A stretch of 64,000 bases of DNA from Candidatus Bathyarchaeota archaeon. GTDB taxonomy: Archaea > Thermoproteota > Bathyarchaeia > Bathyarchaeales > Bathycorpusculaceae. Both the position numbers and the translations under genes were made by a program. Positions within the stretch are counted from its first letter, which is position 1, and every line of letters begins with the position of its first letter. The stretch spans positions 2,464,001-2,528,000 of the forward strand of contig OY970340.1 of the NCBI GenBank assembly GCA_963717465.1. The letters are read 5' to 3'. Shown here piece by piece: positions 1 through 64,000 of this stretch. The notes under the pieces are model-generated. The model saw nothing but the letters and a program-made list of their open reading frames with translations, did not search any database and had not been told where the DNA came from.

Positions 1-744
1 TTTGCATCAACGGTCTACTCAAAATGCATTCATTGGCGAAATGGAATGGAATGCAAATTCTGCAGCATTGAGCTTTGGGGAGACGAAAGAATAATACAAA
101 AAGACCCACAGCAACTTGCCGAGGTTGCCCAAGAAGCATTCAGAGAAGGCTCAGTCAAAAACGTGACATTAACAACTGGGACACCGCCAGGACGCGACAG
201 GGGCGTTCTGCTTTTAGCCCAAGCAACAAAAGCGATTAATGAGCGCGTAAATATTCCTGTGCATGTGCAGCTTGAGCCCTTGCAAAGCAAGAGTCTTCTG
301 GAAAAACTTCGCGATGCCGGAGTTGACACCGTAGGAATTCATGTCGAATCGTTTGACAAAAAAATATTTGCTTACATTTGCCCATCAAAATCAAATTTGG
401 AAGCCTACTTCAGATCCTGGAAAGACGCCGTAGAAGTCTTTGGCAAAGGACAAGTTAGCACGTTTATAATTGCAGGTTTAGGTGAAACCGATGAAAGCAT
501 CCTAAAAGGTGCAGAAAAAGCTGCCCAAATAGGAGTGGTACCCTATCTGCTTCCCTTGCATCCGACGGCAGGAACCATTTTTGAAAATGCCAAGCCGCCT
601 TCCTCTAGAAGAATGATTAAACTCTATCGGGAAGTCGCAGAAATACTTCATCAGGTTGGCTTAGACCCTACAAAGAATAAAGCTGGCTGCGTGAAGTGTG
701 GCGCTTGTTCCGCAGTAAAAGAAGCATACTTGGTTCCTCCCTAA
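1..744 (+). CDS. Radical SAM protein, MSMEG_0568-like (5'-truncated by window edge)
   Basis: Frame open from base 1: FASTVYSKCIHWRNGMECKFC (extended Cx8CxxC motif); C-terminal KAGCVKCGACS typical of this family. Confidence 0.8.
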   Translation, partial: FASTVYSKCIHWRNGMECKFCSIELWGDERIIQKDPQQLAEVAQEAFREGSVKNVTLTTGTPPGRDRGVLLLAQATKAINERVNIPVHVQLEPLQSKSLLEKLRDAGVDTVGIHVESFDKKIFAYICPSKSNLEAYFRSWKDAVEVFGKGQVSTFIIAGLGETDESILKGAEKAAQIGVVPYLLPLHPTAGTIFENAKPPSSRRMIKLYREVAEILHQVGLDPTKNKAGCVKCGACSAVKEAYLVPP

Positions 745-839
745 CTTTTTGCCCTTGAGGTAGCAGAATTGCTATCAGAAAGGAATATGAGCAACAACAT
801 GCAATTCGTAACTTGAAGTGCTAAAACGGGAAAATCAAA

Positions 840-1127
840 ATGAAAATAAATGTTCATTACATAAGCCTCGTTAAGAACTTCACAAAGAAAAGCCAAGACG
901 AAATTATATTGGAGAATGGGTCTAAAGTCTCAGATCTACTGGATAAAATCGCATCAAACTATGGTAAACCTTTTACACAGGAAGTTTACGAGCCAGGTCA
1001 AAGAGACATGAAAGCCACATTTGTTACGATGGTTAATGGGGTATTAATGGATCAGCTTAAGGGTGTTGATACGTCCCTTAATGACGGTGACAGCATTATT
1101 ATTATGTCGCTAATGACAGGCGGCTAA
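840..1127 (+). CDS. MoaD/ThiS/SAMP ubiquitin-like sulfur carrier
   Basis: 95 aa, beta-grasp pattern, C-terminal GG. Confidence 0.9.
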   Translation: MKINVHYISLVKNFTKKSQDEIILENGSKVSDLLDKIASNYGKPFTQEVYEPGQRDMKATFVTMVNGVLMDQLKGVDTSLNDGDSIIIMSLMTGG

Positions 1128-1316
1128 GCAATCTTAAACAAGCAATTTTAGTTTCTAGAAGGACTTTGCCAAATTTTGCTGGCTAATTCTCCAGGGGATA
1201 GGTAACACGTGAAAATCGATCCCCCGTTCGGTCATATCTGTCAAGCAGAAGCAAGAAAAAACTCGGATTATAATTTTTCCTATCAGTTCATTCTCTTCGT
1301 TAATTCTAGTTTATTC

Positions 1317-1883
1317 TTATTTCTTTACCCAAACATGGGTGATTTCCCCAAATACAAATTTGCGATAAACATTTGCTTCTTTGTAAGCATCGTTTATAAA
1401 GTCTTTAGCTTCTTGTGAGTAAAAATCATTGGGATTGGCGGTAGTAAGCGCCGTTAATTTACATTCAATAATTAGTCTGGCTTCTTTGAAAGACATATCT
1501 CCGGAAGGAGTTTGAACACTTGTCAATTCAACTTCTTTCATTTTCTCACTATCTCTTCCTGATTTACTTCCCAAAAAGAGTAATTGTTTCCTGTATTCAT
1601 CCGGGAAGTAAGACATCGTATATGTTTGCTCTTTTTGAATCATTTCAAGCGTATAACGGTCTGCTCGAAGAATACACCAAGTGGTGGGTTTCCTTAAAAG
1701 AATCCCCAAGCCACCCCCACTGGCTGTCATGGAATTATAATGATCTTCCTTGCCCGCAGTAATAATCGAAAAAACTTTTCCTACCAACGTAAATACATTG
1801 TCACATATCTCTTCCGGAGAAATTTGCTTAAATAATTGATCAAAATCCATCTCTTTGACATTTACATGATTTGTTTTTTTCAT
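1317..1883 (-). CDS. Flavin reductase-like FMN-binding protein
   Basis: ITAG...NSMTAS.G, RYT, LGSKSGRD..K, EARLIIECK motifs. Confidence 0.8.
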   Translation of the reverse strand: MKKTNHVNVKEMDFDQLFKQISPEEICDNVFTLVGKVFSIITAGKEDHYNSMTASGGGLGILLRKPTTWCILRADRYTLEMIQKEQTYTMSYFPDEYRKQLLFLGSKSGRDSEKMKEVELTSVQTPSGDMSFKEARLIIECKLTALTTANPNDFYSQEAKDFINDAYKEANVYRKFVFGEITHVWVKK

Positions 1884-1965
1884 ATAAACCCCTCATATAA
1901 ATTAAATATTTTATTGGTTAAAAAATAAGAGTAAACAAGGCTTAAAGTAGCGCCATGTTTTGGCG

Positions 1966-2532
1966 TTATTTTTTGACTGCAGCTTCTTCCTTCTTAGCTG
2001 GTGCTTCTTCTTTTTTGACAGGCGCTTCTTCTTTTTTGATCAAAGACTCGTCAAACATGCCTCGTACAGCTTTCTGCCTTGATTTCTGCGCTAACTGCTG
2101 AGCACTGACAAAGCTTAATGCTTCTTCAGGACACCATTTGACGCACTGTGGTTCTTTAAATTCATTATCTGTGCAGTTGTTACAAGTAAACACAACTTTC
2201 TTTTCAGGATGCAACATCATCGCGCCAAATTGGCATGCACTAATGCACCATCCGCAACCGTTGCATTTGTCTTCGTCAACTCGAATTATGCCTGTGCCCT
2301 CTTCTTGACTCAATGCATCGCGTGGGCAAGCTGTAATACATGCTGGTTCGGTGCAATGCCTGCAAGCGACGGCCAGATTTATCAATGGACCAAGTCGCAT
2401 CGCACGAATTCTTGATTTAGAAGGATTAAAAGTCTTATCGTTAGCCATTGAGCAGGCATACTCGCATACTATGCAGCCAATACATTTCTCTGGATCAGCT
2501 GTAACAAATTTTCTGTCTTGGGTTCGCACCAT
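1966..2532 (-). CDS. 4Fe-4S dicluster electron-transfer subunit (AOR partner)
   Basis: Four Cys clusters (CIGCIVCEYAC, CRHC..PAC..ACP, CNGCGWC..AC, CNNC...C..WCP); abuts aor; KKEEAP-repeat tail. Confidence 0.9.
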   Translation of the reverse strand: MVRTQDRKFVTADPEKCIGCIVCEYACSMANDKTFNPSKSRIRAMRLGPLINLAVACRHCTEPACITACPRDALSQEEGTGIIRVDEDKCNGCGWCISACQFGAMMLHPEKKVVFTCNNCTDNEFKEPQCVKWCPEEALSFVSAQQLAQKSRQKAVRGMFDESLIKKEEAPVKKEEAPAKKEEAAVKK

Positions 2533-2533
2533 T

Positions 2534-4510
2534 CTACTTGCCTCCTTGAGCGACAGCTTGTGCGGGTTGGGCTGCTTGTGATGGAGGAGCAGTTTCTTGA
2601 ACTTGGATTTTTGGTGGCATGGGGGTTTCTTTTATGGCTTTTTCAACGATGGGTATGTATTCGCCTAAGCCTAATTCTTTGAGTTTTTCAGGAGTGGGAA
2701 TTCCCTGAGGTGTCCATCCTCTTGAAGCGTAATAGTCGTCTAATCCAAGCTGCATTTCTTCGTCGTTTACGCAAACACCTTTAGCTGGACCCTCATCTGG
2801 AACTGGGAAATGCTTGATTTTGTATGGCACGTCATCGTATTTTCGTGTGCCTTTGCCTTCACGTATGTTGAATACTCGGGCAAGGTTTTCTATTCTGTCG
2901 CCATCTTTCATCATTTCTTCAACTGTGATAGGTATGCCCGTGGCTAAAGTGTAATAGTTAACGATGTCCTTCCAGCCATCGTAGTATGTGCCTCTGCTGA
3001 ACTTGCAAACGATGAGTGAGTCAATAATGTTATACATGTAGCTTTCATCAGTGATCATTTTGCCTCGTCCTTTCTCAATCTTGAAACGGTTAACTTTGCC
3101 TTTCACATCAGGAGAATAAGCGCCATTTCTTAAGTGACATGCACCACGGAAGGCTACCGAAAATCCCAACGCTGCAGTCTTCAAGGTTCTTAAATCGTAA
3201 CCTGGAAGTTCCAAGCCTTTAATATGACAAGCGTACTTGTACGCATCACCACCAATTATTTCAGCAGCTTTCGCTACGCCTTCAGCTAACGCGCTACCAA
3301 GCCAGCCGTCACGTTGGCCAATCTTGTGGATTATTTGGATTAACGCTTCCGCGTTTCCAAAACGAAGATCAATACCGTCAGTTTGCTCTTTAGTTATAAC
3401 TCCATGTTCGTAACAGTCCATTGCAAAGGCAACAACTACTCCGATAGATATGCCGTCCATGCCATACTCGTTAACGATTCTCATGGCTTCAATTATGGCA
3501 TCTAAACGGTCAATTCCGCATAATGGTCCCATACTCCAGAGACACTCAAATTCCAATCTGGAAGTTGAACCTTTGTATGGTCCTTCTGGAACCTGGGCAA
3601 TGTGGTCACAACGCATGCCGCATGTTGCGCAACCAACAACTTTCTTTACGTAATGCTCGTTTAAGTATTCACCACTCACCCTGTCGGCACCCTCAAAGGT
3701 TGCGTTAGACCAGTTCCTTGTAGCTAAAGCAGAAAGAGAATTTAACACTAGAACATTTTCAGGAGTTCCCAGCGTTTTGTACTTCTTTGTTGCTGGACCC
3801 TTCATACGTTCATGAATCAACTTCACGAAGTCCATGAAGCCAGTCCTATTCGCAACGTTAACGTCATGCGTTCCACGCACTGCAACAGCTTTGAGGTTTT
3901 TTGAGCCCATAACTGCACCCATACCAGAACGCCCAATCGCTCGGAATTCATCGTTAATTATGGCTGCGAATCGGCAGAGTTTTTCGCCTGCTTCACCGAT
4001 GGCTGCAACACGAATGTAAAAGTCGTTTAGTTCCTCACGAATACCTTTGTCCGTATGCTCAATCGTGGCATGCTTTAGGTGTTCAGCATTCATGATCTGG
4101 ACTTTGTCATCATCAATCCAAAGGTAACTGAGCTTGGGAGCTTTACCAGTAATTATAACAGCATCATAACCTGCACGTTTAAGGTCTGGACCGAAGAAGC
4201 CATGCGCTTCAGCATTACCGATACCACCGGTAGCTGGAGACTTAGATACCACAGCGTAACTGTTGCCGCCTGTTGGACCCATGGTCCCGCTAAGCGGACC
4301 TGTTAAATATATAAGTGGATTAGATGGGTCAAAAGCGTCTGCACCTGAAACAGAATTGTCCATCAGAAGCTTTATGCCTAAGCCTATGCCTCCGATGTAG
4401 TTTTTTGCTAATTCTTCAGTTAGAGGTTCGGTTTTCGTTTCCCCTGTTGTTAAGTTAACACGTAAAATTTTTCCTGCGTAAGCAAACATTCCCTTTTGCC
4501 TCGGAATCAC
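2534..4510 (-). CDS. aor: Tungsten-dependent aldehyde:ferredoxin oxidoreductase
   Basis: GKILRVNLT, KSPATG, GR.GMGAVMGSKNLKAV, CATCGMRC, RGACH motifs. Confidence 0.93.
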   Translation of the reverse strand: MIPRQKGMFAYAGKILRVNLTTGETKTEPLTEELAKNYIGGIGLGIKLLMDNSVSGADAFDPSNPLIYLTGPLSGTMGPTGGNSYAVVSKSPATGGIGNAEAHGFFGPDLKRAGYDAVIITGKAPKLSYLWIDDDKVQIMNAEHLKHATIEHTDKGIREELNDFYIRVAAIGEAGEKLCRFAAIINDEFRAIGRSGMGAVMGSKNLKAVAVRGTHDVNVANRTGFMDFVKLIHERMKGPATKKYKTLGTPENVLVLNSLSALATRNWSNATFEGADRVSGEYLNEHYVKKVVGCATCGMRCDHIAQVPEGPYKGSTSRLEFECLWSMGPLCGIDRLDAIIEAMRIVNEYGMDGISIGVVVAFAMDCYEHGVITKEQTDGIDLRFGNAEALIQIIHKIGQRDGWLGSALAEGVAKAAEIIGGDAYKYACHIKGLELPGYDLRTLKTAALGFSVAFRGACHLRNGAYSPDVKGKVNRFKIEKGRGKMITDESYMYNIIDSLIVCKFSRGTYYDGWKDIVNYYTLATGIPITVEEMMKDGDRIENLARVFNIREGKGTRKYDDVPYKIKHFPVPDEGPAKGVCVNDEEMQLGLDDYYASRGWTPQGIPTPEKLKELGLGEYIPIVEKAIKETPMPPKIQVQETAPPSQAAQPAQAVAQGGK

Positions 4511-4521
4511 TTTTCAAGACG

Positions 4522-4559
4522 ATTAACTTAGTTGGTATATATTAACTTAATTGGTATAT
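4522..4559. repeat. 19-bp tandem direct repeat just upstream of aor
   Basis: ATTAACTTAGTTGGTATAT / ATTAACTTAATTGGTATAT, one mismatch. Confidence 0.8.
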
Positions 4560-4698
4560 ATAGCAAAATTTAACGTTTGATTTCGACTTGTTTTTCCATA
4601 CATAACACTTAAAGCCATATTTTTTGACAAGCAAACCCTTGATAAAAATAGCGAAAACTTAAACAAACCGCCTGCAACACTCTCAACAGGCGAAGAAA

Positions 4699-5766
4699 TT
4701 GAATCGAATACACGCTCTAAAACAAGTAGCGTTCAAAAATCGAGAAATAGATAGCATAATAATTTTTAGCAATCCAAATTTAACCTATTTTACGGGTTTT
4801 TCAGGAGCAATGGCTCTACTTATCCCTGAAAGAGGCGATTGCATCCTATACGTTCAAAACGTTAACTTTGCCCAAGCGAAAGAACAGGTCCACGATTTAA
4901 CCGTTGAATTAAGAAAACCCAACGAAAACCTAATGGACAAGATCGTAAAGCAAGCAGCGTCGACCAAGAAAATTGGAGTAGACACGCTTCAGATTGAAAG
5001 TTGGCAACAACTCGCTAGAGCCGCTGGCGGAGAAGAAAAACTGGTGCTTTCAGGAAATCTCGTTCGTGAATTACGTAAAATTAAGGATGGGGAAGAAATC
5101 AGTAGTATTCGTGAAGCTTGCAGGCTAGCTCAAGCCGGGATGCAAGCGGCTTTTGAAACAGTAAAACCAGGCGTGCGGGAAATGGAAGTGGCAACTCAAA
5201 TCGAGTTTGACATGCGCAAGAACGGTTCTTACGGAACTGCTTTTGACACAATCGTTGCTTCAGGCCCAAGTTCAGCTTTTCCACACGGCAGCTGTTCGGA
5301 TAGGGTAATTCAGGAAGGCGACTTTGTAGTTGTTGACTTGGGGGCAACCTACAAGTTTTATCGTTCAGACATGACGCGAACTTTTATAGCGGGAAAAGCT
5401 TCTGAAAAACAAAAGAAAATTTACGATACTGTAATTGATGCTCAGGACAAAGCGTTCAAGGCTTTAAAACCAAATATTACTGGCAAAGAAGTTGACACTG
5501 TTGCTAGACAGTTTATTGAAACGGCCGGTTTTAATGATTATTTTTCACATGGTCTTGGTCATGGAGTAGGTTTGGATATTCATGAACCTCCTACGTTGAG
5601 TCAGGAAGGAAATGAAGTATTGAATGCGGGTAACGTAGTAACGGTTGAACCAGGCATTTACATCCCTGGTTTCGGCGGCGTGAGAATAGAAGACACAGCA
5701 TTAGTAACCAAAGAAGGAGCCGAAAAATTAACCAGCAAATTTTACTCTCTGCAAACGGGCAAATAG
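4699..5766 (+). CDS. Xaa-Pro aminopeptidase/dipeptidase (M24B)
   Basis: PHG, DLG, SDMTRT, HGLGHGVGLDIHE, EPGIY, GVRIED. Confidence 0.93.
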   Translation: MNRIHALKQVAFKNREIDSIIIFSNPNLTYFTGFSGAMALLIPERGDCILYVQNVNFAQAKEQVHDLTVELRKPNENLMDKIVKQAASTKKIGVDTLQIESWQQLARAAGGEEKLVLSGNLVRELRKIKDGEEISSIREACRLAQAGMQAAFETVKPGVREMEVATQIEFDMRKNGSYGTAFDTIVASGPSSAFPHGSCSDRVIQEGDFVVVDLGATYKFYRSDMTRTFIAGKASEKQKKIYDTVIDAQDKAFKALKPNITGKEVDTVARQFIETAGFNDYFSHGLGHGVGLDIHEPPTLSQEGNEVLNAGNVVTVEPGIYIPGFGGVRIEDTALVTKEGAEKLTSKFYSLQTGK

Positions 5767-5927
5767 GGTCATTCAGAGAAGTTGCCTTAAGTTTTGTGAA
5801 GATTTAGGTAAAAACGTAGCGTCTTTAGTCTTAAAGATAAAATCCACATAATCGCTTCTGTTAAGCAGGGTAGCATAGTCTTTTTATAGACTCAATCATT
5901 CTTCACATTCTTAGCTGGAGAAGACAT

Positions 5928-6665
5928 TTGGGACTTCCTGAAAGATTACAGAAATCTATAGAAAAGGCATTTTTTAAAAGTAAATCAACTAAAAGAAGCG
6001 TTTATCTGACGTATGTAATCCTGAACGTTGCCTTGATGCTTCTTTTGTTTTATATTGTTCTTAACACTTTTGTTTATGATTGGACTGGGCAACTTTACCC
6101 TGCAGGTTCAGGTTACCGTTTAGATTGGGTCTTCGGAAGTCTTGACAATGCTATACCGTTTGTTCCTCAAATGGTGATTTTTTACGTTTACCTGTTTTAC
6201 CCAATGGTTATTCTTACGATGCTTTATTTTGCATTTGTAAAATACAAAGAGGGTTATGCTTTAGCATGGTCCTTAGTTGTCATAAACGCTGTCGCAGCGC
6301 TGATTTACATTGTGTTTCCTGTTTCAACATACTGGTACCGCCAAGAACTGCTGGCTAACCCGATGGTGAATAACTTTTGGGCAAGCCAGGTATACTCGAT
6401 TTTTGCCCATGATACATCATTCAATTGCTTTCCCAGTCTCCATGCAGCCATCTCTACGATTTGTTTTTACTCTTGGTTCCGGTACAGCCAAACAAAACCA
6501 TCATTAACAACCAAGGCCATAGCCGCAATCGTCTTTGTTATTGCTACAGGCGTAATATTGTCTACTCTCTTCATAAAGCAGCATTATATTGCTGACGAAA
6601 TTGCGGGCATCGCGCTTGCATACGTGGTTGGTAGACTAACGTTCAATCGCCTATGGAAAAATTAA
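5928..6665 (+). CDS. PAP2-superfamily membrane phosphoesterase/phosphotransferase
   Basis: NCFPSLH and KQHYIAD motifs, several TM segments. Confidence 0.85.
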   Translation: MGLPERLQKSIEKAFFKSKSTKRSVYLTYVILNVALMLLLFYIVLNTFVYDWTGQLYPAGSGYRLDWVFGSLDNAIPFVPQMVIFYVYLFYPMVILTMLYFAFVKYKEGYALAWSLVVINAVAALIYIVFPVSTYWYRQELLANPMVNNFWASQVYSIFAHDTSFNCFPSLHAAISTICFYSWFRYSQTKPSLTTKAIAAIVFVIATGVILSTLFIKQHYIADEIAGIALAYVVGRLTFNRLWKN

Positions 6666-6697
6666 ACATTACACAGTTTCTTATTTTCGCAACTTTG

Positions 6698-7012
6698 TTA
6701 TTTTTCTCTTTCTACTACGATAGTGCATCTTGTTGCTAAGGCAGCAATGGCTCCGAGTGCTGCAAGCCAAGGAACTAATACAAGGCCTATAACCCCGACA
6801 GTTACAGGAATTTCAAGCAATGTTTTGTCTTCTTCGTCTTTGACGATTATTTGCCTGATGTTTCCTTCGTGTATCAATTGTTTGACTTTCTGAACTAAAT
6901 CATCGGAGGAAACAGAGAAAGTTTCTTCAGTTACGCCTTTCCGAGTGCCACAATATGGACAAAAATTCATTTCATCGGACATCTCTTTACCACATTTATT
7001 ACAGAATGACAT
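6698..7012 (-). CDS. Zinc-ribbon plus DUF4342-like protein
   Basis: FCNKCG...FCPYCG; KVKQLIHEGNIRQI...LEIPVTVG. Confidence 0.8.
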   Translation of the reverse strand: MSFCNKCGKEMSDEMNFCPYCGTRKGVTEETFSVSSDDLVQKVKQLIHEGNIRQIIVKDEEDKTLLEIPVTVGVIGLVLVPWLAALGAIAALATRCTIVVEREK

Positions 7013-7211
7013 GTAGATTTGTCTCCAATTTATGGGGAAAGTATCTGATTTCTTATACCTTTTGGTTCTTAAAAACGCAAATGCAGACTGCTAATAAAAT
7101 AGTTTAAGCAATCGATAACTTCGAAAATCTTAATGCTTAATTATAACAAACAAGTTATTGAAATTAGGAATCATCAACTAATTTTTGGATTGAAAAAGAG
7201 TTGAATGTCAA

Positions 7212-8369
7212 TTGATGCATGATAATAAAAGGTTAGATAAAAGCGTGGAAAAGTCGGAAAGATACGTTCGTCCAATAAGTGAATTGTGGGAAATGTGGAA
7301 ATCGAGAGTAAAAATGCATATTTACCCATTTAATTACGCCATTTATGAAGATTTAGAACATGTGATGACAAGTCTTACCTCTTATGATAGAGATAAGTGG
7401 GCTGCTGCTTTCAGCTCCATTGCAAAACCGTATGAAGAAAAAGCAATCATAGCGGAAAAATCAGGTGATAAGAATAGCGCCAAAGAAAATTATTTGCGGG
7501 CATATCAATACTACAGGCTTGCTCGATATCCAACTATTAACTCGGATGGCAAAAAGCAAGCATACGAAAAGTCAAAAGAGATGCTCTTTAAAGCTTCACA
7601 GTATTTTGATGTCCCACTCGAACGAGTAGAAATACCCTTCAACGGAAAAAGCAATGAAGGCAACAAGATCATTGCATACCTACGCTTGCCTAAAATGAAT
7701 TTGAACTCTTTTCCTTTGCTCATAACCTGGGGTGGAATCGACGGCTTCAAAGAAGAGCAACTAAATGATCCAGCAGTAGAGCAGGGGATAGCAACTTTAG
7801 CTGTTGATGGGCCAGGAGTCGGTGACTCACCAATCAAAGGCTCAGAAGACGCGGAAAGACTGTTTGGAGCATTGTTCGATTGGGCTGGGCAACAGAAAAG
7901 AATTAATTCTCACAAAATAGGAATTTGGGGATACAGCACAGGAGGCTACTGGGCAGTAAAAGTAGCCATCGTCTACAAAGAAAAAATAGCTTGCGCAGTA
8001 AGTCAAGGCGGACCTGTTCACTACGCGTTTGAAACAGAATGGATCGAAAAGCAAGAAAGAGGAGAATACCCATTCGAATTTTTTGAAACTATCTCCTATG
8101 CCTTCGGAGTGTCAGGTTATGACGAGTGGGTAAAATATGCCCCTAAGCTATCTCTGCTAAGACAAGGCATTTTAGACAAGCCAAATGCACCCCTACTTTT
8201 GGTGAATGGAATACACGATTCCGTGTTCCCAATTAAAGACTATTATCTACTTCTCGAGCATGGAAGCCCTAAATGTGCCAGGTTCTTTGAAGCAGGCCAC
8301 ATGGGATTCACAAAAGACACTTTAGAAATAATAATGAAATGGATAACAGAGAAACTCCAGAAACAATAA
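7212..8369 (+). CDS. Alpha/beta hydrolase (FrsA / dihydroxy-pseudooxynicotine hydrolase-like)
   Basis: GGIDGFKEE, DGPGVG, nucleophile GYSTGG, C-terminal GHMG. Confidence 0.8.
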   Translation: MMHDNKRLDKSVEKSERYVRPISELWEMWKSRVKMHIYPFNYAIYEDLEHVMTSLTSYDRDKWAAAFSSIAKPYEEKAIIAEKSGDKNSAKENYLRAYQYYRLARYPTINSDGKKQAYEKSKEMLFKASQYFDVPLERVEIPFNGKSNEGNKIIAYLRLPKMNLNSFPLLITWGGIDGFKEEQLNDPAVEQGIATLAVDGPGVGDSPIKGSEDAERLFGALFDWAGQQKRINSHKIGIWGYSTGGYWAVKVAIVYKEKIACAVSQGGPVHYAFETEWIEKQERGEYPFEFFETISYAFGVSGYDEWVKYAPKLSLLRQGILDKPNAPLLLVNGIHDSVFPIKDYYLLLEHGSPKCARFFEAGHMGFTKDTLEIIMKWITEKLQKQ

Positions 8370-8525
8370 ATAAAAACTGCTCTGCCTAAAATTAAGTTCA
8401 AAGCCGAACAAAAAAATTTTTAGACAGCGAGTAATGAACAAAAAAAAATAATGCCCCTAAAATTTTTAATGACTAAAATTAATTAATCAAAAACAATGAA
8501 AATGCATGCTTGATAAACTGTTTTT

Positions 8526-9109
8526 CTATACAGTAGCAGTTAGGATTTCGTCTGTAGTTTTAAGCAAACCAATTCGTGAAAAAATGTATTTCAGCGTTGC
8601 TTCATGTTCATCCCTGCTGCCTGAAGCCATTGCATCAACGGCAAAGATTTGATTGTATCCTAGCTGATACGCTTCTCTAGCGGTTGTCTCTACCCCAATG
8701 TTCGTTGATACTCCACATAGAACTATCGTGTCTATGCCTCTTCGCCTAAGTTGTAAATCAAGTTCAGTTCCATAAAACGCTCCCCACTGCCTCTTCGTTA
8801 TAACGATGTCTTTCTCAGTAGGCCTTATTTCATCCATGAATTCTGACCAATCGGCAGGTCTCTGAGTTGAACTCCACGGAACTGGCTGCTCTGTTTTGGG
8901 GTGCAATATATCTTTTCCGTCAGCTGAGGCTACATGAACCAAAAAAACTTTAATTCCAACCTCTCTAAACTTCTTCACGAGTTTTGAAACGGTTTCAACA
9001 ATCTGACTAACTGAGCAAGTTCAAGTTTCCTATTCAACGAAACTATGCCCTTCTGCAAATCTATGACAACAAGCGCTGTCCTGTTCAAATCAAGTTTTAA
9101 ATCAGCCAT
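8526..9109 (-). pseudogene. Isochorismatase-family cysteine hydrolase with a one-base frameshift near 9020
   Basis: ATG at 9109 gives MADLKLDLNRTALVVIDLQKGIV; the remainder (KRQWGAFYGTELD, GVSTNIGVETTAR) is in another frame; may be a sequencing error. Confidence 0.75.
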
Positions 9110-9210
9110 AACAAACCCAAGACAAATGCAGAAATTGATTTATTTAAATTTTTCATAAATTATTATTGTGATTGCATCTCGTGGAATACGGGTCTTATCT
9201 TCCATTTGCA

Positions 9211-10086
9211 TTAGGATTCGGGTTTCTTCTGTTCGTCATTAATTTTTACTTCTCCAATGAAAACATGCTTTCTATTAACAGTTTTAAGGTTTATCTCAAT
9301 CATTTGCTCAGCCTTGTCTCTACCTGAATAAAGCCCTAAAAAGTATTGCAGGCTAAAACCCAAAAGAGCAGGCAACAAAAAGCTATAGTAGCGCGGTTGA
9401 GACCCAATCAAAAAACCGTAAATAACATTAACTAAAGAAAGCACGACAGTTATTCCAAACGCTGCGCCGATCAAGTTGAGTAAAGTAGCTTTGTGAAAAG
9501 GTACTGAATTAACACCTGTAACCTTGAACTTTCTAAAATATGGTGAAACTATAGAGGGCACTATACCAGCGCAGAAAACAAAGAAGACCATGATTGGAAT
9601 AATTTCAAGAGAATACTTAAATGAGCCGATAGAAGTTGGCTTCAAGAAAATATCTAAAGATGTAAGTATAGTTTGAATCGCAGGTGTAGGAATAGCTCGA
9701 AAGGTTATTGGAAACGTTAAATCAAGATAATGAACGTTTAGAGCTATTGCCATAGCCACCAAGAAAACTATTGCTGGCATATAGATGATTGAGGGAAAAT
9801 TAGCAAGATTACGTCTGTTTTCATTGGTCTCTTGCAGTTTTATCAGATGCTTAGAACCGTTAAACTTGGAAAAGAAATCAAAAAGATTTAAAGAAGATTT
9901 GCCGCCAAAACCTATTATAGATACGTATCCGAGCCCAAAAAGCGCCAACCCCCCTATCGCCGTTAAAGAAAAAACAAATAGTGCACCCAATCGGTTGCTC
10001 TGTCTAAACGTCAAGAGCGCAGCTGCCAAATATAAAAGCAGTATTAGGCAGAAAAAGCCACCAATTAGTAATTGTTTTTTGCGCAT
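9211..10086 (-). CDS. Hypothetical multi-pass membrane protein
   Basis: 291-aa ORF with about 6 hydrophobic segments. Confidence 0.65.
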   Translation of the reverse strand: MRKKQLLIGGFFCLILLLYLAAALLTFRQSNRLGALFVFSLTAIGGLALFGLGYVSIIGFGGKSSLNLFDFFSKFNGSKHLIKLQETNENRRNLANFPSIIYMPAIVFLVAMAIALNVHYLDLTFPITFRAIPTPAIQTILTSLDIFLKPTSIGSFKYSLEIIPIMVFFVFCAGIVPSIVSPYFRKFKVTGVNSVPFHKATLLNLIGAAFGITVVLSLVNVIYGFLIGSQPRYYSFLLPALLGFSLQYFLGLYSGRDKAEQMIEINLKTVNRKHVFIGEVKINDEQKKPES

Positions 10087-10591
10087 TTAACTCACCGCAA
10101 AATCTTCCTTTCTACAATACGATCTTGACTTCCCCAGCTTTTCATTCAAGCGTAAATTTGAGCTTCTTAACTTTTCCATAAGACGAGATATATTTAAGAT
10201 TTCACCCAAATTCTTTAAAATTAGAAAGATTAAATGCTGTACTCTGATCATAAATAGTGAGATAGAAAAAGGATGTTTTACGGTAATAGCACATGCTTTT
10301 ACAGAGTAATCTGACCAAAAGAAATTCTAACTCAAAAGTTCTCCCTGCTTTAATAAAGCATAGTCAGTTTTCTGCACTATGTTAAAGGTATGTCTTTTTT
10401 TAGTTTTTCAAGAATTTCCCGGATTGTTGACTCTCTTAGGTTTAGAGTGTCTGAAATGCTTTCGACATCTGCTTTTTGCTCGTCAATGATAAAATGAAGA
10501 ATTCTTTTTTCATCGTGACTTTTTTCTAAAGACTCTTTGAAAGGGTCTCGTCTATCATCAAAAGAGAATTGCAGGCAACGAAAATGAAATA

Positions 10592-11491
10592 TTAGCCCGC
10601 GAATGCTTCAACGAGATCTGTAGCGGTGATTATGCCCACCATCTTGCCATCCTTTTCGATTGGCAGTCTTCTAACGTGCTTTGTTGTCATTATCGCTGCA
10701 GCCTCTTGAATGCTTGTCCCCACAGGAGCAGTTATTAATTTCAAAGATGCCTCTTTGCCCACTTCTGCCAGCAACGGCTTACCTTTAACGAAGAAGGTAG
10801 ATAACATGTCTTCCTCCGTGAGCACTCCTCCGTGCCTACCTTTAGCAAGAAAAGTAGTCAGCAAGTCCCGCTCGGTGAAAATTCCAAAAGGTTCACCTTT
10901 ATGTGTTACTATAATGCTTCCAATGTGTTTCTCACTCATGATCTCAACGATTCTAGATACTGGCGTCTTCTCATCAGCAAACTGAACTCGCTTAGTCATG
11001 AAATCATCCACTTTAGCATCGTTTTTCGGAAAATCCGGCATGCTTCTTACAATATCTACAGCTGTTACAATACCAACCAACTTTCCAACTTCAAAGATGG
11101 CAAGTCTGCGCACGTTCTGCCGGATCATCAGCTTAGCAGCTTCCTTTATCTTCACATTAGGTGCTATCGCTATGAGTGGATATGACATTACGGCTTCTAC
11201 CGTCGTTTCTCTTAAATCTTTTCCTAAAGCCAAAACTTTACTAAGCAAGTCGCTTTCGGTCACTATACCCACTGGCGCGTCATATTTTGTTACAATCAAG
11301 CTTCCTATGTTTTTTTCAACCATGACTGTCAAAGCTTCCGCCATAGTTTCCTCTGGATTTATGGTCACAACGTCTTTGCTCATGATATCTTGGACTTCCT
11401 TTCTTTGAAGTTTGCCAAGGTTCTGATTATCCATACTATCCAATACGCTCAGAAATTCTTCATTTGAGTTGGAGTTAGCTTTATTCACCAC
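10592..11491 (-). CDS. CBS-domain protein (four CBS repeats)
   Basis: Repeated V.D.M..V, GIVTESD, VRRL, GIITATD. Confidence 0.9.
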   Translation of the reverse strand: MVNKANSNSNEEFLSVLDSMDNQNLGKLQRKEVQDIMSKDVVTINPEETMAEALTVMVEKNIGSLIVTKYDAPVGIVTESDLLSKVLALGKDLRETTVEAVMSYPLIAIAPNVKIKEAAKLMIRQNVRRLAIFEVGKLVGIVTAVDIVRSMPDFPKNDAKVDDFMTKRVQFADEKTPVSRIVEIMSEKHIGSIIVTHKGEPFGIFTERDLLTTFLAKGRHGGVLTEEDMLSTFFVKGKPLLAEVGKEASLKLITAPVGTSIQEAAAIMTTKHVRRLPIEKDGKMVGIITATDLVEAFAG

Positions 11492-11622
11492 AAACCCTCA
11501 ATTAAACATTGATTTCATCCTAATATAAATGCTCATTTTACATCTTGAATAACGGACAAAAATGATCAGGCAAAAATTGCCATTTTCTTCAAGTTTCTTC
11601 TTGAAGTGTTGAGTAATGCCAA

Positions 11623-12447
11623 TTAAGCTCCCAATTTAGAATCCGCAGTAATTTTTGCCTGCGTATTTTTTGCGACTCCACGTCTAGACCATAACTGATG
11701 AAAACCAACAGTCAAGACTAAAGCGACAATAATTACAGCTACAGCTACTTCAACTACGAGCATCGTTAACGCATAACTGCTCTGTCCAACTGCTATTCCA
11801 ACAAGTGCCCAAACAATAACCAAACTATAGGCAATATCCCGCCGAGTTACAATAACTGCCAAAGTAACAATTAACGCTAAAACCAAAACCACAATAGCCC
11901 AAGTTTGCGCGCTAACACCAAATCCATTCCAGCCAAGATTAAGTAAGGTTACAGAGACATCAGCAATCGTTGCAATCGTCAGCCAGCCTAAATACACGCT
12001 AAAAGGAACATGAACCGCAAGTTTCTCAGTTAAAGAGACTTTTGACCGCCCAATATTTAACCGCAAATAAATAGCAATCAAACTAGCAGTAAAAGCAAGA
12101 ATCAAAACAACAGATAGCACCAAGAAATTGTATTGCCAAAGCAAAATCCAGCCAACATTAAAAATGCTTGTCAAAATGAATAGAAAACTAATCTGCTCGT
12201 GAAACGGCTTATCTTTTTGACTGGGCAAGGCTTGATAAACAATGAATATGCCTAAGAGCACGTAGATAACGCCCCAAATGGCAAAAGTGTAAGTTGCAGG
12301 TGTGATCAATGTTGGATTCGCAAAGGAGACATCGGCAGTTGTCCTGCCGCCAAAAATAGTGGTGTTAGCTAAACTATTTACTATTAAAGTAATAATGTAT
12401 GTTGATATATTTCCAAAGCGTAGCAAATTATAATTTAATGGTTTCAA
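11623..12447 (-). CDS. TspO/MBR-like tryptophan-rich membrane protein
   Basis: TPATYTFAIWGVIY, PFSVYLGWLTIAT. Confidence 0.8.
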   Translation of the reverse strand: MKPLNYNLLRFGNISTYIITLIVNSLANTTIFGGRTTADVSFANPTLITPATYTFAIWGVIYVLLGIFIVYQALPSQKDKPFHEQISFLFILTSIFNVGWILLWQYNFLVLSVVLILAFTASLIAIYLRLNIGRSKVSLTEKLAVHVPFSVYLGWLTIATIADVSVTLLNLGWNGFGVSAQTWAIVVLVLALIVTLAVIVTRRDIAYSLVIVWALVGIAVGQSSYALTMLVVEVAVAVIIVALVLTVGFHQLWSRRGVAKNTQAKITADSKLGA

Positions 12448-12761
12448 AAAACGTCGTCTCCAGTAAAATCTAGAGATTTAAGGATATAAAAATTCTGATT
12501 CATAAACTGACAAGAAATGAAATATTAAGATGTTGCAACGATAAAGTAACAATTCTTTAGATTGAAAAAATAATTATAAAACTTGTTCATGGAACAAGAA
12601 AATCTTTTGCAAAATATTTGTCGGAAATATTAATCAAATTAAAATGAAAATGTTAAAAAATCGAATTTATGTCATAATTGTGTGAAAATATATTATCACT
12701 CAGTAGTTTCCTTTCATAAATTCTATTATGCTTCCTGACGTGTTTTTCAGTTTGAGGACCA

Positions 12762-14636
12762 ATGCAAATACCAAATACTCATAATTCCACTAGCGAGATT
12801 GCACTTTCTAGCAACGAAATAGACTATGAACAAATATTCGAGAACAGCATGAGCGCTTTTGGTTACTGTAAAATGCTCTTTGATAGTAACGGAAAACCAG
12901 TCGACTACGTGTATCTCCAAGTTAACAGTGCAATTGAAAAAATCTTCGGATTAAAAAAATCCGAAATGATCGGGAAAAGAAGTTCAGAGGTAACACCAGA
13001 TGCTTTTAAACAGCATCCTGAAATACTCGAAATTTCAGGCAGAGTTGCTTTAACAAGAAAACCTGAAGAATTTGAACTATTTTTTGAATACAGTAATATT
13101 TGGTTGTATATTTCAATTTTTAGCCCTAAGAAGAACCATATTATCTTCATTATCGATAATATAACTAAGCGCAAGAATTACGAAGCTGAATTGAAAAGCA
13201 GCTTAGAACGATTTTTAGATTTAGCTAATTCCCTTCCAGACATAGTTTTTGAAATAGACCTGAATGGCAAAACAACTTATGTTAATCAAAGCACATTTGA
13301 AATGACTGGTTACACACGAGAGGATATAGACAAAGGATACTTTAACGAAGAATTCTTCACTCCAGAATATCTGGAAAAAGCTAGAAAAGAGTTTGCAAAA
13401 GTAATAGAAACTGCCACAACTACAACACAAGAGTATGTATTGAGGAAAAAAGACGGCACTAAATTTAATGCAATAATAAAAGCAGTCCCAATTAAAGTTA
13501 ATGGAAAGATTGTCGGATTAAGAGGCATTGCCAGTGATGTCACTGAACAGAAAAAAGCTACGGAAACTCTTGTTTTTCAAAGCCAATTGCTTGAATCTGT
13601 CGGACAAGCATTAATTGCGGCGGATAAAAACAGAATTATTCGTTACTGGAACAAAGGAGCAGAGAATCTTTACGGATGGACTGCAGAAGAAACTCTTGGA
13701 AAGAGTATTGACGAAGTTTTAAAGAGCGGCTTTTCTAAAGAACAAATTGACGAGATTTACAATCGTTTTATTTTAGGTGCAAGTTGGTCTAGTGAAAGTC
13801 GCATAAAAAATCGGGATGGGAATAAGGTACCAGTAATAGTCACTATTAACCCCGTATTTAATACTGCAGGCAAGTACATCGGCTCGATAAGTGTCTACAC
13901 TGATATAACTAATCAAAAGAAAATAGAGAAATTACTCGCAGGTTATGTTGAAGAATATGCTTTGGCAACAAAAAAAATTAAAGACTTGAATGAGAAACTT
14001 AAGGTAATTGCCAGCTTAACAAGACATGACGTACGTAACAAACTTGGTGTCTTGAAGGGCTACATGTATATGTTAAAAAAGAAAGTTTCAGATAACGAAG
14101 CAGCAGTAAAGTATTTGAGTAAAATGGATGAAGCCACAAAGCAATTGCTGGATATTTTGGAGTTTGAAAGAGTTTATGAACAAATCGGTTCAGAAGAACC
14201 CGAGTATGCGAATGTTGAAAAGTTTTTTGCTGAAGCATGCGCGCTAATATCTGATTTCAAAGGCATAAACCTGGAATGTGAATGCGACGGGTTGGAAGTG
14301 TTGGCGGATTCTTTGCTGCGTCAACTACTGTATAATTTGATGGATAACACAATAAAGTACGGCGAAAAAACAACTTTGATCCGGCTTTACTGCAAAAAAG
14401 ACGCAGAATCGATGCTGCTCATCTATGAAGATGATGGAAATGGGATGACTGATGAAGTTAGGTCTCATCTTTTTGAGAAAGGCTTTGGCAAAGGAACTGG
14501 TTTTGGCCTCTACATGATAAAACGCATAATTGAAACCTACGGTTGGAACATAGAAGAAAACGGCAAACTAGGCACCGGCGCCAGATTCACAATGAAAATA
14601 CCACAAAACAAGTTTAAACTTAAGGAAAATAGTTAA
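12762..14636 (+). CDS. Multi-PAS sensor histidine kinase
   Basis: Three PAS-like repeats; RHDVRNKL H-box; NLMDN, EDDGNG, GTGFGL. Confidence 0.92.
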   Translation: MQIPNTHNSTSEIALSSNEIDYEQIFENSMSAFGYCKMLFDSNGKPVDYVYLQVNSAIEKIFGLKKSEMIGKRSSEVTPDAFKQHPEILEISGRVALTRKPEEFELFFEYSNIWLYISIFSPKKNHIIFIIDNITKRKNYEAELKSSLERFLDLANSLPDIVFEIDLNGKTTYVNQSTFEMTGYTREDIDKGYFNEEFFTPEYLEKARKEFAKVIETATTTTQEYVLRKKDGTKFNAIIKAVPIKVNGKIVGLRGIASDVTEQKKATETLVFQSQLLESVGQALIAADKNRIIRYWNKGAENLYGWTAEETLGKSIDEVLKSGFSKEQIDEIYNRFILGASWSSESRIKNRDGNKVPVIVTINPVFNTAGKYIGSISVYTDITNQKKIEKLLAGYVEEYALATKKIKDLNEKLKVIASLTRHDVRNKLGVLKGYMYMLKKKVSDNEAAVKYLSKMDEATKQLLDILEFERVYEQIGSEEPEYANVEKFFAEACALISDFKGINLECECDGLEVLADSLLRQLLYNLMDNTIKYGEKTTLIRLYCKKDAESMLLIYEDDGNGMTDEVRSHLFEKGFGKGTGFGLYMIKRIIETYGWNIEENGKLGTGARFTMKIPQNKFKLKENS

Positions 14637-14779
14637 ATCCGCTTTTTCTTAACAAAGTTAATGCCTAATGAAAAAAACTTCTAATCTAGAACACTTTTTT
14701 TGGGTTTTCAAAACAATTATTACAACGCTTGCATTATTCTCGTTTACGTCGCATGTATGCTTGCATTAGCTTGTATAGT

Positions 14780-15660
14780 CTAGCTCATCATTTAAGGACA
14801 TGAATACTTGGCCGGCATTTTTTGTTACCTTAGGTCGTGAAGGATCTTCAATTAGTAATGAAACAGTGAAGGTTGTTCCCTTATTAAAGGCGCTTTCTTC
14901 AGATATTTTTCCTCTGTGAGCGTCTACAATTTTCTTGCATATTTGCTAATCCAAAACCCATTCCTTAAGATTTAGTCGTAAACAAGGGTGTGAACATCTT
15001 TCCGATGGAACCTTGAGGTGTGCCAATACCCGTATCTGAAAAAGTAAAGTCTACTTTTTCTCCGTCTTGGCGACTGCGTATCTCAAGCATGCCGCCATTG
15101 GGCATTGCTTCAATAGCATTTTTGGAGAGGGTTAGGAATACCCGTTCAATCTTGTTTACGTCTGCCCAAATTAGAGGGAAGTTTTCAGTGTGATCGACAA
15201 TTTTGATAAACCTTGAAGGCTTAACTGAAAGTATAAGATAATTAATCAATGATTTAGGCGAACATTCTTCCAGCTCAAGGCTTTATTTCTCGACCAAAAT
15301 CGAGAAGGTCAAAAACAGTCTTATTTGCCGCTCAATCGACCTATCGATAACATTCAGCATCTCATTGCCCTTGTCACTTAAGGAAGCACTATCTTTTCCC
15401 TTAAAAAAAATGCTGCGTTCTTAATCGCTGTCAAAGGATTTCGTAAAATCATGACCAACCATTCCAGCCAGCTCACTTATTGCCGCAAGCCTCTCAGACT
15501 CAATAAGTTGGGCTTGAACTTCCGTCACCTGCTGTTGATCTAAAATTTTGCCAGCAAGATTTTTCCCTACAAGTTCTTTGCGATCAAAATCAGGATAGTT
15601 TCCTGCCATTTTTTTGGAGAAAGAGTCTCTGTATCCTTTGTTTTTAGAGCTGTTAATCGA
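14780..15660 (-). pseudogene. Fragmented histidine kinase
   Basis: ERLAAISELAGMVGHD H-box, NAIEAMPNGG, FTPLFTTK and G-box remnants in different frames with stops. Confidence 0.75.
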
Positions 15661-15676
15661 CTATCTCTCCGTTAAT

Positions 15677-16012
15677 TTAGTTTTTCCAGCCTTTTTCGTA
15701 GCAGTGCTTTGTAATGTTGACGAACTGCTGTAAACTTAAATCTGGAGATAGCCGTCTCGGGCAACTTACTCTTGTACTGATTTTATTAATGATTAAGAGT
15801 TCAAGGTGCCGAGCGCCTAAACCGAAAATTCGTTCAAGAGCGTTTGAGAATCTATCGATGTCGTAAGGGATATTTTGCCTCTTAACCAGAAATGCTTCTT
15901 GCAAATGAGAGTAAATTGACTCTTTGACGTTTTCTCCCAAAATTGCTAATGATTCGTCTATAGAATCCAACAGAATTTCATTAAACGATTCTTTTTGATA
16001 ATTCTTGCTCAA
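15677..16012 (-). CDS. Small hypothetical signalling-associated protein (archaeal output-domain-like)
   Basis: IDESLAILGE...IYSHL...FSNALERIFG.GA..LE pattern; next to kinase remnant. Confidence 0.6.
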   Translation of the reverse strand: MSKNYQKESFNEILLDSIDESLAILGENVKESIYSHLQEAFLVKRQNIPYDIDRFSNALERIFGLGARHLELLIINKISTRVSCPRRLSPDLSLQQFVNITKHCYEKGWKN

Positions 16013-16241
16013 ATCAATCTCACCTTGTTTAAGCTTTCTTATGAAACATTCGTTTCAATTTTATAATTAGAGATTGATTCAACAAATTAAATGCTTTTTG
16101 AATTTCAAATACTAACTACAAATCAAAGATTAAACGAGGTAAATACATAAACTAGAACTTAACTCTTGTATACGTTTTTTGCTTAAAATCAACCTATAAC
16201 ATCCAACTCAGAACACGGAAAAAGAACCGAACAATCAGTTT

Positions 16242-16505
16242 TTAATGTTTATTGCCTTTTCTCTTCTTTGGCATTTCATCCCAGTCTTTATCGAATTCTT
16301 CAGGGGATAACAAATCTTGGCTTGCCAGTTGTTGGCTAAAAGCGTCTAATGCACAAGGATTGTTCAAATAAGCATGGTAAACTTCGATGATTAAATCGAT
16401 AGCCATCGATAACGAAATTGGTTTTTTAGCCATCAAGGTTAATTCTTCAGAGACAACAACTAAATCATCATAAACTTTTTCCGGCAAAATTACCTGCTTA
16501 GGCAT
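16242..16505 (-). CDS. Hypothetical protein
   Basis: ORF directly after flavodoxin; ATG at 16505 chosen as start. Confidence 0.6.
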   Translation of the reverse strand: MPKQVILPEKVYDDLVVVSEELTLMAKKPISLSMAIDLIIEVYHAYLNNPCALDAFSQQLASQDLLSPEEFDKDWDEMPKKRKGNKH

Positions 16506-16525
16506 GCAAAACCCTTCTTCCAAGT

Positions 16526-17062
16526 TTAAAGTCCACGAGCAACTTGCTCAGCGTCACTTTTAATCTTTAAAAGTTCTTCTTTTGTGGGTTTTCCCCTAAT
16601 ATCACCCATACAACCCTTTGTGCTATTATCTTCTCTGCCGATAAACTCGCTTAAAACGTACCACTCGCCGACGATATTAAAACCGACATGCTCAAAGTAT
16701 TGTCGCATACATTTTCCTGCGGGAGTCGCTTCATCAATACCCGTATGAGGGCCAGAATATGTGCAAAAAATTAAGGCGTTCTTACCTGGAACTTTTGGAG
16801 CACATAGTTTAATTTTCCCTTTATTACGGTAAAAGGCCAGTTTGCCTTTTAGGAAATCCATCAAGGGCTTGGCAGGTTGCCATTCAATTGAAGGAGAACC
16901 AACACAGACCAAGTCATAATTGAAGTAGTCTAAGTCTTCAGCTTCATCAGGCTTTTTTAATTGCACGGCTAATCCAGCATTTTCTAAGCCTTCTTTAATT
17001 GCTAATGCAACTTTTTGAGTATTCCCAGTTTGTGACCAATATACTATCAGAGCAGATTTCAT
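16526..17062 (-). CDS. Flavodoxin-family protein
   Basis: IVYWSQTGNT, VGSP; start taken at ATG 17062. Confidence 0.85.
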   Translation of the reverse strand: MKSALIVYWSQTGNTQKVALAIKEGLENAGLAVQLKKPDEAEDLDYFNYDLVCVGSPSIEWQPAKPLMDFLKGKLAFYRNKGKIKLCAPKVPGKNALIFCTYSGPHTGIDEATPAGKCMRQYFEHVGFNIVGEWYVLSEFIGREDNSTKGCMGDIRGKPTKEELLKIKSDAEQVARGL

Positions 17063-17943
17063 GTTTCTTACCCGCAGTCTATTAAGATGTATGAAATAAT
17101 AAAACTTCACTATTAAAAACATGATTTATGTCAGTTTTAAATCGACTGGCTTTGTGTGATCTCAAATCTTCAGAAAAAACGCTAATAAAATGCCCAACTG
17201 TATGTTCGTTGGAGGTACAGTCTAGCAATTAAGGAAAACCGACGCCGGCGAGCAAGGACACCCCTTGAAAAAGCAATTAGAGGCTTATCATCAGCTTTAG
17301 GTTCTCACACCTTTTATTGATTCTTAAAAGCGTTGCAATCGTTCATGAAACTGCCCGAAATGCTTAATGTTTTTGTTTAGTTTCCAAATGTTCAATCATT
17401 GGTAATTAGAAGACGAATTACGTTTAAACAGCAATTTCTCAACAGGATCAAAATCGATTGACAACATCAAATCAATAATATTGACCTCGTCCTTCGTTAA
17501 ACTTTTTTTCATCTTTCTCCCTCTAATTTGGAACGAGCAAGCGCTAATCCAATGCCTTGTTTGCTCCTTCGCTCTCCTCGCTTTATTCCGTATTTAGGCT
17601 TATGAATGATTTCCAAATAATCTATAGATTGCTTAGAACGCTATATAGACGCAATAAAGCAAAAATGCCCCCATAAACAAATCGCGTTTTGCGAAAAAAT
17701 ATCGAACCTTAAAAAATTGATTCTCTATGCGGTACACATGAGCCCCCGTTGCCTGTAACGCAAATTTGAAAAAAATGTTTTGCCGTATTCTTACCTGACA
17801 ACAGTCCGTCAAATTGTCGCGTGTGAAGCCGTGGGTTTAACCCAGTGACTTGACGGGATTCTGTTTATATATTTGCTTGAATTGTTATTTTTTGATCGAA
17901 GTATAAAAAATCTAAGAATTTACAAAAGGAGATTTAAGAAGAA

Positions 17944-18237
17944 ATGCCTTATTGTCCATATTGTGGTGCTTCGGTTCCTGAAGGTGCAATAGCCTGTGGA
18001 AAATGTGGGGCAACTATGAATGCTCAAGGTGGCCCTGCTTCAACGCCTTTTCAATCTCAACCGCCAAACTCGCAACCACCCCAAGGTTCACCACCATGGG
18101 GAAACAAGCCTAACTATAACCAACCGTCAACACGCTTGGAGAGTGCGCTAAAAAAAACCGAACAATTAAGCTACGTTGCCATTGGCTTGGGTGCTGCCAT
18201 TATTATCATATTCATCGTGCTATATTTGCTACCCTAG
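17944..18237 (+). CDS. Zinc-ribbon protein with C-terminal TM helix
   Basis: YCPYCG...CGKCG, Pro/Gln linker, hydrophobic tail; AGGAG upstream. Confidence 0.75.
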   Translation: MPYCPYCGASVPEGAIACGKCGATMNAQGGPASTPFQSQPPNSQPPQGSPPWGNKPNYNQPSTRLESALKKTEQLSYVAIGLGAAIIIIFIVLYLLP

Positions 18238-18283
18238 CCACATCAAATGATCATAAAGAATAAGAATAGAGGAGATAAAGGAA

Positions 18284-18409
18284 ATGGAGTCCGAAAATAC
18301 AATCAGAAGAATTGAAAAAATAAACACAATACTTAATGGTGTAGTCATCGTAGAAGCAATAGTATTAATATTTCTTGTCTTTAGCCTCATTAGTTATTTC
18401 TTCTCTTAA
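18284..18409 (+). CDS. Small membrane peptide (41 aa)
   Basis: MESENTIRRIEKINTILNGVVIVEAIVLIFLVFSLISYFFS with GGAG upstream; below ORF-track cutoff. Confidence 0.5.
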   Translation: MESENTIRRIEKINTILNGVVIVEAIVLIFLVFSLISYFFS

Positions 18410-18578
18410 AGCTATCAATTACCCGTTAGCTTAAAACAGGTAATCATCGCAGGAAGGCAATGAAAAGTCTAAGAATGGTTTAAGCTACAATTCAGGAGAA
18501 GAGCCCGGGAGATACCGCCCTCTGGAGTGTAATTCATACTTTTGATGGCAAAAGTATAAAATTGGCTCTAGACGGCAA

Positions 18579-18651
18579 TAGCCCGGGAGAGATTCGAACT
18601 CTCGTCAAGGGCTCCAGAGGCCCCTATGCTTGACCACTACACCACCGGGCT
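18579..18651 (-). tRNA. tRNA-Gln(CTG)
   Basis: AGCCCGG...CCGGGCT acceptor, anticodon loop CTCTGGA, GTTCGAATC T-loop. Confidence 0.95.
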
Positions 18652-18989
18652 TTAGCGTTCATCAAAAAATGATTCAACATTATTAAACTTTAATGTTGCC
18701 TGTTTTTTTTCAGCGGATCGTCATATTGCATCTTATCGCTGGATTCGTCTTTTGCGAGCGGTTTCATTGTTCTTTCTTAAACTTTAACTTCTGGGTACTT
18801 ATTCTCCATGCTATGCAATTTTCATCTTAAGCTTTATCGTTAGGAGAGGAATAAATAGAGCAAATTTGCTAGTTTTTTTGAGTTTTTTGCTGTTTTTGAT
18901 TCTTATAATTACTAGTTTAGACTTTTAAGCTAAATTGTTAATCCATAAATTGTATATATTATGATGACAGTAAAATTTGCTGGAATCGC

Positions 18990-19406
18990 ATGAGCACAAA
19001 AGTCAATATCCTTGTCATCGATGACGACGAAGCAGTGCGCGAAAGCATAGCTGTTATACTGCGAAGTGAAGGCTACTTTGTAGATGAAGCTGAAAACGGC
19101 AAAGAGGCAATCGCCAAATCTTATGAGAACGCGTACAATCTTGCAATAGTTGACTATCGACTACCTGATATTGAAGGAACCAAACTGCTTGGAAAACTAA
19201 AGGAAACTACGCCGAAAATGGTGAAAATTATGATTACAGGTTTTCCATCAGTTATTAACACTCTTGAAGCATTGAACAACCGTGTTGATGCTTTCTTAGT
19301 AAAACCCGTAGACATCGAGGTATTACTGAAAAAAATCAGTACTCTTCTCAAAGAGCAAGAGCAAACAAGAGAAAAGGTGTGGAAGCCCATTGAAGCCATC
19401 AGCTAA
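18990..19406 (+). CDS. Response regulator receiver protein
   Basis: ILVIDDD, DYRLPD, ITG, KP. Confidence 0.92.
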   Translation: MSTKVNILVIDDDEAVRESIAVILRSEGYFVDEAENGKEAIAKSYENAYNLAIVDYRLPDIEGTKLLGKLKETTPKMVKIMITGFPSVINTLEALNNRVDAFLVKPVDIEVLLKKISTLLKEQEQTREKVWKPIEAIS

Positions 19407-20628
19407 AGACACAATTAAAAATGAGAATCGCCAAGAAACACAAGAAAAAGTGAACTTTGTCATCGATGAAAATATTTCCGACAAGGAATCAAAGTCTACT
19501 AGTTTTTATGTTAAAGATATATCAGCTATTTTTGATAATATGCTCGACGGTTTTGCATACAACAAAATTATCCTAGATGAAAACGCCAAACCCGTTGATA
19601 TGATTATAATTGAAGCAAACAAGGCATATGAAAAAATTATCGGAATACCAAGATCCGAATTTATAGGGAAAAAAACCAGTTTAACGTTTCCCTACCCTGT
19701 TTCCGGTGACGAGTTTGCTGATACAAGGATTGCAATCTTTGAAACTTTTGTGAAAGTCGCACTCACAGGAATGACGATTGATACTGAAATTTACTTTTCT
19801 GAAATTAAGAAATGGTTACATGTTTCAGCTTACAGCCCGAAAAAATACTATTTTGTTTCAATGTTTGAGGATATTACTAAGCGCAAGGAACTTGAGAAGA
19901 AAATCAATGATTACACCAAGGATCTAGAGAAAATTGTTGAGGAAAGGACAAGGCAACTTAAGGAGTCAGAACGCTTAGCCACTATTGGACAAACTGCAGG
20001 CATGATTGGACATGACATTCGTAATCCGTTGCAGGCTATTGTTAACGAATTGTACATCGCTAAAAAAAAGGTCAACAAGGAAGCTGATAGCAAAGAGAAG
20101 AAGGAAATACTTGATATCTTAAATTTAATTCAGGATCAAACAGGATACATCAGCAAAATAGTTGCTGACCTGCAAGATTACTCTAGACCCTTAAACCCTG
20201 AACTATCAGATTTTGATTTATATGAAATAATTTCAAGTGTACTCCAAACTATACAATTTAAGGATAAAGTGAATGTTTTTGTGAATATTACCAGCGGGGC
20301 TAAAATTAAAACTGATTCTGTTTTCTTTAGGAGGATTTTAGGCAACTTGGTCGGTAACTCGATTCAGGCCATGCCTGAAGGCGGCAAACTGAATATTTCA
20401 GCAGCAAAAGAAGAAAATCAGACAATTATTACTGTCTCGGATAATGGCAAAGGTATACCTGAAGAGGCTAAGCCTAAAATTTTCGAGCCATTGTTCACTA
20501 CTAAAGCCAAGGGCCAAGGGTTAGGTTTGGCAGTGGTAAAACGTCTAGTTGAAGCATTACATGGGACGATAACTTTTGAGAGCCAAGAGGGCAAAGGAAC
20601 AACATTCACAGTAGCTCTTCCAGATTAG
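19390..20628 (+). CDS. PAS sensor histidine kinase
   Basis: GHDIRNPL, NSIQAM, DNGKG, FTTKAKGQGLGL. Confidence 0.9.
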   Translation: MKPSAKDTIKNENRQETQEKVNFVIDENISDKESKSTSFYVKDISAIFDNMLDGFAYNKIILDENAKPVDMIIIEANKAYEKIIGIPRSEFIGKKTSLTFPYPVSGDEFADTRIAIFETFVKVALTGMTIDTEIYFSEIKKWLHVSAYSPKKYYFVSMFEDITKRKELEKKINDYTKDLEKIVEERTRQLKESERLATIGQTAGMIGHDIRNPLQAIVNELYIAKKKVNKEADSKEKKEILDILNLIQDQTGYISKIVADLQDYSRPLNPELSDFDLYEIISSVLQTIQFKDKVNVFVNITSGAKIKTDSVFFRRILGNLVGNSIQAMPEGGKLNISAAKEENQTIITVSDNGKGIPEEAKPKIFEPLFTTKAKGQGLGLAVVKRLVEALHGTITFESQEGKGTTFTVALPD

Positions 20629-20935
20629 AAAAGCTAGTAAGGTCTAGCTTTATTTTATTCTTTTAAATAAATGAGATAAGGAAAAAATTCAAGAAATGCT
20701 ACTTTTAGTCATCTAAGTAAATCTAAAGTGAACGTTCCACTCCGGACGCTTTACGAAAAGAAACGCTTCTTCATGAGTTTCAAGCTCTTGCTTATTAAAA
20801 TGTGGATGTTAGTTTTTATTAAGAAGTGAATATATTTTGAGTAGGCAATGGGTCCGTGGCGCAGTACGGATTATGGCAGCATGGACGCTGAAATTTCTGC
20901 TATACGGATTGTGAGTCGATAATATATATGCTACG

Positions 20936-21010
<75 letters not shown>

Positions 21011-21316
21011 ATTCTTTTTAAGATACCTATTACTCGTTCTTTTAATCCTTTTCTAATTGTTTTGTTGGTATCCTGAAATTAGAATTTGATTTTGTTATGT
21101 TTATTTTTCTGATTATTATGCTTGTTTATGACGTTTAGTTTAAAGGTTGACCGTGGGTTTATGATGATTTATCTATTGAGTTGAGGTTTAGTTTGTTCTA
21201 TTTCGTGTTGAATGTTGTTTTGTTAGTGTTTATCAGTTTTGCGCGCTTTATCTTTTACTTATTGCAGATTAAAAATTCATAAATTATTTATAATATTACT
21301 TAGTTTCAATTCTTAA

Positions 21317-21673
21317 GTGGCGTTTGTATTGGATAAAAGAATTTGGAGAATTATCAGTTTCGTATTTACAGGTTTTGGAGGAGTTGTTTTAATTGCTGGT
21401 TTAATAATCTGTTTGTCTGCTTTTTACTCAGTTGCAAATTTGCCATCTGTTACTGATTATGCATTACAGTTGGCTAAAACGGCTTTCTTCTTGGGATTAG
21501 TGCCTTTTATTGTTCCATCTGCATGTCTTTTCATAATAGGGGCTGCAATCTGGTATATTGGAAAACCACAAAAGCCTGATTTGTTATATCCTTCAACTTT
21601 TCAAACATCGCCTCTATTTTTCATGCCACAATATCAGAGATGGTATTGTCCTAATGAGAAAAAATACGTCTAA
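21317..21673 (+). CDS. Hypothetical membrane protein
   Basis: Two TM segments, C-terminal WYCPNEKKY; AT-rich context. Confidence 0.55.
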   Translation: MAFVLDKRIWRIISFVFTGFGGVVLIAGLIICLSAFYSVANLPSVTDYALQLAKTAFFLGLVPFIVPSACLFIIGAAIWYIGKPQKPDLLYPSTFQTSPLFFMPQYQRWYCPNEKKYV

Positions 21674-22050
21674 TTTCATTTTTTGAATAATCTTTTTAAT
21701 ATAAATTCTTCGATTATTTTGTTCTAATAATTCTTTATGTTGATTTGTTTATTTTATTGTGTTTATTGTTACTTTGCTTGTTAGTGTTGATGTGTGTTAT
21801 GAGCAGTGTGTTCATTATGATGCTTTAATGAGCGTAGACTGAAACAAGAATGTTAAATCCCAGCAAACTTAGACGTGCGCCACATTTTTTGTTTTTGTAT
21901 TTAAAGCAAATTTAATTTTGCATTTTATAGTAAAGTTGCAAAATAAATGATGCAAAAGATGATTTTCTGCAATTTGAATCATAATTTAGAATTCATAATC
22001 TCTAATTAACTAATCAAACAAACCCTTAATGTTTCATGGAATGAAACAAA

Positions 22051-23919
22051 ATGCAAACGACCCGAATAAACAAAAAAATCGGAAAAAAATTGCAATTAGA
22101 GAAAGGAGTGAAATGCGAATCTTTATTTGAAAACATGCTTGACGGTTTTGCCTATTGCAAAATGGTTTTTGGTTCTCAGGGCAAACCTGTTGATTTCATT
22201 TGTTTGCAAATTAACGATGCTTTATTAAAACTCACTGGAATAAAGAAATCTGAAATACTTGGAAAGAGAGTCATTGAAGCAATTCCGAGAATAAAACAGG
22301 AATACCCCGAATTATTTGAGATTTACAGCAGAGTTGCCTTAACTGGAAAAGCGGAGAAAGCCGAATTTTTCTTCAAGCGGCTAAACATGTGGTTGTACTT
22401 TTCAGTTTACAGTCCAAAGAAAGGCTACTTTGTCGCAATATTCGAGAATATAACTGAGCGTAAAAACACTGAAGCTGCTCTGAAAAGTGACGCTGAACGG
22501 TTTACAGCTTTAGCAAATTCTTTGCCTGAAATAATTTTTGAAACAGACGCGAATGGAAAAACAACTTTCGTAAATCAAATTGCTTTTGAAACTACTGGTT
22601 ACACACAGGAAGATATCAACAAAGGATTTCAAGAGTTGATTGCTCCAGAAGATTTTGAAAAAGCTAGAAAAGACTTTGCAAGTGCAATGGTAAATTCTTC
22701 AACTACAACCAATGAGTACGTGTTCAGTAAGAAGGATGGTAGCAGATTTAACGCGATTATAAAAGCAGTGCCAATTAAATCTAGCAGCAACGTTGTTGGA
22801 TTAAGGGGTATTGTTACCGATATTACTGAACAGAAAAGAATGAACGAAACTCTTGTTTTTCAAAGTCAACTGCTTGAAGCTGTCGGGCAAGCCTTAATTG
22901 CGACAGATAAAGACAATGTTATTCGTTACTGGAATAAAGGAGCTGAAAATCTTTACGGGTGGACCGCAGAAGAGGTTCTGGGAAAAAATGTTGATGAATT
23001 TTTAACGACTGAGGTAATTAAAAAACAGATAACTATAGCCTTGGACCGGTTCCTTTCAGGCGAAAGCTGGTCTGCTGAAATTCAAATTAAAGACCGTTAT
23101 GGCGAAATGTTTCCTGTAATTGTCACGATCAGTCCTGTTTTTAACAAGAGCGGCGAATTCGTAGGGTCGATAAGTGCCTACACTGACATAACAGATCAAA
23201 AGAGCGTAGAGCTTGACCTCAAAAACTACGTTAACGAAAATGCTAAGGCAACAAAGAAAATAAAAGAGTTAAATGAAAAACTCCGAGTAATTGCCAGCTT
23301 AACAAGACACGATATCAGAAATAAACTCGGGGTTTTAAACGGGTACATATACCTGCTCAAAAAACAAATTTCAGATAACGAAATCGCAACGAAGCATTTA
23401 GCTAAAATGGATGAAGCCTCAAAACAATTGCTGACCATTTTGGAATTTGAGAGGGTTTATGAACAAATCGGTTCTGAAGAACTCGTTTACGTGAATGTTG
23501 AAAAATTCTTCGCTGAAGCTTCCGCGCTAGTATCTGACCGCAAAGACATAAATTTTGACTGCAACTGCGAAGGATTAGAAGTATTAGCTGACTCTTTATT
23601 GCGCCAATTATTGTATAACTTAATGGATAATACATTAAAATACGGAGAAAAAACTACTCTAATCACTCTTCATTTCCAAAGAAGCGAGAAGTCCCTTCTT
23701 CTCATCTACGAGGATAATGGAGTGGGAATGACCGATGATGTTAGATCTCATCTTTTTGAGAAAGGCTTTGGCAAAGGAACTGGGTTTGGCCTTTACATGA
23801 TAAAACGCATAATTGAAGCCTACGGCTGGAGTATAGAAGAAAACGGAAAATTAGGTGTCGGCGCCAAGTTTACAATGAGAATACCAAAAAACAAGTTTAG
23901 GCTGAAGAGAGATGTCTAA
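22051..23919 (+). CDS. Multi-PAS sensor histidine kinase, paralog of 12762-14636
   Basis: Same architecture; RHDIRNKL; long shared DNA stretches. Confidence 0.92.
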   Translation: MQTTRINKKIGKKLQLEKGVKCESLFENMLDGFAYCKMVFGSQGKPVDFICLQINDALLKLTGIKKSEILGKRVIEAIPRIKQEYPELFEIYSRVALTGKAEKAEFFFKRLNMWLYFSVYSPKKGYFVAIFENITERKNTEAALKSDAERFTALANSLPEIIFETDANGKTTFVNQIAFETTGYTQEDINKGFQELIAPEDFEKARKDFASAMVNSSTTTNEYVFSKKDGSRFNAIIKAVPIKSSSNVVGLRGIVTDITEQKRMNETLVFQSQLLEAVGQALIATDKDNVIRYWNKGAENLYGWTAEEVLGKNVDEFLTTEVIKKQITIALDRFLSGESWSAEIQIKDRYGEMFPVIVTISPVFNKSGEFVGSISAYTDITDQKSVELDLKNYVNENAKATKKIKELNEKLRVIASLTRHDIRNKLGVLNGYIYLLKKQISDNEIATKHLAKMDEASKQLLTILEFERVYEQIGSEELVYVNVEKFFAEASALVSDRKDINFDCNCEGLEVLADSLLRQLLYNLMDNTLKYGEKTTLITLHFQRSEKSLLLIYEDNGVGMTDDVRSHLFEKGFGKGTGFGLYMIKRIIEAYGWSIEENGKLGVGAKFTMRIPKNKFRLKRDV

Positions 23920-24461
23920 ATTAATCTTTGACAAATATTGCATATTGAAGGAATCAGAAGGTTTAGCATTGAATTCTTTGCTACCTAATTCGAGTTTAGG
24001 CTAAAAAGGGCAGCGCCACATTGGTGTTGAAAAAATTTGAAAAATGCAATTATAAATTAATTAATAACCATAATAATCTATTTTGTAGCACAAATTCGAA
24101 TTAAAGTATAATTTAGCTTAAATATTCTGAATGTCAGCTACTATTTCGCGCTCGTTTACCAAACCGTGCGCTATTCACCTCAAGGTGGTGGCTAAAGGAG
24201 AGCCAAACTCCCAACCTTTAGTCACTACCTTCAATACAATTTTAGCGTTAACACGTTTCAATTTTTATTTTTTCTATTATTTCCAAGATATAATGCTTTG
24301 TCAGGTTAAAATTAGCAAGTTTCAGAAGAACTGTGTTGGAAATATCACTCATACGGAGCATTGGCACTTAATGGAGACGATAATTCTTTCTGAACTTTGC
24401 CGTGACAGTCGGGAACTAAAAAAGAAGTTAAAAAAAGAATATAGGATAACTATTTACTTGT

Positions 24462-24869
24462 CTACTCTGGTAGACCTGGAAATTCGCCTTTAATCTGCTG
24501 ATAAACCTTCTTTAATGGCTCTTCAACTGGCATCATGAAACCCAGATCACCCAGGTCACCCGACAACAGTGACATGGCTCCTTGCGAAAACAACGCGTCA
24601 GCACCCATCTTACCAGACCACCAATCATTTAGGTATTTAAGCTTAAGATACTGAATCGCCGCATTAGCCTCATCAACACTACCCTTATTCACAACCCACT
24701 TCTTACCCTTCGAACCAATCTGCCAAACAACATCAGGAACATCACCAATACTCAACTCAACAATCATGTCATTCTCCTGATCCTTACACGCATCAATAAT
24801 AGCAGGATCATCAGCAAGCTTAGAATACAACTTATACGCGAAATTCATCAACTTATCCTCATAAGACAT
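24462..24869 (-). CDS. SCP2 sterol-carrier-like protein
   Basis: ~135 aa; W..GKM.A..LF.QG.M...SGD pattern resembles SCP2. Confidence 0.6.
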   Translation of the reverse strand: MSYEDKLMNFAYKLYSKLADDPAIIDACKDQENDMIVELSIGDVPDVVWQIGSKGKKWVVNKGSVDEANAAIQYLKLKYLNDWWSGKMGADALFSQGAMSLLSGDLGDLGFMMPVEEPLKKVYQQIKGEFPGLPE

Positions 24870-24953
24870 AACATCTATCTCCTTTCATTTTATATTTTTA
24901 CATGCAGATAAAAAAGAAAAAGAAGAATATTTCTGTTTTGGTCTGCTGCCAAT

Positions 24954-25607
24954 TTAGGTTTTGCCTACGAGCATTCGTGCCTTTTTGATTGCGTCTCCGC
25001 AGTCTGCACCCCAAGTATCAGCCTTAATGCGTTTGCAGAAGTCATCAGTCATCGGTGTACCGCCAACAAGAACCTTGTACTTCTTACGAAGACCACGCTC
25101 AACAAGCGTATCAACGAGTGCTCTCTGATAAGACATACTGCTAGTCATCAAAGCGCCCATCGCAACAATATCAGCATGAACTTCCTCAGCCTTCTTCACA
25201 TAATCCTCAGTCGGAATCTCTTCACCTAAATCATAAACATCAAAACCATCAGTACGCAACATATCAGCAATCAAGTTCTTACCAATACTATGAATATCAC
25301 CAAACGCTGTACCGATAACAACTATGCCTTTTGCCTTTGGCAACTTATCTTTGGGATACTTTTCCTTAAGGTAGTTAACTGCAGCAGTCATCGCGTTAGC
25401 AGCCATAATTACGTACGGCAATGGGTATTCGAAGCGGCCAAATCGGTCACCAACTTCCTTAATGCCAACTGATAGGCCTTTCTCGATAGCGTCCATAATT
25501 TCCAGTTTGTTTTCTACTGCTTCTTTAGCCGCTGCAACAGCCGCATCCTCATTATAATCAATGATTGCTTTAGCGAGGTGTTCAAGTACTTCAGCCTTAG
25601 TTACCAT
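24954..25607 (-). CDS. Methyltransferase cognate corrinoid protein (MttC/MtmC-like)
   Basis: Cap domain plus GDIHSIGKNL B12 motif, GALMT, VGG. Confidence 0.93.
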   Translation of the reverse strand: MVTKAEVLEHLAKAIIDYNEDAAVAAAKEAVENKLEIMDAIEKGLSVGIKEVGDRFGRFEYPLPYVIMAANAMTAAVNYLKEKYPKDKLPKAKGIVVIGTAFGDIHSIGKNLIADMLRTDGFDVYDLGEEIPTEDYVKKAEEVHADIVAMGALMTSSMSYQRALVDTLVERGLRKKYKVLVGGTPMTDDFCKRIKADTWGADCGDAIKKARMLVGKT

Positions 25608-25629
25608 AGATAATCCCTTCTTTGTCTCC

Positions 25630-27204
25630 TTAGAACCTTGCTCCGGTTCCTTTCGTGTCTATTGCATAGCCGCCGATCTGTAGTACTTTGTCGTATTTGG
25701 CTACGATTGAATTCATTCTGTCAGCTACGTCTTTTGGCGGCAGTGGAGCAGGGAACTCCTTAACGATTTTCTGGGTTAGAGCGTATGCGCGGTCATCAAA
25801 GCCAAGTTTGTCTTCAATCCATCGCAAATATTGCCTCAACTCGTATAAGCCATAACCATGGCGCATTGGGAAGAAGCCTATGTCAGTCATGGTCTGTAGA
25901 GTGTGTTTTTCCTTCATGAAGTCGCCTCTTGGACCCTTAGTAAGCCATTGATCGGGCATGAAAGCTTCAGGTGAAAAATCTAAGTCTTTGAAGAACCACG
26001 AAAGCAAACGAAGCACTTCTGCTAGTTCAGTGTAGCCTTCTGGTCTGATTCCGTTTGGACCTACTGTTGTAGCCCAACAGCCACATTGGTCGGTAGCCAT
26101 TTGGAAGGCGTTGAATATGTGGTAAGTTAACATACCAGCTTGTGAGTCTGCGGCAGCTGCTGTGCCTCCCATGTTACATCCTGGCCACATGGTTGCTTTT
26201 GGTGTTGGGTAGTTGTTGTGCCAGAAGCTCACGTGTAAAGCTAATCCTTTGCTGAATTGTTCTTCAGTTCCTGCTAACATTTGTGTGTATGGGTCCATTG
26301 GCATCACTAGGTCGTAGGTCATGTCAGGGATATGGCCTTTCGCGATTCCGCCTTGTCCAAGAGCTAAAGCTACTGCCATTGATGCAGATGCAGCAACAGT
26401 CACTGTGTATGCTCCTGTTATAGTGCATGGACCTTGGAATCCAGGTATGCAAACATCAGTGTGGTCTATAAGTAGAGGTCTGCCTTTTGTCCAACCTTCC
26501 AAAGTTTGGCTCATTCTGTCACTTGTCTTTTGGCCGAAAACTAAGCCTGGTGTGTCTCCATGGTTAGTAATAAATGGTCTCTTAGCGACTTCGTCTAATC
26601 CTCCGAGCACTTCTGCAGCTAAATCAGTATAGCAGTCAATATGATCAATTGCATCAATATGCCAAATGTGTTTGGTAGTGCATTGAATAGTGCTGTTAAG
26701 ATCATGAGTATCCACTGGCAAACCAGCTTCTGCCAAGTCCATAGGCAGGAAAATTGGGCTCGTCATGTCATACTCGGGGAAGTACTCAACAATCTTTTGC
26801 TCTCTCCAGTTGTCAGCGTCAACACAGTCTCTGAATTCATATTGGTGTGTTGCTAGATTCAATTTGGAATATAGTGCCATGATGCCGAAGCCTCCGCGGA
26901 AAACTCTGCCGCTTCCGCATTCCATGAATATGTCGTTGTTTGGCGTTCTTCCTGGCAAAATTTGGTAACTTGGTATTGCATTTATGGCTTCAACTGCAAG
27001 ATTTTGAGGTATCTTTACGATTCCTTTTTTCTCGTCAGCGACGGTGCATCCTAAGTCTTTGTAGACTTTTTGAAGTTTAGGAGTAACTCCTCCCACTCCA
27101 ATTTTATCCAACAGAAACATTGCAGTATTATGGATTGTCATCAATTCTTCTTTTGTTGCTATTGAACGTGTAAATCTTCTAGGTATATTTACTCCTGTTC
27201 TCAA
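25630..27204 (-). CDS. MttB-superfamily corrinoid methyltransferase, no pyrrolysine
   Basis: IH..A..LL.KIG, GPCTITGA, DSQAG, GPRGDF...HT; no in-frame TAG. Confidence 0.8.
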   Translation of the reverse strand: MRTGVNIPRRFTRSIATKEELMTIHNTAMFLLDKIGVGGVTPKLQKVYKDLGCTVADEKKGIVKIPQNLAVEAINAIPSYQILPGRTPNNDIFMECGSGRVFRGGFGIMALYSKLNLATHQYEFRDCVDADNWREQKIVEYFPEYDMTSPIFLPMDLAEAGLPVDTHDLNSTIQCTTKHIWHIDAIDHIDCYTDLAAEVLGGLDEVAKRPFITNHGDTPGLVFGQKTSDRMSQTLEGWTKGRPLLIDHTDVCIPGFQGPCTITGAYTVTVAASASMAVALALGQGGIAKGHIPDMTYDLVMPMDPYTQMLAGTEEQFSKGLALHVSFWHNNYPTPKATMWPGCNMGGTAAAADSQAGMLTYHIFNAFQMATDQCGCWATTVGPNGIRPEGYTELAEVLRLLSWFFKDLDFSPEAFMPDQWLTKGPRGDFMKEKHTLQTMTDIGFFPMRHGYGLYELRQYLRWIEDKLGFDDRAYALTQKIVKEFPAPLPPKDVADRMNSIVAKYDKVLQIGGYAIDTKGTGARF

Positions 27205-27253
27205 TTTTTTCCATCCCTTTTTATTATAGCTGACTTAATTGGTCAGCTTTATC

Positions 27254-27335
27254 GATATTTAAGTTAGATTATAAGCAGTTTTTGTTTTTAGCGACAATTT
27301 GGGATATTCTAACAATTTCCATCAACATTATTGCA
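27254..27335 (-). promoter_or_regulatory. Conserved promoter/operator element, copy 1 (mttB-like operon)
   Basis: + strand TTATA 27269, GCGACA 27291, ACATTATTGC 27325. Confidence 0.8.
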
Positions 27336-27711
27336 AAATAGACAGCTTTTACAAGAAAATGTAGACTTACTATTTTTAGAATATTTATCAAAGGCATAAA
27401 ACAAGCGTAATCATTAATAGGTTAAAACAAATATTTAATTTATAACTTGAACTTTCATCTCAAACGAACCCTTTTTGCTATGAAAATAGCTAAAAAAAAC
27501 TTCAGGTATATGCATCTATTCTAAAGTAAGTCTTTTTTGATTTCTGATGAGGAAATTGCTGCTACTTTACTATTTTCTATGAAGAGAATGTTTTAGCAGG
27601 TTGATGGAAATATTTTAAATATACAAGTAAGCGCTAAAATAATTTGCAAGCGCTCAATTCAAATCTTTTAAGAAAATAAAGAGATGAGTAATTCATCTCT
27701 CATTATTCCAT

Positions 27712-29073
27712 TTAGCCCCAAGTTGGGTAATCAAAACCCATGTCTTTGAATTCTTTTGTCACTTTTTTGTACAGATCTACACATTCCTTTCTAGGTTTCA
27801 AAGTTTCTTGGTCATAGAATTCGTATAGGTTTCGCGATAGCACACTCCAGTCAAATGCCTTCAATGCAGGTGTAAACTTTGTTATGAGTTCTTTTATTAG
27901 CTTGGTTCCTTCGCTTACCTTTGTGCCAGCTGCTGCTCTTGTGAATTCACTTCCGAATTTTGCGCCCAGAGGAGGTGTACTACCGACTTCCCACATTCCT
28001 TCCATGCCTGAGATGCAAGCAGTCATACAGGCTGCTGCTGTTCCGTACCAGTCAGCTTCAGTCATTGGTATGTTTAAGCCTATTCCACTTGAAATCCATG
28101 GAGCTTTTATGTTTCGGTCTGCAGCTAACGCCATTGCCGAGTTAGCCCAGAAAACGTCTGCGCCTACATATACGTTATCAATTGTGTTGGTCATAGCCTG
28201 TGTGAAGGAACCATCTGCATAGGCCATTTGACCTAGCGAGTGAGCCATAGCTTCAAGAACTGCTTCTTCAGGAGAACTGATGTAACCGTACAGTGTTGGG
28301 CTAGTACTCTGCCATGGAACTATTTGGTGTTGCATAGCGAAGTAGGCAAGATTAACTCTGTCAAGAACAAGACGCATATCCTGAAGTATGTGAACTGGCA
28401 TCATGCAGTTTCGGTTTGTATAGTATCCAGGATCAAAAGCGGAGATTAGAGCGATCATGCTTGTTGCAGTCATAGGTATACCCAGTAACATGCCAGGTCT
28501 TCCAGCGGCGCGTGCACCAGCAGTCAACAGTTCGCATTCAGTGTGAACCATAAGTGACTCAGTAGGTGTGCCACCGGTAGGTTTCTGACCAAAAGAGGCT
28601 TCAATTATATTAGGAATCATGCCGTCAGTTGTAGGTTCCCTGGCAACAAGATAAACAGCGTCTCGCCATTGTGATAAGTCGCTTCCCATCCATCCAGCAG
28701 CATTCAAGCAGTATGGATGTTGTTTATCCTCTGGACCTCTAGGACGCATCCTCAGTATGTCCCTGCCTGTTCCCCACTCAACCTCCTGCTTTCGTGTCTT
28801 CACAACTTCTCTGAGCTCTGTTTCAGTGAATTTCACCAAGTGCTTGGTATCCTTGCAGTACAATCCGCATTGGACAAGCAATTGTATGCTGGCTTCGTAG
28901 ATAGCATCAGCCATTTGTGCATCTGTCAAAATTGGTTCGCCATCCCATTTAATCTTGTAATCTTGGACTAACTGCTTTACTTTCTCGGGAAAAAAGGTAT
29001 TTTCAAATTCGTCTTCCTTCATTATTGGACCAGTTCTGGTTCTTTCCAAAACTTCCCACAATAAATGACCCAT
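27712..29073 (-). CDS. MtmB-family (monomethylamine methyltransferase-like) protein, no pyrrolysine
   Basis: CGLYCKDT..VKFTE.E, GTGRD, AGRPGM; no in-frame TAG. Confidence 0.88.
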   Translation of the reverse strand: MGHLLWEVLERTRTGPIMKEDEFENTFFPEKVKQLVQDYKIKWDGEPILTDAQMADAIYEASIQLLVQCGLYCKDTKHLVKFTETELREVVKTRKQEVEWGTGRDILRMRPRGPEDKQHPYCLNAAGWMGSDLSQWRDAVYLVAREPTTDGMIPNIIEASFGQKPTGGTPTESLMVHTECELLTAGARAAGRPGMLLGIPMTATSMIALISAFDPGYYTNRNCMMPVHILQDMRLVLDRVNLAYFAMQHQIVPWQSTSPTLYGYISSPEEAVLEAMAHSLGQMAYADGSFTQAMTNTIDNVYVGADVFWANSAMALAADRNIKAPWISSGIGLNIPMTEADWYGTAAACMTACISGMEGMWEVGSTPPLGAKFGSEFTRAAAGTKVSEGTKLIKELITKFTPALKAFDWSVLSRNLYEFYDQETLKPRKECVDLYKKVTKEFKDMGFDYPTWG

Positions 29074-29108
29074 ATTTTCTCACCAAGACTAATTAATTCA
29101 ACCTGATT

Positions 29109-29190
29109 GCTAATTAAACTAAGTTATAAGCCAGTTTCAATATTTGCGACAAAGAAGGACATTTCAACAATCATCATCGACATTATTGCG
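29109..29190 (-). promoter_or_regulatory. Conserved promoter/operator element, copy 2 (mtmB-like)
   Basis: TTATA 29124, GCGACA 29146, ACATTATTGC 29180. Confidence 0.8.
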
Positions 29191-29366
29191 TGACAGGGAT
29201 TCTTTTTGAGACAAGGTTGAATGAACCTTTTTTGGCTTACTTATATCTTGAGAAAATGAGAAATTTTCAATCAACTAGTTGAATCAACCTTTTTTAATCT
29301 AAGCTTTGCTAAGTTTTTGGAAGATTAAAAAAAGAATAAAAAAAATAATCTTAAAATCTATGGTTC

Positions 29367-29762
29367 TTAGTATTCAACACCGGGTAGTGTTTTTGAAACT
29401 TCGGATAAACGACCCAACGATTTCTGGTGCTTCATTGCCTTCATCATGTTGAGCTTTAGTTTAGCTTTCTGCGCGTTAATTTCGCCTTTGGCAATACCCG
29501 CATGCATAGCATAAGTAGCGGTGGTACCAAATTCTGTTTGTTTGGAACCAAGATCTGCGGCTTTGGCCTCGCTAGCGGTAACTTTTCCGTTCTCAATAGT
29601 TAGGAGAAAAGCTTTCGGCTGCCCATCTGGACCTAGCACATCAGAGAATACATACATGAAATTTGTAGAAAGCGCTGCTTTCTGAAAAGCTTCATCTTTG
29701 TTCATGGCGTCAGCGTACATCTTATAATATTCTATTGTTCCAAATTTTACCAACATATTCAC
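29367..29762 (-). CDS. SCP2-like protein
   Basis: FGT.EY...Y..A.N.D...ENGK...ATY......GEIN pattern; GGAGGTG near start (exact start uncertain). Confidence 0.65.
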   Translation of the reverse strand: MNMLVKFGTIEYYKMYADAMNKDEAFQKAALSTNFMYVFSDVLGPDGQPKAFLLTIENGKVTASEAKAADLGSKQTEFGTTATYAMHAGIAKGEINAQKAKLKLNMMKAMKHQKSLGRLSEVSKTLPGVEY

Positions 29763-29846
29763 CTCCCATAAAACCTTTAAGCAAGAATCCGTTTTTCATT
29801 TTGTTCAACCTGAACGCTTGTTCGTCTTCGATATGAGGTTCCACTT

Positions 29847-29927
29847 AATATTTAAATTGAATTATAGCTTATTCCAATTTTTTGCAACAAAATAGGCTTT
29901 TATAATAAATATTTGCTACATTGCTGT
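29847..29927 (-). promoter_or_regulatory. Conserved promoter/operator element, copy 3 (SCP2-like gene)
   Basis: TTATA 29862, GCAACA 29884, ACATTGCTGT 29918. Confidence 0.7.
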
Positions 29928-30127
29928 AGAAATAATAATCATTTTGGCACAAATGTGCAATACTCCAATCTCTTCGAATCAAAGAACAAGATGAGCTTCG
30001 ATAAAACACAAAAAAAATTGTTAAGACATCTGTTTTGCTATGATATTAAAAAATTATCACTTTCGTGTAATTTAATACGCACAACGATAAATAAAACTAA
30101 AAAAAGAGGAAAGTTTATTGCAAGTTT

Positions 30128-32440
30128 TTATGGTCCGTACGATCCGATGTTTGCTGAGTACACTTTAGCAAGCTGAGATTTGAAATTCCAGGCTCCAAGT
30201 TCAGCGCTAAGATGCTCTGGGCTATCTGGAATTGTGACATTGATATTCCAGTCTGTCCAGCCATAGAGCGTTGGCTCCTCAGCTGGCAATTCAGGACGCC
30301 ACCAACCATGCTCAGGAGACACAATCTTTGGATTAACACCAAAATCATACCGCACCGTCTGCATACACCTACCAAGCGGCGTCTCAATGTAGATCCATTC
30401 ACCATCGCCAATGCCCATGTTACGTGCCGTCAAAGGATGCATTTTTACGCGAGGGACTGGACGCAAATGCCGCATCAAGCTGAGATGTCGATGCTCGCCA
30501 TGCTGAGCCTCTTGGAACCGTGCACCGCTACACAGAATCATAGGATAATCCTTAGCGATGTCAGGCGCACTAATCGGAGTCCAAGGATTCTCGACATAAT
30601 ACGGTATCGGGTCATACTCCAACTGCTCCAGTATGGTGGAGTAAAGCGCAACTTTACCCTCAGGAGTTCCAAAGCCTCTGATCTGTCCAGTCTCAGGATC
30701 AAGCTCCTCATACTTCTTAAATCTAGGTTCATACGGCGGAACACCCTTCCACTCCTTTATAACTTGTTTATGCGTCCAGCCAACAGGCTCATAGAACCAG
30801 TCCGCCATCTCCTCTAAAGTTTTCCAAGGCATGGCTGCGTAAGTTTTGTTCTCGCCAACAACTGCAACTGCCAGATCGCGGAATATTATGCTGTCATCTT
30901 TCAGATCCCACAATCCAGGAATTTTCTGAGGCAGCGCCCGATCACCTGCAATCTCAAACTCAACTGATCCCTGAGTTGAAACAGTCCCATAACCAGACGG
31001 CCTCTCAAACTGACTCGTACCAGGCAACACATAATCTGCAAGCATAGCCTCAGGAGTCATCGAAGCACACTCAATGTACACAAACAACTCAAGCTTCTTT
31101 AGAGCCTCATAAACCTTCTTTATGTTCGCATAACACCTCATTGGACCACATTCACCAGCAAACATCGCTTTAACTGGATAGGGCTTGCCAGTCAAAATCG
31201 TATCTATTGTACTTGGGAAATGTGCACCTACTGGTCCAGCATACCCAGCACCCTTCCAGTATCCTTGAGCCGTCTCTGACGCTTGAATAAGACCACCACC
31301 ACTAAAGCCTCCCATCCTGTATGTCTCGCCGCCTATCTGTTTTCCCCAATCGCTGTTAGTCCCGCTAATTGCTGTTTGGAACGCCTCACAAGCAGTGTGG
31401 AATTTGGGTCTTGCATGTAGGTATTCGCCGCCTTCAATGTCGACGTTGCCAGTTAACGCCGGTAGCATATATTTGGATCGAACGTTGTTCATGGAGTTTC
31501 TACCACCTGATTCAATGGCGTAGCCATATGGGAAAGAACATGGACTATTTTCAACTATGAAGTGAGCAGCTTCCCTAATCTTCTCAGCTGGAATCCAAGT
31601 AATTTCCGCAACCTTCTCAGGAGTGTACTGCTTAACACGTTCTTTTAGCTTGTCAAAGCCAAAGCACCATTTCTCCACAAAGTCATGATTATACAAATCC
31701 TCCTCGATGAGAACATTCAGCATAGCCAGCAAAAATGCAGTATCAGTGCCAGGTCTAATGGCCAACCATTTTTCAGAAATCCGAGCGGTCTCAGTAAAAC
31801 GTGGATCTATGCAGAGCATTTTCGCGCCTCCCTCCGTTGCGGCAACGAAACCTGGCCACGCATATGTCCAAGACTCCATAGCATTATTACCAATATTAAA
31901 TATACCCTTAGTCTTACCTGGAATCATCATTGCGTATGTTAATCCCACGCCATAGCCTAATCCTAAGGCTGAGTACGTGGGTCCGGCTCATTGCTGAGCT
32001 GCAGCCGACGCAAAGTTCGGACTGCCCGCTAACATGTGGAAGAAGCCAAGTCCTATGCCCAAGTTTGCAGCTCGACCGGTGCCAAAAAAGCCGCATAGTG
32101 ATTCGCCACCGTACTTTGCAATAAGTTCCTTCGTTTTAGCGCCTATTTCACTACATGCCTGCTCCCAAGAGATTCTTTGCCATTTACCTTCACCTCGTTT
32201 GCCAATGCGTTTAATTGGGTACATCGGCCTATCCTTATGGTAAATGTACTCTACACTGTATTTCCACTTCTGACAATAAGGCCCAGGATTAAAAGGGCTT
32301 TCCCAGTCAGGCTCAACCTTGGTTATTTTACCGTTCTCAACAGTCTCAAGCAATTGACAAGATCCAGTACTGCAAAAACCGCAAACACATCTATGCAATC
32401 CATCGTATGCTTTTGGGTCTTCAATTTTAGTTTCACTCAT
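30128..32440 (-). CDS. Mo/W-bisPGD oxidoreductase (DMSO-reductase superfamily, acetylene-hydratase-like), 770 aa read through in-frame TGA at codon 151 (probable selenocysteine)
   Basis: The two track ORFs share a frame and are separated only by TGA 31990-31988; N-terminal CGFC...C...C Fe-S motif; IDPR, IRPGTD, DYVLP, GKV.LYS, V...HGWW motifs. Confidence 0.88.
31944..31981 (-). promoter_or_regulatory. Candidate SECIS hairpin just 3' of the in-frame UGA
   Basis: CCCACGU/GCGUGGG lower stem, AGCCU/AGGCU upper stem, G-containing loop UAGGAUU starting 23 nt after UGA. Confidence 0.6.
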
Positions 32441-32491
32441 TATTTTCTCTCCTATTTAACGAATACAAATTTTGATATATGTGGTCTAGTT

Positions 32492-32572
32492 GATATTAAG
32501 CTAGATTATAAGCCAATTTTAGATTTTGCGACAAAAAAGGACATTTCAGTAAATAACATCGACATTATTGCA
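32492..32572 (-). promoter_or_regulatory. Conserved promoter/operator element, copy 4 (oxidoreductase)
   Basis: TTATA 32506, GCGACA 32528, ACATTATTGC 32562. Confidence 0.8.
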
Positions 32573-32649
32573 GAACAAATATTTCTCCTAACACAATGTT
32601 GACCTCACACTTTTTTAATTACTAATGCAGCGTAAAAGCAGAATTAAAA

Positions 32650-32870
32650 ATAACGAAGGCATCCTAGCGGGCAATGGCACAGACAATTCAGTGAGCATTA
32701 CTTTCTCATAGCCTACAGGTGGCTAGAGAAAAGGGGATTGAGCTTCTCTATAGCCACCATCTAAAGGTGAACAGGTTACTTGTTTGACATCCCCATCCCT
32801 GTCATAGCAGAATTCGACCATCAGGCGAATTTTCCTGCTCAGGTTTACCCACTTTAAGTTCCCGTTTTAT
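32650..32870 (-). ncRNA. Candidate structured non-coding RNA of unknown family
   Basis: GC-richer, multi-hairpin stretch with no ORF, between promoter copy 5 and a T-tract. Confidence 0.55.
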
Positions 32871-32888
32871 TTAGCATGAAGGATCATT

Positions 32889-32971
32889 GATATTTAAATT
32901 AAATTATGAAACTAGTTGCAGTTTTTGCAACAAAATAGGCATTCATGTAATTGTTAGCCTACATTATTGCA
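32889..32971 (-). promoter_or_regulatory. Conserved promoter/operator element, copy 5 (upstream of candidate ncRNA, divergent from regulator)
   Basis: TTATG 32904, GCAACA 32927, ACATTATTGC 32961. Confidence 0.75.
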
Positions 32972-33088
32972 GAGAGAATAGTTTTTATCAACATAATTGT
33001 TCAATTTATTATCTGCTCATATGGATATCGGCTTTTGCTAGCATATGAAATACAAAAACTTAAAACTGCCTTGTACATAGTATAGGGC

Positions 33089-33697
33089 ATGAGCCAATTT
33101 TTTAAAAGGCAAGATACCTCAGACATGAAAGTACCTGTAAACTTGAAAGTCCTATTTGCCCTTCTGGCGTTAGGTGGTAAAAGCGACAGGGAGATTGCTA
33201 AAAAACTAGGTATAAACAATTCGACATTATCTAGAAGAAGAAAGAAGCTTGAAGAAGAGGGTTACATAAAAGAGTATACATTATTGCCCGATTTCCACAA
33301 AATGGGGCTTGATATTATCGTTTTTTCATCCTGCTCAACTTCTGATGTGGTACCGACAGAAAATTCTAAGTATGTTCAAGAATTAGTCAATAAAATTCCC
33401 GAAATGCTGTGTCTTTTTGAAGACCATGATGTAGCGGGAACAAACTGGTTTGCCGTAACTGTACATAGGAATTATGATGAATTTGTAGAATTATACAAAA
33501 ATGTTATGGACGAAATAACATCCATGCATTTACATGTGCCACGTGTAGAATCGAAACGCCTCGTATTTCATACGAACAAACTGTATCCAAAACCTTTCTC
33601 ACTGCGACAATTGAATGTTATATTTCAAAACAAGAGAAGTTTTGAGCAACCTCAGCGCAGGAAGCATGACACTAAAATAACAACTGCTGATGCCTAA
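33089..33697 (+). CDS. Lrp/AsnC-family transcriptional regulator
   Basis: SDREIAKKLGI..STLSRRRKKLEEEGYIKEYT..PDF.K.G HTH. Confidence 0.88.
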   Translation: MSQFFKRQDTSDMKVPVNLKVLFALLALGGKSDREIAKKLGINNSTLSRRRKKLEEEGYIKEYTLLPDFHKMGLDIIVFSSCSTSDVVPTENSKYVQELVNKIPEMLCLFEDHDVAGTNWFAVTVHRNYDEFVELYKNVMDEITSMHLHVPRVESKRLVFHTNKLYPKPFSLRQLNVIFQNKRSFEQPQRRKHDTKITTADA

Positions 33698-33875
33698 AAA
33701 GGCTGCCATGGAACCTGCAAGTGAAAAGTTACAAGTGAATTTATAGTAAATACTGTGTTTCACAATACTCCAGAAGAATCGCTTATTCCTAGGATAGCCC
33801 TTTAAAAACAGCATTGTTAAGAAATGAATTTAAGGCTAAAAATAGACTTGTTATTAATATATTTGGTGTCATTTT

Positions 33876-34523
33876 TTGGTTAAAAGAAAAATCGTCAATA
33901 TAGACCCGTCACTCTGCAACGGTTGCGGAGCATGCATTCCTAAATGCGCTGAAGGTGCGCTGCAAATGGTTAACGGAAAGGCAACAATTGTCAAAGAGAC
34001 CTACTGCGATGGGTTAGGCGCTTGTCTTGGTCATTGTCCTCAAGGAGCTATAACGATCACTGAGAGAGAAGCTCCACAATTTAACGAGAAAGAAGTGCAT
34101 GAATACTTGAAAAACAAACAGCAACGGGGAAGCAAAGGCTTATTAATTCAAGACTCTGTGAATCCGCAATGGCCAATTAAGTTAAATCTAGTGCCCGTTA
34201 AAGCTCCCTTTTTTGAAAATGCTGACTTGTTAATCGCAGCAGATTGCGCTCCAGTTGCATTCAAGCAATTCCAGGATAAATTGTTACCAGGCAAAAAGAT
34301 TGTTATTGGATGCCCTAAATTTGATGACGCCAGAGCTTATGCACAAAAATTCTCTGAGATATTGAAACAAAACAATATAGCAAGCATCACAATAGCCCAT
34401 ATGGAAGTGCCCTGTTGCAGCGCGTTAAATTGGGTTGTAGCTAAAGCGTTGGAAACATCAGGCAAGAAAATTCCAGTTAAAGAATATGAGATAACAGTGA
34501 AGGGAGGAATAAATGAGCTCTGA
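33876..34523 (+). CDS. Iron-sulfur cluster-binding protein
   Basis: CNGCGACIPKC, CDGLGACLGHCP, QWPIKL, GCPKFDD, MEVPCC. Confidence 0.85.
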   Translation: MVKRKIVNIDPSLCNGCGACIPKCAEGALQMVNGKATIVKETYCDGLGACLGHCPQGAITITEREAPQFNEKEVHEYLKNKQQRGSKGLLIQDSVNPQWPIKLNLVPVKAPFFENADLLIAADCAPVAFKQFQDKLLPGKKIVIGCPKFDDARAYAQKFSEILKQNNIASITIAHMEVPCCSALNWVVAKALETSGKKIPVKEYEITVKGGINEL

Positions 34524-34770
34524 AGAAAAAAAGTCGTCAGAGAAAAATCCTCAAATATGTCCGGGTTTGAAAGACTTGCTTCAGCCTAAACCATCATATA
34601 TAAAGTGTCATGTTTGCGGTGGCGATTTAGAGATTTGGAGTGATGAAGATAAAACTACGTGCCCCGAATGCGGAGCTGAATGGAAGCGCCCAGATAAAAG
34701 TGGAGCTTGCCTAGAGTACTGTGAACACGCAGACAAGTGTAGGGCAATAATTAACTCAAGAAAGTATTGA
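34513..34770 (+). CDS. Small Cys-rich metal-binding protein
   Basis: CPG, CHVCG...EIWSDE...CPECG, CLEYC...DKC. Confidence 0.7.
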   Translation: MSSEEKKSSEKNPQICPGLKDLLQPKPSYIKCHVCGGDLEIWSDEDKTTCPECGAEWKRPDKSGACLEYCEHADKCRAIINSRKY

Positions 34771-34800
34771 ATAAACAGAAAATTATAGGCAGGTGTATGG

Positions 34801-35889
34801 TTGAACCGCTTTGAAGAAAGACGCAAAAGAACACAAGAATTAATGGTTGAAAAGGGTGTTGCCGCATTACAGGTAACAAGTCGAGAAAACTACTATTATC
34901 TAACAGGAGACATCAGAAACGTTGCACGGTTATTTCTTCCTCAACAAGGCGACCCAACAATAATTGTTTTTGATGAGGAGGTTGAGGATGCAAAAAAGGC
35001 GTCGGGAATTTCAGATGTCAGAGGCTGGCGTACTCCAGCACAACTTATGCAGCATTTCTTTCAAGCAGTAAAAGAGCACGGCGTTGCTGATAAAAAAGTG
35101 GGTTTTTGCATTCATTCTAACCCAGGCTTTCTCGTATACAAGTTTTTGAAGTCAAACTCAAAAATGCAGATTATCGAAAACGAGGAAATTCTCATGCCAC
35201 TTCGTTACGCTAAGGATAACGAGGAGTTGGAAGCAATGAGGAGAGCTGCAAAGGCAGCTGATAAGGGCATTGAAGCAGCAATCGCAGCAGTTAAGCCTGG
35301 TGCAACAGAAATTGACGTTGCCGCGGAAGCCGAGTACGCCATGCGCAAAAGTGGAACAATGCGTTATGGCTCAAGCACATTTGTGGACAGCGGCCCTCAC
35401 TCGATTTATTTGCATGGTGGAACTACGCATAGAAAGATTGAGGCTGGAGACTTAGTGGTTATCGACGTGCATCCAGTCGTAGATATGTACTCAGCAGACT
35501 GCGCCCGAACAGTGGTATGCGGTCAAATTTCAGAAAAGCAAAAAGAACTAATTAAAACATACGACACGATCCAAAAAGCAATTATTCAAAACATAAAGCC
35601 CGGCTGGAAAGTAGGTCAAGTAACCTCTGCCTTTAACGAAGCTTTCACAGCCAAAGGTTTTGGAAACGTTTGGATTCCAGGTCCCGTTCACGGCGTTGGC
35701 TTAGAGTTTGAAGAATGGCCTCATCCAAGCCACTACGGTGGACACCTTCAACTTGAAATCGGCGAAAACTGGACCTTAGCTATCGGCCACAGCATACTCC
35801 CAGTAAAGAACGTGGGCGGAGTAAAACTTGAAGACACAATACAAATTACTCCAGATGGCGGAAAAAGCCTAACTCAAGCGCCAACATAG
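34801..35889 (+). CDS. M24-family peptidase/amidohydrolase
   Basis: Creatinase-like N-domain (ENYYYLTG), ADCART, HGVGLEFEE, GGVKLED. Confidence 0.85.
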   Translation: MNRFEERRKRTQELMVEKGVAALQVTSRENYYYLTGDIRNVARLFLPQQGDPTIIVFDEEVEDAKKASGISDVRGWRTPAQLMQHFFQAVKEHGVADKKVGFCIHSNPGFLVYKFLKSNSKMQIIENEEILMPLRYAKDNEELEAMRRAAKAADKGIEAAIAAVKPGATEIDVAAEAEYAMRKSGTMRYGSSTFVDSGPHSIYLHGGTTHRKIEAGDLVVIDVHPVVDMYSADCARTVVCGQISEKQKELIKTYDTIQKAIIQNIKPGWKVGQVTSAFNEAFTAKGFGNVWIPGPVHGVGLEFEEWPHPSHYGGHLQLEIGENWTLAIGHSILPVKNVGGVKLEDTIQITPDGGKSLTQAPT

Positions 35890-35962
35890 CGACAAATGCA
35901 ACGTGCGGGAAAGATTGCGAGAAATCAGGAAATAATCAATGTTTTTCTGATTTTATTGGGTA

Positions 35963-36286
35963 CTATACTTCAAGTTTTATCCATATTTTGCCTGATTTTT
36001 TTTTCCACGCGATCTTGGTCAAAGTAAACCCTTTTTGTTCCGCGTATTCCCCGGTTCTAAGGTCAAATCGCCATTCGTGACAAGGGCAAACAATAACGTA
36101 GCCATCCAGTGTACCACCTGAGAGAAGACAGCTCATGTGTGGGCAACGATTATCAAATGCAAAAATTTTCCCGTTAACTTTTGTAAGCAGGATAGGGGTA
36201 CCTTCAACTTTAACTGGCTTCATCGAACCTTCTTGGAGTTCGCTTTCGTCCAAAACTGGCAGGAAAGAGCTATGATCATTAGCCAA
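35963..36286 (-). CDS. Rieske [2Fe-2S] ferredoxin
   Basis: CPHM...CPCHEWRFD. Confidence 0.9.
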   Translation of the reverse strand: MANDHSSFLPVLDESELQEGSMKPVKVEGTPILLTKVNGKIFAFDNRCPHMSCLLSGGTLDGYVIVCPCHEWRFDLRTGEYAEQKGFTLTKIAWKKKSGKIWIKLEV

Positions 36287-36310
36287 ATTGACTAAGCCTC
36301 TAAGTATATT

Positions 36311-36955
36311 TTAAGTCTTTACTCGTTGGAACAGCGTGTAGATATATGGTCTTGGGTCGCCTGAAGGCATGTGATATAGATAATCGAAGTACTCGATTAA
36401 TATAAAATCGTTTCCCAAGAATTCTGAAAGCATGTTCTGGTCATACCGCTTAACGTTTAGGCCTGCACACATTTCTGCTCCACTTAACGAAAATGTAGAA
36501 ATGATCACGTAACCGTTTTTCTTGACAGCGCCTTTAAGCGTAGCTAAGTATCCTTGCCTATCCTTTTCATCTGTGAAAAAATGCAACAACGCCCTGTCAT
36601 GCCACACAGCAATGTCGCTAAAAACACTCTTTTGATTGGGCGAAGTAACGTCATCTAAAACAAACTTCACTAATGAAGCCTTTTCACATAACCTACTCTT
36701 CAGCTTGCTCACAGCAACTTCACTTATATCAACAGCAACTATTTTTTTAAAACCTTTTTCAACAAGGCAGTCAACGAGCTTGCTTGCGCCAGCACCAACA
36801 CACAAAATCGAATCGTCAATTTTAATATTACATTTAGACAAGAGCTTTAAACACGAATTCGGAGTCTCCTCATACCAACCTAGCTCGTTTACTTCATAAC
36901 ATTTGTAGATTGAATCCCAATGATCTCTCATCTGACTGCACATTAATGTCGCCAC
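36311..36955 (-). CDS. Class I SAM-dependent methyltransferase
   Basis: VGAGAS, VDIS, WHDRALLHF. Confidence 0.85.
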   Translation of the reverse strand: MATLMCSQMRDHWDSIYKCYEVNELGWYEETPNSCLKLLSKCNIKIDDSILCVGAGASKLVDCLVEKGFKKIVAVDISEVAVSKLKSRLCEKASLVKFVLDDVTSPNQKSVFSDIAVWHDRALLHFFTDEKDRQGYLATLKGAVKKNGYVIISTFSLSGAEMCAGLNVKRYDQNMLSEFLGNDFILIEYFDYLYHMPSGDPRPYIYTLFQRVKT

Positions 36956-37181
36956 TATGATTCATGAACAAATAGTATCTAAAATGTTTCGGAGACAATG
37001 CAATTCACGATTAAACATTGCATAAGAATTGCTAGGTAGATAAGCAGGAAATGCAAAATATCTAGACAAGAGCTATGTTAAAATAATTCACATCTTTAGG
37101 GGGTAGGTTCATGTCTGCAAAAAGCAGACATGAGGGGGGTTAATTGAGATAGTGTACTTAGTGTAGTGTAGTATAGGGTTC

Positions 37182-37565
37182 TTATTGCATGGTTGTTTTA
37201 GCAAGCATTTTGGGGTTGGCTTGAATGGTAACATGTGATGTGTCCGTTGAGTTTAATTTATGCATTACCATGGTTAGTGAGTTTTCTGTGAAGTTTAGCA
37301 TTGCTTGGCCTTCGTTGGTTAGGTGGTAGACTTTTCTTGGTCGTTCATAGGTCATGTCCCATTTGCTTTCGATGTATTTTTTCTTTTCCAAGCTGGACAA
37401 TAGCGGGTATATGGTGCTGGGGCCGAAGTAGACGCCGAAGCTTTTGCGTATTTTAAGGATGATTTCGTATCCATGCATGGGCTGTGAGTTTAATAGCTGA
37501 AGCGTTATTAGGTCTAGTAAGCCTTTTGTAAGTTTTACTTGGACTTCTTTTTGATTATTTATCAT
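37182..37565 (-). CDS. PadR-family regulator
   Basis: PMHGYEI, GPSTIYPLL..LE, RPRKVY.LT..G; start taken at ATG 37565. Confidence 0.88.
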   Translation of the reverse strand: MINNQKEVQVKLTKGLLDLITLQLLNSQPMHGYEIILKIRKSFGVYFGPSTIYPLLSSLEKKKYIESKWDMTYERPRKVYHLTNEGQAMLNFTENSLTMVMHKLNSTDTSHVTIQANPKMLAKTTMQ

Positions 37566-37906
37566 TTTTCTTGTGCTCCTCCAACTTTCATCTATATGCT
37601 GTATTGAGTCACTATAGTGCATAAAGGCAGATTTAAAAGCTCGCACATAACCAAGCAATACCAGAATAGCTCAGAAACAAGAATATGTAGCAAAAAACAG
37701 TATTTTCACTCATTAAATACATCCAAAAACTGTTAAATCAGGCATGCTTCAATTCAGGATTGAACTGTACAACAAGCCAACAAAAAACTACAAAAAGCCC
37801 ATTGCCTTTGGCAGAATATAAAGCTAAATATGCAACAGTTTTAGCCTAAACTTGATCTGTAGAACAAAACAACAACTTACTGCAGCCCTTAAATTAATCT
37901 TTTAAT

Positions 37907-37984
37907 TGGTGGGCCCGGCCGGATTTGAACCGGCGACCAACAGATTATGAGTCTGGCGCTCTGGCCTGACTGAGCTACGGGCCC
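37907..37984 (-). tRNA. tRNA with CAT anticodon, probably tRNA-Ile2; CCA encoded
   Basis: GGGCCCG...CGGGCCC-A-CCA, loop CTCATAA; GGGCCC acceptor is Ile-type in archaea. Confidence 0.88.
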
Positions 37985-38077
37985 AAATCCGCTGCTCTCA
38001 TTTATTGCTGTTTCCAACAGAATTTAAACGTTTTTCCCTACAATAGTAAGCTAAAGCATGTCCACTGTTTAAGTTGG

Positions 38078-40051
38078 TTATTGTTTTAAGGCTTGGTTTT
38101 TGTCTTTGGCAATTTTGCTTATGCCATGGCTGGTTTTGTCCCAGTAGAAGGGTTTGTAAACAAGTTGTATGAGTCCACGCCATGAAGCTATGCTGATAAG
38201 CGCCCAATAGATGGGCATAAGAAGTGATACGGGTATTAGTCGAGTTTTTTTGAGGCTCATGCACGCCATGAGGTACATCAACACGTATGTTAAATTGCCA
38301 ACAAAAAGGTTAAAGATGCAAATTGGCATAAGATAACTTGGAACTAACCCGGCGATTAAGTAAGGTGCAACGATAGAAACTGCCAGAATGCCCCATAGCA
38401 CAGGATTTATTGGTGACATAAATATTCCTGCGCCAAATGTTAATTGAAATTTAAGATATTGCTTTAAACTCAGGTCCTGCTGGAGTTTTCTTGGATTTCT
38501 CATGTGAACCAAGTAGGTTTGCACGTGACCTTTATACCAACGGGCTCGTTGGCGAATCCAGCTTCTGACATTCACGGTTGCTTCTTCAAACGTGTATGTG
38601 TCTATAACCTGGGTCTTGAATTTTTGTCTGGAAATTCTTATTCCGATGTCTGCATCTTCAGTCACGTTGTAAGGGTCCCATCTGCCAAGCTCGTTTAGTT
38701 TGCTTATGCGAAAATGGTTACTTGTTCCACCAAGCGGTATAGGCGCGTTGAAGTAGTCTAAGCCGCTGATGTAAAATTCGTACCAGTACCCATACTCAAT
38801 TGAGAAAAATCTTGTGAGCAAATTCTCTTGGGAATTATAGAAGTTGAGTTTAGATTGAAGGCAAACGACGTCTTCTTTTGAATTCATAAAAATGGTGGCG
38901 ACTTTTCGAAGCTGATCAGGGTCTGGGTCATCTTCAGCGTCGTAGATAACGCAGAGTTCACCTTTTGACCTGAGTAGTCCATAGTTGCATGCTCTGGGCT
39001 TGGTGGTTACCTCAGTATTAGGGATAATAATTGGATCTACGACCTTGAGGAACTCATGATATTCCTCCTGTGATACGCCCTCTATAATTTCTTTAGGAGA
39101 ACCAAATAACCCGAGTCTTTTTGCTGCCTCGATTGTTTCTTTATCTTTTTCTTCCATTAGAATTTTGATATCCAGCTTTTCTTTGGGATAGTCGAGGTTG
39201 TAGAGGTTTTTTAGCAGTTGTGGCAGAACACTTGCTTCATGAAAAACCGGTGTGAGAATGGTATAAATCGGCAGGTCCTTGTCGCAAACCCATTGAAGAT
39301 CATCTTTCTTTATTTTTCTGATTTGTCTTGATTTGCTAATGCCTTTCAGTGAAATGAAAATCTTTATGGGATTAACGACAAAGTACGCGATATTTATTAT
39401 TCCAAAGAGAACCATAAAAGTTACCAATGAATTTATAACAGCACAAATGGCAACTGTAGCTATCATTGCTAACAAGAAGTACTTTTGTTTGGGGTACAAC
39501 ACTCTATACGCTGACTGATCAGGCGTTCTATTGAATAGATCGAACATTGCTTCTTTCTTGTGGATTTTGCTGTAGAGATTCTCTATTGCCCACTCAATCG
39601 CCCGTGAAGACGCCACATGCAAATGCGTTGTTCTGTTTCCAACAAGCAGTTTAAGCAACATGTCAACTCTGGGGTCAAGAGGGTTTGAAACAGCCAGCTT
39701 CACCGTATCTTGGCTTATTTCCAATGGAATAATTTCATACTTGGAGATGACAGGGTAAGGCAGGATTGATAATAGTTGGCTATTTCTATCGTTAGCGTAA
39801 ATCTTGCGTATTCGAGCGAAATCCAGAAAAGGCATGCCATGTATTTCGGCGAGATCTTTGAAGAACGCTTCAGGTATATTTATTTTGGCGGCCTTCAATG
39901 TTGGGATGATATCTTTAACTTGAACTTCAGGCTTTTCTACTGAATTAGTGCGGACTTTATGCTTTTTTAGCAGGTTTATTACTTGTTCTTTATCGTTTGA
40001 TACCGCATAATCTTGAATAATGACATAGTTATCAGTGACGGCATGCTGCAT
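38078..40051 (-). CDS. GT2 processive glycosyltransferase with N-terminal GspE/MshEN-like domain
   Basis: TKPRACNYGL, IYDAED, NVTEDADIG, QRARW; N-terminal LA...G.PF.D...IIPL...LAVSNPLD. Confidence 0.88.
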   Translation of the reverse strand: MQHAVTDNYVIIQDYAVSNDKEQVINLLKKHKVRTNSVEKPEVQVKDIIPTLKAAKINIPEAFFKDLAEIHGMPFLDFARIRKIYANDRNSQLLSILPYPVISKYEIIPLEISQDTVKLAVSNPLDPRVDMLLKLLVGNRTTHLHVASSRAIEWAIENLYSKIHKKEAMFDLFNRTPDQSAYRVLYPKQKYFLLAMIATVAICAVINSLVTFMVLFGIINIAYFVVNPIKIFISLKGISKSRQIRKIKKDDLQWVCDKDLPIYTILTPVFHEASVLPQLLKNLYNLDYPKEKLDIKILMEEKDKETIEAAKRLGLFGSPKEIIEGVSQEEYHEFLKVVDPIIIPNTEVTTKPRACNYGLLRSKGELCVIYDAEDDPDPDQLRKVATIFMNSKEDVVCLQSKLNFYNSQENLLTRFFSIEYGYWYEFYISGLDYFNAPIPLGGTSNHFRISKLNELGRWDPYNVTEDADIGIRISRQKFKTQVIDTYTFEEATVNVRSWIRQRARWYKGHVQTYLVHMRNPRKLQQDLSLKQYLKFQLTFGAGIFMSPINPVLWGILAVSIVAPYLIAGLVPSYLMPICIFNLFVGNLTYVLMYLMACMSLKKTRLIPVSLLMPIYWALISIASWRGLIQLVYKPFYWDKTSHGISKIAKDKNQALKQ

Positions 40052-40173
40052 TGTTCTTTTCTCTTTTTGCTAAAAGTCTACTGGGGTCAGCAAAATAATA
40101 TGATTGTGCATGCATCGTTAAGATTACAGGTCTACATTCAAAAGCAAACGATGCATTAAACAGCCAATAGACT

Positions 40174-41031
40174 TCATGTTGAGCGTTCGTAGTGATACAA
40201 ATATTCTTGAGCATAACCAGCATACTCGCCAAAATAATTTCTTCCAAAGACACTCAACTGCTCATATTCACTATTGCTTAACGACTTATGGCTTGACAGT
40301 TTCTTAACATATGCCTCAGGGAAGCAGTGACCATAATGCCTAAGCATTATGCGTTTAACCCAAACATCGATTGGAAAAGCTTCCTTTTTACCAAGCGAGA
40401 AAAGCAAAACACAATCAGCTACTTTAAAGCCTACACCGGGAAAAGTTACGAGCAATTTTTTCGCTTGCAGGTAAGGCATATTTTTCAAGTCTTCAAGGTT
40501 AATTTTTTCATCGCGAATCTTTTTTGACAAGGCATGGACATATTTGGCTCTGTAACCTAAGCCGCACTCTCGCAATCCATTTTCACTGGCATTAGCCAAT
40601 TTGTCAATTGTTGGGAGAGCGTAGAAGTCTAAACCGTCAAAATTTATTTTTTCACCGTATTTTTCGGCAATGTTGTTGAGCATGTGTTTTATGGCTGCGA
40701 TACTCTTGTATGTTGCACAAACAAAAGAGATAAGGCACTCCCAAGGGTCTTGGCGAATAATTCTTAAGCCCTCAAACTGCTTCAAAGCTTTCCTTATGTA
40801 ATCGTCTTTGCCGATGCTATTGGCGATTTTTTCCAGATCATCGTTCAAACCAAAATAGTTCCGAATCAAATTTTCAGAAGCATTCTCAAACTCTAATTCA
40901 TTTTCAACTTGGTGTATTTTAACAACTTGATTCTTAACGACTCCAAACCACCATTCACCTTTTCGTGTCCACCTAAAAACTTGACCACAGCAAAGCGTGA
41001 AATTCAAATCGAAAGCTACATCAAGCCTCAA
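40174..41031 (-). CDS. ogg: 8-oxoguanine DNA glycosylase (OGG1-like)
   Basis: TL.CGQVFRW, RQDPWECLISF, GLGYRAKY, GVG.KVADC, FPIDVW, AGYAQEYL. Confidence 0.9.
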   Translation of the reverse strand: MRLDVAFDLNFTLCCGQVFRWTRKGEWWFGVVKNQVVKIHQVENELEFENASENLIRNYFGLNDDLEKIANSIGKDDYIRKALKQFEGLRIIRQDPWECLISFVCATYKSIAAIKHMLNNIAEKYGEKINFDGLDFYALPTIDKLANASENGLRECGLGYRAKYVHALSKKIRDEKINLEDLKNMPYLQAKKLLVTFPGVGFKVADCVLLFSLGKKEAFPIDVWVKRIMLRHYGHCFPEAYVKKLSSHKSLSNSEYEQLSVFGRNYFGEYAGYAQEYLYHYERST

Positions 41032-41037
41032 ATTTGT

Positions 41038-43164
41038 CTACTCCATGAATTTTTCAGGCGCTGGTACATCAGAAGAGAGGCCTTTACTTTTTCGCAAGTT
41101 ATTGATTATTTGCAATTCAAGTTTTTGCGGCATTGTATCCCAGTGATCAAAAAACATTTGCCAGAAAGCTCTCCCCGAAGTAGCTGACCTTAAGTCTGCG
41201 CTTAAACCAAAAGTTTCAGAAACAGGAATAAAACCGGATAAAACTGTTAGCATCCCCTTCTGCTCAAAAGACAACACTTTTCCGCGTCTTCTACTCATTA
41301 TTTTTGAACATTCTCCAGCTAATTCAGTTGTCACTGAAAGCACAATCTTGTAAATTGGCTCAAGCAAAACAGGCTTAGCAGTTAAAAAGGAGCCAAATAT
41401 TGCCTTGCCAACGCCGCGCATAACCTCCACAGAACCTCTCAATCCTTCATCATTGCTGACCTGCAAGTCAACCAGGCTCACCTTTACATGCCTAACAGGT
41501 TCACCGCATAATGGACCTGCATGACAAGCAAACTCAAAACCTGCGATAATAGATTCCAACACTTCTTCGCTTAACGATTCGGTAATACCTTTACTATCGA
41601 CAAGCACGTTACGTCTCTCATCAAACGATAAAATATTTCCGCCAGTCCCACCAGCCCGTTTTGTCGTTTTGGTTTGTTCTTCATCTTCAGGTTCAACTTG
41701 TATCCAGAAACTATTTTGTTTATTGGGGCTTTTAGCGTGGGCAACAACACCTTTGCTTCTGACACTTTCACGGTAAACAACTTTTGGCGAAGAAGCCACA
41801 ACATCAACTCGGAATTCGCTTTTTAACTGGTTAATAGCGATCTCCAAATGCAACTCGCCCATGCCGCTAAGCAGATATTCACCTGTTTCTCGGTTCACCG
41901 TAACAGCTAAGTTAGGATCTGCAGCGGACAAGTTTTCCATTCCGCCGAGCAAAACCTCCAAATTTTTAGGATTTTTAGGCTCAACTGCCATGGTAACTAC
42001 AGGCTCCGAAACGTAGCTTATGCCTTCAAAAGGAACCATTCCTGATTTATGATCTAAATCAACAAGAGTCTCCCCAGCCTTCACGCAACCCGACAAAGTC
42101 AAAACCACCAAATTGCCAGCTGAAACCCCAGCAACCTCTTCCCGGAAAGATCCCATATTAATCGCGACTTGATTCACCGTTGCCTCCGCTATTGCATCGA
42201 CAAGATGCAAAACATTTCCTTTCTTTACTTTCCCACAGAATAATCTGCCCAGCGCAAGACAGCCACCGTTTGAATCCGACTGCACGTTTGTTACACACAT
42301 GACTGTTGGGTCTTCATCCTGGCATGCAGTTAAGGCGTGACCAATTTCCGAGTCAACGTTTCCATCCCAAATTTTTGGTATTCTATAAGCTTGAGCTTCA
42401 CGTGGATCCGGAAGGCTCTTGATAGCGATTTCGAAGACCGCATCGTAAACAGGAAGCAGACTTTGCAGTTTAGTCTGCTGTGAATTCAAATAAGAGTTTA
42501 TTATATTTTCGAATTTGATGCTTTTCTCTTTTGCAATATTAGCGGTGAAGCCCCAACCGTGCAGCGCTGAACCATAAGCTACGTTGCTGTATGATGAGTC
42601 AATTTTCCACTTACTCTTAAAATCAGTTTCACAGTACAATTCGATAAGATCATTGAATCCGTTAACGATAAGTTTCAGTTTTTGTTTGATTTGCTGTTCA
42701 GTTAATTGCAATTCCGTGATTAACCGATCAACCTTATTTATGAATAATACTGGACGCACGCGTTCCTCAAGTGCTTGTCGCATGACAATTTCAGTTTGAG
42801 CCATGATTCCTTCGACTGCGTCAACAACAACTATAGCCCCATCAATAGCTCTTAGTGCACGTGTGACTTTACCAGTAAAATCCACATGTCCAGGCGTATC
42901 AACCAAATTTATTATGTGTTGATTGTAGAGTAATGTTATGTTTGCGGTTTTTATCGTGATTTTTCTTTTCTGCTCTTCCTCAAGATAATCTAGCACTCGT
43001 GCAGAACCAGCCATTTTAGGCGAAAGTAACCCCGCACCAGCCAATAATGAATCAGCAAGCGTTGTTTTTCCATGGTCAATGTGAGCGATTATTCCAACGT
43101 TTCGAATAGACTCTTTTTTATTCATTAATTGTTGAATTTGACTGATATGTCTAAACCTTGGCAT
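41038..43164 (-). CDS. Elongation factor 2 paralog (aEF-2p-like)
   Basis: AHIDHGKTT, DTPGH, NKVD, GMGELHL, LRSATSG; diphthamide HRG motif absent; start taken at ATG 43164. Confidence 0.88.
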   Translation of the reverse strand: MPRFRHISQIQQLMNKKESIRNVGIIAHIDHGKTTLADSLLAGAGLLSPKMAGSARVLDYLEEEQKRKITIKTANITLLYNQHIINLVDTPGHVDFTGKVTRALRAIDGAIVVVDAVEGIMAQTEIVMRQALEERVRPVLFINKVDRLITELQLTEQQIKQKLKLIVNGFNDLIELYCETDFKSKWKIDSSYSNVAYGSALHGWGFTANIAKEKSIKFENIINSYLNSQQTKLQSLLPVYDAVFEIAIKSLPDPREAQAYRIPKIWDGNVDSEIGHALTACQDEDPTVMCVTNVQSDSNGGCLALGRLFCGKVKKGNVLHLVDAIAEATVNQVAINMGSFREEVAGVSAGNLVVLTLSGCVKAGETLVDLDHKSGMVPFEGISYVSEPVVTMAVEPKNPKNLEVLLGGMENLSAADPNLAVTVNRETGEYLLSGMGELHLEIAINQLKSEFRVDVVASSPKVVYRESVRSKGVVAHAKSPNKQNSFWIQVEPEDEEQTKTTKRAGGTGGNILSFDERRNVLVDSKGITESLSEEVLESIIAGFEFACHAGPLCGEPVRHVKVSLVDLQVSNDEGLRGSVEVMRGVGKAIFGSFLTAKPVLLEPIYKIVLSVTTELAGECSKIMSRRRGKVLSFEQKGMLTVLSGFIPVSETFGLSADLRSATSGRAFWQMFFDHWDTMPQKLELQIINNLRKSKGLSSDVPAPEKFME

Positions 43165-43269
43165 GGTAACCCTTTTAGAGTAGATTTTATGTTGAACCAG
43201 ACTTCCTATTAAACCTTGAAAGCTTATATTTTTAACCTTCGAATTTAGTAAACGCACGAAGGATACGTT

Positions 43270-44163
43270 ATGGCAACTGACAAGCGTAGGATTGAAGAGA
43301 AGGCATCGACGACAGCAGGCTTTATGTGTATTGCAAGAGCAGCTTCTTACAAAGAAAAGAGAGAATGCTATAAGGGACCTGACAATGTTGCATACGAGCT
43401 TACTCCGAGTTTTCTCAAGTTTATCGTGAGATCAAGGCTGCTGTTCAAATCTCTTAATCGACGCTTCTTCGCCAAAGGGGCCTACGAGTACGTTATAGCG
43501 AGGACAAAATATTTTGATGCCGCATTCAAGAATGCCTTAGAAGAAGGATTTGATCAGATAGTCATTTTCGGTGCAGGATATGACAGCCGGGCACTTCGTT
43601 TCGGTGGATTTAATAAATCGACAACTGTTTTTGAGGTTGATGCGCCGAAAACACAGGAAGATAAGATAAAGGGTTTTAAATCTAGAAAACTCTCCCTGCC
43701 TTCATACGTGGTGTTTGTGCCCGTTGATTTTGACAAAGAGAGTTTGGAAGCGAAAATGTTGCAGGCTGGGTTCAAAGTGGGTAAAAGGACACTTTTTTCT
43801 ATGGAAGGGGTAACCATGTATCTGACTAAAGACGCTGTTGAAAATACCTTCCGTTTTATGTCTGACTCTTCAGGGGTGAGAAGCATGGTGGTTTTTGACC
43901 ACATCTACGCGGGTGTTCTGCGGGGAGAGAACAAGTATTATGGCGAGAAAGGCATGGCTCAGAGTGTTGCAAAAGCAGGTGAAAAATGGAGGTTCGGACT
44001 CGAAGAAGGCGAGACAGCGGGATTCCTTGATAAGTTCGGGTTCACGATTAAAGATAATTGCAATGCTAAGCAGCTTGAAGAAAGGTACTTCAAAAACTCC
44101 AGAGGCGAAATTGTCGCCAAAATCAACGGCACCCATGCTATTGTTTCAGCGGTTAAAGAATGA
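43270..44163 (+). CDS. SAM-dependent methyltransferase (LCM-like)
   Basis: ARTKYFD, QIVIFGAGYDSRA, FEVD, EGVTMYL. Confidence 0.88.
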   Translation: MATDKRRIEEKASTTAGFMCIARAASYKEKRECYKGPDNVAYELTPSFLKFIVRSRLLFKSLNRRFFAKGAYEYVIARTKYFDAAFKNALEEGFDQIVIFGAGYDSRALRFGGFNKSTTVFEVDAPKTQEDKIKGFKSRKLSLPSYVVFVPVDFDKESLEAKMLQAGFKVGKRTLFSMEGVTMYLTKDAVENTFRFMSDSSGVRSMVVFDHIYAGVLRGENKYYGEKGMAQSVAKAGEKWRFGLEEGETAGFLDKFGFTIKDNCNAKQLEERYFKNSRGEIVAKINGTHAIVSAVKE

Positions 44164-44235
44164 AGAGACTTTTTATAAAATGAAAAATGGAAAAATTAGA
44201 TTTCAAACTTAAAATCAAAGATATGTAGTTGATTC

Positions 44236-45018
44236 TTGGAGAACAAAAGAGTGCAGACGCCGATAATAGTTCCAATTGAAGAATTAAGCAGTGATCCTTA
44301 TGCTTCTGTCCTGTGCTTCCCAAAGTCTAGCAAGGATGAACTGGAAAGCCGCATCCAAGAACTATGTTTGCTTGGAGTTTCGGCTCTTGAGTTTTCAGGA
44401 ACAGCTAGTATCTTCGGCGTTAAAGTGCCCGTCTTAGGTAAAGGCTTTGTCGGTATAGTGGTAATCGCTCATGTAAATGGGCAGAGAGTGGCTGTGAAGA
44501 TTCTCAGGCGAGACGCAGGAAGAGAAGACCTTCTGCATGAAGCAAGCATGTTATCCAAAGCGAACTCGATGGATGTGGGTCCAAGGTTATTTGCAGCAAG
44601 CAAGAACTTCATCCTTATGCAGTTGGTTGACGGCACCCTACTTGCTAACTGGCTGAAAACAAACAAAAACGTAACGCCGACTAAGATCATTTTGAGAGAA
44701 GTCTTGGAGCAGTGCTTTAAGTTGGACCAATCAGGATTGGACCACGGCGAATTAAGCAAAGCACCAAAACATATCTTAGTAGACAAATCGCCTAAACCTT
44801 TCATTGTCGATTTTGAAACCGCCAGCATTAATCGGAAAGTAGCGAATGTTACTGCGGTTTGCCAGTTTCTTTTTATAGGCAAAAATACGACTGCAAGAAT
44901 AATCTCAGACATTCTTGGTGTAAGAGAGATGCCCAAAATAATTGATGCTTTAAAAAATTACAAGAAGAACAAGAATAAACAAAATTTTGAAAGAATAGTC
45001 GAAGCTTGTTTTTATTAA
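44236..45018 (+). CDS. Atypical Ser/Thr protein kinase (RIO/Bud32-like)
   Basis: LGKG..G.V, AVK, DHGELS, IVDFETA. Confidence 0.8.
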   Translation: MENKRVQTPIIVPIEELSSDPYASVLCFPKSSKDELESRIQELCLLGVSALEFSGTASIFGVKVPVLGKGFVGIVVIAHVNGQRVAVKILRRDAGREDLLHEASMLSKANSMDVGPRLFAASKNFILMQLVDGTLLANWLKTNKNVTPTKIILREVLEQCFKLDQSGLDHGELSKAPKHILVDKSPKPFIVDFETASINRKVANVTAVCQFLFIGKNTTARIISDILGVREMPKIIDALKNYKKNKNKQNFERIVEACFY

Positions 45019-45200
45019 GTCACATAGTTGATGGCTTCATTTAATCTTGTTTTCTCTGTTTTAATGGCTGCGTCGAGTTCTTGTGAGAGTTGATAGAGGT
45101 CTAGCCAAGTTTCAATTTTCTTTTGTCTGTCAACATTCTTCTTGTCGAAAAGCATTGGAACAGAATTTACAAATATCCAAACGAAATCTTCCTCTGTCAC
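45015..45200 (-). CDS. Hypothetical small protein
   Basis: 61-aa ORF with GGAG upstream. Confidence 0.4.
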   Translation of the reverse strand: MTEEDFVWIFVNSVPMLFDKKNVDRQKKIETWLDLYQLSQELDAAIKTEKTRLNEAINYVT

Positions 45201-45302
45201 CCTTCTCCCCGGCTATATCAATCAAAGATTTCTCTTATTAGGCAATATGATACAAAATTATAGAACTTTTTTCTAGAATATTTTAGCAAGTGTTCCAAGG
45301 GC

Positions 45303-46388
45303 TTAAGCTAGGACGTCCTGCAACCTACCTGCTTGTCGCGCATGTTTCAGTTCAAGTGCGATGCGTCTGCCCATGTACATGTTTTCTCCGTACTTTAGGT
45401 AAGCGTAGGGTGAGGTTCCGATGCCAACGTTTGTTCCTGCTACAATGCGTGCTGAAATTTCAAAGGTGAAAATTCTCAAGTCATCGGTTATCACGGTTTC
45501 AAGGCAAAACGGTCCAATTATTCCTGGCGAAGCAAGTTCACGCGCTTTTTTGTGAACGCTATCGCCCATCCGCATTAATTCTGGCAAAAGCGATTCACGC
45601 AGGGTAATCGGAAAATTGCCTACAATCGTATAGGTTGGGTTGACGTCTATTTCTAATTGTTCGTTTGCTGGAATTTTACCGATTGAATCCACGGCTGATT
45701 CATACCGGCGGTCAACACATAACAATTCTACGTCGTCCTTGATTATTGAGCTGAAATAGCTGGGGTAAACGTTGACTCCCAAAGCGTACTCCTGCAAATG
45801 AACCTTGTCCAAATCATCTTTTGAAAGCAGACCTCGCTTAACCATTTCATCAAATTTCTTGTAAAACGTCTTTGGGGAATTTGCAAGGAAATAGCCTCTT
45901 CCGCCTTTTGCGCCAGGTAGTTTGGCGATTATTAGGCGGTCAATTTCCTCGGGAGTTTTTAAGGTTGCGGGCAGTCGAAGGCCAGCTTGGCTTAACCATT
46001 CTTCTTGATCTTTGCGATTTGCTTCCCAATGCAAAAGTTTTCGGTTGCCAAACATCGGCACTTTAAGGCTGTCGGTGAGTTCTTTTGTGCTCAAGTAAGC
46101 TGTGAAAGACCCATGAGGAATCAGTACAGCGTTTAGTTTCCGAAGCTTATCCTGTAATGATTCGCTTAAGAGTTCAGTGAAGTCTTTAACGATAATTAAC
46201 TCGTCGACGAGCGGATACTTCTGGTACATGATTGCATCTTTTTCTTTACAGAGGCAGACTGTGCGAAAACCTTCTTCTTTTGCACCCTTGAAAATATTTA
46301 GGGAACTATGAGAGCCCAAAGTGGCAATCGTTAATTTTTTTGGATCGTACTTTTCAAGTATTTTTTTTATGTCGTGGCTTTCTATCAC
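45303..46388 (-). CDS. purP: PurP-family ATP-grasp ligase (AICAR formyl ligase)
   Basis: GSHSSL, PHGSF, GAKGGRGYF, DRRYES, FEISARIVAGTN. Confidence 0.9.
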   Translation of the reverse strand: MIESHDIKKILEKYDPKKLTIATLGSHSSLNIFKGAKEEGFRTVCLCKEKDAIMYQKYPLVDELIIVKDFTELLSESLQDKLRKLNAVLIPHGSFTAYLSTKELTDSLKVPMFGNRKLLHWEANRKDQEEWLSQAGLRLPATLKTPEEIDRLIIAKLPGAKGGRGYFLANSPKTFYKKFDEMVKRGLLSKDDLDKVHLQEYALGVNVYPSYFSSIIKDDVELLCVDRRYESAVDSIGKIPANEQLEIDVNPTYTIVGNFPITLRESLLPELMRMGDSVHKKARELASPGIIGPFCLETVITDDLRIFTFEISARIVAGTNVGIGTSPYAYLKYGENMYMGRRIALELKHARQAGRLQDVLA

Positions 46389-47476
46389 GTTACCACTTCC
46401 GAAAGCCTGCCTTCTGAAACAGCGCGTTTTATTTCCATGGCAACTCTTTTTCCCGGGCCAACTTCCACTCCGTACTTGTATTTCATATACGGAGAGGTGG
46501 CCTCAACGCATGGACAGCCTGGAACACGTGGGCTAACATCGAAAACGTAAAAATCCAAGTTTTTGGTTATTGCGCCCTGCAGTGCGAATAATCCGATCAT
46601 TCCTGGAGGGTACTCTTTTTTGCAGGTGCCAACGAATTTTTCTGCCGCTTCGAATATTTTTTCAATTTGGCTCTCGCGCATTGTTGCACCCATGTGGCCG
46701 ATTTCAATGTTTTGTGTTGGAATGTTCACTTCTATTTGTTCTTGAGCGGGTAAGTCAAGAATTCCGTCGAGGTCAGTTTGAATTCTTCTATCAAACCCTA
46801 AAAGGTCAATTTCACCTGTCAGTGGCGACCAAAACAGGTTAGCGTTAAACTTGGCTCCAACAACATATTCTTCTATAACTGCTTGTTTTAATGCTTCAGC
46901 GCTGATTATTCCCTGCTTAATTCGTTGCTCAGACGTTTTCTTATACTCTTCAAACGATTTAGCGTAAAAAAAGGCGCGTTCGATTGCTCTGGTTTTTTCG
47001 GGAACTTTTATGATTGCTAGTCTGTCAATTTCTTTCGGCGACCTGAAAGTCTTAGGTGTTGCAATACCAGCTTCCTTGAGAAGGAACAATTGGTTTCTTG
47101 GGGTATTACGCTCCTCAGTGCGAAGCATCGCCCTGTTACCCATTAAGGGCACAGCGAATTTTTCTTCAATTTCCTCGTAACCAGCGTAAACCGAGAAGGA
47201 ACGATTCGGAACAAAAATCGTGTTCAAATCATTAAGGTGCTTAACTGTGCTTGGGCTTGTAATATCAGCAAATTTGTCAACAAGTATCGTGTGGTCAAAC
47301 AGGTTACCGTAATACTTAGTGTATGTTTTTTCTCTGCCTTTTTGGCAGACAACGACTGTTTGGAAACCTTCCTGCTTCGCGCCTGAAGCAATTTCAAGAG
47401 CTGAATGTGAGCCTAAAACGCCTATCCGTACCGCTTTAGGATTATAAGACTCTACGATTTGCTTAATCTTTTTCAT
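46385..47476 (-). CDS. PurP-like paralog
   Basis: GSHSALEI, PNRSF, ERAFF, DRRIQT, FDVSPRVPG. Confidence 0.85.
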   Translation of the reverse strand: MKKIKQIVESYNPKAVRIGVLGSHSALEIASGAKQEGFQTVVVCQKGREKTYTKYYGNLFDHTILVDKFADITSPSTVKHLNDLNTIFVPNRSFSVYAGYEEIEEKFAVPLMGNRAMLRTEERNTPRNQLFLLKEAGIATPKTFRSPKEIDRLAIIKVPEKTRAIERAFFYAKSFEEYKKTSEQRIKQGIISAEALKQAVIEEYVVGAKFNANLFWSPLTGEIDLLGFDRRIQTDLDGILDLPAQEQIEVNIPTQNIEIGHMGATMRESQIEKIFEAAEKFVGTCKKEYPPGMIGLFALQGAITKNLDFYVFDVSPRVPGCPCVEATSPYMKYKYGVEVGPGKRVAMEIKRAVSEGRLSEVVT

Positions 47477-48534
47477 CTTGCATTTTCACCCATGTAATTC
47501 TTGTAATCTTTAATTACCTTAGCAAGTTTGGGCGCGTGAAAAAGTCTGCATCCTGTCATTTCTTCCGCTGTCGCCAGATACATTTCGCTAATAATCTTTT
47601 TTAGTTTAATGTCAAGTCTTGGCGGATTTGACTTACACAGGGTTTTCCAGTCCTCGACGCCTCTGAGCTCAGCAGTCCTTTTAGCTTCTTCAACATCAGC
47701 ATACCAAGCAGTTTTCTTGTAAAATTGTCTAGCAATCTCTTTGCTTACATGCACTCCGTCAAACGTAAACCTGCATTCATCCAAAGTCCCTAGGACGTCG
47801 ACAACCATAAGGTTTCTTTTATCATCAAAGGCTAACTCAATTTTTCCATCCTCATTCTTCAACATCGCAGGCGTGGCAGCTTGAGTTATGGTTTCATCGG
47901 CCTCTAAAAGAACTTTTTTTACGTCAGCTAATTCTTGGTTGGTTAAACCACTGATTTCTTGGGCTTCAGTCCAAGTAATATAACGGTCCGTTTCTTCCAG
48001 CTTTGTGCTCACATCGAAGATTGGCTTATCCAGCTGTTCACCAGGTTTCGGATAATGCGTTAAACCTAAATCTTCTAAAGTTATTTTCCCCTGCTCAAGA
48101 CGCTTGAATACTGACGAACCTTCAGGTAACCCGTTTCTGTATATTATTTCAAGTGGAATCAAAAAATTCTTCAAGTCTAAATTGTACATTGAATAATCGC
48201 GCGACATTTTCCCGTCAGCAACGCTCGTTTCAGGCCTGTAAACATTAACCAAGTTAACTTCCATAATGTTAGTTGGCTTCTTTAACGCTTTAACATGAAC
48301 GGATTTACCTTTTTCATCAATTAAACTCCTATAATGGGTCTTTACTCCTTTCTCTTCAAGGCGTTCAAAACAGTAAGCACCCATTAAGCATAATGCTTGT
48401 CCTTTACCTTCTATAAGGTCAGGCATTTCACCCCAGTCAAAAACGCTGTAGCGGTCAGAAAATACAAATCTACCTACACCCATAGAATTTTCAGTTGGCT
48501 TTCTGATTACTTCAAGGTCTTTTACGCTACCCAA
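47473..48534 (-). CDS. purC: SAICAR synthase
   Basis: GSVKD, FSDRYSVFDW, PLEIIYRN, STKLE, DGKIE, GTLDECRF; start taken at TTG 48534. Confidence 0.92.
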   Translation of the reverse strand: MGSVKDLEVIRKPTENSMGVGRFVFSDRYSVFDWGEMPDLIEGKGQALCLMGAYCFERLEEKGVKTHYRSLIDEKGKSVHVKALKKPTNIMEVNLVNVYRPETSVADGKMSRDYSMYNLDLKNFLIPLEIIYRNGLPEGSSVFKRLEQGKITLEDLGLTHYPKPGEQLDKPIFDVSTKLEETDRYITWTEAQEISGLTNQELADVKKVLLEADETITQAATPAMLKNEDGKIELAFDDKRNLMVVDVLGTLDECRFTFDGVHVSKEIARQFYKKTAWYADVEEAKRTAELRGVEDWKTLCKSNPPRLDIKLKKIISEMYLATAEEMTGCRLFHAPKLAKVIKDYKNYMGENAR

Positions 48535-48658
48535 TTGATTTACCTCAACTGGTAGTTCTATCAGAACATTCTTTTTTAGCTTTATCGCTTTATCAAGTAC
48601 AAAATGGTTTGATGATTGGCAAAGGCTAAGCTCAACTAGTAAAAATATCAAGAAAAAA

Positions 48659-49138
48659 TTACTTTAGTTTCTTCACTGATTCGTTGGCTTTCTCGATATC
48701 TTTCCTTTTGCCTTCCTGATAATTTTTCACTTTGATTTCTAATTCACGGTCTTCTAAACCGAGAATTTTTGCAGCCACAATAGCGGCGCCTTCAGGCTCA
48801 ACTGTAACGACTGATCCAATTCCGCTTGGTACTCTAAGGGACGAGTAAATATCTGCTCCACCAAATTTCTCAGAGTAAGGCGGGCACGCAATAACAGGTT
48901 TTGAGGTGTTAGCGTCGGCAAAAGCGCTTAATGCATTGGAGCGTCCAGCAACAGTTATGTAAACAATTTTTTCGTTTTGCGTTTCTCTTAATATTTGAAG
49001 CACTTTCTCTGGAGTTTTATGTGCGGATGCAACGCAGAAACTGTATGGCACGCCTAAAATCTTAAGGTATTTAGCGATATCCCTTGAGAAATCTAAGTCT
49101 CTTTCAGAACCCATAATTATGAGTGCTTTTCCCAGCAT
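48659..49138 (-). CDS. purE: AIR carboxylase / N5-CAIR mutase
   Basis: IIMGSERD, SAHKTP, AGRSNAL, PVIACPP. Confidence 0.93.
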   Translation of the reverse strand: MLGKALIIMGSERDLDFSRDIAKYLKILGVPYSFCVASAHKTPEKVLQILRETQNEKIVYITVAGRSNALSAFADANTSKPVIACPPYSEKFGGADIYSSLRVPSGIGSVVTVEPEGAAIVAAKILGLEDRELEIKVKNYQEGKRKDIEKANESVKKLK

Positions 49139-49420
49139 AACTTATCAAATACTGTAAAAGGCTTACTTGCTAATTAATTTTGGGTGAACCAACGACTTTT
49201 CAGGCAGTTTGACCTGCATTTTTCGCAAAGTTTTTTTGTCAAAACTACTAAATAAATTCAGTCCAATTCGTTTGTTTAAATCGTCACTCAAAAGAGGCGA
49301 ATGCGAAACGTTCAGTCCATCTTCAAACGACTGTCATAAAGCTATGAAATATTCACGAGAAATTATCAAAATACCAAACGAGCTTCACTCGCAAGGGGCA
49401 ATTATTGGGGGTTTTCTTTT

Positions 49421-49690
49421 GTGAATAAGCATAGAAGGAATAGTGTTGAGATTGATTGCGATATTCTTCTATCTTGCAAAACGGGAGGCACCAAAACGCG
49501 CGTTGTATACCAAGCTAATTTAAATAATCTACGCATAAATCGTCACTTGGAAATACTGTTGAACGCAGGATTGCTGACCAAAGAACAAAATAGAACGGGA
49601 AATACGATTTATCGAACGACTCAAAGTGGATTGAAATTTTTGAAGGATGCAAAGCTCAATAAGACGAAAACTCGAATTAAAGACTGCTAA
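49421..49690 (+). CDS. Winged-helix DNA-binding protein
   Basis: RR...EI..DIL, KTRVVYQANLN, Y.TT..G. Confidence 0.75.
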   Translation: MNKHRRNSVEIDCDILLSCKTGGTKTRVVYQANLNNLRINRHLEILLNAGLLTKEQNRTGNTIYRTTQSGLKFLKDAKLNKTKTRIKDC

Positions 49691-49926
49691 ATTCATCATG
49701 GTCAAACAACAAAAACCCTTTTCCCACTAAATTGAGAAATAATTCAGAGGTCTCCCTACCGCTTTTATTGATATTTAATGGAAACAGATAGATTGTCTAA
49801 AAAGGCGAGTATATTCTTACGCTTTCCATAAATTCACTTTAACTCTCCTCTCCACTTATTAACAACTCTTAATTTTCGCTTGTTTTAAATACACCAAACA
49901 TCACTCATCTAAAAGCGTGAAAGTTA

Positions 49927-50970
49927 ATGTCTGAAACCGAAGATGAACTACCACAAGAAAAAGAAGAAAAAGCAGAAGAGGAACCTTCAAACACAAAATA
50001 CGAGTTCATAGAAGATCTTCCCGGCGTTGGCCCCGCAACAGCTCAAAAACTCCGTGAACTCGGCTACCACACCGTAGAATCATTAGCCATGGCTACAGCG
50101 AGAGAGTTAGAACCTGTAGGTGTTAGCGAAAAAAAATCGTTCCAGATAATTGAGGCAGCACGTTCATCAATCGGCATCAGTTTCATTCGCGCAGATGAAC
50201 TTTTTAAAATGCGCCAGAAAGTTGTACGTTTAACTTCAGGCAGCAAAGCCTTGGATAAAATCATCGATGGCGGATTAGAAACACAGACCATCACTGAATT
50301 CTACGGTGAATATGGTAGCGGGAAAAGCCAGATTTGCCATCAATTATGCGTCAATGTTCAGTTACCTCAGGAAAGAGGTGGATTAAATGGCTCCGCATTA
50401 TACGTTGACACTGAGAACACTTTCAGGCTTGAACGAATAGTCCAGATGTCAAAGCATTTAGGACTTGACCCTGAACAAGTGGTTAAAAACATTATTTACG
50501 CTGAAGCCTTCACTTCAGACCACCAAATGTTCCTGCTGGAAAATGCAGATGAAATTATAAAAGCAAACAACATCAAACTCATAATTGTAGATTCACTAAC
50601 TGCACATTTCAGAAGCGAGTACATTGGACGAGAAATGCTAGCTTCACGCCAACAAAAACTGAACAAGCACATGCATAAACTCATCTCACTGGCAAGAGGC
50701 TTTAATGCGGTAGCCGTGGTAACCAACCAAGTTATGGCTAAGCCTGACCAGTTCTTCGGGGACGCTATTCACCCAATAGGTGGACACATTGTTGGACACA
50801 CAAGTCATACAAGAATTTACTTGCGCAGGGCATCCCATGGTCCAATCAGGATTGCGCGACTTGTTTCAAGTCCATATTTGCCTGAAGGCGAGGAAATACT
50901 TAAAGTAACAGAGAATGGAATAGAAGATGTCTCTGAAGAGGAGAAAACAAGTAAATCTCGTGGTCGTTAA
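49927..50970 (+). CDS. radA: DNA repair recombinase RadA
   Basis: LPGVGPATA, GEYGSGKSQ, DTENTF, VDSL, RQQKL, TNQV. Confidence 0.97.
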   Translation: MSETEDELPQEKEEKAEEEPSNTKYEFIEDLPGVGPATAQKLRELGYHTVESLAMATARELEPVGVSEKKSFQIIEAARSSIGISFIRADELFKMRQKVVRLTSGSKALDKIIDGGLETQTITEFYGEYGSGKSQICHQLCVNVQLPQERGGLNGSALYVDTENTFRLERIVQMSKHLGLDPEQVVKNIIYAEAFTSDHQMFLLENADEIIKANNIKLIIVDSLTAHFRSEYIGREMLASRQQKLNKHMHKLISLARGFNAVAVVTNQVMAKPDQFFGDAIHPIGGHIVGHTSHTRIYLRRASHGPIRIARLVSSPYLPEGEEILKVTENGIEDVSEEEKTSKSRGR

Positions 50971-50972
50971 GA

Positions 50973-51434
50973 ATGCCCATACCTCAAGCTTTAGTCGCAA
51001 GGTACTTTCAACTCATAGTAGGTAGACAATTTACCGAAGCAGAAAGAGAATTAGAACGTCTTAAACAGAAAATGCAGAAAACAGAGTGGAACAGAGGATA
51101 CTTTAGAGCATTATACGGAATGTACCTTACACGCAAAAACAACAATGACAGCTATGCTTTCTTCTCAAAACTGGACTTAAGCGACAAGGCAACATTGCAC
51201 ATGTACAGAAAAGAGTTTCTAGATCACATGAGAAACGGGCTTCACGGCGATTTTGATCGCGGCTTCTTTTCTGCGTGGGCAGATTGCATGCGTGTTCTAA
51301 CGCGAATGGATATCCAAAATCCTTCAAGCAACGATGAAAATAGCGGAGCAGAAGGCGAAAAAATTGAGACCCTAAAGAGTGACAAGAGCCAAGCAACAAT
51401 CGCGAATTTTTTCAGCAAAAGCGAAGAAGATTAA
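50973..51434 (+). CDS. Hypothetical protein
   Basis: 153-aa ORF 2 nt after radA. Confidence 0.65.
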   Translation: MPIPQALVARYFQLIVGRQFTEAERELERLKQKMQKTEWNRGYFRALYGMYLTRKNNNDSYAFFSKLDLSDKATLHMYRKEFLDHMRNGLHGDFDRGFFSAWADCMRVLTRMDIQNPSSNDENSGAEGEKIETLKSDKSQATIANFFSKSEED

Positions 51435-51446
51435 TTAGATTTATCT

Positions 51447-51737
51447 TTATCTTAGAAGCGTGTAAAATAGTACCAGAAATGATAGCCATGCAAAGAAGTA
51501 CATGCCAATTCCTGTTGTCATAATTTTTGATTGTTCCTCAATAGCTTTCCTAAATATGGGTTTAAGAACGTAGTAGGATACTAGATAAACAAGCAAAGCA
51601 ACTGAAACGCAGTTCACTAGAGTGTAATATGAAGTTGCAGCTGAAGCTCCGAGTTGCGTAGCTAAAAGTGCGCTTAGTGCTGCCGCAACAATTCCCAGCG
51701 CGACCCTTAACCAATATAACTGCACAATTGGGTTCAT
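51447..51737 (-). CDS. Small 3-TM protein, EMC6/Rab5ip-like
   Basis: YW.R..LG, G...YF..W....L.YTL pattern. Confidence 0.55.
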   Translation of the reverse strand: MNPIVQLYWLRVALGIVAAALSALLATQLGASAATSYYTLVNCVSVALLVYLVSYYVLKPIFRKAIEEQSKIMTTGIGMYFFAWLSFLVLFYTLLR

Positions 51738-51904
51738 CTAAGTTAATGCCTCTTTACAAACTTTTTTGGGTATCAATAAAACGTGCATAGATATAAATCG
51801 TTTATGTATCTTTCTTTTTGATTCGCCCTGAAAAAGGCTAAAAAACTAAAAAAAGATTGTTTTATTAGTAATGTCTTAATTGATTTCATGACGGATGTAG
51901 AAAG

Positions 51905-53959
51905 TTGCGGAAAAAAGAGTTCACAAGCTTTGACGTTGCAGCAGCAATTGGAGAATTAAAGCGAAACATTGTTGATTCCAGAGTGAACAACATTTACCAA
52001 TTTGACGAGAAAACGCTTGGTTTTAAACTCCATAAAATCGACAAGCCGCCGATCAGACTAATAATGGAAGCGGGTAGAAGAATACATTTAACACAGTATG
52101 CTGAAGATAGCCCGTTAACACCACCTGCTTTCTGCATGGCTTTGAGAAAATATCTTCGTGGAGCATGGATAATCGGAGTTGAACAGTATGAGTTTGAAAG
52201 AATCGTTATCGTGCATTTTAAAACTAAAACGGGCATGTTAAATCTTATTTTAGAGGTTTTCGGTGAAGGAAATTTCATTTTAGTAAATGATAAAAACGTG
52301 ATTATTCAGGCTTTATTCTTTAAACGCATGCGTGATCGAAATATATTGCGGAATGAGGTTTTAGCGTTTCCACCGCCGATCAGCAAAAGCCCATTTAAAG
52401 TAACGCTTGAAGAGGTAAAGAAGGCTGTAAAGGATGCCGGAGAAGTGGAAATTGTCAGGGCGGCAACGCGCTTTTTCGGGGTTGGCGGCGTTTATTCTGA
52501 AGAAATATTGCTTAGAGCCAACGTGGAAAAAACGAGACCCTGTAACACGTTGACAAGCGTTGAGGTTGAAGCGATTTTTGGTTCTCTTCAGGTCTTGCTT
52601 TCAGATGTTTCAAGCTTGCATTTAGACCCATGCATTATTTTGGATGAGACTAAGAATTTCTTGGATGTTTTGCCGTTTAAGCTAAAGCGATATGAAGGAT
52701 TTAGCAGCCAAGTTTATGAGACATTTAATCAGGCTTTGGATGAGTTTTACGTGCGGGTTACTGCGGCTGAAAAAGCGGCTGCCAGCGTTGAAGTCGATAA
52801 GTTGAAGGATGAAGCAAATAGACTTAAGAGAGTAATTGCGGATCAAGAAAAATCTATTGCCGAAGAAGAGCAAAAAACGCAACGGGACAAGACGATTGGT
52901 GACAAAATCTATGCTCATTTAAGTGAACTCCAAACGTTTTTTGATAAGCTTTTGAAGGCTAATTTGGCAGGAAAAGATTGGGAGACGCTAATTCAGGCGG
53001 TTTTGCAGGCAAAGAAAGCAGGTATTGTTCCTGCGGTTTATGTTGAGTCATTTGATGGACGTAATCTTGCGCTTAATCTTTGCATCGACGGCTTGCATTT
53101 TAGTGTTAACTTACGTAAATCACTCTACGATAATGCGGCAGAATATTATGATCGGGGAAAGAAAGCTAAACAAAAATCTGCTGGTGCAATTACGGCTTTG
53201 GAAGATTCTAAGAGCAAACTGGAGAAGATTAACCGTGAACTCCAGGAAGCAGAGGATTTACAGAGTTTGAAGCCAGCAGAAGTCTTAGAAGCTCTTGCCA
53301 AACGCAAAGTTGAGAGCAAAGAATGGTATCAAAAGTTCCGTTGGTTCACTTCTTCCGATAACTTCTTGGTTGTTGCAGGCAAAGACGTGGTTAGCAATGA
53401 AGTTTTAATAAAAAAGTATGCTACGCCAGAAGATGTTGTTTTTCACGCTGAGATTACGGGTGCTCCTTTCGTAGTGGTTAAATCAGAGGGTAAAACTATA
53501 ACAGAACAAGTTCTACATGAAGCCGGAGAGTTCGCCGCTGCTCTTTCAAGGGCTTGGCGTGAAAACGCAGGTTCAGTTGATGTTTACTGGGTAAAACCTG
53601 AACAATTAAGCAAAAGCGCTCCCTCCGGAGAATCTATTCCTCATGGTGCTTTCTTTGTCGTCGGCAAACGTAACTGGACCCGCAGTGTTCCGCTAAGGCT
53701 AGCTATCGGTGCTGTTGCAGGTGATGAAGGCATAGCGTTTATTGGTGGACCTTTGGGTACGGTTAAAGCAAAAACAAAAGTATATGTTGTTATTGTTCCA
53801 GGCGACTTGCAGGGAAAAGCAATCTTGACGCAAATTCTAAGAACATTAATGTTCAAGCTGTCCAAAGAACAACGTGAACTTGCAGGCAAAACTTCAATTG
53901 AACAAATCAGAGAGTTCGTGCCCTACACTAAAGCCACTATAACTGACAAACTGGTTTGA
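51905..53959 (+). CDS. rqcH: Ribosome quality-control factor Rqc2/RqcH (NFACT family)
   Basis: FTSFD, FCMALRK, FERIV, WYQKFRWF, GKD...NE. Confidence 0.92.
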   Translation: MRKKEFTSFDVAAAIGELKRNIVDSRVNNIYQFDEKTLGFKLHKIDKPPIRLIMEAGRRIHLTQYAEDSPLTPPAFCMALRKYLRGAWIIGVEQYEFERIVIVHFKTKTGMLNLILEVFGEGNFILVNDKNVIIQALFFKRMRDRNILRNEVLAFPPPISKSPFKVTLEEVKKAVKDAGEVEIVRAATRFFGVGGVYSEEILLRANVEKTRPCNTLTSVEVEAIFGSLQVLLSDVSSLHLDPCIILDETKNFLDVLPFKLKRYEGFSSQVYETFNQALDEFYVRVTAAEKAAASVEVDKLKDEANRLKRVIADQEKSIAEEEQKTQRDKTIGDKIYAHLSELQTFFDKLLKANLAGKDWETLIQAVLQAKKAGIVPAVYVESFDGRNLALNLCIDGLHFSVNLRKSLYDNAAEYYDRGKKAKQKSAGAITALEDSKSKLEKINRELQEAEDLQSLKPAEVLEALAKRKVESKEWYQKFRWFTSSDNFLVVAGKDVVSNEVLIKKYATPEDVVFHAEITGAPFVVVKSEGKTITEQVLHEAGEFAAALSRAWRENAGSVDVYWVKPEQLSKSAPSGESIPHGAFFVVGKRNWTRSVPLRLAIGAVAGDEGIAFIGGPLGTVKAKTKVYVVIVPGDLQGKAILTQILRTLMFKLSKEQRELAGKTSIEQIREFVPYTKATITDKLV

Positions 53960-54058
53960 CAGCCCTTACATACTCGGAAAAAACGGCTTTAATTAACGGA
54001 TAAATAAACGACCTTTGGAAATAAACAGCTAGCCAAACTTCGCCGATGCAAAGGTTTG

Positions 54059-54607
54059 TCATAGGAAAAGTGCCATTCTGTACGCGTCACGGTATTTGCC
54101 GTTCCAAAACATTTCCTTACGCAAAGTTCCTTCTATTTGGAAGCCTGCTTTCTGATATACGTGAAGAGCTCGCAGGTTTGTAGTGTTAACTGTTAAAACG
54201 ATTTTTTTAAGCTCTCTATTTCTGGCGATTTGAATGAGGTGGTTTAGGAGGGCGGTCCCAATGCCCAAGTTTTGATATTCATCATGCACGGTAATGGCAA
54301 AGTCACCTTTGTGCTTGAATACCTCCTGAGGCTGGAACTTAAGCGATGCATTGCCAACAATTCTATCCTTGCCATCTTCTTCGATGACCGCTACAATAAA
54401 AACTCCGTAATTAGGATCCATGTTGCTTGTCCAGCTTTCGATTCTTTCCCGAGTGAATGGAGGAACCAAGTTGGACACTGTTGCTTCCGACAGAGTAGAA
54501 AACATTCCCCAAAGCAGTTCAGTATCAGTGGACTTTTTCGGTCGAAAACGAATAAGTTTGCGGTTTTTTGCCGTAAATATAGTTTCTGACTCAATTGAAC
54601 TTGCCAT
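54059..54607 (-). CDS. GNAT acetyltransferase
   Basis: V..EYQNLGIG, N.RA..VY.K.GF. Confidence 0.88.
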   Translation of the reverse strand: MASSIESETIFTAKNRKLIRFRPKKSTDTELLWGMFSTLSEATVSNLVPPFTRERIESWTSNMDPNYGVFIVAVIEEDGKDRIVGNASLKFQPQEVFKHKGDFAITVHDEYQNLGIGTALLNHLIQIARNRELKKIVLTVNTTNLRALHVYQKAGFQIEGTLRKEMFWNGKYRDAYRMALFL

Positions 54608-54740
54608 ACTACTGCCTCAAACTCAGTCCAGCAGTTCTTAACATTAACCAAGTATTTATTTTGTCTCTCTGCGATTTGTTTATGTTTTACTTCTAAGAAG
54701 TATTGCTGTTGTTCTTTGCATTTCGCAGGAGAATATCGAA

Positions 54741-55808
54741 TTGAACGATAAAGATGAAAAAATAACGATGCTTCATGGCGCTGGTGGCTCAGTTATGCAT
54801 GAGCTTGTTAAAAATTATGTTGTAAAATACTTCGGCGGCTTAAGTAACATCGCTGAAGTGCCGTTGGAAGCTATGGATGATGCTGCAGTTGTTGGGGACA
54901 CTGTTTTTAAAAGTGATTCTCACGCAGTTAAGCCGATTTTCTTTCCTGGAGGCGACGTTGGACGTTTATCGATTTCCGGCACGGTTAATGACATTTCATG
55001 CTTGGGTGCGGAGCCTTACGCTTTGGCATGCGGCTTGATTTTAGAGGAAGGCTTGCCAATCAGTGACCTTGAAAAAATTCTCTCAAGTATGCGACAAACC
55101 TGCATTGAAGCAGGCGTAAGCATCGTTACAGGCGACACGAAAGTTGTGGAGAAGGGAAGTTTAGGCGGTTGCGTAATGAATGTTTCCGGACTCGGCAAAC
55201 GAACAGCAGCGTTGGAATTTGACCTTTGCGTTGCAAGAAAATATCGCCCGGTCACAGCGAGGTGGACTTTGGATTCTAACCTTGCAGTTGGCGATAAAAT
55301 AATCTTATCTGGCACAATTGGTGACCACGGGCTTGCAGTGCTTTCAGCGCAGCAGGGTTTGACTTTTGGAAGCGGTATAAAATCAGACGTGGCACCGCTT
55401 AACCGCATGATTCAGTCTTTGCTTGGTGAGGTTGGTGGAGTGGTTACAATGAAAGACCCGACACGGGGTGGTTTAGCTGATGCTCTTCATGAATTGTCGG
55501 AAAAATCGAAACTTGGCTTACTGATTCATGAAAACAAAGTTCCTATTCGTGAAGATGTGCAAACTGCCTGTGAAATGTTAGGGTTAGATCCGCTTGAAGT
55601 AGGAAATGAAGGAAAAATGATTGTTGGCATCGTCTCCGAAAAGGCTGAAGATGCACTGACTATGCTTAGGAGTAAAAAAGAAGGCAAAGACGCACAGATA
55701 ATCGGTGAAGTAACAAGGGAATTCAAAGGTGTTGCTATGCAAACCTTGGTGGGCGGCAAAAGAATTATTGCAAGGCCTGTTGGTGATCCTGTTCCGCGGA
55801 TCTGCTAG
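54741..55808 (+). CDS. hypE: Hydrogenase maturation protein HypE
   Basis: HGAGG, FPGGDVG, GDTKVV, DPTRGG, C-terminal PRIC. Confidence 0.95.
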   Translation: MNDKDEKITMLHGAGGSVMHELVKNYVVKYFGGLSNIAEVPLEAMDDAAVVGDTVFKSDSHAVKPIFFPGGDVGRLSISGTVNDISCLGAEPYALACGLILEEGLPISDLEKILSSMRQTCIEAGVSIVTGDTKVVEKGSLGGCVMNVSGLGKRTAALEFDLCVARKYRPVTARWTLDSNLAVGDKIILSGTIGDHGLAVLSAQQGLTFGSGIKSDVAPLNRMIQSLLGEVGGVVTMKDPTRGGLADALHELSEKSKLGLLIHENKVPIREDVQTACEMLGLDPLEVGNEGKMIVGIVSEKAEDALTMLRSKKEGKDAQIIGEVTREFKGVAMQTLVGGKRIIARPVGDPVPRIC

Positions 55809-55855
55809 GAACTCGTGCTGTTGATACTGTGTTAGCTGTTATTAGTCAGGTATTA

Positions 55856-56305
55856 TTATGCTACGGATGTGCCTGTTAGTATTATGTTAACGCTGAAGCT
55901 TGTAATTCCTGTAATGTTGGAATAAACAGTTAGCGTCAGCACTGCAGCTGTTGTATTGCCAACATTTAATGTTGAGCCTTCTTTGTTCCAAGTTATTGTC
56001 ATGTAAGAATTAGAGGTAGAGGGATTCCAACTGCTTGTTGTCATGCTCAAGGTTATCTGAGTGTTGCTTGTGTTTTCTATGTAAATGGTTGTTGTTGCAT
56101 TATTTCCAGGTGTCGTTTGACCCCAATTTATTGACGTTAAGTTTTGCGTGCATGCACTGTCAGAAAAAACTGAAAGATTTACAGTGGTAATTGTTCCACT
56201 TGATGAGATGGTGCGACTTGTAGAAAGCAGTCCTGCTACTGTAATTGTCAACCCAAGGATAGCGACTATAATTGCTAGCGCAATTTTCTTATTCTTGGCA
56301 GACAT
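55856..56305 (-). CDS. Secreted/surface Thr-Ser-rich protein
   Basis: Basic plus hydrophobic N-terminus; SINWG..PG...T.YI.N beta-rich body. Confidence 0.65.
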   Translation of the reverse strand: MSAKNKKIALAIIVAILGLTITVAGLLSTSRTISSSGTITTVNLSVFSDSACTQNLTSINWGQTTPGNNATTTIYIENTSNTQITLSMTTSSWNPSTSNSYMTITWNKEGSTLNVGNTTAAVLTLTVYSNITGITSFSVNIILTGTSVA

Positions 56306-56427
56306 ATGGTCATATATTGTGTGTCTGTGAACTTTATATCGTTTATGTAAAAAACCGAATAACTATGCAAAAGCCCAAAAAACTAAAAATGCTCAAACAA
56401 CGATGCAGTTTTGCACTATTTTTTCAA

Positions 56428-57510
56428 TTAATCGGAAACTGCTTTTGACCAAACTCGGCAAGTGCCTTCACTGCTGACCATGCAAGCACCGATTGGTTTA
56501 GCAGGCGTACATGCCTTCATGAACATTGGGCACTCAGTAGGCTTAATCTTTCCAATAATTACCAAGTGGCATTCGCATCCAAGCAAAATGTCTTTACCCT
56601 GTTCCACCCGGACACCGAATTTTTCCCGTGCATCCAAAGCTTTTAGCTCTTCACGCAGTACAAGTGCGGAATCGGGCAATCGGCCAATTCCACGCCAATT
56701 GCCACTTGTAACTCTGAATGCTTTGTTCATCACGTCCAAAGCTTTCGTGTTTCCTTCCCATTTGACGACACGGGGATACTCGTTCTCTAATTTTGCCGTT
56801 TTCTCGTTGACTTGTTTAACAATCATGTAAATTGCCATTAACACGTCATTAGGTTCAAAACCAGCCACCACAGTAGGCATACGATAAACCCGTGGAAACA
56901 ATTCATAAGGCTTCAACCCAATAACCATACTCACGTGACCAGGCGCAATAAACCCATCAATCTGAAGGTCGCCGACACCGAGCAAAAGCTCCATAGCAGG
57001 AGGAATCAGCCGATGCGAAACCAGAAAACAAAAGTTTTTAGGCGGATTCGCAAGTGCTTCAACCGCTGTGGATGGAGCAGTCGTTTCAAAGCCAACCGCG
57101 AAGAACGCGAACTGCTTCTGGGGTTCTTTTCTTGCCATTTCAACCGCGTCAGAAACGGCGTAAACGATTCGTACGTCTGCACCGTTTGCTTTTGCCTGCA
57201 AGAGGGAAGATTCGCTTCCAGGCACTCTTAGAACGTCTCCAAAACAGGTTACTACAACGCCTTTCTGCGCTAATTGTATTGCTTCGTCAACTTCGGATGC
57301 GGGCACGATGCAGACTGGGCAGCCTGGACCTGCAATTACTTCAACATTTTCAGGTAGAAGACTGCGCAGTCCATAGTGAGTAACAGTCCACTCATGTGTT
57401 CCACAAACATGACAAATCTTGATTTTGCCTTTCGTAGGCGCCAAACTTTTGATTTTCGATGCAATATTGTGTGCTATTTCTGGGTCTCGGAACTTGAGTT
57501 TTTCAGTCAC
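56428..57510 (-). CDS. hypD: Hydrogenase maturation protein HypD
   Basis: CGTHE, GPGCPVC, GFETT, PGHVS, CMVSSEGTC. Confidence 0.96.
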   Translation of the reverse strand: MTEKLKFRDPEIAHNIASKIKSLAPTKGKIKICHVCGTHEWTVTHYGLRSLLPENVEVIAGPGCPVCIVPASEVDEAIQLAQKGVVVTCFGDVLRVPGSESSLLQAKANGADVRIVYAVSDAVEMARKEPQKQFAFFAVGFETTAPSTAVEALANPPKNFCFLVSHRLIPPAMELLLGVGDLQIDGFIAPGHVSMVIGLKPYELFPRVYRMPTVVAGFEPNDVLMAIYMIVKQVNEKTAKLENEYPRVVKWEGNTKALDVMNKAFRVTSGNWRGIGRLPDSALVLREELKALDAREKFGVRVEQGKDILLGCECHLVIIGKIKPTECPMFMKACTPAKPIGACMVSSEGTCRVWSKAVSD

Positions 57511-57763
57511 TGTTCTTACCCAGCTTTGGTTTTGCAGGCAAGGTTTTTTCTATTTCAAGAAGAGAATTCCACATACTGATTGTTTCTAACGCTTCTTTTT
57601 CTTCCACAGTTTGAAGCGCGTAACCAGCATGAACTATCACGTAGTCGCCTACTTTAACGTCGACAAGTGCAATGTTTACTTCTCTAAGGACGCCTTGGCC
57701 AAAATCCACGTTGGCTTTAGTGCCTTCAATGCTTAATACGCGGGCTGGAATTGCCAAACACAT
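57503..57763 (-). CDS. hypC: Hydrogenase maturation chaperone HypC
   Basis: MCLAIP, VGDYVIVHAGYA. Confidence 0.96.
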   Translation of the reverse strand: MCLAIPARVLSIEGTKANVDFGQGVLREVNIALVDVKVGDYVIVHAGYALQTVEEKEALETISMWNSLLEIEKTLPAKPKLGKNSD

Positions 57764-57816
57764 GTTTATCTAACATAACCACTCTTATTCAGCGATAAAA
57801 ACAAAGTGGTTTAAGA

Positions 57817-60103
57817 TTATGAAAATCCACCTACAACTGCCTGCCCAAACGAAACTCCGCCATCACCAGCAGGCACAGCTTCATGAACCACAAACTTTAG
57901 GCCCGATTTTTTAACTGTTTCTCGCATGATTTCAGACAGGATCTGGTTGGCTGCTGTACCACCGGAAAACCCAACCGTTGAAACATGTTGCTCAACGGCA
58001 TTATCAACAGCTAATGAAGCTAAACCTTTGGCTAAGTAAGCATGAGCGCTATAAGCTAAGTCTCGCGTTGAAATCTTGTCTTTGTTTTCAAATATTTCGG
58101 CAATTAAGGGTGTTGTGTCCAAAATGTTTTGGTGCAGTTTAGGTTGAACGTGCAAGAGGTTTTTTCCACCTATTGCTGCCGACTCAAGTTTCATAGCTGG
58201 TTCTCCTTCAAAAGTGCGCATGTAGCATAAGCCTAAGACTGCGGCAACCGCATCTAAAACTCGGCCACAACTCGTTGTTTCAATCTGCCCTGAACTTTTT
58301 GTCAACTGTTTTTGTATGAGCTGTGCCTCTTCTTTTCCGAATTGTAAATGATGACTGTTTTGCATGAGCCAGGATTCAATGTTATATCCGGCTTTACTTA
58401 GTATTCCAGCCGCTATGCGAAGAGGGTAACGGCTTGCTATGTCACCGCCGAGAAGCAGTTGAGGCTCTAAATGTCCAATCCGCTTAAATTTTGCTGATTG
58501 GCTCGTGCTGAGAAGGACTTCGCCTCCCCACGCTTTGCCATCGAGACCATACCCGTAACCATCGCAGACTATGCTTACAAGTTCATCTAACGAATGCTCT
58601 GCCATTAGGGCTGCGGCGTGAGCGTGATGATGCTGTACTTGAATCAGACTTAAGTCGTTTGCTTCTGACAGTTCCTGGGCTAAAGCTGTTGTAGTGAATT
58701 TTGGATGCAAATCGCATGCGTAAACTTGCGGGTGGCAATTGGTTAAACGTGCGAGGTGACCAGCTGCTTCTTGAAGAAAAACTCGTGTTTCCACGTTTTC
58801 TACGTCGCCGATGTGTTGGCTTATGAATGCTTTGTCATCGAGGAGGAGGCAAATGGTGTTGTTGAGTTCTGCCGCCTAAGCCTATGACGCAACGTTTTGA
58901 TGTTGTTTTTCAGTTTTATTGGTGCTGGCGCGTATCCTCGGCTTCGCCTAATGAAAGCTTGGCGTTTTCCGTGAACTCGAATGACGGAGTCGTCGCACCT
59001 GTATGCTATTTTGCGGTTATGAAACAAAAAGTAATCCACGGTTGTTCCAAGTGTTTTTAGGGCTTCCTCATTGTCCTTTACGATTGGCTGGTTAGGCGGG
59101 TTCGCGCTTGTGAGTACAAACGCTGGGTCATCTACAGCGTCAAAAAGCATGTAATGCAATCCAGTGTAGGGCAACATGACGCCGACGTTATGAAGATTCG
59201 GTGACACTAGCTCTGAAAGGTTGTAGCGGGAATTCTTGTTAAGCAGCACTATTGGGTGTGCTGGAGAAGTTAGCAGTTCCTGTTCCTTCGAGTTTACTTC
59301 GGCGAAGCGTTTGGCGGCAGGTAAGCTTTTCGCCATTAGGGCAAAGGGTTTTTCGTTTCTATGCTTCGTTTTCCGAAGTGCCATTAAAGGTTCATCTTTG
59401 ATGGCAGAGGAGCCAATGTGGAAGCCCCCGTAACCTTTTACGGCAAGGATATTGCCTTCTGAAAGCAGTTTTCCCGCTTCACGCACAGGATCTGCTGAAT
59501 CAATGTGCTCGCCTGTTTTTGTTGTTAAGTAAGACTTTTGGACCGCAAGCGGGGCAAGCTATGGTTTGCGCGTGAAACCGCCTGTTGCTTGGGTCAGTGT
59601 ATTCTTTTTTGCAGTAGCCGCACATGGGAAATTCATGCATGGTTGTGTTTTCGCGGTCGTACGGTAAACTGTTCAATGATTGTAAATCGTGGACCGCAAT
59701 TAGTGCATGTAATGAAAAAGTAATTGTAACGTGGGTCTTTTGGGTCTCGCAGCTCTCTTAGGCAATCGTTGCAGATTGCGATGTCTGGAGGTATGATTGA
59801 GCCTGAAAGCTCCGCCTCGTTTGAACTGTGGTGAATCGTGAATGTTTCATGCTGGTTTTCTCCAGAAAGCTCAACACTGTTGACCTTGTCTATTTGAGCT
59901 AAAGGCGGCTTCTTGTCCGTTAAGTCGTGCATAAAATTCTTCGCGTTCTGCGGTTTGCCTTCGATTAGGATTTCAACGCCTGCATCGCCTTTGTTAAGGA
60001 CATAACCCGTTAAATCATAGGCTTTAGCTAAGCGATAAACAAAAGGGCGAAAACCAACGCCTTGAACAATCCCATTAACGCTAATTTTAACCCGCAAAGA
60101 CAA
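57817..60103 (-). pseudogene. hypF: HypF carbamoyltransferase interrupted by four single-base insertions (likely sequencing errors)
   Basis: [58 protein letters not shown] spread over frames. Confidence 0.88.
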
Positions 60104-60544
60104 ACATCACCAAAAAAAGAACAGCAATTTTCTCTTATACATTTCTACAAAAAAGGCATAGTTTATCTTGAAACATTATCGATATGGATACCGAATTTGG
60201 TCAAACACTTGGGATATTTATGTTTCTTTCTGACCTAGAATAGACCATAGATAACAGCTCAACGTATCTGTTTTACTGTGTTGGCTTAAGGCTAGTAAGA
60301 ATCCTTCGACGTTGGCACATAAACTGACCAGCAGCAAAACCCGGTGGACGAGAACACCTTCCGCATTGCTTGCAATATTGAGCTGTTTGAGTGTTCTCGG
60401 AGCTACTCATTCAAGTTAAACCTAAGATAGGGGCAATTATTTCTTGAAATAAAAACGTTTCCAAAACTAAAGATTTGGGCGCTTAAACCTTGCGATTGTA
60501 TTTTGGGGTAGTGAAGCCCGAATTAACTAGGTTAAAGGAAGGTT

Positions 60545-60757
60545 TTATTGGTTTTGTCTGACAATCTGCGTAAGTCCGTAGCCTACGAGCAGAAAGCTAA
60601 AGAAAACTCCCAATGAAAGCCACATTCTAACGATGCCAACCCCGCCTTGAAATCCTTGTAAAACGCCAAATAGGTACATCACAACCCAAATTAGCACAAC
60701 GCCACCAAAAGCGAAACTTAGCAAACCAATCCATTTGTCCATGTTCTCACGAGACAA
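60545..60757 (-). CDS. Small membrane protein
   Basis: Two hydrophobic helices. Confidence 0.5.
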   Translation of the reverse strand: MSRENMDKWIGLLSFAFGGVVLIWVVMYLFGVLQGFQGGVGIVRMWLSLGVFFSFLLVGYGLTQIVRQNQ

Positions 60758-60850
60758 GCATTTGTTTACACCATGCTTAAAAAATTTAATGCCACTAGCA
60801 AAGAAAAAGGATTTAGCATGACTTTTGATGGGGGGTAGCAGAGGCTCGAA

Positions 60851-61015
60851 TGGTGCCGTTCGTCCAAACAGACGCTAATTCTGCTTGTGGGACGGGATTC
60901 GAGCCCGCGACCTCTGGCTTTAGGCGTTTAGCCCCTTTAGTCTCCAGATTTCTCATCTGGGTTTGTCCTACCAGATTATGAGTCTGGCGCCCTGGCCAGG
61001 CTAGGCTACCCCGGC
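60851..61015 (-). tRNA. tRNA-Met(CAT), elongator type, with three BHB introns (37/38, 45/46, 68/69)
   Basis: Exons 61015-60977, 60949-60942, 60911-60889 and 60858-60851 join into a full cloverleaf, GCCGGGG/CCCCGGC-A-CCA. Confidence 0.88.
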
Positions 61016-61277
61016 AATGTTGGTTTGACCCCGATTTTGCCTTGAGACGTCTTTTTAGTTTGTAGCCTTTGATTTAAACTTTTAAACTGTTTTCAGCAAG
61101 TTGCTTGATTGATCCCTTTTTTAAAAAAGTGTGTCACAACTGTCTTTAGTATAATATGTCAGCAGTTATCTTATGATTAGTCGACCCATTTTGATTCTTT
61201 TGGCAAATCCATAATTTCTTATTTTGTCGCCCATTAATTATTCTTTAACTATCATTCTGCAGCTTAGAACAGCGAAA

Positions 61278-61766
61278 TTATACGGGTTGTTTAGATGTTT
61301 TTCGGAAAAATGGTGCAAGTTGAGTTTCACAGCCATCCTCAATATATATAGATTCGTTTTCTTTAACCTCGTTTCCAGTAAACTTGCTGTACAGCGCCAT
61401 TGCGACCAGTCCATATGGGCAAGTGACATCTTTCGGATTTAATATTGAATGAACTCGTTTAGCCCAAATGCAGCCATCTACTTTAAAGGTGTAGATATCT
61501 TCAGTAATTTTTTTGAAACTGCAAGCTTTTACAACTTTGGCTCTAACAAGCATGTCGGCAAAATGTGATAATGCTTCCTCTAAGGTCTTGCTCGTGACTA
61601 TGGCAATTCTTTCCTGTTTTTCAAGGTTCAACAGGAAATGGATAGAGGGATTAATAAAAATCTCTGCACTTTCGCCAAGAATTGATTTTGCACTTTTTTG
61701 ATAAGAAAACAAAAGACTATGCATTAATATGTACACATCGACAAGGCTTTCGTTTTCACCTGACAA
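61278..61766 (-). CDS. Hypothetical protein (V4R/output-domain-like)
   Basis: GC.WA..VH...CPYG pattern. Confidence 0.55.
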   Translation of the reverse strand: MSGENESLVDVYILMHSLLFSYQKSAKSILGESAEIFINPSIHFLLNLEKQERIAIVTSKTLEEALSHFADMLVRAKVVKACSFKKITEDIYTFKVDGCIWAKRVHSILNPKDVTCPYGLVAMALYSKFTGNEVKENESIYIEDGCETQLAPFFRKTSKQPV

Positions 61767-61888
61767 GTTTGTACATCCTGCATTATAGTTTATATAGAGC
61801 GGTTAAAAATTTTTGGGTCTCAGTAAACAATAAAGCCGATTTATCACATTACATAATTTTTTCAATCACCATGCGATGTGCAGTGCAG

Positions 61889-62602
61889 TTATAGTCTTTT
61901 TTTCTGCAGTTTTTCAATGCCACTGGCAGATGCGATAATAGCCATGTCTGTTAAACCGTAAAAAAAGCCTGTTTCGATGACGCCGGGGATACTGTGGAGT
62001 TTTTGGTCCAGTTTTTCCGGGTTTTCAATTAACCCGAATACTGCATCAATAATCATGTTGCCGTTATCTGTTATTGTGGCGCCGAGTTTGCCTTTTCCTT
62101 CGCGAAGAATTGGGTTGCCACCATATTCCCTGATTTTACGTTTAGCAAGAGATACACCAAATGGCAGCACTTCAATAGGCACAGGCTGGTTTTTTTCACC
62201 CAAGACTTTGACTTTTTTGGTTTCATCCGCTATTATGATGTTGCATTTTGAAGCGGCTGCCACAATCTTCTCTCTGAGCATAGCTGCACCCATGCCTTTG
62301 ATAAGCCAAAGTTGAGGTGTAACTTGGTCGGCGCCGTCGATTGTTAAATCAATAAGGGGATGCTCATCCAACGTTGTTAATGGTACACCATATTCGACGG
62401 CTAACTGGAAAGCTTGAAGAGATGACGGGATGCACATAATTTTTAAGTTCTCTTTTTTTATTCTTTCACCTAAAGCTTCAATTGCAAAAGCCGCTGTGCT
62501 CCCGCTGCCTAACCCGACAATAAAGCCATTCTTAACTTGTGAAACTGCTTCGAGCGCTGCTTTCTTTTTTGCTTCTGCGATTAGGTCAGCATTAGCTTTC
62601 AA
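61889..62602 (-). CDS. rpiA: Ribose-5-phosphate isomerase A
   Basis: GLGSGSTA, DGADQ, IKG.G...REK, TDNGN, PGVIETG. Confidence 0.95.
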   Translation of the reverse strand: MKANADLIAEAKKKAALEAVSQVKNGFIVGLGSGSTAAFAIEALGERIKKENLKIMCIPSSLQAFQLAVEYGVPLTTLDEHPLIDLTIDGADQVTPQLWLIKGMGAAMLREKIVAAASKCNIIIADETKKVKVLGEKNQPVPIEVLPFGVSLAKRKIREYGGNPILREGKGKLGATITDNGNMIIDAVFGLIENPEKLDQKLHSIPGVIETGFFYGLTDMAIIASASGIEKLQKKRL

Positions 62603-63335
62603 TTTCCATTTGCCCCAGTTTATCTAAAACTTTTTCAACTTCACTTCTTATGGTTTCAATTCTCTTTTCAGCTTCAGTCTTAGCATCAGATCTTTCAACA
62701 GGTGGTTTGCGTTTCTTCTTAGCCTTTTCTTCTGGGCTCTCAGCCTCACCCTCTTGATCCTCATCCAGTTTCTCCACTGGGGCAGCTGGAGCCTGCGGGG
62801 TTGGAATTTTTATAGGCACTTCTTTAATTGGTTGAACATCAATTCTTGACCTTAATTCTTCAACCTTGTAAGTTAATTCACCAAAACGCTCACTGAAAAG
62901 CTTCATCAAGTCTTCCTGCATACTTTCAAGTTCATGCAAGGCAACGATAGATTCATCTTTAGAAATAGATTCTTTTATAGAAGACATTCGCGCTTTATAC
63001 GAGGCAGCTATGCGTTCCCTTTCAACTTCAGAAATCTTACCTTCCGCTTGAGCCTCATACAAACGCCGTAAGGCATCACTTAAAATCTCCCGCTCTAAAT
63101 CCAAAATGCGCAATTCATCCTTAGCACTAGTAGCTGCAGTTGACTGAACGCTTTTTTGGATTCTAAAAGGCAAACCAGTCTGGTCAACTTGGTAATTAGT
63201 GTTAACTTTCCCTTTCGATTTTTGTTTAATAGGCTGTTTTGCTCTAAATACCATGGCGTAAACAATTGCTATAGTGCAACCGACTATCACCGCTAAGACG
63301 ACTGTAACAATTGCTGTGTCATCATACCAAGCCAT
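62592..63335 (-). CDS. Membrane-anchored coiled-coil protein
   Basis: N-terminal TM, helical core, charged linker, C-terminal helix. Confidence 0.7.
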   Translation of the reverse strand: MAWYDDTAIVTVVLAVIVGCTIAIVYAMVFRAKQPIKQKSKGKVNTNYQVDQTGLPFRIQKSVQSTAATSAKDELRILDLEREILSDALRRLYEAQAEGKISEVERERIAASYKARMSSIKESISKDESIVALHELESMQEDLMKLFSERFGELTYKVEELRSRIDVQPIKEVPIKIPTPQAPAAPVEKLDEDQEGEAESPEEKAKKKRKPPVERSDAKTEAEKRIETIRSEVEKVLDKLGQMEIES

Positions 63336-63734
63336 GCAGAGCTATCCCTTCTATTCTTTTATGTACGATGTATATATAAATTAGTGGCTTGACCCAGAAG
63401 AGGATGAATTGAATTTTTCGACAATAAACGAAGCCAAATATTAAAATGTTATAAGAGAGGCGGCGCGTTTTGAGTAAGATGACAGACGAAATTAAACAAT
63501 ATATATCAAGTTACAGTTATGGTAACGCTTGACTAAATAAACCTAATAATGAATGCTCTCTTAAGGCAAATGATGCAGACACTTGTCCCACAGGTTAAGT
63601 TTTAGATGGGATAATAGATTTTATGTAGGAATATTTTGTCTTTGAGTTGAGTTTAATCTGAATTGTGATTAATGATTTGAATTCGATAAAATAATAATAG
63701 TACATGCGAGCAGTAAGATTCGGAGTTAAATGGG

Positions 63735-64000
63735 ATGGAAATGCTTGAGAATAGACAGTTCATAATTGACCAAAGGCTCTTGTCAGTAAGAAACACCTAC
63801 GTCGTTAAAGATAGGAGTGCACAAGAATTAGGTTTTATCAAACAAGAATTTTTGAGTGTCGGACCTAATTTCTGGCTTGAAGACCTGAGGGGCAATCATT
63901 TAGGTACAATTAACGGAAAAGTTGTCTCGGTTCACGCTGAGTACGATATAAAAGATAAAGAGGGACAATTGAAGGCTAAAGTCAAGAAAAAAATCTTGAA
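63735..64000 (+). CDS. LURP-one/Tubby-like protein (3'-truncated by window edge)
   Basis: MEMLENRQFIIDQRLLSVRNTYVVKD...GFIKQ...GTINGK...YDIKD open to the window end. Confidence 0.6.
   Translation, partial: MEMLENRQFIIDQRLLSVRNTYVVKDRSAQELGFIKQEFLSVGPNFWLEDLRGNHLGTINGKVVSVHAEYDIKDKEGQLKAKVKKKIL

Follow-up and report, generated by a model that had tools for sequence, protein, structure and literature searches.

Gene content of the locus

The window, which is the whole 64,000-nt stretch of DNA analysed here, contains six minus-strand genes, a minus-strand non-coding unit, a divergent Lrp-type regulator gene and five copies of a common upstream element, all of which were confirmed in position. 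An MttB-superfamily methyltransferase gene (25630-27204, 524 aa; PF06253, 56.5 bits against a cut-off of 25) shares a unit with a gene for a corrinoid (B12-binding) protein (24954-25607, 217 aa; Pfam PF02310 and PF02607), and SCP2a (24462-24869, 135 aa) is the last gene of this unit. The MtmB-family methyltransferase gene (27712-29073, 453 aa) has a PF05369 score of 156.2 bits. SCP2b (29367-29762, 131 aa) forms its own unit. The gene at 30128-32440 (770 codons) encodes an acetylene-hydratase-like Mo/W-bisPGD enzyme of the cytoplasmic type with Pfam Fe4S4, Molybdopterin and Molydop_binding domains. The Lrp/AsnC-type regulator (33089-33697, plus strand, 202 aa; Pfam HTH_24) diverges from the cluster. 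Inspection of the sequence places a T run after each transcription unit. T runs also occur in the 84 nt that separate the corrinoid gene from SCP2a, so the boundary of that operon is uncertain.

The gene identities in the initial annotation are correct, including an SCP2 assignment that is invisible to Pfam. Neither small protein matches the Pfam SCP2 model, even at an E value of 10. The AlphaFold (AF2) model of SCP2a has a pLDDT of 92.3, and its top Foldseek matches are the solved SCP2 proteins 1wfr, 4jgx and 1c44 (E 9.5e-6 and about 1e-5). The SCP2b model (pLDDT 92.7) is closest to 1wfr and 2cx7 (E 1.7e-7, TM 0.67). With TM scores of about 0.6-0.67 against SCP2 structures, an SCP2 fold is predicted for both proteins. 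The SCP2b family is small, with 18 proteins, 5 of which come from the source genome.

The non-coding unit (32635-32885) specifies a type A hairpin RNA of ~235 nt with a closing stem at ~32718-32758 and T runs at its end. It has no match in Rfam. The hairpin RNA family recurs in the genome, with copies that differ by indels of 1-2 nt, and was not found in 60 same-genus genomes. A second unit (24126-24262, plus strand) carries a type B hairpin RNA with a 12-bp closing stem at ~24187-24226 and overlaps a 120-aa ORF with no Pfam match; BLAST finds three further copies of this RNA in the genome. It is preceded by a partial sixth copy of the element (24072-24125, plus strand), absent from the initial list, which has the 3' boxes only (model positions 29-82; iterated nhmmer E 0.0091).

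Shared promoter element and regulators

The claim that five units share one common element next to a divergent Lrp-type regulator is borne out. The five full copies, all on the minus strand, form an alignment of 163 columns with 36 invariant, and nhmmer over the whole 3.05-Mb genome recovers them at E values of 5e-20 to 1.9e-13. They precede the MttB-like gene (27254-27335; iterated nhmmer E 1.3e-12), the MtmB-like gene (29110-29190; E 2.2e-14), SCP2b (29848-29926; E 3e-6), the Mo/W enzyme gene (32496-32572; E 8.8e-15) and the non-coding unit (32889-32971; E 1.1e-10). The cluster had also been described as self-contained, which is wrong. The 83-nt element occurs 43 times in the genome (iterated nhmmer, E <= 0.01), at about a dozen look-alike loci. 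Its targets are 6 MttB-like, 2 MtmB-like, 8 Mo/W-Sec, 3 SCP2b and 3 KstD-like genes, 1 OYE gene, 1 corrinoid gene of the 221-aa type, 1 Lrp gene and 10 hairpin RNAs. The remaining 8 are an SDR gene, a CrtC-like gene, an HdrC-like gene, a 111-aa ORF, an MttB remnant, 2 unclear targets and a probable SDR gene. The last of these, at 133.5 kb, was assigned from its N-terminus. None of the 43 copies lies before a housekeeping gene; the element is therefore not found genome-wide before genes of unrelated function. It is not detectable at 3 of the 9 MttB-like and 2 of the 10 Mo/W-Sec paralogues.

The element could also be a promoter cassette that spread with duplicated DNA, in which case there would be no common regulation and the genes would be assorted, decaying, horizontally acquired paralogues. 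Duplication is indeed extensive in these families, frameshifts affect several copies (3 Mo/W, 2 MtmB-like, and one or more each of OYE, SDR and MttB-like), and the gene set was not found among the relatives searched. Common descent can partly account for promoters that are alike among paralogues. However, the element reaches beyond paralogues to at least nine unrelated gene families and RNAs, its conservation lies in discrete boxes separated by variable spacers, nearly every locus is accompanied by a regulator paralogue, and the corrinoid protein is under strong purifying selection (see below). Spread as a mere cassette is thus improbable.

The genome has about 20 paralogues of this type, the window regulator among them. 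A tblastn search with it gives 22 genomic hits, and for 20 of these a regulon-family gene lies no more than about 3 kb away. Its score with the Pfam AsnC HTH model is 17.6 bits, under the cut-off of 27. A profile of 11 of the paralogues matches solved Lrp/AsnC proteins, among them LrpC (2cfx, E 9e-9), over the HTH and the next domain. These paralogous Lrp/AsnC-type regulators are predicted to run the regulon, presumably by binding the element.

Methyltransferases and corrinoid proteins

Both methyltransferase genes are uninterrupted, in agreement with the earlier view that they are free of pyrrolysine. Methanosarcina barkeri MtmB (1l2q) matches the MtmB-like protein at E 2e-35, and its Pyl position aligns with Gly. 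The genome has no PylS match above the cut-off, and a CTA anticodon is absent from the tRNAs that ARAGORN lists for it.

The MttB-like protein aligns with solved MttB (7xcm) in its first 200 residues only. At E <= 1e-30 it has only 2 relatives among 1.84 billion cluster representatives (52% and 32% identity), and its subfamily is at most 32% identical to every other 50%-identity cluster except one. By these comparisons, it belongs to a very isolated MttB subfamily. The genome has nine divergent MttB-like genes, and the order MttB-like, corrinoid protein, SCP2a occurs at 5 loci (the window and 4 others). The 217-aa corrinoid protein is 99-100% identical in amino acids to the copies at 5 other loci, with DNA identity of only 83-97%, and stays near-constant while the MttB-like paralogues diverge by 19-32%. 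This pattern points to strong purifying selection on the corrinoid protein.

To our knowledge, all characterised non-Pyl MttB members demethylate quaternary amines. One reading in keeping with the known chemistry of non-Pyl MttB and MtmB homologues is that the substrates are quaternary amines of amphiphilic character, for example choline- or carnitine-type lipids; amphiphiles would suit SCP2-fold carriers. In the published descriptions, the non-Pyl MttB protein MtgB takes glycine betaine, a quaternary amine, and MtqB, given as the sole further non-Pyl MtmB protein of established function, removes methyl groups from tetramethylammonium and choline (PMC13044021, PMC13080624). However, the isolation of the MttB-like subfamily and its alignment with solved MttB over the N-terminal 200 residues only speak against such substrates, and the KstD-like, OYE and W/Mo-Sec enzymes have no role in known quaternary-amine pathways. 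This explanation is quite unlikely.

The second methyltransferase and the corrinoid activase were predicted to be encoded outside the window, and this is the case. The genome carries genes for URO-D/MtaA-like, MtrH-like and RamA/RACo proteins at 744-754 kb, 1649-1657 kb and 2821 kb. One MttB-like cassette adjoins an MtaA-like gene and has MtrH, corrinoid and RACo genes at a distance of 3 kb; for another, a RACo gene lies 4 kb away.

At two sister loci (1220-1223 kb and 2802-2805 kb) a KstD-like gene is immediately upstream of the MtmB-like gene and fused with it in an operon. The best solved match of this flavoprotein is 3-oxosteroid 1-dehydrogenase (7p18, E 1.2e-82). The 221-aa MtmC-like corrinoid protein is encoded at 1219 kb. 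Neither a KstD-like nor a 221-aa corrinoid gene adjoins the window MtmB-like gene. SDR and CrtC-like lipocalin genes are also members of the regulon. For the MtmB-like gene, the closest loci found outside the genome are in Dehalococcoidia MAGs (51-53% identity). The corrinoid protein encoded there shares 61-62% identity with the 221-aa type, and one of the four loci also encodes an acetylene-hydratase-like Mo enzyme (35% identity).

The Mo/W enzyme and its in-frame TGA

Among solved structures the Mo/W enzyme is closest to acetylene hydratase (2e7z), which it matches over its full length (E 8.9e-108). The gene has a single in-frame stop, a TGA at codon 151 (31988-31990, minus strand), which aligns with the W-ligand Cys of acetylene hydratase, confirming its assignment to the metal-ligand position. 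Of the close paralogues, 9 of 10 have TGA at the equivalent site, as does one distant homologue. The genome encodes two tRNA-Sec, SepSecS and a PSTK-SelB gene. The TGA is likely a selenocysteine codon. A conserved hairpin (31944-31981, minus strand) starts 6 nt past the TGA and is a candidate coding-region SECIS; RNAalifold with 10 homologues shows one pair that has switched from U-A to C-G by two synonymous changes in Leu codons. The 3' UTRs end in T runs that come no more than about 30 nt after the stop codon.

The genome has ten of these acetylene-hydratase-like W/Mo-Sec paralogues. Acetylene hydration may be an alternative function. Enzymes ~40% identical elsewhere in the class have a methyltransferase or corrinoid gene at 0 of 7 loci and adjoin aldehyde oxidoreductases instead.

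The nearest bis-MGD relatives of acetylene hydratase are described as the catechol dehydroxylases of Eggerthella and Gordonibacter (PMC7028382). This raises the possibility that the substrates are methoxylated, lignin-derived aromatics. The MttB-like and MtmB-like proteins would then be O-demethylases and the W/Mo-Sec enzymes catechol or phenol dehydroxylases, with the demethylated products as electron acceptors. The OYE/Pyr_redox enzymes of the regulon have as their best solved match 6qkg (NCR), a dearomatising aryl-CoA reductase, and Bathyarchaeia reportedly use lignin methoxy groups (PMC10989822). On the other hand, known O-demethylase MT1s belong to other families, and the Bathyarchaeia MtgB of about 300 aa reportedly has no homology to known MT1s (PMC10989822). 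A close MtmB-like gene is present in 0 of 331 same-family genomes, and an MttB-family gene in none of the 60 same-genus genomes searched; therefore, these methyltransferases are not a general lignin system of the lineage. The KstD-like, SCP2 and CrtC-like genes would also be left unexplained. Lignin-derived substrates are unlikely.

Proposed pathway

The explanation with the best, if not quite even, chance is that the 43 promoters with the 83-nt element form a likely species-specific regulon, predicted to be run by the Lrp/AsnC paralogues, for the corrinoid-dependent demethylation of hydrophobic, probably steroid- or terpenoid-like substrates. The two SCP2-fold families and the KstD-like, OYE, SDR and CrtC-like genes are hints of such substrates. 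Against a steroid reading, members of the KstD-like, OYE and SDR families can also take compounds other than steroids, and the gene set of the window locus itself is incomplete for it. A methylated hydrophobic or aromatic substrate had already been suggested and is plausible; the idea is sharpened by the KstD-like genes in operon with MtmB-like genes and by published steroid C-10 methyltransferases that are MtmB-like. By analogy with bacterial EmtAB and AbeABC, steroid- or terpenoid-like compounds are likely. We infer the substrate, the co-expression of the units and the binding of the regulators.

In the proposed pathway, the SCP2-fold proteins would bring the enzymes their greasy substrate. 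As MT1, the MttB-like and MtmB-like proteins would transfer a methyl group to the cob(I)amide of a corrinoid protein, with the 217-aa type serving the MttB-like and the 221-aa MtmC-like type the MtmB-like enzymes. An MtaA-like or MtrH-like MT2 would pass the methyl group on, likely to H4MPT, and RamA-type activases would rescue oxidised corrinoid. At the two sister loci, the KstD-like flavoprotein would first form a dienone, whose angular methyl loss could be driven by aromatisation as with bacterial AbeABC. Old-yellow-enzyme-like and SDR enzymes may be the reductive sinks, and the acetylene-hydratase-like W/Mo-Sec enzyme may hydrate or dehydroxylate the ring product, which would couple demethylation to Mo/W-Se chemistry. 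The Lrp paralogues would each respond to one substrate and occupy the element's two upstream boxes. The cell thus likely gains methyl groups from greasy, possibly steroid-like compounds through look-alike loci.

Comparison with known systems

The archaeal Lrp/AsnC regulators likewise have an N-terminal winged helix followed by a small alpha/beta domain. The window protein exceeds typical members by about 50 residues, scores under the cut-offs of the Pfam family models, and belongs to a family that has expanded to some 20 paralogues linked to a single gene set.

The Mo/W enzyme resembles acetylene hydratase (2e7z) in its N-terminal 4Fe-4S motif, its cytoplasmic single-subunit type and its metal-ligand position. 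However, the ligand is a TGA codon (likely Sec) where the known enzyme has Cys, and the window enzyme has Ser at the position aligned with the Asp that neighbours the second cluster Cys in acetylene hydratase. The genomic company of the window enzyme is methyltransferases and OYE enzymes, not aldehyde oxidoreductases.

MtqBC of Methanococcoides methylutens Q3c, and MtgB and its relatives, are likewise non-Pyl MtmB/MttB proteins that are each paired with a corrinoid protein (PMC13044021). They differ in having small quaternary amines as substrates and no known link to SCP2, flavoprotein or W/Mo enzymes. The identity of the window MttB-like protein with the other clusters of its family is no higher than 32% in nearly all cases.

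A further likeness, going by published descriptions, is to AbeABC (Phosphitispora sp. TUW77) and EmtABCD (Denitratisoma sp. DHT3), which carry out cobalamin-dependent steroid C-10 (de)methylation. AbeA and EmtA group with MtmB, and the steroid C-10 methyltransferases are described as MtmB-like (PMC11912376, 10.1101/714501); the closest family of EmtA is given as MtmB, at about 30% identity (10.1101/714501). These systems, as they are described, also combine a Pyl-free MtmB-like MT1 with an MtmC-like corrinoid protein, need a 3-oxosteroid-1-dehydrogenase (on which the AbeABC reaction depends; PMC11912376) and reductive steroid sinks, and pass the methyl group to a C1 carrier and the Wood-Ljungdahl pathway. 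They too have several paralogous gene copies, and their nearest uncultured homologues are in Chloroflexota sediment MAGs, that of AbeA in a marine-sediment MAG (PMC11912376). In contrast, the host here is an archaeon, and the window locus lacks its own dehydrogenase gene and MtmC-like gene. Beyond what these systems have, the genome encodes nine divergent MttB-like MT1 genes, SCP2-fold proteins, ten acetylene-hydratase-like W/Mo-Sec enzymes, about 20 Lrp paralogues and the hairpin RNAs, and it has the shared 83-nt promoter element.

Gene cluster and shared promoter element

The window spans bases 2,464,001-2,528,000 of one 3.05-Mb contig, to which the kilobase positions and all base positions above 64,000 given below refer. 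Ribosomal proteins S19e and S25e, together with SepSecS and PSTK, identify the host as an archaeon. The cluster occupies positions 24462-33697 of the window on the minus strand. From upstream, the order is a non-coding RNA unit (~235 nt), the gene for a Mo/W-bisPGD enzyme with a single in-frame TGA, a 131-aa gene (29367-29762, SCP2b), an MtmB-family gene, an MttB-family gene, a corrinoid protein gene (24954-25607) and a 135-aa gene (24462-24869, SCP2a). A winged-helix regulator gene lies on the plus strand, divergent from the cluster. The cluster as first described was confirmed, and the gene set to which it belongs extends well beyond this locus.

The five upstream regions in the window align with 36 invariant columns and are recovered in a whole-genome search at E 5e-20 to 1.9e-13. 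The element has four conserved parts, TGCAATAATGT, then TTTTGTGGCAAAA, GCTTATAAT and AACTTAAATATC. About 25 variable bases separate TGCAATAATGT from the near-palindrome TTTTGTGGCAAAA, and AACTTAAATATC resembles a TATA region. After two iterations, the model recovers 43 copies in the genome at E <= 0.01, all of them within loci of one gene set, about a dozen loci. The copies precede Mo/W-enzyme genes (8), MttB-like genes (6), MtmB-like genes (2), SCP2b genes (3), genes for a 575-aa flavoprotein (3), an OYE/Pyr_redox gene (1), a gene for a 221-aa type of corrinoid protein (1), an Lrp gene (1) and hairpin RNAs (10). The remaining eight stand before an SDR gene, a probable SDR gene (133.5 kb, judged from its N-terminus), a CrtC-like lipocalin gene, an HdrC-like gene, a 111-aa ORF, an MttB-like remnant and two unclear features.

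The initial annotation proposed a self-contained regulon, to be doubted if the element also stood before unrelated genes. None of the 43 copies precedes a housekeeping gene, so the regulon idea held up; the self-containment did not, since the element spans about a dozen loci. The initial interpretation is thus supported in part. A shared cis element in front of functionally linked genes is what a regulon would display, and it predicts co-expression and regulator binding. The regulatory layout is unusual for a methyltransferase system. The locus offers a compact model of archaeal gene regulation, with one long promoter-operator reused 43 times and with regulators and RNAs expanded to match.

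The regulon gene family is turning over. Frameshifts split two MtmB-like genes (1222194-1223556 and 2172717-2173670), one OYE gene (1213852-1215874), one SDR gene (1218043-1218833) and one MttB-like gene (1121408-1122979).

Several neighbors of the cluster lack the element. These are a PAS histidine kinase gene upstream of the cluster (22051-23919, plus strand) and, downstream of the regulator, a ferredoxin-like gene (215 aa) and an M24 (creatinase/prolidase-type) peptidase gene (33876-35889, plus strand). No paralogue of the ferredoxin-like gene was found in the genome. A 120-aa ORF without a Pfam match (24131-24493, plus strand) overlaps both the second hairpin RNA and SCP2a, the latter at its 3' end, and is probably not a gene.

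Regulators and hairpin RNAs

The window regulator scores below the cut-offs of the Pfam single-sequence models. A profile built from 11 regulator paralogues matches Lrp/AsnC proteins of solved structure, among them 2cfx (E 9e-9) and 2efo (residues 16-151), and for some of these proteins the match spans the HTH and the following domain. The regulator fits the Lrp/AsnC family, with an HTH and a C-terminal effector domain recognizable by sequence. The genome has 22 Lrp-like tblastn matches, 20 of which are within ~3 kb of a gene of the regulon set.

At least 10 RNAs behind full or partial copies of the element have one unit in common. The closing stem is 12 bp long (GGUGGCUAYAGG with CCURUAGCCACC); UUCACCU-NN-AGGU stands immediately upstream of it, and the apical part carries A(A/C)UCCC. 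Across seven copies, 88% of cells in the closing stem pair, versus 33-52% for slid partners; 3 of the 12 pairs are changed on both sides, and the covariation score is reached by 1 of 500 shuffles. These figures are lowered by one misaligned row, the 2793-kb copy, which has a deletion. Indels of 1-2 nt distinguish the copies, evidence against a coding role. Most copies are standalone units with a T-run terminator, and three are leaders of genes, the SDR gene and the CrtC-like gene included.

The non-coding unit was found where it had been noted; the window has two hairpin RNAs in all, of which one had been listed. Rfam assigns the units to no family, its sole match within 24300-33200 being a chance-level sraA (E 3.6). 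The whole 261-nt non-coding stretch has no unusual folding stability (z -0.98); the signal resides in the conserved hairpin unit and not in the entire RNA. The hairpin RNA was found in 0 of 60 genomes of the same genus and appears to represent a new family.

Methyltransferases and corrinoid proteins

The MttB-like protein matches PF06253 with 56.5 bits (cut-off 25) over profile positions 33-494. Its ORF is uninterrupted, with no in-frame UAG. In the genome, the best PylS match reaches 31 bits (cut-off 178) and no tRNA was predicted to carry a CTA anticodon. These features place the protein in the non-Pyl branch of the MttB superfamily. Only 2 of 1.84 billion cluster representatives match it at E <= 1e-30 (52% and 32% identity), and the family was found in 0 of 60 genomes of the same genus. 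Scans of metagenome contigs with the SCP2a or the MttB-like alignment gave no related loci. The subfamily is nearly alone and very isolated.

The MttB-like gene has nine copies in the genome, of which one or more is disrupted, and the order MttB-like gene, corrinoid gene, SCP2a is kept in five loci. The corrinoid protein is encoded in the window and at 120.2, 128.3, 747.1, 1123.0 and 1207.9 kb, with 99-100% amino-acid identity and 83-97% DNA identity across the six loci. The MttB-like proteins in the same comparison are 68-81% identical, far more diverged than their partner. Recent gene conversion could make the corrinoid proteins identical, but it was rejected because 3-17% of their DNA differs and the protein stays nearly unchanged. 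A shared partner is here under strong purifying selection, and the pattern fits one constant corrinoid protein that would serve many substrate-specific methyltransferases of the first step (MT1). Any assignment of substrates to the nine MttB-like enzymes, whether quaternary amines or others, is no better than a guess.

Genes for the methyl-acceptor transferase (MT2) are present elsewhere in the genome as four strong URO-D/MtaA-like genes and MtrH-like genes, and those for the activase as five RACo/RamA genes. One MttB-like cassette and an MtaA-like gene lie back to back, with MtrH, corrinoid and RACo genes 3 kb from the cassette; another cassette has a RACo gene 4 kb away (48 of 52 ORFs scanned for both).

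The MtmB-like protein matches PF05369 with 156 bits and the solved structure 1l2q at E 2e-35. In this protein, Gly occupies the site aligned with the Pyl of M. barkeri MtmB, so that it has an MtmB-family fold and sequence without Pyl. The window contains neither an MtmC-like corrinoid gene nor a 3-oxosteroid-1-dehydrogenase gene. The MtmB-like paralogue at 1219-1223 kb has both an MtmC-like corrinoid gene and a dehydrogenase-like gene beside it, and a dehydrogenase-like gene is also present at 2803-2805 kb.

A close MtmB-like gene was found in 0 of 331 genomes of the same family. The closest loci, 51-53% identical, come from Dehalococcoidia MAGs (four contigs). Each has a corrinoid gene after the MtmB-like gene (36 of 46 ORFs scanned), and the product of that corrinoid gene is 61-62% identical to the 221-aa type of this genome. 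One of the four also has an AH-like (acetylene hydratase-like) Mo enzyme further along (35% identity), and one has an OYE-type gene. The cluster label of these relatives is only "monomethylamine:corrinoid methyltransferase", with no EmtA or AbeA label. The bathyarchaeial lignin MT1, MtgB, was considered as a relative and rejected; at ~300 aa, it is reported in PMC10989822 as unrelated to known MT1s.

A second public assembly has an MtmB-like protein at least 90% identical on a 75,912-nt contig. An SCP2b homologue (77% identical) is likewise on a 75,912-nt contig. If both share one contig, these genes co-occur elsewhere.

Mo/W enzyme with a probable selenocysteine

The best solved relative of the Mo/W enzyme is acetylene hydratase, matched over the full length at E 8.9e-108. 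Its TGA aligns with the tungsten-ligand Cys of acetylene hydratase, and in the HMMER alignment Ser takes the place of the Asp next to the cluster Cys. The label of a true acetylene hydratase was rejected because of the TGA at the ligand, the Ser in place of the catalytic Asp and a different gene context. The genome has ten close paralogues, the window copy included, and two distant homologues. The TGA is at the ligand codon in 9 of the 10 close paralogues and in one distant homologue; the tenth paralogue is frameshifted upstream of the codon. Three of the ten genes are broken.

Decoding of selenocysteine is represented by two tRNA-Sec genes, SepSecS (489 bits) and one ORF that joins PSTK and SelB domains. 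With a conserved in-frame TGA and tRNA-Sec, PSTK, SepSecS and SelB in the genome, the Mo/W enzyme has the features expected of a selenoprotein. A hairpin 6 nt after the TGA is kept in 10 of 10 sequences folded, and one of its pairs is held by two synonymous Leu changes. The 3' UTRs have T runs within ~30 nt of the stop codon and so leave no room for a 3'-UTR SECIS. The hairpin after the TGA is a candidate SECIS element.

An element copy (849834-849912, minus strand, E 1.1e-11) is 0.9 kb upstream of three minus-strand genes, the last of them SepSecS, next to the first tRNA-Sec gene; an HTH_10 gene on the opposite strand lies between the copy and these genes. The second tRNA-Sec gene is preceded by CxxCxxCC, HdrB-like and HdrC-like genes, the first with a partial regulon promoter (E 0.0055). 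The PSTK-SelB ORF is 83 nt downstream of this tRNA gene (2827363-2829555 of the contig, minus strand, or 1363-3555 of the extracted locus L039). It has 730 aa, with a PSTK (KTI12) domain and an archaeal SelB (GTP_EFTU, D2, aSelB_III). At this second locus, the genes for Sec decoding may come under the same control as the selenoenzymes.

Neither the Mo/W enzyme nor SepSecS above its cut-off was found in 30 related genomes (18 of the same genus). The selenoenzymes and the Sec-decoding genes were thus detected in one species but in none of these relatives. Of 400 further genomes in the class, 52 have an AH-like gene. Full-length matches among these share only 35-43% identity and lack a stop at the ligand codon. 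In seven of these loci (46 nearest of 83 ORFs scanned), no methyltransferase or corrinoid gene is near the AH-like gene, and two have aldehyde:ferredoxin oxidoreductase genes. Cys-type AH-like genes (~40% identical) on contigs G315:C35 and G049:C7 are beside genes for aldehyde:ferredoxin oxidoreductase, Fe-alcohol dehydrogenase and acetyl-CoA synthetase, the layout expected of a true acetylene-to-acetate route. Hydration or dehydroxylation of a ring product can be offered as a guess for the role of the W/Mo-Sec enzyme.

Possible substrate and comparison with known systems

Neither small protein has a match to the Pfam SCP2 model (PF02036), even at E 10. Their structural models have pLDDT 92.7 (SCP2b, 16-relative alignment) and 92.3 (SCP2a, 12-relative alignment), and the best Foldseek matches of both are solved SCP2 proteins. 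By this fold comparison, both are predicted to adopt the SCP2 alpha/beta fold. The best solved match of the 575-aa flavoprotein is the 3-oxosteroid 1-dehydrogenase 7p18 (E 1.2e-82), and at two loci its gene immediately precedes one for an MtmB-like protein. The OYE/Pyr_redox enzymes have NCR (6qkg) as their best solved match. The two SCP2-fold families, the CrtC-like lipocalin and SDR genes, the OYE/Pyr_redox enzymes and above all the 7p18-like flavoprotein suggest that the substrate is likely a greasy polycyclic compound.

A fuller reading is tentative, and we consider it rather doubtful as a whole. The species would carry out anaerobic B12-dependent C-demethylation/aromatization of steroid- or terpenoid-like lipids that feeds the C1 pathway, with about ten selenium-dependent W/Mo ring-modifying partners. 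One regulon (43 promoters, ~20 substrate-sensing Lrp paralogues and new hairpin RNAs) would control it, acquired with the Sec-decoding machinery by this single species. A full-text literature search found no paper joining Bathyarchaeia, steroid and cobalamin-dependent methyltransferase. If true, archaeal steroid demethylation would add to the sinks known for lipids buried in anoxic sediments, and it would yield candidates with which new MT1 substrate classes could be tested.

The published parallels are bacterial. 10.1101/714501 places the estradiol methyltransferase EmtA of Denitratisoma closest to MtmB, and EmtB closest to MtmC. PMC11912376 describes corrinoid-dependent removal of carbon-bound steroid methyls in only a few bacteria so far, with genes described as rare. 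In the same paper, Phosphitispora sp. TUW77 reduces further testosterone as an electron sink, and the nearest homologue of its methyltransferase AbeA is from a Chloroflexota sediment MAG. MtqB, another non-Pyl MtmB, acts on tetramethylammonium and choline according to PMC13044021. The EmtA/AbeA systems match the layout of MtmB-like, MtmC-like and dehydrogenase genes in this genome, and by analogy we infer a link of the window MtmB-like protein to them. The steroid reading would then be an archaeal counterpart of the bacterial "estrogenesis without oxygen". As a whole, the system can best be classed among the corrinoid methyltransferase systems, as a variant with selenoenzyme partners.

Follow-up and report, generated by a model that had tools for sequence, protein, structure and literature searches.

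A promoter element in 46 copies, likely read by local Lrp-family paralogs, in a Bathyarchaeia-type genome

The window analysed here, 64,000 nucleotides of a Bathyarchaeia-type genome, carries on its minus strand a set of enzyme genes that face away from a regulator. They comprise a predicted operon of three ORFs (24462..27204), made up of an MttB-superfamily methyltransferase (25630-27204), a corrinoid protein (24954-25607) and ORF135 (24462-24869, no Pfam match); an MtmB-like methyltransferase (27712..29073); ORF131 (29367..29762), which has no Pfam match of its own and shares 35% identity with a paralog that matches SCP2; and an acetylene-hydratase-family Mo/W-bisPGD enzyme (30128..32440), 770 aa long if TGA is read as selenocysteine. 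The single in-frame TGA of the last gene (31988-31990, codon 151) aligns with the Cys of the acetylene hydratase motif GSPNWTSAMYMC. The MttB-superfamily and MtmB-like ORFs contain no in-frame UAG for pyrrolysine and are open without TAG; the MtmB-like protein, predicted to lack pyrrolysine, has Gly at that position. The regulator, a 202-aa protein of the Lrp/AsnC fold with a winged HTH and a RAM-like domain, is encoded on the plus strand (33089..33697).

These genes are preceded by copies of one repeated element, each with a distal box, a proximal box and a TATA box. Copy 1 (27255..27335, minus strand), found by both regular expression and profile, has its distal box at 27335-27323, its proximal box at 27299-27287, the sequence ATCTAAC at the BRE position (27269-27263) and the TATA box TTAAATAT at 27262-27255; it lies ahead of the mttB-corrinoid-ORF135 operon, with a predicted start near 27232. 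Copy 2 (29110..29190, minus; distal 29190-29178, proximal 29154-29142, TATA TTAATTAG at 29117-29110) precedes the mtmB-like gene, and copy 3 (29848..29928, minus; distal 29928-29916, proximal 29892-29880, TATA TTAAATAT at 29855-29848) precedes ORF131. Copy 4 (32493..32572, minus; distal 32572-32560, proximal 32536-32524, TATA CTTAATAT at 32500-32493) is one base short and stands ahead of the Mo/W enzyme gene, while copy 5 (32890..32971, minus; distal 32971-32959, proximal 32935-32923, TATA TTAAATAT at 32897-32890) heads a noncoding hairpin region and stands divergent to the regulator gene. Copy 6 (24045..24125, plus; distal 24045-24057, proximal 24081-24093, TATA TTAAATAT at 24118-24125) heads a predicted hairpin small RNA. 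The regulator itself has a different promoter (33053..33067, plus), in which a purine-rich CAAAAAC occupies the BRE position before TTAAAACT; this lies 29 nt ahead of the ATG, and the transcript is predicted to be leaderless.

A sequence-only reading of this DNA had described five copies, and a direct check of the sequence finds them where it placed them, with TTATR to GCRACA gaps of 22, 22, 22, 22 and 23 nt, 34 nt from GCRACA to ACATTRYTG in 5/5 and two boxes 31 bp apart (ACA to ACA) in 5/5, which supports phased promoter boxes as read from the sequence. The full pattern matches five times in the window and in 0/100 dinucleotide shuffles, and across the 3.05-Mb genome a strict two-box regular expression has no match outside these five. 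Five was nevertheless too low a count, as copy 6 had been missed and a genome scan returns 46 copies in 12 clusters (profile, E<0.01), with none in the reversed genome, where the best E is 2. A two-box PWM likewise gives 42 sites above a score of 25, against 1 in reversed controls. What had been taken for a local five-site regulon of one protein belongs to a system of 46 promoters and roughly 18 regulators: one promoter design, in 46 copies, placed before multiplied selenium-metal and B12 enzyme genes.

The 46 copies head more than 10 unrelated gene classes, correctly oriented and spaced, among them loci for selenocysteine Mo/W enzymes, non-pyrrolysine MttB/MtmB proteins, SCP2-like proteins, flavoenzymes and small RNAs; KstD-like and OYE flavoenzymes and hdrCB with a downstream tRNA-Sec are also grouped by the promoter. 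Some copies stand ahead of broken genes. Among 18 further enzyme paralogs inspected we saw a clear copy in none and one degenerate copy. When 742 pairs of copies more than 100 kb apart and ahead of different gene classes were compared, identity was 0.90 in the TATA box, 0.73 in the proximal box and 0.54 in the distal box, and only 0.34-0.38 in the spacers (0.29 expected); thus, the boxes are kept while the spacers drift. Beyond the promoter, the only intergenic sequence common to the copies is a small-RNA core.

With the first T of the TATA box as 0, the distal box, centred near -67, fits in part an Lrp-type 13-bp site, TGCAA-WWW-TGTCA. Its TGCAA start is exact in 22/46 copies and within one mismatch in 37/46, while the WWW centre is present in only 25/46 and TGT in 21/46; TGCAA is also the half-site described for Ss-LrpB (PMC2715240). 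The proximal box, YYTTR-TTT-TGTNG followed by CRAAA, is centred near -36 and is better conserved. A weak third half-site near -16, about 20 bp from the proximal box, starts with TGAAA in 27/46 copies, compared with 3/46 in a control spacer. These boxes are spaced by about three, two and two helical turns, within the two-or-three-turn spacing of Lrp (FFRP) sites described in PMC2995911. TGT is common to the distal and proximal boxes, at a distance of 31 bp; that exact spacing occurs in 21/46 copies genome-wide and 5/5 of those first described in the window, and a spacing of 30-33 bp occurs in 44/46, as found by a search limited to seven spacings. The distance from proximal box to TATA is 37-38 nt in 45/46.

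The TATA box is likely TTAAATAT, judging from its conservation. The sequence-only reading had placed it at TTAT, about 12 nt upstream on the minus strand; TTWAWWA is found in 41/46 copies and the earlier YATAA in only 14/46. That TTAT falls at the border of the BRE region, which shifts the predicted starts about 12 nt downstream of those assumed before. Counted from the first T of the TATA box, transcription likely begins some 30 nt downstream, a distance calibrated on leaderless genes (TTAAA lies 29-31 nt ahead of ATG in six leaderless regulator genes) and on small-RNA 5' hairpins (eight start 26-31 nt past TTAAATAT). For copies 2 to 6 this predicts starts near 29087, 29825, 32470, 32867 and 24148. 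At the BRE position, the regulon promoters are not purine-rich and run against the consensus: -6 and -5 are both pyrimidines in 37/38 regulon TATA boxes and in 39/160 others (p 1e-17). The position is conserved rather than merely degenerate, with A at -3 in 92% and C at -1 in 76%. Weak BREs are described as typical of activated archaeal promoters (PMC5512572), and we read the pyrimidines here as a likely mark of activator-dependent promoters.

If these promoters need an activator, the adjoining regulator is the likely candidate for reading the local copies. That it has a true Lrp/AsnC fold, with close paralogs beside element copies, is borne out by a structure model, Foldseek, profiles and co-location. 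Its N-terminal part matches Pfam HTH_24, and its C-terminal domain has no Pfam match; the model (pLDDT 69.7) shows an HTH followed by RAM-type topology, and the protein thus combines the winged HTH and beta-alpha-beta-beta-alpha-beta RAM fold of the Lrp/AsnC family. The top Foldseek matches of the model are ST1022 and other Lrp/AsnC proteins (E 3e-8), and profile matches are to FL11, LrpA and LrpC. Of the intact close paralogs, 11/18 have a promoter copy within 1.1 kb (random expectation 2.7% within 1 kb) and 7/18 do not; comparing the cluster list with paralog positions, 9/12 promoter clusters have a close paralog within 4 kb.

The regulator has Ser36/Thr37 (FL11 numbering), residues that predict TG by the published Lrp residue-base code (PMC2715240). 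Among 113 positions, the best tracker of residue 36 in the nearest paralog is base b, the published contact of that residue. A purine stands at base b in 7/8 promoters for Ser36 and 4/25 for Thr/Ala36, in the predicted direction (Fisher 5e-4), in a set that leaves out ten promoters beside a two-domain Thr/Ser regulator and for a pattern noticed before testing. This covariation comes from two Ser loci and at locus level ranks 3/28 among permutations (about 0.11), which is not significant; two single-promoter loci (481k and 616k) contradict it. The two Ser36 regulators fall in different clades. As Ser39 is reported to be unable to replace Arg in the recognition code (PMC2715240), the Ser at position 39 of these regulators means that the code applies only in part.

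The RNA predicted behind copy 5 (32650..32867, minus strand, about 210 nt, ends inferred) has a family core common to 11 loci, a TTCACCT linker and a GGTGGCTA...TAGCCACC hairpin. As a whole it folds no better than shuffles (z -0.94), with only local hairpins and the core standing out. We considered a 5'-UTR SECIS and rejected it: the core recurs at loci without selenoprotein genes. In the 3' regions of the Sec genes we saw no shared element by eye. The small RNA predicted behind copy 6 (24147..24275, plus strand) consists of a 5' hairpin, a TATTCACCT linker, a long second hairpin and a T-rich end; a MAFFT/RNAalifold consensus missed the small RNAs' second hairpin because loop lengths differ. 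Neither RNA matches Rfam at E<=5, and the only Rfam match in 23500-35000 is a chance sraA (E 4.7). A target search of 21 segments against 2620 start regions, with the linker mis-extracted for two RNAs, gave mixed results: a regulon Mo gene comes out on top for the loop at genome position 1217440, and the top 20 for two linkers include 4 regulon genes (p 7e-5), while 11/21 segments, including the loop behind copy 5, have no regulon gene in the top 20. SD sites are in any case stronger in regulon genes (p 0.004), which weakens this signal.

Among the relatives we searched, neither the multicopy pattern nor the close regulator subfamily turned up. The multicopy pattern occurs 28 times here and 0-1 times in each relative listed (250 searched), and a phylum-wide search without the commonest spacing gave 7 matches here and 1 in 400 other genomes, a weak negative. 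Around 164 loci (160 at distant regulator homologs, 4 at distant Mo enzymes) there was no profile match below E 0.5 and one PWM match of 23, which we take as chance. Single pattern matches in seven family genomes proved to be one unrelated promoter ahead of a gene labelled PadR-like by sequence resemblance. The Mo enzyme family was found in 1/60 relatives, at 36-39% identity. The regulator subfamily was found in 0/300 class and 0/119 genus genomes when only the top candidates per genome were scored, and nine close homologs exist in other assemblies. One DNA sequencing run yielded short pieces at low depth, none of which covers the elements.

Collectively, we favour, with a probability of roughly two in three, a model in which these are activator-dependent archaeal promoters read by local Lrp paralogs. 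Each repeat would be a complete regulated promoter, with phased operator boxes for an Lrp-family protein, a non-consensus BRE and the consensus TATA box TTAAATAT. A pyrimidine-rich BRE should give TFB a poor foothold, and transcription would stay close to nil until the phased sites are wrapped by an Lrp oligomer, probably effector-bound, which brings in TBP/TFB in the manner reported for Ptr2, LysM and Ss-LrpB. Whole cassettes of enzyme genes, regulator and promoter have been multiplied in the genome, so that each is likely read preferentially by its own paralog. From the sequence we infer that binding, activation, start sites and paralog specificity are all likely as drawn. The effector is probably a hydrophobic ring compound. 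Methylated amines, proposed earlier, are unlikely, because the MtmB homolog has Gly at the pyrrolysine position and genes under the same promoter are similar to 3-oxosteroid dehydrogenase, naphthoyl-CoA reductase and SCP2. A further elaboration is rather doubtful: a lineage-specific modular system in which about 18 Lrp paralogs have the operator of the 46 promoters in common yet tell their targets apart by one residue-base pair (residue 36 with base b) and by different effectors, about 11 small RNAs, induced alongside, block ribosome-binding sites in other cassettes, one selenoenzyme/methyltransferase module is chosen per substrate and a second tRNA-Sec is co-induced.

The most conserved upstream feature, which has the tightest spacing to the TATA box, can just as well be taken for a dyad, TTTTG-N3-CAAAA (peak dyad score 0.61), whose centre is G/C-rich and whose G and C lie symmetrically about a variable central base in 40/46 copies. 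The dyad differs from the standard Lrp site form: an all-W centre occurs in 1/46, the left half is poorly conserved in the Lrp register, and the box can be matched to abcde-WWW-edcba only if asymmetry is allowed, around a TTT centre. A separate dimeric regulator might bind the dyad and activate, leaving the Lrp paralogs to bind only the distal box or to modulate. We regard this as unlikely, given that no other recurring regulator family was recognised at the listed loci (by ORF starts, some scanned), that the dyad's variable centre base tracks Lrp residue 36 and that both boxes share TGT at 31 bp.

It is quite unlikely that a TBP or TFB paralog specialised for reading RATTTAAC-TTAAATAT selects these promoters, or that the Lrp proteins repress them. 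The sequence conservation at the BRE position would suit such a factor, as would the genome's two TBPs, two intact TFBs and one split TFB, but both intact TFBs keep the same VTEVT(I/V)RNRY C-terminal helix, which we take to be the BRE-reading helix. Repression is opposed by the position of the boxes, upstream of BRE/TATA, where activators are described to bind, and not over the start site (PMC5512572). The repeat could also be a passive by-product of cassette duplication or the end of a mobile element, without present function, a reading that suits the repeated duplication of genes and regulators and the broken genes behind some copies. That the boxes and their spacing persist where spacers have diverged almost to background, ahead of so many unrelated, correctly placed gene classes that share only the small-RNA core beyond the promoter, makes this very improbable.

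Activation by local Lrp paralogs, the reading we prefer, has precedents in Ptr2 of M. jannaschii (rb2, fdxA), Ss-LrpB and LysM of S. solfataricus and BarR of S. acidocaldarius (PMC2995911, PMC2715240, PMC4977709), and the system is a variant of known Lrp activation, its mechanism of a known kind. As described in these sources, they share with it the Lrp fold, 13-bp sites (fitted only in part here, with the TGCAA half-site of Ss-LrpB), a position upstream of BRE/TATA with two or three turns between sites, constrained spacing and a regulator beside its targets. Their core site, however, lies a few bp from the BRE, whereas the strongest box here ends 22-23 bp upstream of the BRE position, two turns beyond the weak TGAAA half-site that alone adjoins it; the design recurs 46 times here and theirs at few promoters; and Ser39 with a poly-Arg run replaces the usual Arg/His39. 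The eight paralogs of the expanded Halobacterium salinarum NRC-1 FFRP family, as described in PMC4236453, similarly have similar motifs and have diversified in DNA-binding domain, effector and target sites, while the approximately 18 close paralogs here belong to one subfamily and travel with duplicated enzyme cassettes at fixed operator-to-TATA geometry. A good TATA box, a non-consensus BRE and a conserved upstream box also characterise the TFB-RF1, ara box and EarA promoters, which need TFB recruitment; their activators are not described as Lrp in that source, and their boxes adjoin the BRE on its upstream side (PMC5512572). The Eggerthella/Gordonibacter catechol dehydroxylases, paralogous Mo-bisPGD enzymes nearest acetylene hydratase and each induced by its own substrate (PMC7028382), offer a model for one regulator per cassette; they are bacterial, and selenocysteine goes unmentioned in that account. 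In the literature searched we found no Lrp regulon of a bathyarchaeon.

Aligned, the 46 promoters form a set of natural variants in which the geometry of archaeal activation and the Lrp residue-base code could be probed in vitro, with no need to grow the organism. The shared promoter further unites genes without assigned function, encoding Sec Mo/W enzymes, non-Pyl methyltransferases, flavoenzymes, SCP2-like proteins, small RNAs and hdrCB, into one predicted pathway, and the ligands of the regulators would point to its substrate.

In the window, the sequence-only reading had described five copies of an ~80-bp promoter element between 27254 and 32971, and pattern matching found all five where it had placed them. 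Their fixed spacing also held: GCRACA follows TTATR after 22, 22, 22, 22 and 23 nt, and ACATTRYTG follows GCRACA after 34 nt in 5/5, with an ACA-to-ACA distance of 31 nt; the full pattern matched five times in the window and never in 100 shuffles. The count of five, however, was too low. An iterated nhmmer search from these seeds converged on 46 copies genome-wide at E<0.01 (best E in the reversed genome, 2), grouped in 12 clusters and including a sixth window copy on the plus strand at 24045-24125, and at scores above 25 a two-box PWM picked out 42 sites, versus one in reversed controls. Behind copies 1-4, on the minus strand and in order, lie an MttB-corrinoid-ORF135 unit, an MtmB-like gene, ORF131 and a Mo/W-bisPGD enzyme, with 44-93 nt from the first T of the TATA to the start codon; no ORF follows copy 5, which stands back to back with the Lrp-like gene.

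By our own assignment from locus listings, the 46 copies precede eight Mo enzymes, six MttB genes plus a broken one, two MtmB genes, four SCP2-like proteins, three FAD enzymes, two OYEs, SDRs, a CrtC-like protein, a corrinoid protein, hdrC, one regulator, one unknown ORF, ten hairpin RNAs and three other noncoding stretches, one of which also has the core of that RNA family. Eighteen enzyme paralogs in the same genome showed no clear promoter copy. The copy before an Lrp paralog (L016, G000:C1:2817491, +) makes positive autoregulation possible; unlike that gene, at least six other Lrp paralogs have leaderless promoters with a purine-rich BRE. Another copy (L010, G000:C1:849839, minus strand) is directed into an HTH_10 regulator gene in antisense orientation; it lies ~3 kb upstream of sepSecS, with the first tRNA-Sec gene ~4 kb away.

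The TATA element had to be moved, as TTWAWWA occurs in 41/46 copies, whereas the YATAA proposed earlier occurs in 14/46. Six regulator genes carry TTAAA 29-31 nt before the ATG, which we read as leaderless starts, and eight RNA hairpins start 26-31 nt after TTAAATAT; TTAAATAT is therefore likely the TATA box. The bases before it are pyrimidine-rich, with YY at -6/-5 in 37/38 regulon boxes of the form TT[AT]AATA compared to 39/160 other intergenic boxes, a set bound to include some non-promoters. In 45/46 copies the TATA lies 37-38 nt after the first base of the proximal 13-mer TTTTGTgGCaaAA; the distal TGCAAtaaTgt.a starts 35-38 nt before the proximal box in 44/46 (within a search limited to 34-40), and a TGAAA half-site, mostly starting 22-23 nt before the TATA, is present in 27/46 (control, 3/46). 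Around the predicted start of copy 1 lies an inverted repeat, ATAGCTGAC-N6-GTCAGCT (27219-27246, + strand), which might be an additional repressor site or a 5' hairpin.

The protein encoded beside copy 5 (33089-33697, +) has an Lrp/AsnC fold, in line with the earlier proposal: its 202 aa comprise a winged HTH and a RAM-type domain, and its best structural matches are Lrp/AsnC proteins. Searching its own genome by tblastn gave 27 matches. With the matches to a two-domain fusion merged, and two broken copies and five distant members set aside, 18 were counted as intact close genes, some of them with a stop close to the C-terminus. Eleven of these 18 lie within 1.1 kb of a promoter copy, compared with 2.7% of random positions within 1 kb. 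The fusion (L013:4079-5380, +) is a tandem two-domain Lrp in a frame of 434 aa; one of its units carries Thr36, the other Ser36.

According to PMC2715240, archaeal Lrp dimers bind 13-bp abcde-WWW-edcba sites (TGCAA-WWW-TTGCA is preferred by Ss-LrpB), Thr37 contacts base a, Ser36 bonds G/A at base b, and Thr or Ala at residue 36 goes with T at base b. The distal box fits this form in part. Read at the 31-bp offset from that box, the proximal site combines a TTT centre with a conserved TGTNG half, and its variable base is base b. That base is a purine in 7/8 promoters nearest a Ser36 paralog versus 4/25 nearest a Thr/Ala36 paralog, a test that left out 13 promoters (ten beside the mixed fusion, three without a regulator within 25 kb), treats clustered promoters that are not independent and follows a pattern noticed beforehand. 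Base b tracks residue 36 best of 113 positions, and the two Ser36 regulators belong to different clades; against the association, its locus-level rank is 3/28 and two loci disagree.

A good TATA behind a weak BRE, with binding sites farther upstream, usually signals activation (PMC5512572), and Lrp activators recruit TBP from sites two or three turns apart (PMC2995911). Because this layout and spacing recur here, we favor, at a probability of about 0.68, a model in which the local Lrp paralog, probably ligand-bound, would wrap sites near -67, -36 and -16 and, once on the DNA, recruit TBP/TFB to the promoter. Another reading of the proximal box is a dyad around a G/C-rich centre, which does not resemble an Lrp site; a second, different factor acting on that dyad is an unlikely alternative.

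A special basal factor, or repression, seems less probable still; the C-terminal helix is the same in both intact TFBs, which speaks against the former. A frameshifted TFB copy adjoins an intact one at G000:C1:2314839-2318288, with a distant Lrp paralog, a homolog of ORF131 and a corrinoid gene close by. That the element is a functionless duplicate is very improbable. Over 742 pairs of copies before different gene classes and more than 100 kb apart, pairwise identity is 0.90 in the TATA, 0.73 in the proximal box, 0.54 in the distal box and 0.49 in the 12 nt before the TATA, whereas the spacers have drifted to 0.34-0.38 (0.29 expected), which argues for selection on boxes and spacing rather than passive duplication.

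If the Lrp paralog acts with a ligand, methylamine, suggested earlier, is an unlikely one, because the MtmB homolog lacks pyrrolysine and the co-regulated genes are nearest to other protein types. One is nearest 3-oxosteroid 1-dehydrogenase (E 5e-75), and others SCP2 and a CrtC-type lipocalin; the OYE matches include an entry named NCR, which we take to be naphthoyl-CoA reductase, 2,4-dienoyl-CoA reductase and also trimethylamine dehydrogenase. We infer that the effector is a hydrophobic or aromatic ring compound. Published work describes the closest relatives of acetylene hydratase as substrate-induced catechol dehydroxylases (PMC7028382), and a bathyarchaeon that O-demethylates lignin aromatics by an unrelated enzyme (PMC10989822). 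The corrinoid protein (24954-25607) is 95-100% identical among seven copies and ORF135 99% in three, unlike the linked MttB proteins (68-81%), which suggests gene conversion or strong constraint.

The single TGA of the Mo enzyme, at codon 151, aligns with the Cys in the acetylene hydratase motif, and ten paralogous genes, counting the window gene, carry TGA there. The genome carries selD with an in-frame TGA, SepSecS, two tRNA-Sec genes and mcrA (a match above the Pfam cut-off at G000:C1:1664367-1664747, in an open frame of 470 aa). After the Sec codon (31988-31990, -), the following 60 nt within the gene hold a hairpin of -19.8 kcal/mol (for the 64 nt that begin 6 nt past the first base of the codon), and this stretch is conserved among paralogs. 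A 732-aa ORF with a kinase-like motif at its start follows selD (L001, G000:C1:952742-954940) and is possibly a PSTK-SelB fusion, as mentioned for Bathyarchaeota, along with their Sec machinery, in PMC9499178. As the second tRNA-Sec gene lies directly downstream of an hdrC-hdrB and CxxCxxCC gene unit behind one promoter copy (L017, G000:C1:2829638-2831805, minus strand), it may be co-induced with the selenoenzymes.

Behind copies 5 and 6 lie predicted members of a hairpin-linker-hairpin RNA family whose linker, TTCACCT, is complementary to the Shine-Dalgarno sequence. Since target tests were mixed, cross-repression between cassettes by these RNAs is only a possibility.

Searches of relatives yielded neither the Mo family, nor the close regulator subfamily, nor the multicopy pattern, apart from one genome with distant Mo homologs. 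Other assemblies encode nine close homologs of the regulator, so the system is probably not confined to this genome. In seven family genomes (L230, L231, L239, L243, L244, L246, L247), a PadR-like gene is preceded by a conserved promoter in which TTTGTTTCAAYATC and TTAAATA are similarly spaced; as far as tested, this promoter is unrelated to the regulon. The literature searched, with most subscription papers outside its scope, held no description of this promoter or of any bathyarchaeal Lrp regulon. The proposed mode of action resembles activation by Ptr2 and Ss-LrpB (PMC4977709), and the multiplied paralogs recall the eight-member family of Halobacterium (PMC4236453); it differs from these known systems in copy number, in how far the strongest box lies from the BRE, and in having a conserved anti-consensus BRE. 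Our analysis contributes an anatomy of the promoter, a relocated TATA and a test of the residue-base pairing. The repeats are real, and the proposed mechanism is a variant of known Lrp activation.

Follow-up and report, generated by a model that had tools for sequence, protein, structure and literature searches.

In published accounts up to 2026, archaeal SECIS elements are placed in untranslated regions (UTRs), and the factor that binds them in archaea is described as unknown (PMC9499178, PMC13188914, PMC11881835). The UTR elements of Euryarchaeota and Asgard archaea are described as carrying GAA_A or AUGA_GA motifs and as serving distant UGA codons (PMC9499178, PMC4989117, PMC13188914). The Bathyarchaeia that we describe here have the same class of selenocysteine (Sec) machinery as Methanococcales and Asgard archaea (PSTK, SepSecS, and aSelB), and the families HdrA, MvhD/VhuD, and SelD are in common. 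But where other archaea use one UTR SECIS for several UGAs, here there is one stem per UGA, and it lies in the coding sequence, unlike the euryarchaeal UTR SECIS with its GAA_A bulge and S-S pairs.

Bacterial SECIS elements, such as that of E. coli fdhF, are hairpins within the coding sequence, one per UGA, with variable sequence and a loop 16-37 nt away, and all of this is true of the elements that we describe. In contrast, the bacterial system has SelA and a winged-helix reader in SelB, and we found neither here. Also, the predicted fold at our locus misses the bacterial loop-G rule (a G at loop position 1 or 2), and the start of the stem is more fixed here than the position of the loop.

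Among eukaryotic elements, the SRE of SEPN1 (SELENON) is reported to be a stem-loop within the coding sequence after a 6-nt spacer, which is the spacer that we see, and its stem of 16 bp resembles the 15-16-bp stem of HdrA here (PMC3159437). This SRE is also reported to stimulate readthrough in cell culture without a SECIS (PMC3159437). The factor in the SRE system (eEFSec, of the aSelB type) is without winged helices, as is the factor here. Certain viral and Drosophila readthrough stems are described as having a fixed spacer of 7-12 nt and a very variable loop length, as here, and those with long loops resemble some of our SelD folds (PMC3159437). However, the viral and Drosophila stems promote near-cognate readthrough, while here a cognate tRNA-Sec system is present. 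Overall, the element probably works like an SRE or a bacterial SECIS and is a member of neither system.

We found no published UGA-proximal element in Bathyarchaeia in a literature search that covered main texts outside of subscription journals. The string "Bathyarchae" is absent from a 2026 review (PMC13188914) and from a 2024 study of Asgard archaea (PMC11227280), and the word "SECIS" is absent from the main text of the paper on the PSTK-aSelB fusion (PMC8762117).

A predicted hairpin follows the UGA of a molybdenum or tungsten enzyme gene

The window is a stretch of 64,000 nucleotides from Candidatus Bathyarchaeota archaeon (contig OY970340.1, positions 2,464,001 to 2,528,000). Its features are listed here with the U of the UGA numbered as nt 1.

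30128..32440, minus strand: gene that contains a single in-frame UGA and encodes an acetylene-hydratase-like oxidoreductase of the Mo/W-bisPGD type (an ORF of 770 codons if TGA is read as U)
31988..31990, minus strand: UGA, codon 151, which likely encodes selenocysteine and takes the Cys/Sec position of the metal ligand in alignments to FdhF and acetylene hydratase
31982..31987, minus strand: 6-nt spacer from the UGA to the stem, unpaired in the predicted fold
31975..31981, minus strand: lower stem, 5' arm (nt 10-16); its Pro/Thr codons are CCC/ACG in 10 of 10 close paralogs
31966..31970, minus strand: upper stem, 5' arm (nt 21-25), with both-sided changes in 4 of 5 pairs across 11 paralogs
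31959..31965, minus strand: apical loop of 7 nt (nt 26-32), purine-rich and variable, from the predicted fold and paralog comparison
31954..31958, minus strand: upper stem, 3' arm (nt 33-37), from the predicted fold and paralog comparison
31944..31950, minus strand: lower stem, 3' arm (nt 41-47); its Gly/Val codons are GGC/GTG in 10 of 10 close paralogs
30099..30113, minus strand: pyrimidine/T tract 14 nt past the stop codon, a likely archaeal terminator

The protein has the Pfam domains Molybdopterin, Molybdop_Fe4S4, and Molydop_binding, and its best PDB match is the acetylene hydratase of Pelobacter acetylenicus (2e7z; residues 18-761, E = 8.9e-108). The UGA aligns with U140 of E. coli FdhF and with the Cys that follows the GSPN motif of acetylene hydratase. 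This Cys is presumably a ligand of the tungsten; acetylene hydratase has Cys at the position where the window protein has a predicted Sec. Among the database homologs that span the position, 109 of 110 have Cys. With its UGA aligned to a conserved Cys, in a genome that has the full Sec machinery (described below), the gene probably encodes a selenoprotein. Acetylene hydratase also has an Asp in its iron-sulfur motif (Asp13), which we take to be catalytic; because the window protein has Ser at this place in the alignment, it probably catalyzes a different reaction.

The sequence-only reading of this DNA had described a two-stem hairpin at 31990..31944 with a G-containing loop about 23 nt after the UGA. 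The string that it gave is an exact match to the minus strand, and its predicted fold, at -18.8 kcal/mol, consists of a lower stem of 7 bp (nt 10-16 paired to 41-47), an upper stem of 5 bp (nt 21-25 paired to 33-37), and a loop of 7 nt. The loop starts 22 nt past the UGA and has two G at its positions 3-4. In loop size, distance, and energy, the hairpin lies within the ranges that are given for bacterial SECIS elements (a loop of 3-9 nt, 16-37 nt from the UGA, and energy of at most -7.5; PMC13188914), and no Rfam family matched the window element. Its stability was modest relative to dinucleotide shuffles (z = -2.06, with 12 of 200 equally stable). Relative to synonymous-codon shuffles, which had been proposed as a check, nt 10-51 stood out more clearly (-19.4 versus a mean of -9.2, z = -3.84, 1 of 1000).

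The genome encodes 11 UGA paralogs of the enzyme, 43-78% identical to the window protein, of which 3 are interrupted elsewhere. All 11 are more stable than their synonymous shuffles (z from -3.1 to -4.4), and in 10 of them the first helix begins at nt 10, as against nt 11 in the remaining one. Across the 11 paralogs, 93% of cells in the alignment are paired (95.5% in the 5' arm of the lower stem), and 5 cells are changed on both sides, as against none of 500 shuffles with as many, although kinship among the paralogs inflates this contrast. Synonymous differences are also rarer in the stem block (93/461) than in later blocks (28-53%). We rejected one candidate compensatory pair, in a distant paralog, where the stem is kept through a register shift of one base.

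When we searched 400 other genomes of the class, no close ortholog of the enzyme with a UGA turned up. The class does contain 26 distinct Cys homologs, which at 32-40% identity are a weak control; 2 of them fold at -15 or below. Three rows of distant Cys homologs have a weaker stem from nt 10. A search of genome contigs for homologs gave two distant loci, both with Cys, and a search of viral contigs gave no match.

The same layout at unrelated predicted selenocysteine codons

A first helix that starts at nt 9-12, with an energy of -10 or below, follows the UGA at 51 of 58 sites; the corresponding counts are 8 of 53 for sites in Cys homologs and 16 of 686 for UGA stop codons. The 58 sites include kin within families, which overstates their independence, and the Ig-like sites were partly picked by the stem itself. 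The hairpin goes with UGA and is rarer with Cys, unlike the pattern that the sequence-only reading had named as refuting. The SRE, which is accessory to a 3' UTR SECIS and SBP2, is found at a subset of UGAs. In Bathyarchaeia, by contrast, 51 of 58 UGA sites have the stem, and we found no UTR SECIS. The 7 UGA sites without the stem are all in SelD. A spacer of 6-7 nt followed by a stem is seen in the Mo enzyme, HdrA, MvhD, a URO-D-like gene, Ig-like proteins, and most SelD copies, and these six families have no primary sequence in common. The start of the stem is constant (nt 10-11), while the loop starts anywhere from 18 to 24 nt past the UGA and differs in sequence.

The clearest comparison comes from HdrA and MvhD, for which we used genomes as well as 78 metagenome loci. 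The HdrA-MvhD fusion has two UGAs, each followed by its own stem from nt 10 (synonymous z = -6.0 for HdrA and -4.4 for MvhD). In HdrA, nt 10-51 fold at -21 to -27.6 in 10 UGA copies versus -0.4 to -12 in 25 Cys copies; in MvhD, the ranges are -21.6 to -22.4 in 9 UGA copies versus -1.7 to -14.5 in 22 Cys copies. A synonymous z of -2 or below was reached by 10/10 UGA copies of HdrA versus 0/24 Cys copies, and by 9/9 versus 0/22 for MvhD. Cys paralogs of both proteins in the same genomes are without the stem. Furthermore, synonymous change in the stem block of HdrA is low among UGA copies (52/517) compared to their later blocks (36-39%) or to Cys copies (135/222), and the stem block of MvhD behaves similarly (61/476 for UGA versus 276/431 for Cys copies). 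An HdrA-like match at G220:C24 also bears a UGA.

The URO-D-like gene has two in-frame UGAs, which align with Cys in 8/8 and 5/6 paralog matches. Each has its own stem: the first is a weak 4-bp stem at nt 11 (z = -2.8) and the second is clear (z = -4.6).

A scan for the stem led to a family of Ig-like surface proteins that have a UGA at a homologous place and that adjoin Sec genes. In this family, 10 cells are changed on both sides, and none of 500 shuffles had as many. In three UGA copies from the genome G220 that were found later, the stem starts at nt 11 in 3/3 (z = -2.8, -1.7, and -3.7). All genomes in which we saw UGA copies also have SepSecS. In three homologs from other genomes, the site is neither UGA nor Cys, and our searches found no Cys homolog of the Ig-like domain.

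We also carried out a census of the genome that contains the window, within the families that have homologs in our local comparison set. Of 7522 in-frame UGAs tested, 60 were spanned by a homolog, and for 15 of these we found three or more alignments with Cys. All but one of these 15 fold at -12.8 or below, and the exception is SelD.

SelD is the weak case. Its synonymous z is -2 or below in 12 of 19 UGA copies versus 2 of 7 Cys copies. Most copies have a two-helix fold at nt 10-39, with 84% of cells paired and covariation that is not above column shuffles. The SelD of this genome has no short hairpin (z = +0.4), yet its nt 10-39 block has only 4 of 36 synonymous differences among three genomes. 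In a wider window that we chose post hoc, SelD shows a long stem that begins at nt 13 (z = -4.2 for the copy of this genome, and -4.0 and -2.4), and in two other copies a stem of 10 bp begins at nt 10 (z = -1.7 and -1.0). In the same wider window, Cys copies have a partly similar fold (z from -0.6 to -2.4).

Taking the families together, the hairpin is under selection, is more than a chance fold, and extends across the lineage. From the pattern across genes, it very probably acts in UGA recoding in some way.

Archaeal machinery and how the stem may act

The genome (3.05 Mb in one contig, 88% complete) encodes SepSecS, a SelD with an in-frame UGA, and two tRNA-Sec genes that score above the Rfam cut-off. 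SelA (PF03841) had no matches in this 88% complete genome. SelB is a 732-amino-acid fusion of PSTK and aSelB, and such fusions have been described from Bathyarchaeota and from one Archaeoglobus (PMC8762117, PMC9499178). Of 401 genomes of the class, 13 had SepSecS, and a survey of 401 genomes from the phylum showed it in no other class. The fusion was present in 11 of the 13 genomes that we searched for it.

The sequence-only reading had asked whether the SelB of this genome has the winged-helix domain that binds bacterial SECIS elements. It appears to be absent: PF09107 had no matches in the 88% complete genome, while the E. coli control was positive. A profile built from nine fusions aligns with M. 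maripaludis aSelB (4ac9) over residues 274-727 of 731, to the C-terminus, and its alignment with E. coli SelB ends at 567. A structure model of the fusion (mean pLDDT 70.8, pTM 0.39) has a C-terminal domain that is mostly beta, and its best Foldseek match is again 4ac9. The profile, the predicted model, and Foldseek agree that the fusion is without a winged-helix SECIS-binding domain. So the suggestion of "bacterial-type Sec recoding" holds for the layout, with a hairpin in the coding sequence at the UGA, but not for the machinery, which is archaeal (SepSecS and PSTK-aSelB, with no SelA and no winged helix).

We propose that the UGA-proximal stem is the main Sec signal in Bathyarchaeia, probably via the mRNA entrance of the ribosome; judging from the comparisons above, we give this a probability of roughly 0.55. 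When the UGA is in the A site, nt 10 would lie at about the mRNA entry pore. A stem at the pore would slow unwinding and hinder termination by aRF1, and Sec-tRNA from the PSTK-aSelB fusion could then win at the UGA without a UTR SECIS and without a winged helix that reads the loop. The ribosome geometry and the aRF1 step are inferred from what is generally known of translation. We favor a stem that acts by its position at the entrance because the start of the stem is fixed, the loop varies, and a winged-helix reader is absent.

The stronger claim is that the stem is the sole signal, so that a stem 6 bases after each UGA and a PSTK-aSelB fusion of the archaeal/eukaryotic type, with no UTR SECIS and no SECIS-binding domain, would make up a third prokaryotic mode of Sec decoding. 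We put this at even odds. If it is true, the stem would correspond to a eukaryotic SRE that works alone, and it would give a rule for predicting archaeal selenoproteins; and if a stem and one fused factor are enough, this would be a compact system for Sec insertion. A local mark at each Sec codon, with machinery that is without the bacterial reader, would break the archaeal UTR rule and provide a short signal with which one can test how aSelB locates its codon. Such a mark would also have a bearing on the origin of the eukaryotic system of SECIS and SRE, and it would explain why UTR-based predictors miss the selenoproteins of Bathyarchaeia. It also points to new families of selenoproteins: acetylene-hydratase-like enzymes, a two-Sec enzyme of the URO-D fold, and Ig-like surface proteins.

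Alternatively, a bacterial-style SECIS might have arisen by convergence, with the apical loop bound by domain IV of aSelB, by the helical C-terminal part of PSTK in the fusion, or by another factor, which would tether the Sec-tRNA. The distance from the UGA to the loop (18-24 nt) is within the bacterial range of 16-37 nt (PMC13188914). Also in favor of this reading, the stem of E. coli fdhF begins at nt 10 at the homologous codon, and the MvhD sequence is nearly invariant, even at mismatched positions. The bacterial loop-G rule itself gives a divided answer: it holds in 8/10 HdrA, 9/9 MvhD, and 7/7 Ig-like sites, but it fails in 13 of 19 SelD and in 9 of 11 Mo paralogs, as well as in the window's predicted fold, and it holds at 34 of 58 sites overall. 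As for a reader, there is no winged-helix match in the 88% complete genome, and domain IV, for which mainly beta structure is predicted, matches M. maripaludis aSelB, a protein that is reported not to bind SECIS (PMC9499178). A separate factor would have no obvious candidate near the machinery, as no further gene is conserved beside it in 20 loci. We therefore consider a loop reader to be unlikely, though a serious competitor to the entrance stem.

Flanking regions

A further alternative is that the stem is an accessory like the eukaryotic SREs (PMC8704476), which only lifts efficiency, and that the required SECIS has another shape and lies in a UTR or at some other place in the operon. A UTR SECIS is reported to be needed in Methanococcus (PMC11881835), and the weak SelD cases suggest that the stem can be dispensed with. 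As the sequence-only reading had noticed, the 3' flank of the window gene runs into a T tract. This tract lies 14 nt past the stop, leaves little room for a 3' SECIS, and is not preceded by a hairpin of the terminator type. All 9 of the Mo paralogs examined likewise have a pyrimidine/T tract at most 24 nt past the stop.

We scanned flanks for known SECIS shapes within 200-300 nt of the genes, and these scans had no positive control. In a relaxed scan of 38 3' flanks, we found 1 Euryarchaeota-type motif (0.8 expected) and 5 eukaryote-like motifs (6.1 expected), so neither the Euryarchaeota-type SECIS nor the Asgard/eukaryote-like 3' UTR hairpin with its AUGA_GA core is above chance here. With strict settings, 17 5' and 3' flanks gave a single eukaryote-like motif and none of the Euryarchaeota type, and the 17 5' flanks had no UTR SECIS motif. 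Except for T tracts, no motif is common to the families in the 38 3' flanks, and the SECIS families of Rfam had no match at E <= 10 in six loci. Given the empty flanks (in scans without a positive control), the early T tracts, and a stem at nearly every Sec site rather than at a subset, an accessory role is improbable, and the entrance stem remains our preferred reading.

It is very improbable that the genes are simply broken by nonsense codons, or that the stem serves mRNA stability or a pause for cofactor insertion: although 3 of the 11 paralogs are interrupted elsewhere, in every family with Cys homologs the UGA is aligned to a conserved Cys, the full Sec machinery is present, and Cys versions with the same cofactors are without the stem.

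Origin and distribution

The sequence-only reading had offered acquisition from bacteria as one explanation for a bacterial-style hairpin in an archaeal gene. The family of the Mo enzyme does mix Chloroflexota, Deltaproteobacteria, and Bathyarchaeia, and a stem that begins at nt 10 also follows the E. coli fdhF codon that is homologous to the window's UGA. Because of this stem, the element may share ancestry with that of fdhF, for the Mo family alone; such ancestry cannot explain the stems of HdrA, MvhD, the URO-D-like gene, or the Ig-like proteins. Acquisition does not account for the layout, which is also found in the native archaeal HdrA-MvhD. Among the best 120 HdrA homologs, the 18 rows with organism names are all archaeal (17 with Bathyarchaeia labels and 1 from Freyarchaeota). 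One of these labels has "bacterium" after the name of a Bathyarchaeia family, and we place it in Bathyarchaeia.

For the Mo enzyme itself, 301 Chloroflexota genomes gave 7 matches, none with an internal stop and hence no UGA homolog. The idea that the hairpin is a relic of a bacterial SECIS, which arrived with a horizontally acquired gene and is no longer read, draws on the mixed family and on the homologous place of the FdhF stem, but it is largely refuted already and we give it hardly any weight: the stem is kept with compensations across paralogs that are 43-78% identical, is present in native archaeal HdrA-MvhD, and is missing from Cys paralogs of the same genomes, and none of the 7 Chloroflexota matches is a UGA homolog.

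In a FastTree phylogeny of 77 rows, the UGA genes of the Mo enzyme family form their own clade, whose sisters are unnamed Cys sequences, and no donor is named. The database fragments P0002-P0004 and P0008-P0010, which are 65-91% identical, start just past the UGA; at the protein level, they suggest that UGA relatives of the enzyme exist elsewhere. Finally, we observed one UGA within a distant match to the Mo enzyme in the genome G181.

A candidate selenoprotein family of surface proteins

In-frame UGA codons were found in genes for Ig-like surface proteins, which have a hydrophobic leader at the N-terminus and then Ig-like repeats. These UGA-bearing genes occur in three genomes (G103, G110, and G220) and at metagenome loci, and include:

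L103:1755-2798 and 2919-4163, (-) strand
L019:2597-3823, (+) strand
L275, L280, and L281

The UGA lies at one homologous place, often in the context UxxC, UxC, or CU, and each UGA is accompanied by the stem (the predicted mRNA hairpin that starts 6-7 nt after the codon). We looked for a Cys homolog of the UGA-bearing proteins and found none. These proteins are a candidate new selenoprotein family.

A URO-D-fold gene and a second PSTK-aSelB

Another candidate, a two-Sec enzyme, is encoded within a corrinoid methyltransferase cluster of the genome under study (G000): both in-frame UGAs of this URO-D-fold gene align with Cys of paralogs. A second copy of PSTK-aSelB (the fused kinase/Sec elongation factor) adjoins both the URO-D-like selenoprotein gene and a second tRNA-Sec.

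L017:988-2226 (G000:C1:2822987-2824225), (-) strand, URO-D-fold gene with two UGAs
L017:5364-7556, (-) strand, second PSTK-aSelB, GTPase P-loop altered
G000:C1:2829638-2829725, second tRNA-Sec

The second PSTK-aSelB copy may be a kinase-only or carrier version. At L245, L246, and L251, PSTK and aSelB are separate genes, side by side, possibly a pre-fusion or split state.

UGA and Cys copies of SelD and HdrA

Across eight genomes of the host's family, SelD has Cys in 5/8 and UGA in 3/8 (comparing L023-L027 versus L009, L020, and L021), while the HdrA-MvhD UGA is kept in all 8/8, including the SelD-Cys genomes. HdrA UGA copies (L069-L073) show amino-acid changes not shared with Cys copies, from Lys to Arg after Pro and later from Asn to Lys or Gln, which coincide with positions required by the stem. 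Thus, the protein sequence of these copies appears to bend to the RNA.

Acetylene-hydratase-like enzymes and a possible tRNA

G000 alone has 11 UGA paralogs of the acetylene-hydratase-like enzyme; a search of 400 further genomes from its class turned up no close orthologs. In the window, the Mo enzyme gene is followed closely downstream by methyltransferase genes that lack in-frame amber codons, a hint of a role in methylated-compound metabolism:

25630-29073, (-) strand, MttB-like and MtmB-like genes

Elsewhere in the window, a weak Rfam match exceeds plain tRNA length and was not called as a tRNA by ARAGORN; it is possibly an intron-containing tRNA:

60889-61011, (-) strand, weak Rfam tRNA match

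Follow-up and report, generated by a model that had tools for sequence, protein, structure and literature searches.

The question raised by this locus is what is transcribed from a promoter that points at some 220 nt of DNA, with no credible open reading frame, upstream of an oxidoreductase gene. The locus lies in the window, the 64,000-nt stretch analysed here, which covers positions 2464001-2528000 of an archaeal genome assembled as one contig of 3.05 Mb; coordinates below are those of the window unless they are given as genome positions. An earlier note had proposed a single, intricately folded non-coding RNA of a new kind, with a 5′ leader, a UTR-type SECIS element or a leader peptide as alternatives. 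We refer to the predicted small RNA at 32645-32868 (minus strand), downstream of promoter copy 5, as the focal RNA.

Promoter copy 5 (32885-32997, minus strand) matches the regulon promoter profile with an E-value of 4.4e-15 when copy 5 is in the training set and of 4e-10 against a profile built without it, and its TATA-like TTAAATAT lies at 32897-32890. Across the genome the profile finds 52 sites at E ≤ 5, and 46 extend to the end of the TATA box at E < 1.1. The leave-one-out score supports copy 5 as a true copy of this roughly 46-copy regulon promoter, pointing at the 220-nt stretch. Both ends of the transcript (about 225 nt) are predicted from sequence. Two DNA sequencing runs aligned to the region leave 32507-32840 without coverage. 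The start was set near 32868 because the 5′ hairpins in most of the short siblings described below begin 28-31 nt past TTAAATAT. The T-tract reported before promoter copy 4 is indeed present at 32653-32646 (minus strand), as a probable archaeal-type terminator; T-rich tracts lie at most 90 nt after eight of the ten full-length family members, and a bacterial-type terminator was looked for at the focal RNA and not found. Promoter copy 4 (32489-32599, minus strand; E 9.6e-21 with copy 4 in the training set) follows and belongs to the oxidoreductase. By its sequence, the focal RNA thus has the intergenic position, own promoter and terminator-like tract expected of archaeal small RNAs that mask ribosome-binding sites.

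The regulon that shares this promoter contains selenocysteine Mo/W oxidoreductases, MttB/MtmB-like methyltransferases, corrinoid proteins and small proteins. The oxidoreductase downstream of the focal RNA (30128-32440, minus strand; Mo/W-bis-pterin type, Pfam PF00384, PF01568 and PF04879) has an in-frame TGA at codon 151, probably a selenocysteine codon, with an in-gene hairpin at 31981-31943 (shuffle z −3.7; TGA and hairpin together occupy 31990-31943), and MtmB-like, MttB-like and corrinoid genes lie on its 3′ side. The genome encodes SelD, itself with an in-frame TGA, and two tRNA-Sec genes (genome 845693-845779, plus strand, and 2829638-2829725, minus strand), both above the Rfam cut-off; the latter sits within a regulon cluster. 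A hairpin based on CCCACG/CGUGGG is predicted about 6-7 nt past the UGA in all nine in-frame Mo/W paralogs (z −1.5 to −2.9), although these letters could be kept by protein conservation alone; the tenth paralog is frameshifted. Frameshifts or extra stops also occur in several regulon paralogs (genome 133145, 481034, 2799584 and 2415445), so decayed copies, or errors of assembly, are frequent among its genes. Divergently transcribed from the focal RNA is a winged-helix regulator (33089-33697, plus strand) with about 25 genome-wide matches, many of them paralogs adjoining regulon clusters; it is a putative and likely binder of the repeated promoter. Two small regulon proteins (29367-29762 and 24462-24869, both minus strand) have no Pfam match and may be SCP2-like; the first has ten matches in its own genome.

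Searching the genome with the focal RNA revealed paralogs. Its middle, consisting of UUCACCU and a GGUGGCUAUAG hairpin, is a module of an 11-member family. At its loci T(T/A)(C/A)ACC is followed, after a spacer of 2-5 nt, by a hairpin with the arms GGUGGCUAYAGG / CCURUAGCCACC; one locus is truncated. In the focal RNA the anti-Shine-Dalgarno-like core UUCACCU lies at 32765-32771 (minus strand; T(T/A)(C/A)ACC is kept in 11 of 11), and the hairpin, module 1, at 32718-32758 (minus strand), with arms GGUGGCUAUAGAGAAG and UUUCUCUAGCCACC and loop GCUCAAUCCCC. A second member in the window, of the short one-hairpin type, lies at 24167-24230 (plus strand) behind a weak promoter match at 24024-24127 (E 0.011); it points at the end of the methyltransferase cluster. 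The promoter profile matches upstream of all 11 members, with six of these promoters in its training set and three of the remaining five weak (E 0.064-0.5). In eight members the hairpin lies 39-57 nt from the TATA-like box, in the same orientation as the promoter. Three members carry two modules, namely the focal RNA, whose second is decayed, and the long two-hairpin siblings at genome 125560 and 1217099; the others carry one.

The stem is the conserved element. A covariance model, R2, was built from seven members; it gives two of its training members, the focal hairpin and the member at 24167-24230, 73 and 76 bits, respectively, the three other full-length members outside the training set 33-52 bits and the truncated one 22 bits. 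Among the seven, 95% of 84 cells are paired and three of the 12 pairs are changed on both sides, with a score reached by one of 500 shuffles; this significance is overstated, since the members are related paralogs of one genome and the score used a structure derived from the same paralogs. Across 12 family hairpins, three of them trimmed at a register shift, we count 123 Watson-Crick, eight G·U, two A·C and one other cell, and the excess of G·U over A·C leans toward an RNA read from the promoter strand. Identity between members is 0.77-0.88 in core and arms, 0.50 in the loops and 0.61 in the promoters. A shared family peptide was rejected because spacer indels of 1-3 nt break the frame. Module 1 of the focal RNA, the long hairpin of the earlier note (32758-32718), exceeds chance (z −4.7, 0/400 shuffles) and retains 11 of its 12 pairs, one of which has changed from G-C to A-U in this copy only. 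The proposal of the earlier note therefore stands in part: a non-coding, structured RNA with a predicted promoter of its own is supported, but a unique one is not, the RNA being one of 11 paralogs among which only UUCACCU and the hairpin module are conserved.

Rfam 15 returned no match for the focal RNA, either at gathering scores or at E 10, and seven sibling loci had no match at E ≤ 1 either. R2 did not find the family in 119 congeners, and its two matches in 150 genomes of the class both lie within coding sequence. Searches with blastn against 60 relatives gave five matches of 22-33 nt, and pattern scans gave six genome, four metagenome and two viral contig matches; among ten inspected and three scored pattern matches there was one fair hairpin (L039), whose 23 bits belong to a locus chosen by the scan pattern itself and which has no pyrimidine-rich loop. 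Phage and plasmid collections held no family match. Homologs with stem covariation were found as paralogs in one genome, but not in the 119 congeners, and the 5′ hairpin of the focal RNA has no sibling counterpart. The surrounding genes have a similar reach: the oxidoreductase was not found in the 119 congeners at E 1e-100 and the 127-aa small protein (29367-29762) was absent from 400 class genomes, while proteins 65-91% identical are present on contigs of other NCBI records. A search of openly accessible literature returned nothing relevant, among the matches listed, on this family or on small RNAs of this archaeal group. A match of the focal RNA to an ABC-transporter gene, as a possible remnant, was rejected (E 2.4). 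We regard membership of the focal RNA in a new, lineage-restricted, non-coding sibling family as real, and judge from sequence that the family probably has anti-Shine-Dalgarno (anti-SD) action.

The core UUCACCU complements the canonical SD sequence, and the 16S rRNA of this genome ends in GGAUCACCUCCU. The core region of the focal RNA has a complement of at least 9 nt in 26 of 2815 start regions called by a custom script, including an MtmB-like gene over 11 nt, which makes it a generic rather than a regulon-specific seed. With respect to the loops, the 12 family loops were compared with 25 regulon start regions (29 called, five dropped as spurious or mis-started and one added by hand). Their summed match is 59.8, versus 54.4 ± 1.1 for SD-strength-matched sets (0/2000). 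The signal comes from three loops, which carry AUCUCCUA and match the leaders of Mo/W selenoenzymes. At 9 nt or more, 11 of 30, six of nine and five of 32 matches of these loops are regulon-family starts, of which there are 56 among 2819. The first of these, complementary to 30 of the 2819 starts, reaches eight of the ten Mo/W enzymes with its 11 regulon-family matches. The targets are paralogs, so these matches are not independent. In the family, complementarity to ribosome-binding sites in sequence predicted to be exposed is seen in these three sibling loops and, generically, in the core.

The other nine loops, including that of the focal RNA, show no significant regulon enrichment among the 2819 starts. 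The best regulon matches of the focal loop are 7 nt long (3 of 88 such matches, p 0.25), in a loop predicted to be mostly masked; its mean match gives p 0.015 against matched starts and 0.07 against shuffled loops. The rare GGGAU, present in 69 of 2819 starts, occurs in two of the six genes of the RNA's own cluster (p 0.008 in a post hoc test), but a family-matched test showed no preference for targets in the own cluster (p 0.25 for the focal loop, 0.69 for all loops). Also rejected were an 11-nt match to the gene start at genome 2807712, a gene without the regulon promoter, a family-wide pairing of each loop with its own leader, and the ranking of targets by free duplex energy, which was too noisy. 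Antisense masking of ribosome-binding sites is therefore well motivated by the sequences for the family, but weakly for the focal RNA, since its loop is among the nine without enrichment and the signal comes from three siblings. Repression of targets, as opposed to their stabilisation, is suggested by the position of the match. Two further complementarities were observed. Ten nucleotides of the start region at genome 1137419 are complementary to the loop AAACUCCCAA of the member at 24167-24230. The start region of an MtmB-like gene at genome 2173668-2173700 repeats the family core in reverse complement, exactly over 13 nt for two siblings and, by eye, over about 18 bp with one bulge for one of these; it may be a best target or else the sequence from which the core derives.

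Targets are known for few archaeal small RNAs, and the literature search returned none for this archaeal group. The sRNA154 of Methanosarcina mazei is intergenic, is expressed with the pathway it regulates and has two stem-loops, one loop carrying an anti-RBS that masks glnA2, and sRNA41 and sRNA162 mask ribosome-binding sites (PMC5867862, PMC3510493); the same text describes sRNA154 as stabilising some targets (PMC5867862). The focal family has no sequence or Rfam likeness to these RNAs. It differs from them in comprising 11 paralogs with a constant stem, exchangeable loops and a second, conserved anti-SD seed outside the hairpin, in a single lineage. Also similar are the Cuckoo RNAs of Alphaproteobacteria (alpha-r14; RSs0680, CcsR), which are paralogous modular hairpin RNAs with anti-SD loops and a hairpin number that varies, with two to four adjacent modules (PMC4615179, PMC3346310). 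Cuckoo RNAs keep the loop CCUCCUCCC and vary the stems, whereas the archaeal family keeps the stem and varies the loop, and there is no homology; CCUCCUCCC is absent from the family loops. C-rich seeds directed against SD sequences are also found in the staphylococcal RsaE and RNAIII and in the Listeria LhrC siblings, which occur as sibling copies. The staphylococcal C-rich RsaA has a UCCC-type unpaired seed against the SD (PMC3961350). All four are bacterial, without a conserved stem sequence of this kind and without homology. Most plausibly, by analogy, the focal RNA would work like sRNA154/41/162 and the Cuckoo RNAs while being a member of neither group, and the logic of masking ribosome-binding sites is already known.

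The reading that we tentatively favour from the sequence is that the focal RNA is a stand-alone, trans-acting anti-SD regulatory RNA, one of 11 siblings that damp regulon mRNAs. It builds on the observed promoter, family, conserved stem and anti-SD character of the core, and on the observed regulon-specific complementarity of three sibling loops. The RNA would be transcribed from the same promoter type as the lineage-specific regulon, and the family fold would expose two pyrimidine-rich seeds, UUCACCU before the stem and a variable loop (AUCCCC in the focal RNA) on top of it. These seeds may pair with the SD regions of mRNAs in vivo, and pairing would most likely damp translation, giving an incoherent feed-forward brake on the regulon. 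For this the focal RNA would have to adopt the family fold often enough to be active. Two Lsm genes in the genome also fit this reading. Such a family, young, born inside one expanded regulon and combining an unchanging stem with exchangeable anti-SD loops, would illustrate the origin and divergence of small RNAs, apparently from a promoter, a dead gene start and a hairpin module, and the focal RNA would catch the process midway, either decaying or becoming switch-like.

The main competitor accepts anti-SD action for the family and takes the focal RNA for a decaying, largely inactive copy, in which loss of the second hairpin has left a spare arm that misfolds the first hairpin, and whose 5′ part is a neutral gene-start remnant. 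We consider this unlikely, but it accounts for several peculiarities of the copy. Over its whole length the fold is not beyond chance (z about −1.5, the weakest among full-length members; others −2.9 to −7.6), and the family stem has a probability of 0.26, compared with 1.0 in the nine other full-length members. Alignment with the two two-hairpin siblings places the decayed module 2 at 32670-32716 (minus strand), with several indels and a loop unlike the AUCUCCUAAUU seed of the sibling. The 5′ arm of module 2 (32713-32701) is able to draw the module 1 3′ arm into an alternative helix, pairing with its variant sequence over 12 bp (alternative hairpin −13.5 kcal/mol, 1/500 shuffles), so that the predicted MFE structure leaves the family hairpin and hides both seeds. 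In this fold B, GGGGAU pairs with AUCCCC, UCACC with GGUGG and the module 1 3′ arm with the module 2 5′ arm. Fold A, the family fold, lies 1.7 kcal/mol above it (−64.8 versus −66.5) and occupies about 12.5% of the nested ensemble at 37 °C, dropping to 1.8% at 25 °C, a share that makes the focal RNA either a switch or a failing copy. The lack of a significant target for the focal loop is also in line with decay. Against decay stand the intact promoter, the pairs retained in module 1 with their G-C to A-U change, and the 5′ hairpin described below, which beats chance. In addition, a 6-bp loop-loop contact between GGGGAU and AUCCCC (duplex −11.1 kcal/mol before loop penalties), which nested models do not score, could favour the family fold.

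Other structural claims for the focal RNA fared unevenly. The proposed closing pair, CGGG at 32864-32861 with CCCG at 32671-32668, is present but not preferred (forced fold −63.7 versus −67.6 kcal/mol); the preferred closing helix is AGUGGGUAA/UUGCCCGCU (p 0.81). A general 5′/3′ closing helix in the family was rejected, no member reaching p < 0.05 with starts set too early. CAGG (32801-32798) and CCUG (32775-32772) are both there, as are the three GCUAU motifs at 32808, 32754 and 32712, two of which are explained as the 5′ arms of modules 1 and 2. For the kissing loop between GGGGAU (32794-32789) and AUCCCC (32738-32733) the letters exist, but the match is within chance and has no sibling support.

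Upstream of the core, the focal RNA carries a copy-specific hairpin at 32798-32843 (minus strand; z −3.8, helices p about 0.9). It contains the AGCAG-GAA-AAUUCG/CGAAUU-CUGCU pairing of the earlier note and exceeds chance at −18.4 kcal/mol (0/500 shuffles, or 1/150 if the best window within the 5′ half may be chosen). Its internal loop, flanked by CUGA (32842-32839) and UAUGA (32806-32802), resembles a k-turn, judged by eye against the k-turn consensus, in its letters, tandem G·A/A·G pairs and 3-nt bulge, but the adjacent C·U and A·C make it imperfect. A bulge-helix-bulge splicing site can be drawn here by eye as a 3-nt bulge and a 4-bp helix, but it was rejected, with the outer helix missing and the MFE structure in another register. 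A box C/D guide was likewise rejected: by eye there is no box C at guide distance, and three candidate guides have at most 8 nt of complement in the rRNA region. A 16-codon GTG…TGA ORF (32802-32852, minus strand) has a weak SD (−4.5 kcal/mol, against a regulon median of −8.4) and is not conserved, so that a leader peptide is unlikely. The 5′ hairpin, GGGGAU and the ORF have no counterpart among the family siblings, and nothing comparative supports them or the k-turn-like loop.

The 5′ segment at 32827-32876 (minus strand) resembles the leader and first codons of MttB-like genes, as the decaying-copy reading would have it. When the 5′ 50 nt or so are compared with 44 regulon leaders, the best four are all MttB-like, and when the segment is ranked against genome starts, five of ten MttB starts fall within the top 49 of 2816 (shuffle p 0.01). 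The same likeness gives p 0.004 and 0.068 in the long sibling pair and 0.45 and 0.91 in two short siblings, and a 235-nt profile does not detect the focal segment. On balance, these rankings suggest that the 5′ part is a decayed MttB-like gene start.

The same two folds admit a reading in which the focal RNA is a switchable anti-SD RNA, with fold B hiding and fold A exposing the seeds and a trigger flipping one into the other. Candidate triggers are L7Ae at the k-turn-like loop, a ribosome on the 16-codon ORF, whose UGA lies just before GGGGAU and would be read in a selenium-dependent way, temperature or a partner RNA. The small energy gap, the masking of both seeds together and the match of the spare arm to the RNA's own variant 3′ arm would fit a switch. 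So would the alternation of the predicted MFE between folds A and B as the transcript grows (calculated with the start set 16 nt too early), the presence of L7Ae-family genes, and an ORF whose UGA ends 7 nt before the fold B helix, near the 6-nt spacing in the genome's selenoprotein genes. We nevertheless regard a switch as quite unlikely, because each ingredient also follows from duplication and decay. The 5′ hairpin, GGGGAU and ORF occur in no sibling, the SD of the ORF is weak and the k-turn imperfect. GGGGAU itself (32789-32794, minus strand), which is SD-like and pairs with the loop AUCCCC in fold B (p 0.83), turns up in 417 of 5000 shuffled 5′ parts, and a match to any loop hexamer in 688 of 5000, that is, 8-14% by chance.

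Little credence is likewise given to the idea that the conserved stem serves as a decoy or handle for proteins, perhaps mimicking or descending from 16S helix 45, and titrates a helix-45-binding or other RNA-binding factor with or without mRNA pairing. The letters of the stem are kept beyond the needs of pairing. The 5′ arm has 133 genome sites with up to two mismatches, and a fitting 3′ arm accompanies 19 of them, namely 16 family matches, helix 45 (L029, genome 1806277-1806314) and two weak others. Helix 45 with its anti-SD tail shares ten of 12 letters of the 5′ arm, seven of nine of the 3′ arm and UCACCU, and its differences from the family stem are compensatory (CG/CG to UA/UA). In a two-arm weight matrix it is the top non-family site, but its lead over the next is small (24.9 versus 23.5 bits), R2 gives it 6 bits, and the plain alignment of members with the 16S tail is unexceptional (sum 190, versus 161 ± 15.5 and a maximum of 224 for other rRNA windows). 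The anti-SD follows the stem in 16S rRNA but precedes it in the family, which has a long variable loop and no GGAA tetraloop. Upstream of the core, likeness to 16S rRNA is seen in one of 11 members, that at genome 1217980, where 11 of the 12 letters of the helix 45 3′ side precede the core. This was a post hoc comparison, and on these sequences a true kinship between stem and helix 45 is rather doubtful.

A more elaborate possibility would combine these elements. The focal RNA would mask itself until selenocysteine-dependent translation of the ORF, or L7Ae, flips it to the family fold and thereby releases the trans-acting brake, on a scaffold perhaps recruited from the 16S 3′ end. Judged from the sequence features above, this is very improbable. 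It would unite sensing and small-RNA functions in a single molecule, for which the literature searched contained no archaeal description.

The reading as a cis-acting element of the oxidoreductase, whether 5′ leader, riboswitch, UTR-type SECIS or leader-peptide attenuator on a read-through transcript, draws on the position of the focal RNA directly upstream of that gene on the same strand. The sibling at genome 1217980 has no T-tract and lies 30 nt before a gene, and the truncated member precedes an ORF, so some members may be leaders. For the focal RNA, a cis role is even harder to sustain, as the T-tract and a full second promoter lie between it and the gene. The oxidoreductase has its own promoter copy 4 and a hairpin right after its UGA, which makes a 5′ SECIS unneeded, and a leader or UTR-type SECIS is disfavoured. 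The nine other sampled Mo/W paralogs have their own start regions, most without a family member directly ahead, and the hairpin after the UGA recurs within all nine in-frame paralogs. UTR-type SECIS elements, archaeal or eukaryote/Loki, are marked by a GAA/A loop whose GC upper stem is short, or by an AUGA/GA core that leads into helix II. In the focal RNA, judged by eye, no A stands opposite the GAA bulge, and the G·A tandem points away from the apical loop; with the predicted terminator and promoter in between, the focal RNA is predicted to lie outside the selenoprotein's own mRNA. Riboswitch models (cobalamin, Moco/Wco, lysine, SAM, TPP and FMN) gave two chance matches, with E 3.2 and 7.4, both outside 32650-32870, and Rfam has no riboswitch or SECIS match to the focal RNA at E 10.

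Least credible is that the hairpins are DNA-level palindromes (a miniature mobile element, REP-like repeat or operator) without a functional RNA, for although they are inverted repeats whose ends are conserved and which, of the genomes searched, occur in only one, they occupy a fixed position behind one promoter type in all 11 cases, where a mobile element would show varied insertion sites, always share its orientation, keep the 39-57 nt distance in eight cases despite a variable spacer (9-40 nt), favour G·U over A·C by eight to two and have no match in phage or plasmid collections and, by eye, no transposase among nearby ORF translations.

Several observations beyond the focal RNA were made along the way. 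A sensor-kinase-like gene segment, so labelled by eye, is duplicated at 13095-14243 and 22384-23526 (both plus strand), with 73-78% identity. A tRNA with a long intron at 60889-61011 (minus strand) is found by Rfam and missed by ARAGORN. Regulon promoter copies at genome 126099, 2796499, 849834 and 118613 are followed by neither a called gene nor a family hairpin and may possibly drive further small RNAs; downstream of the first lie another short hairpin and a T-run.
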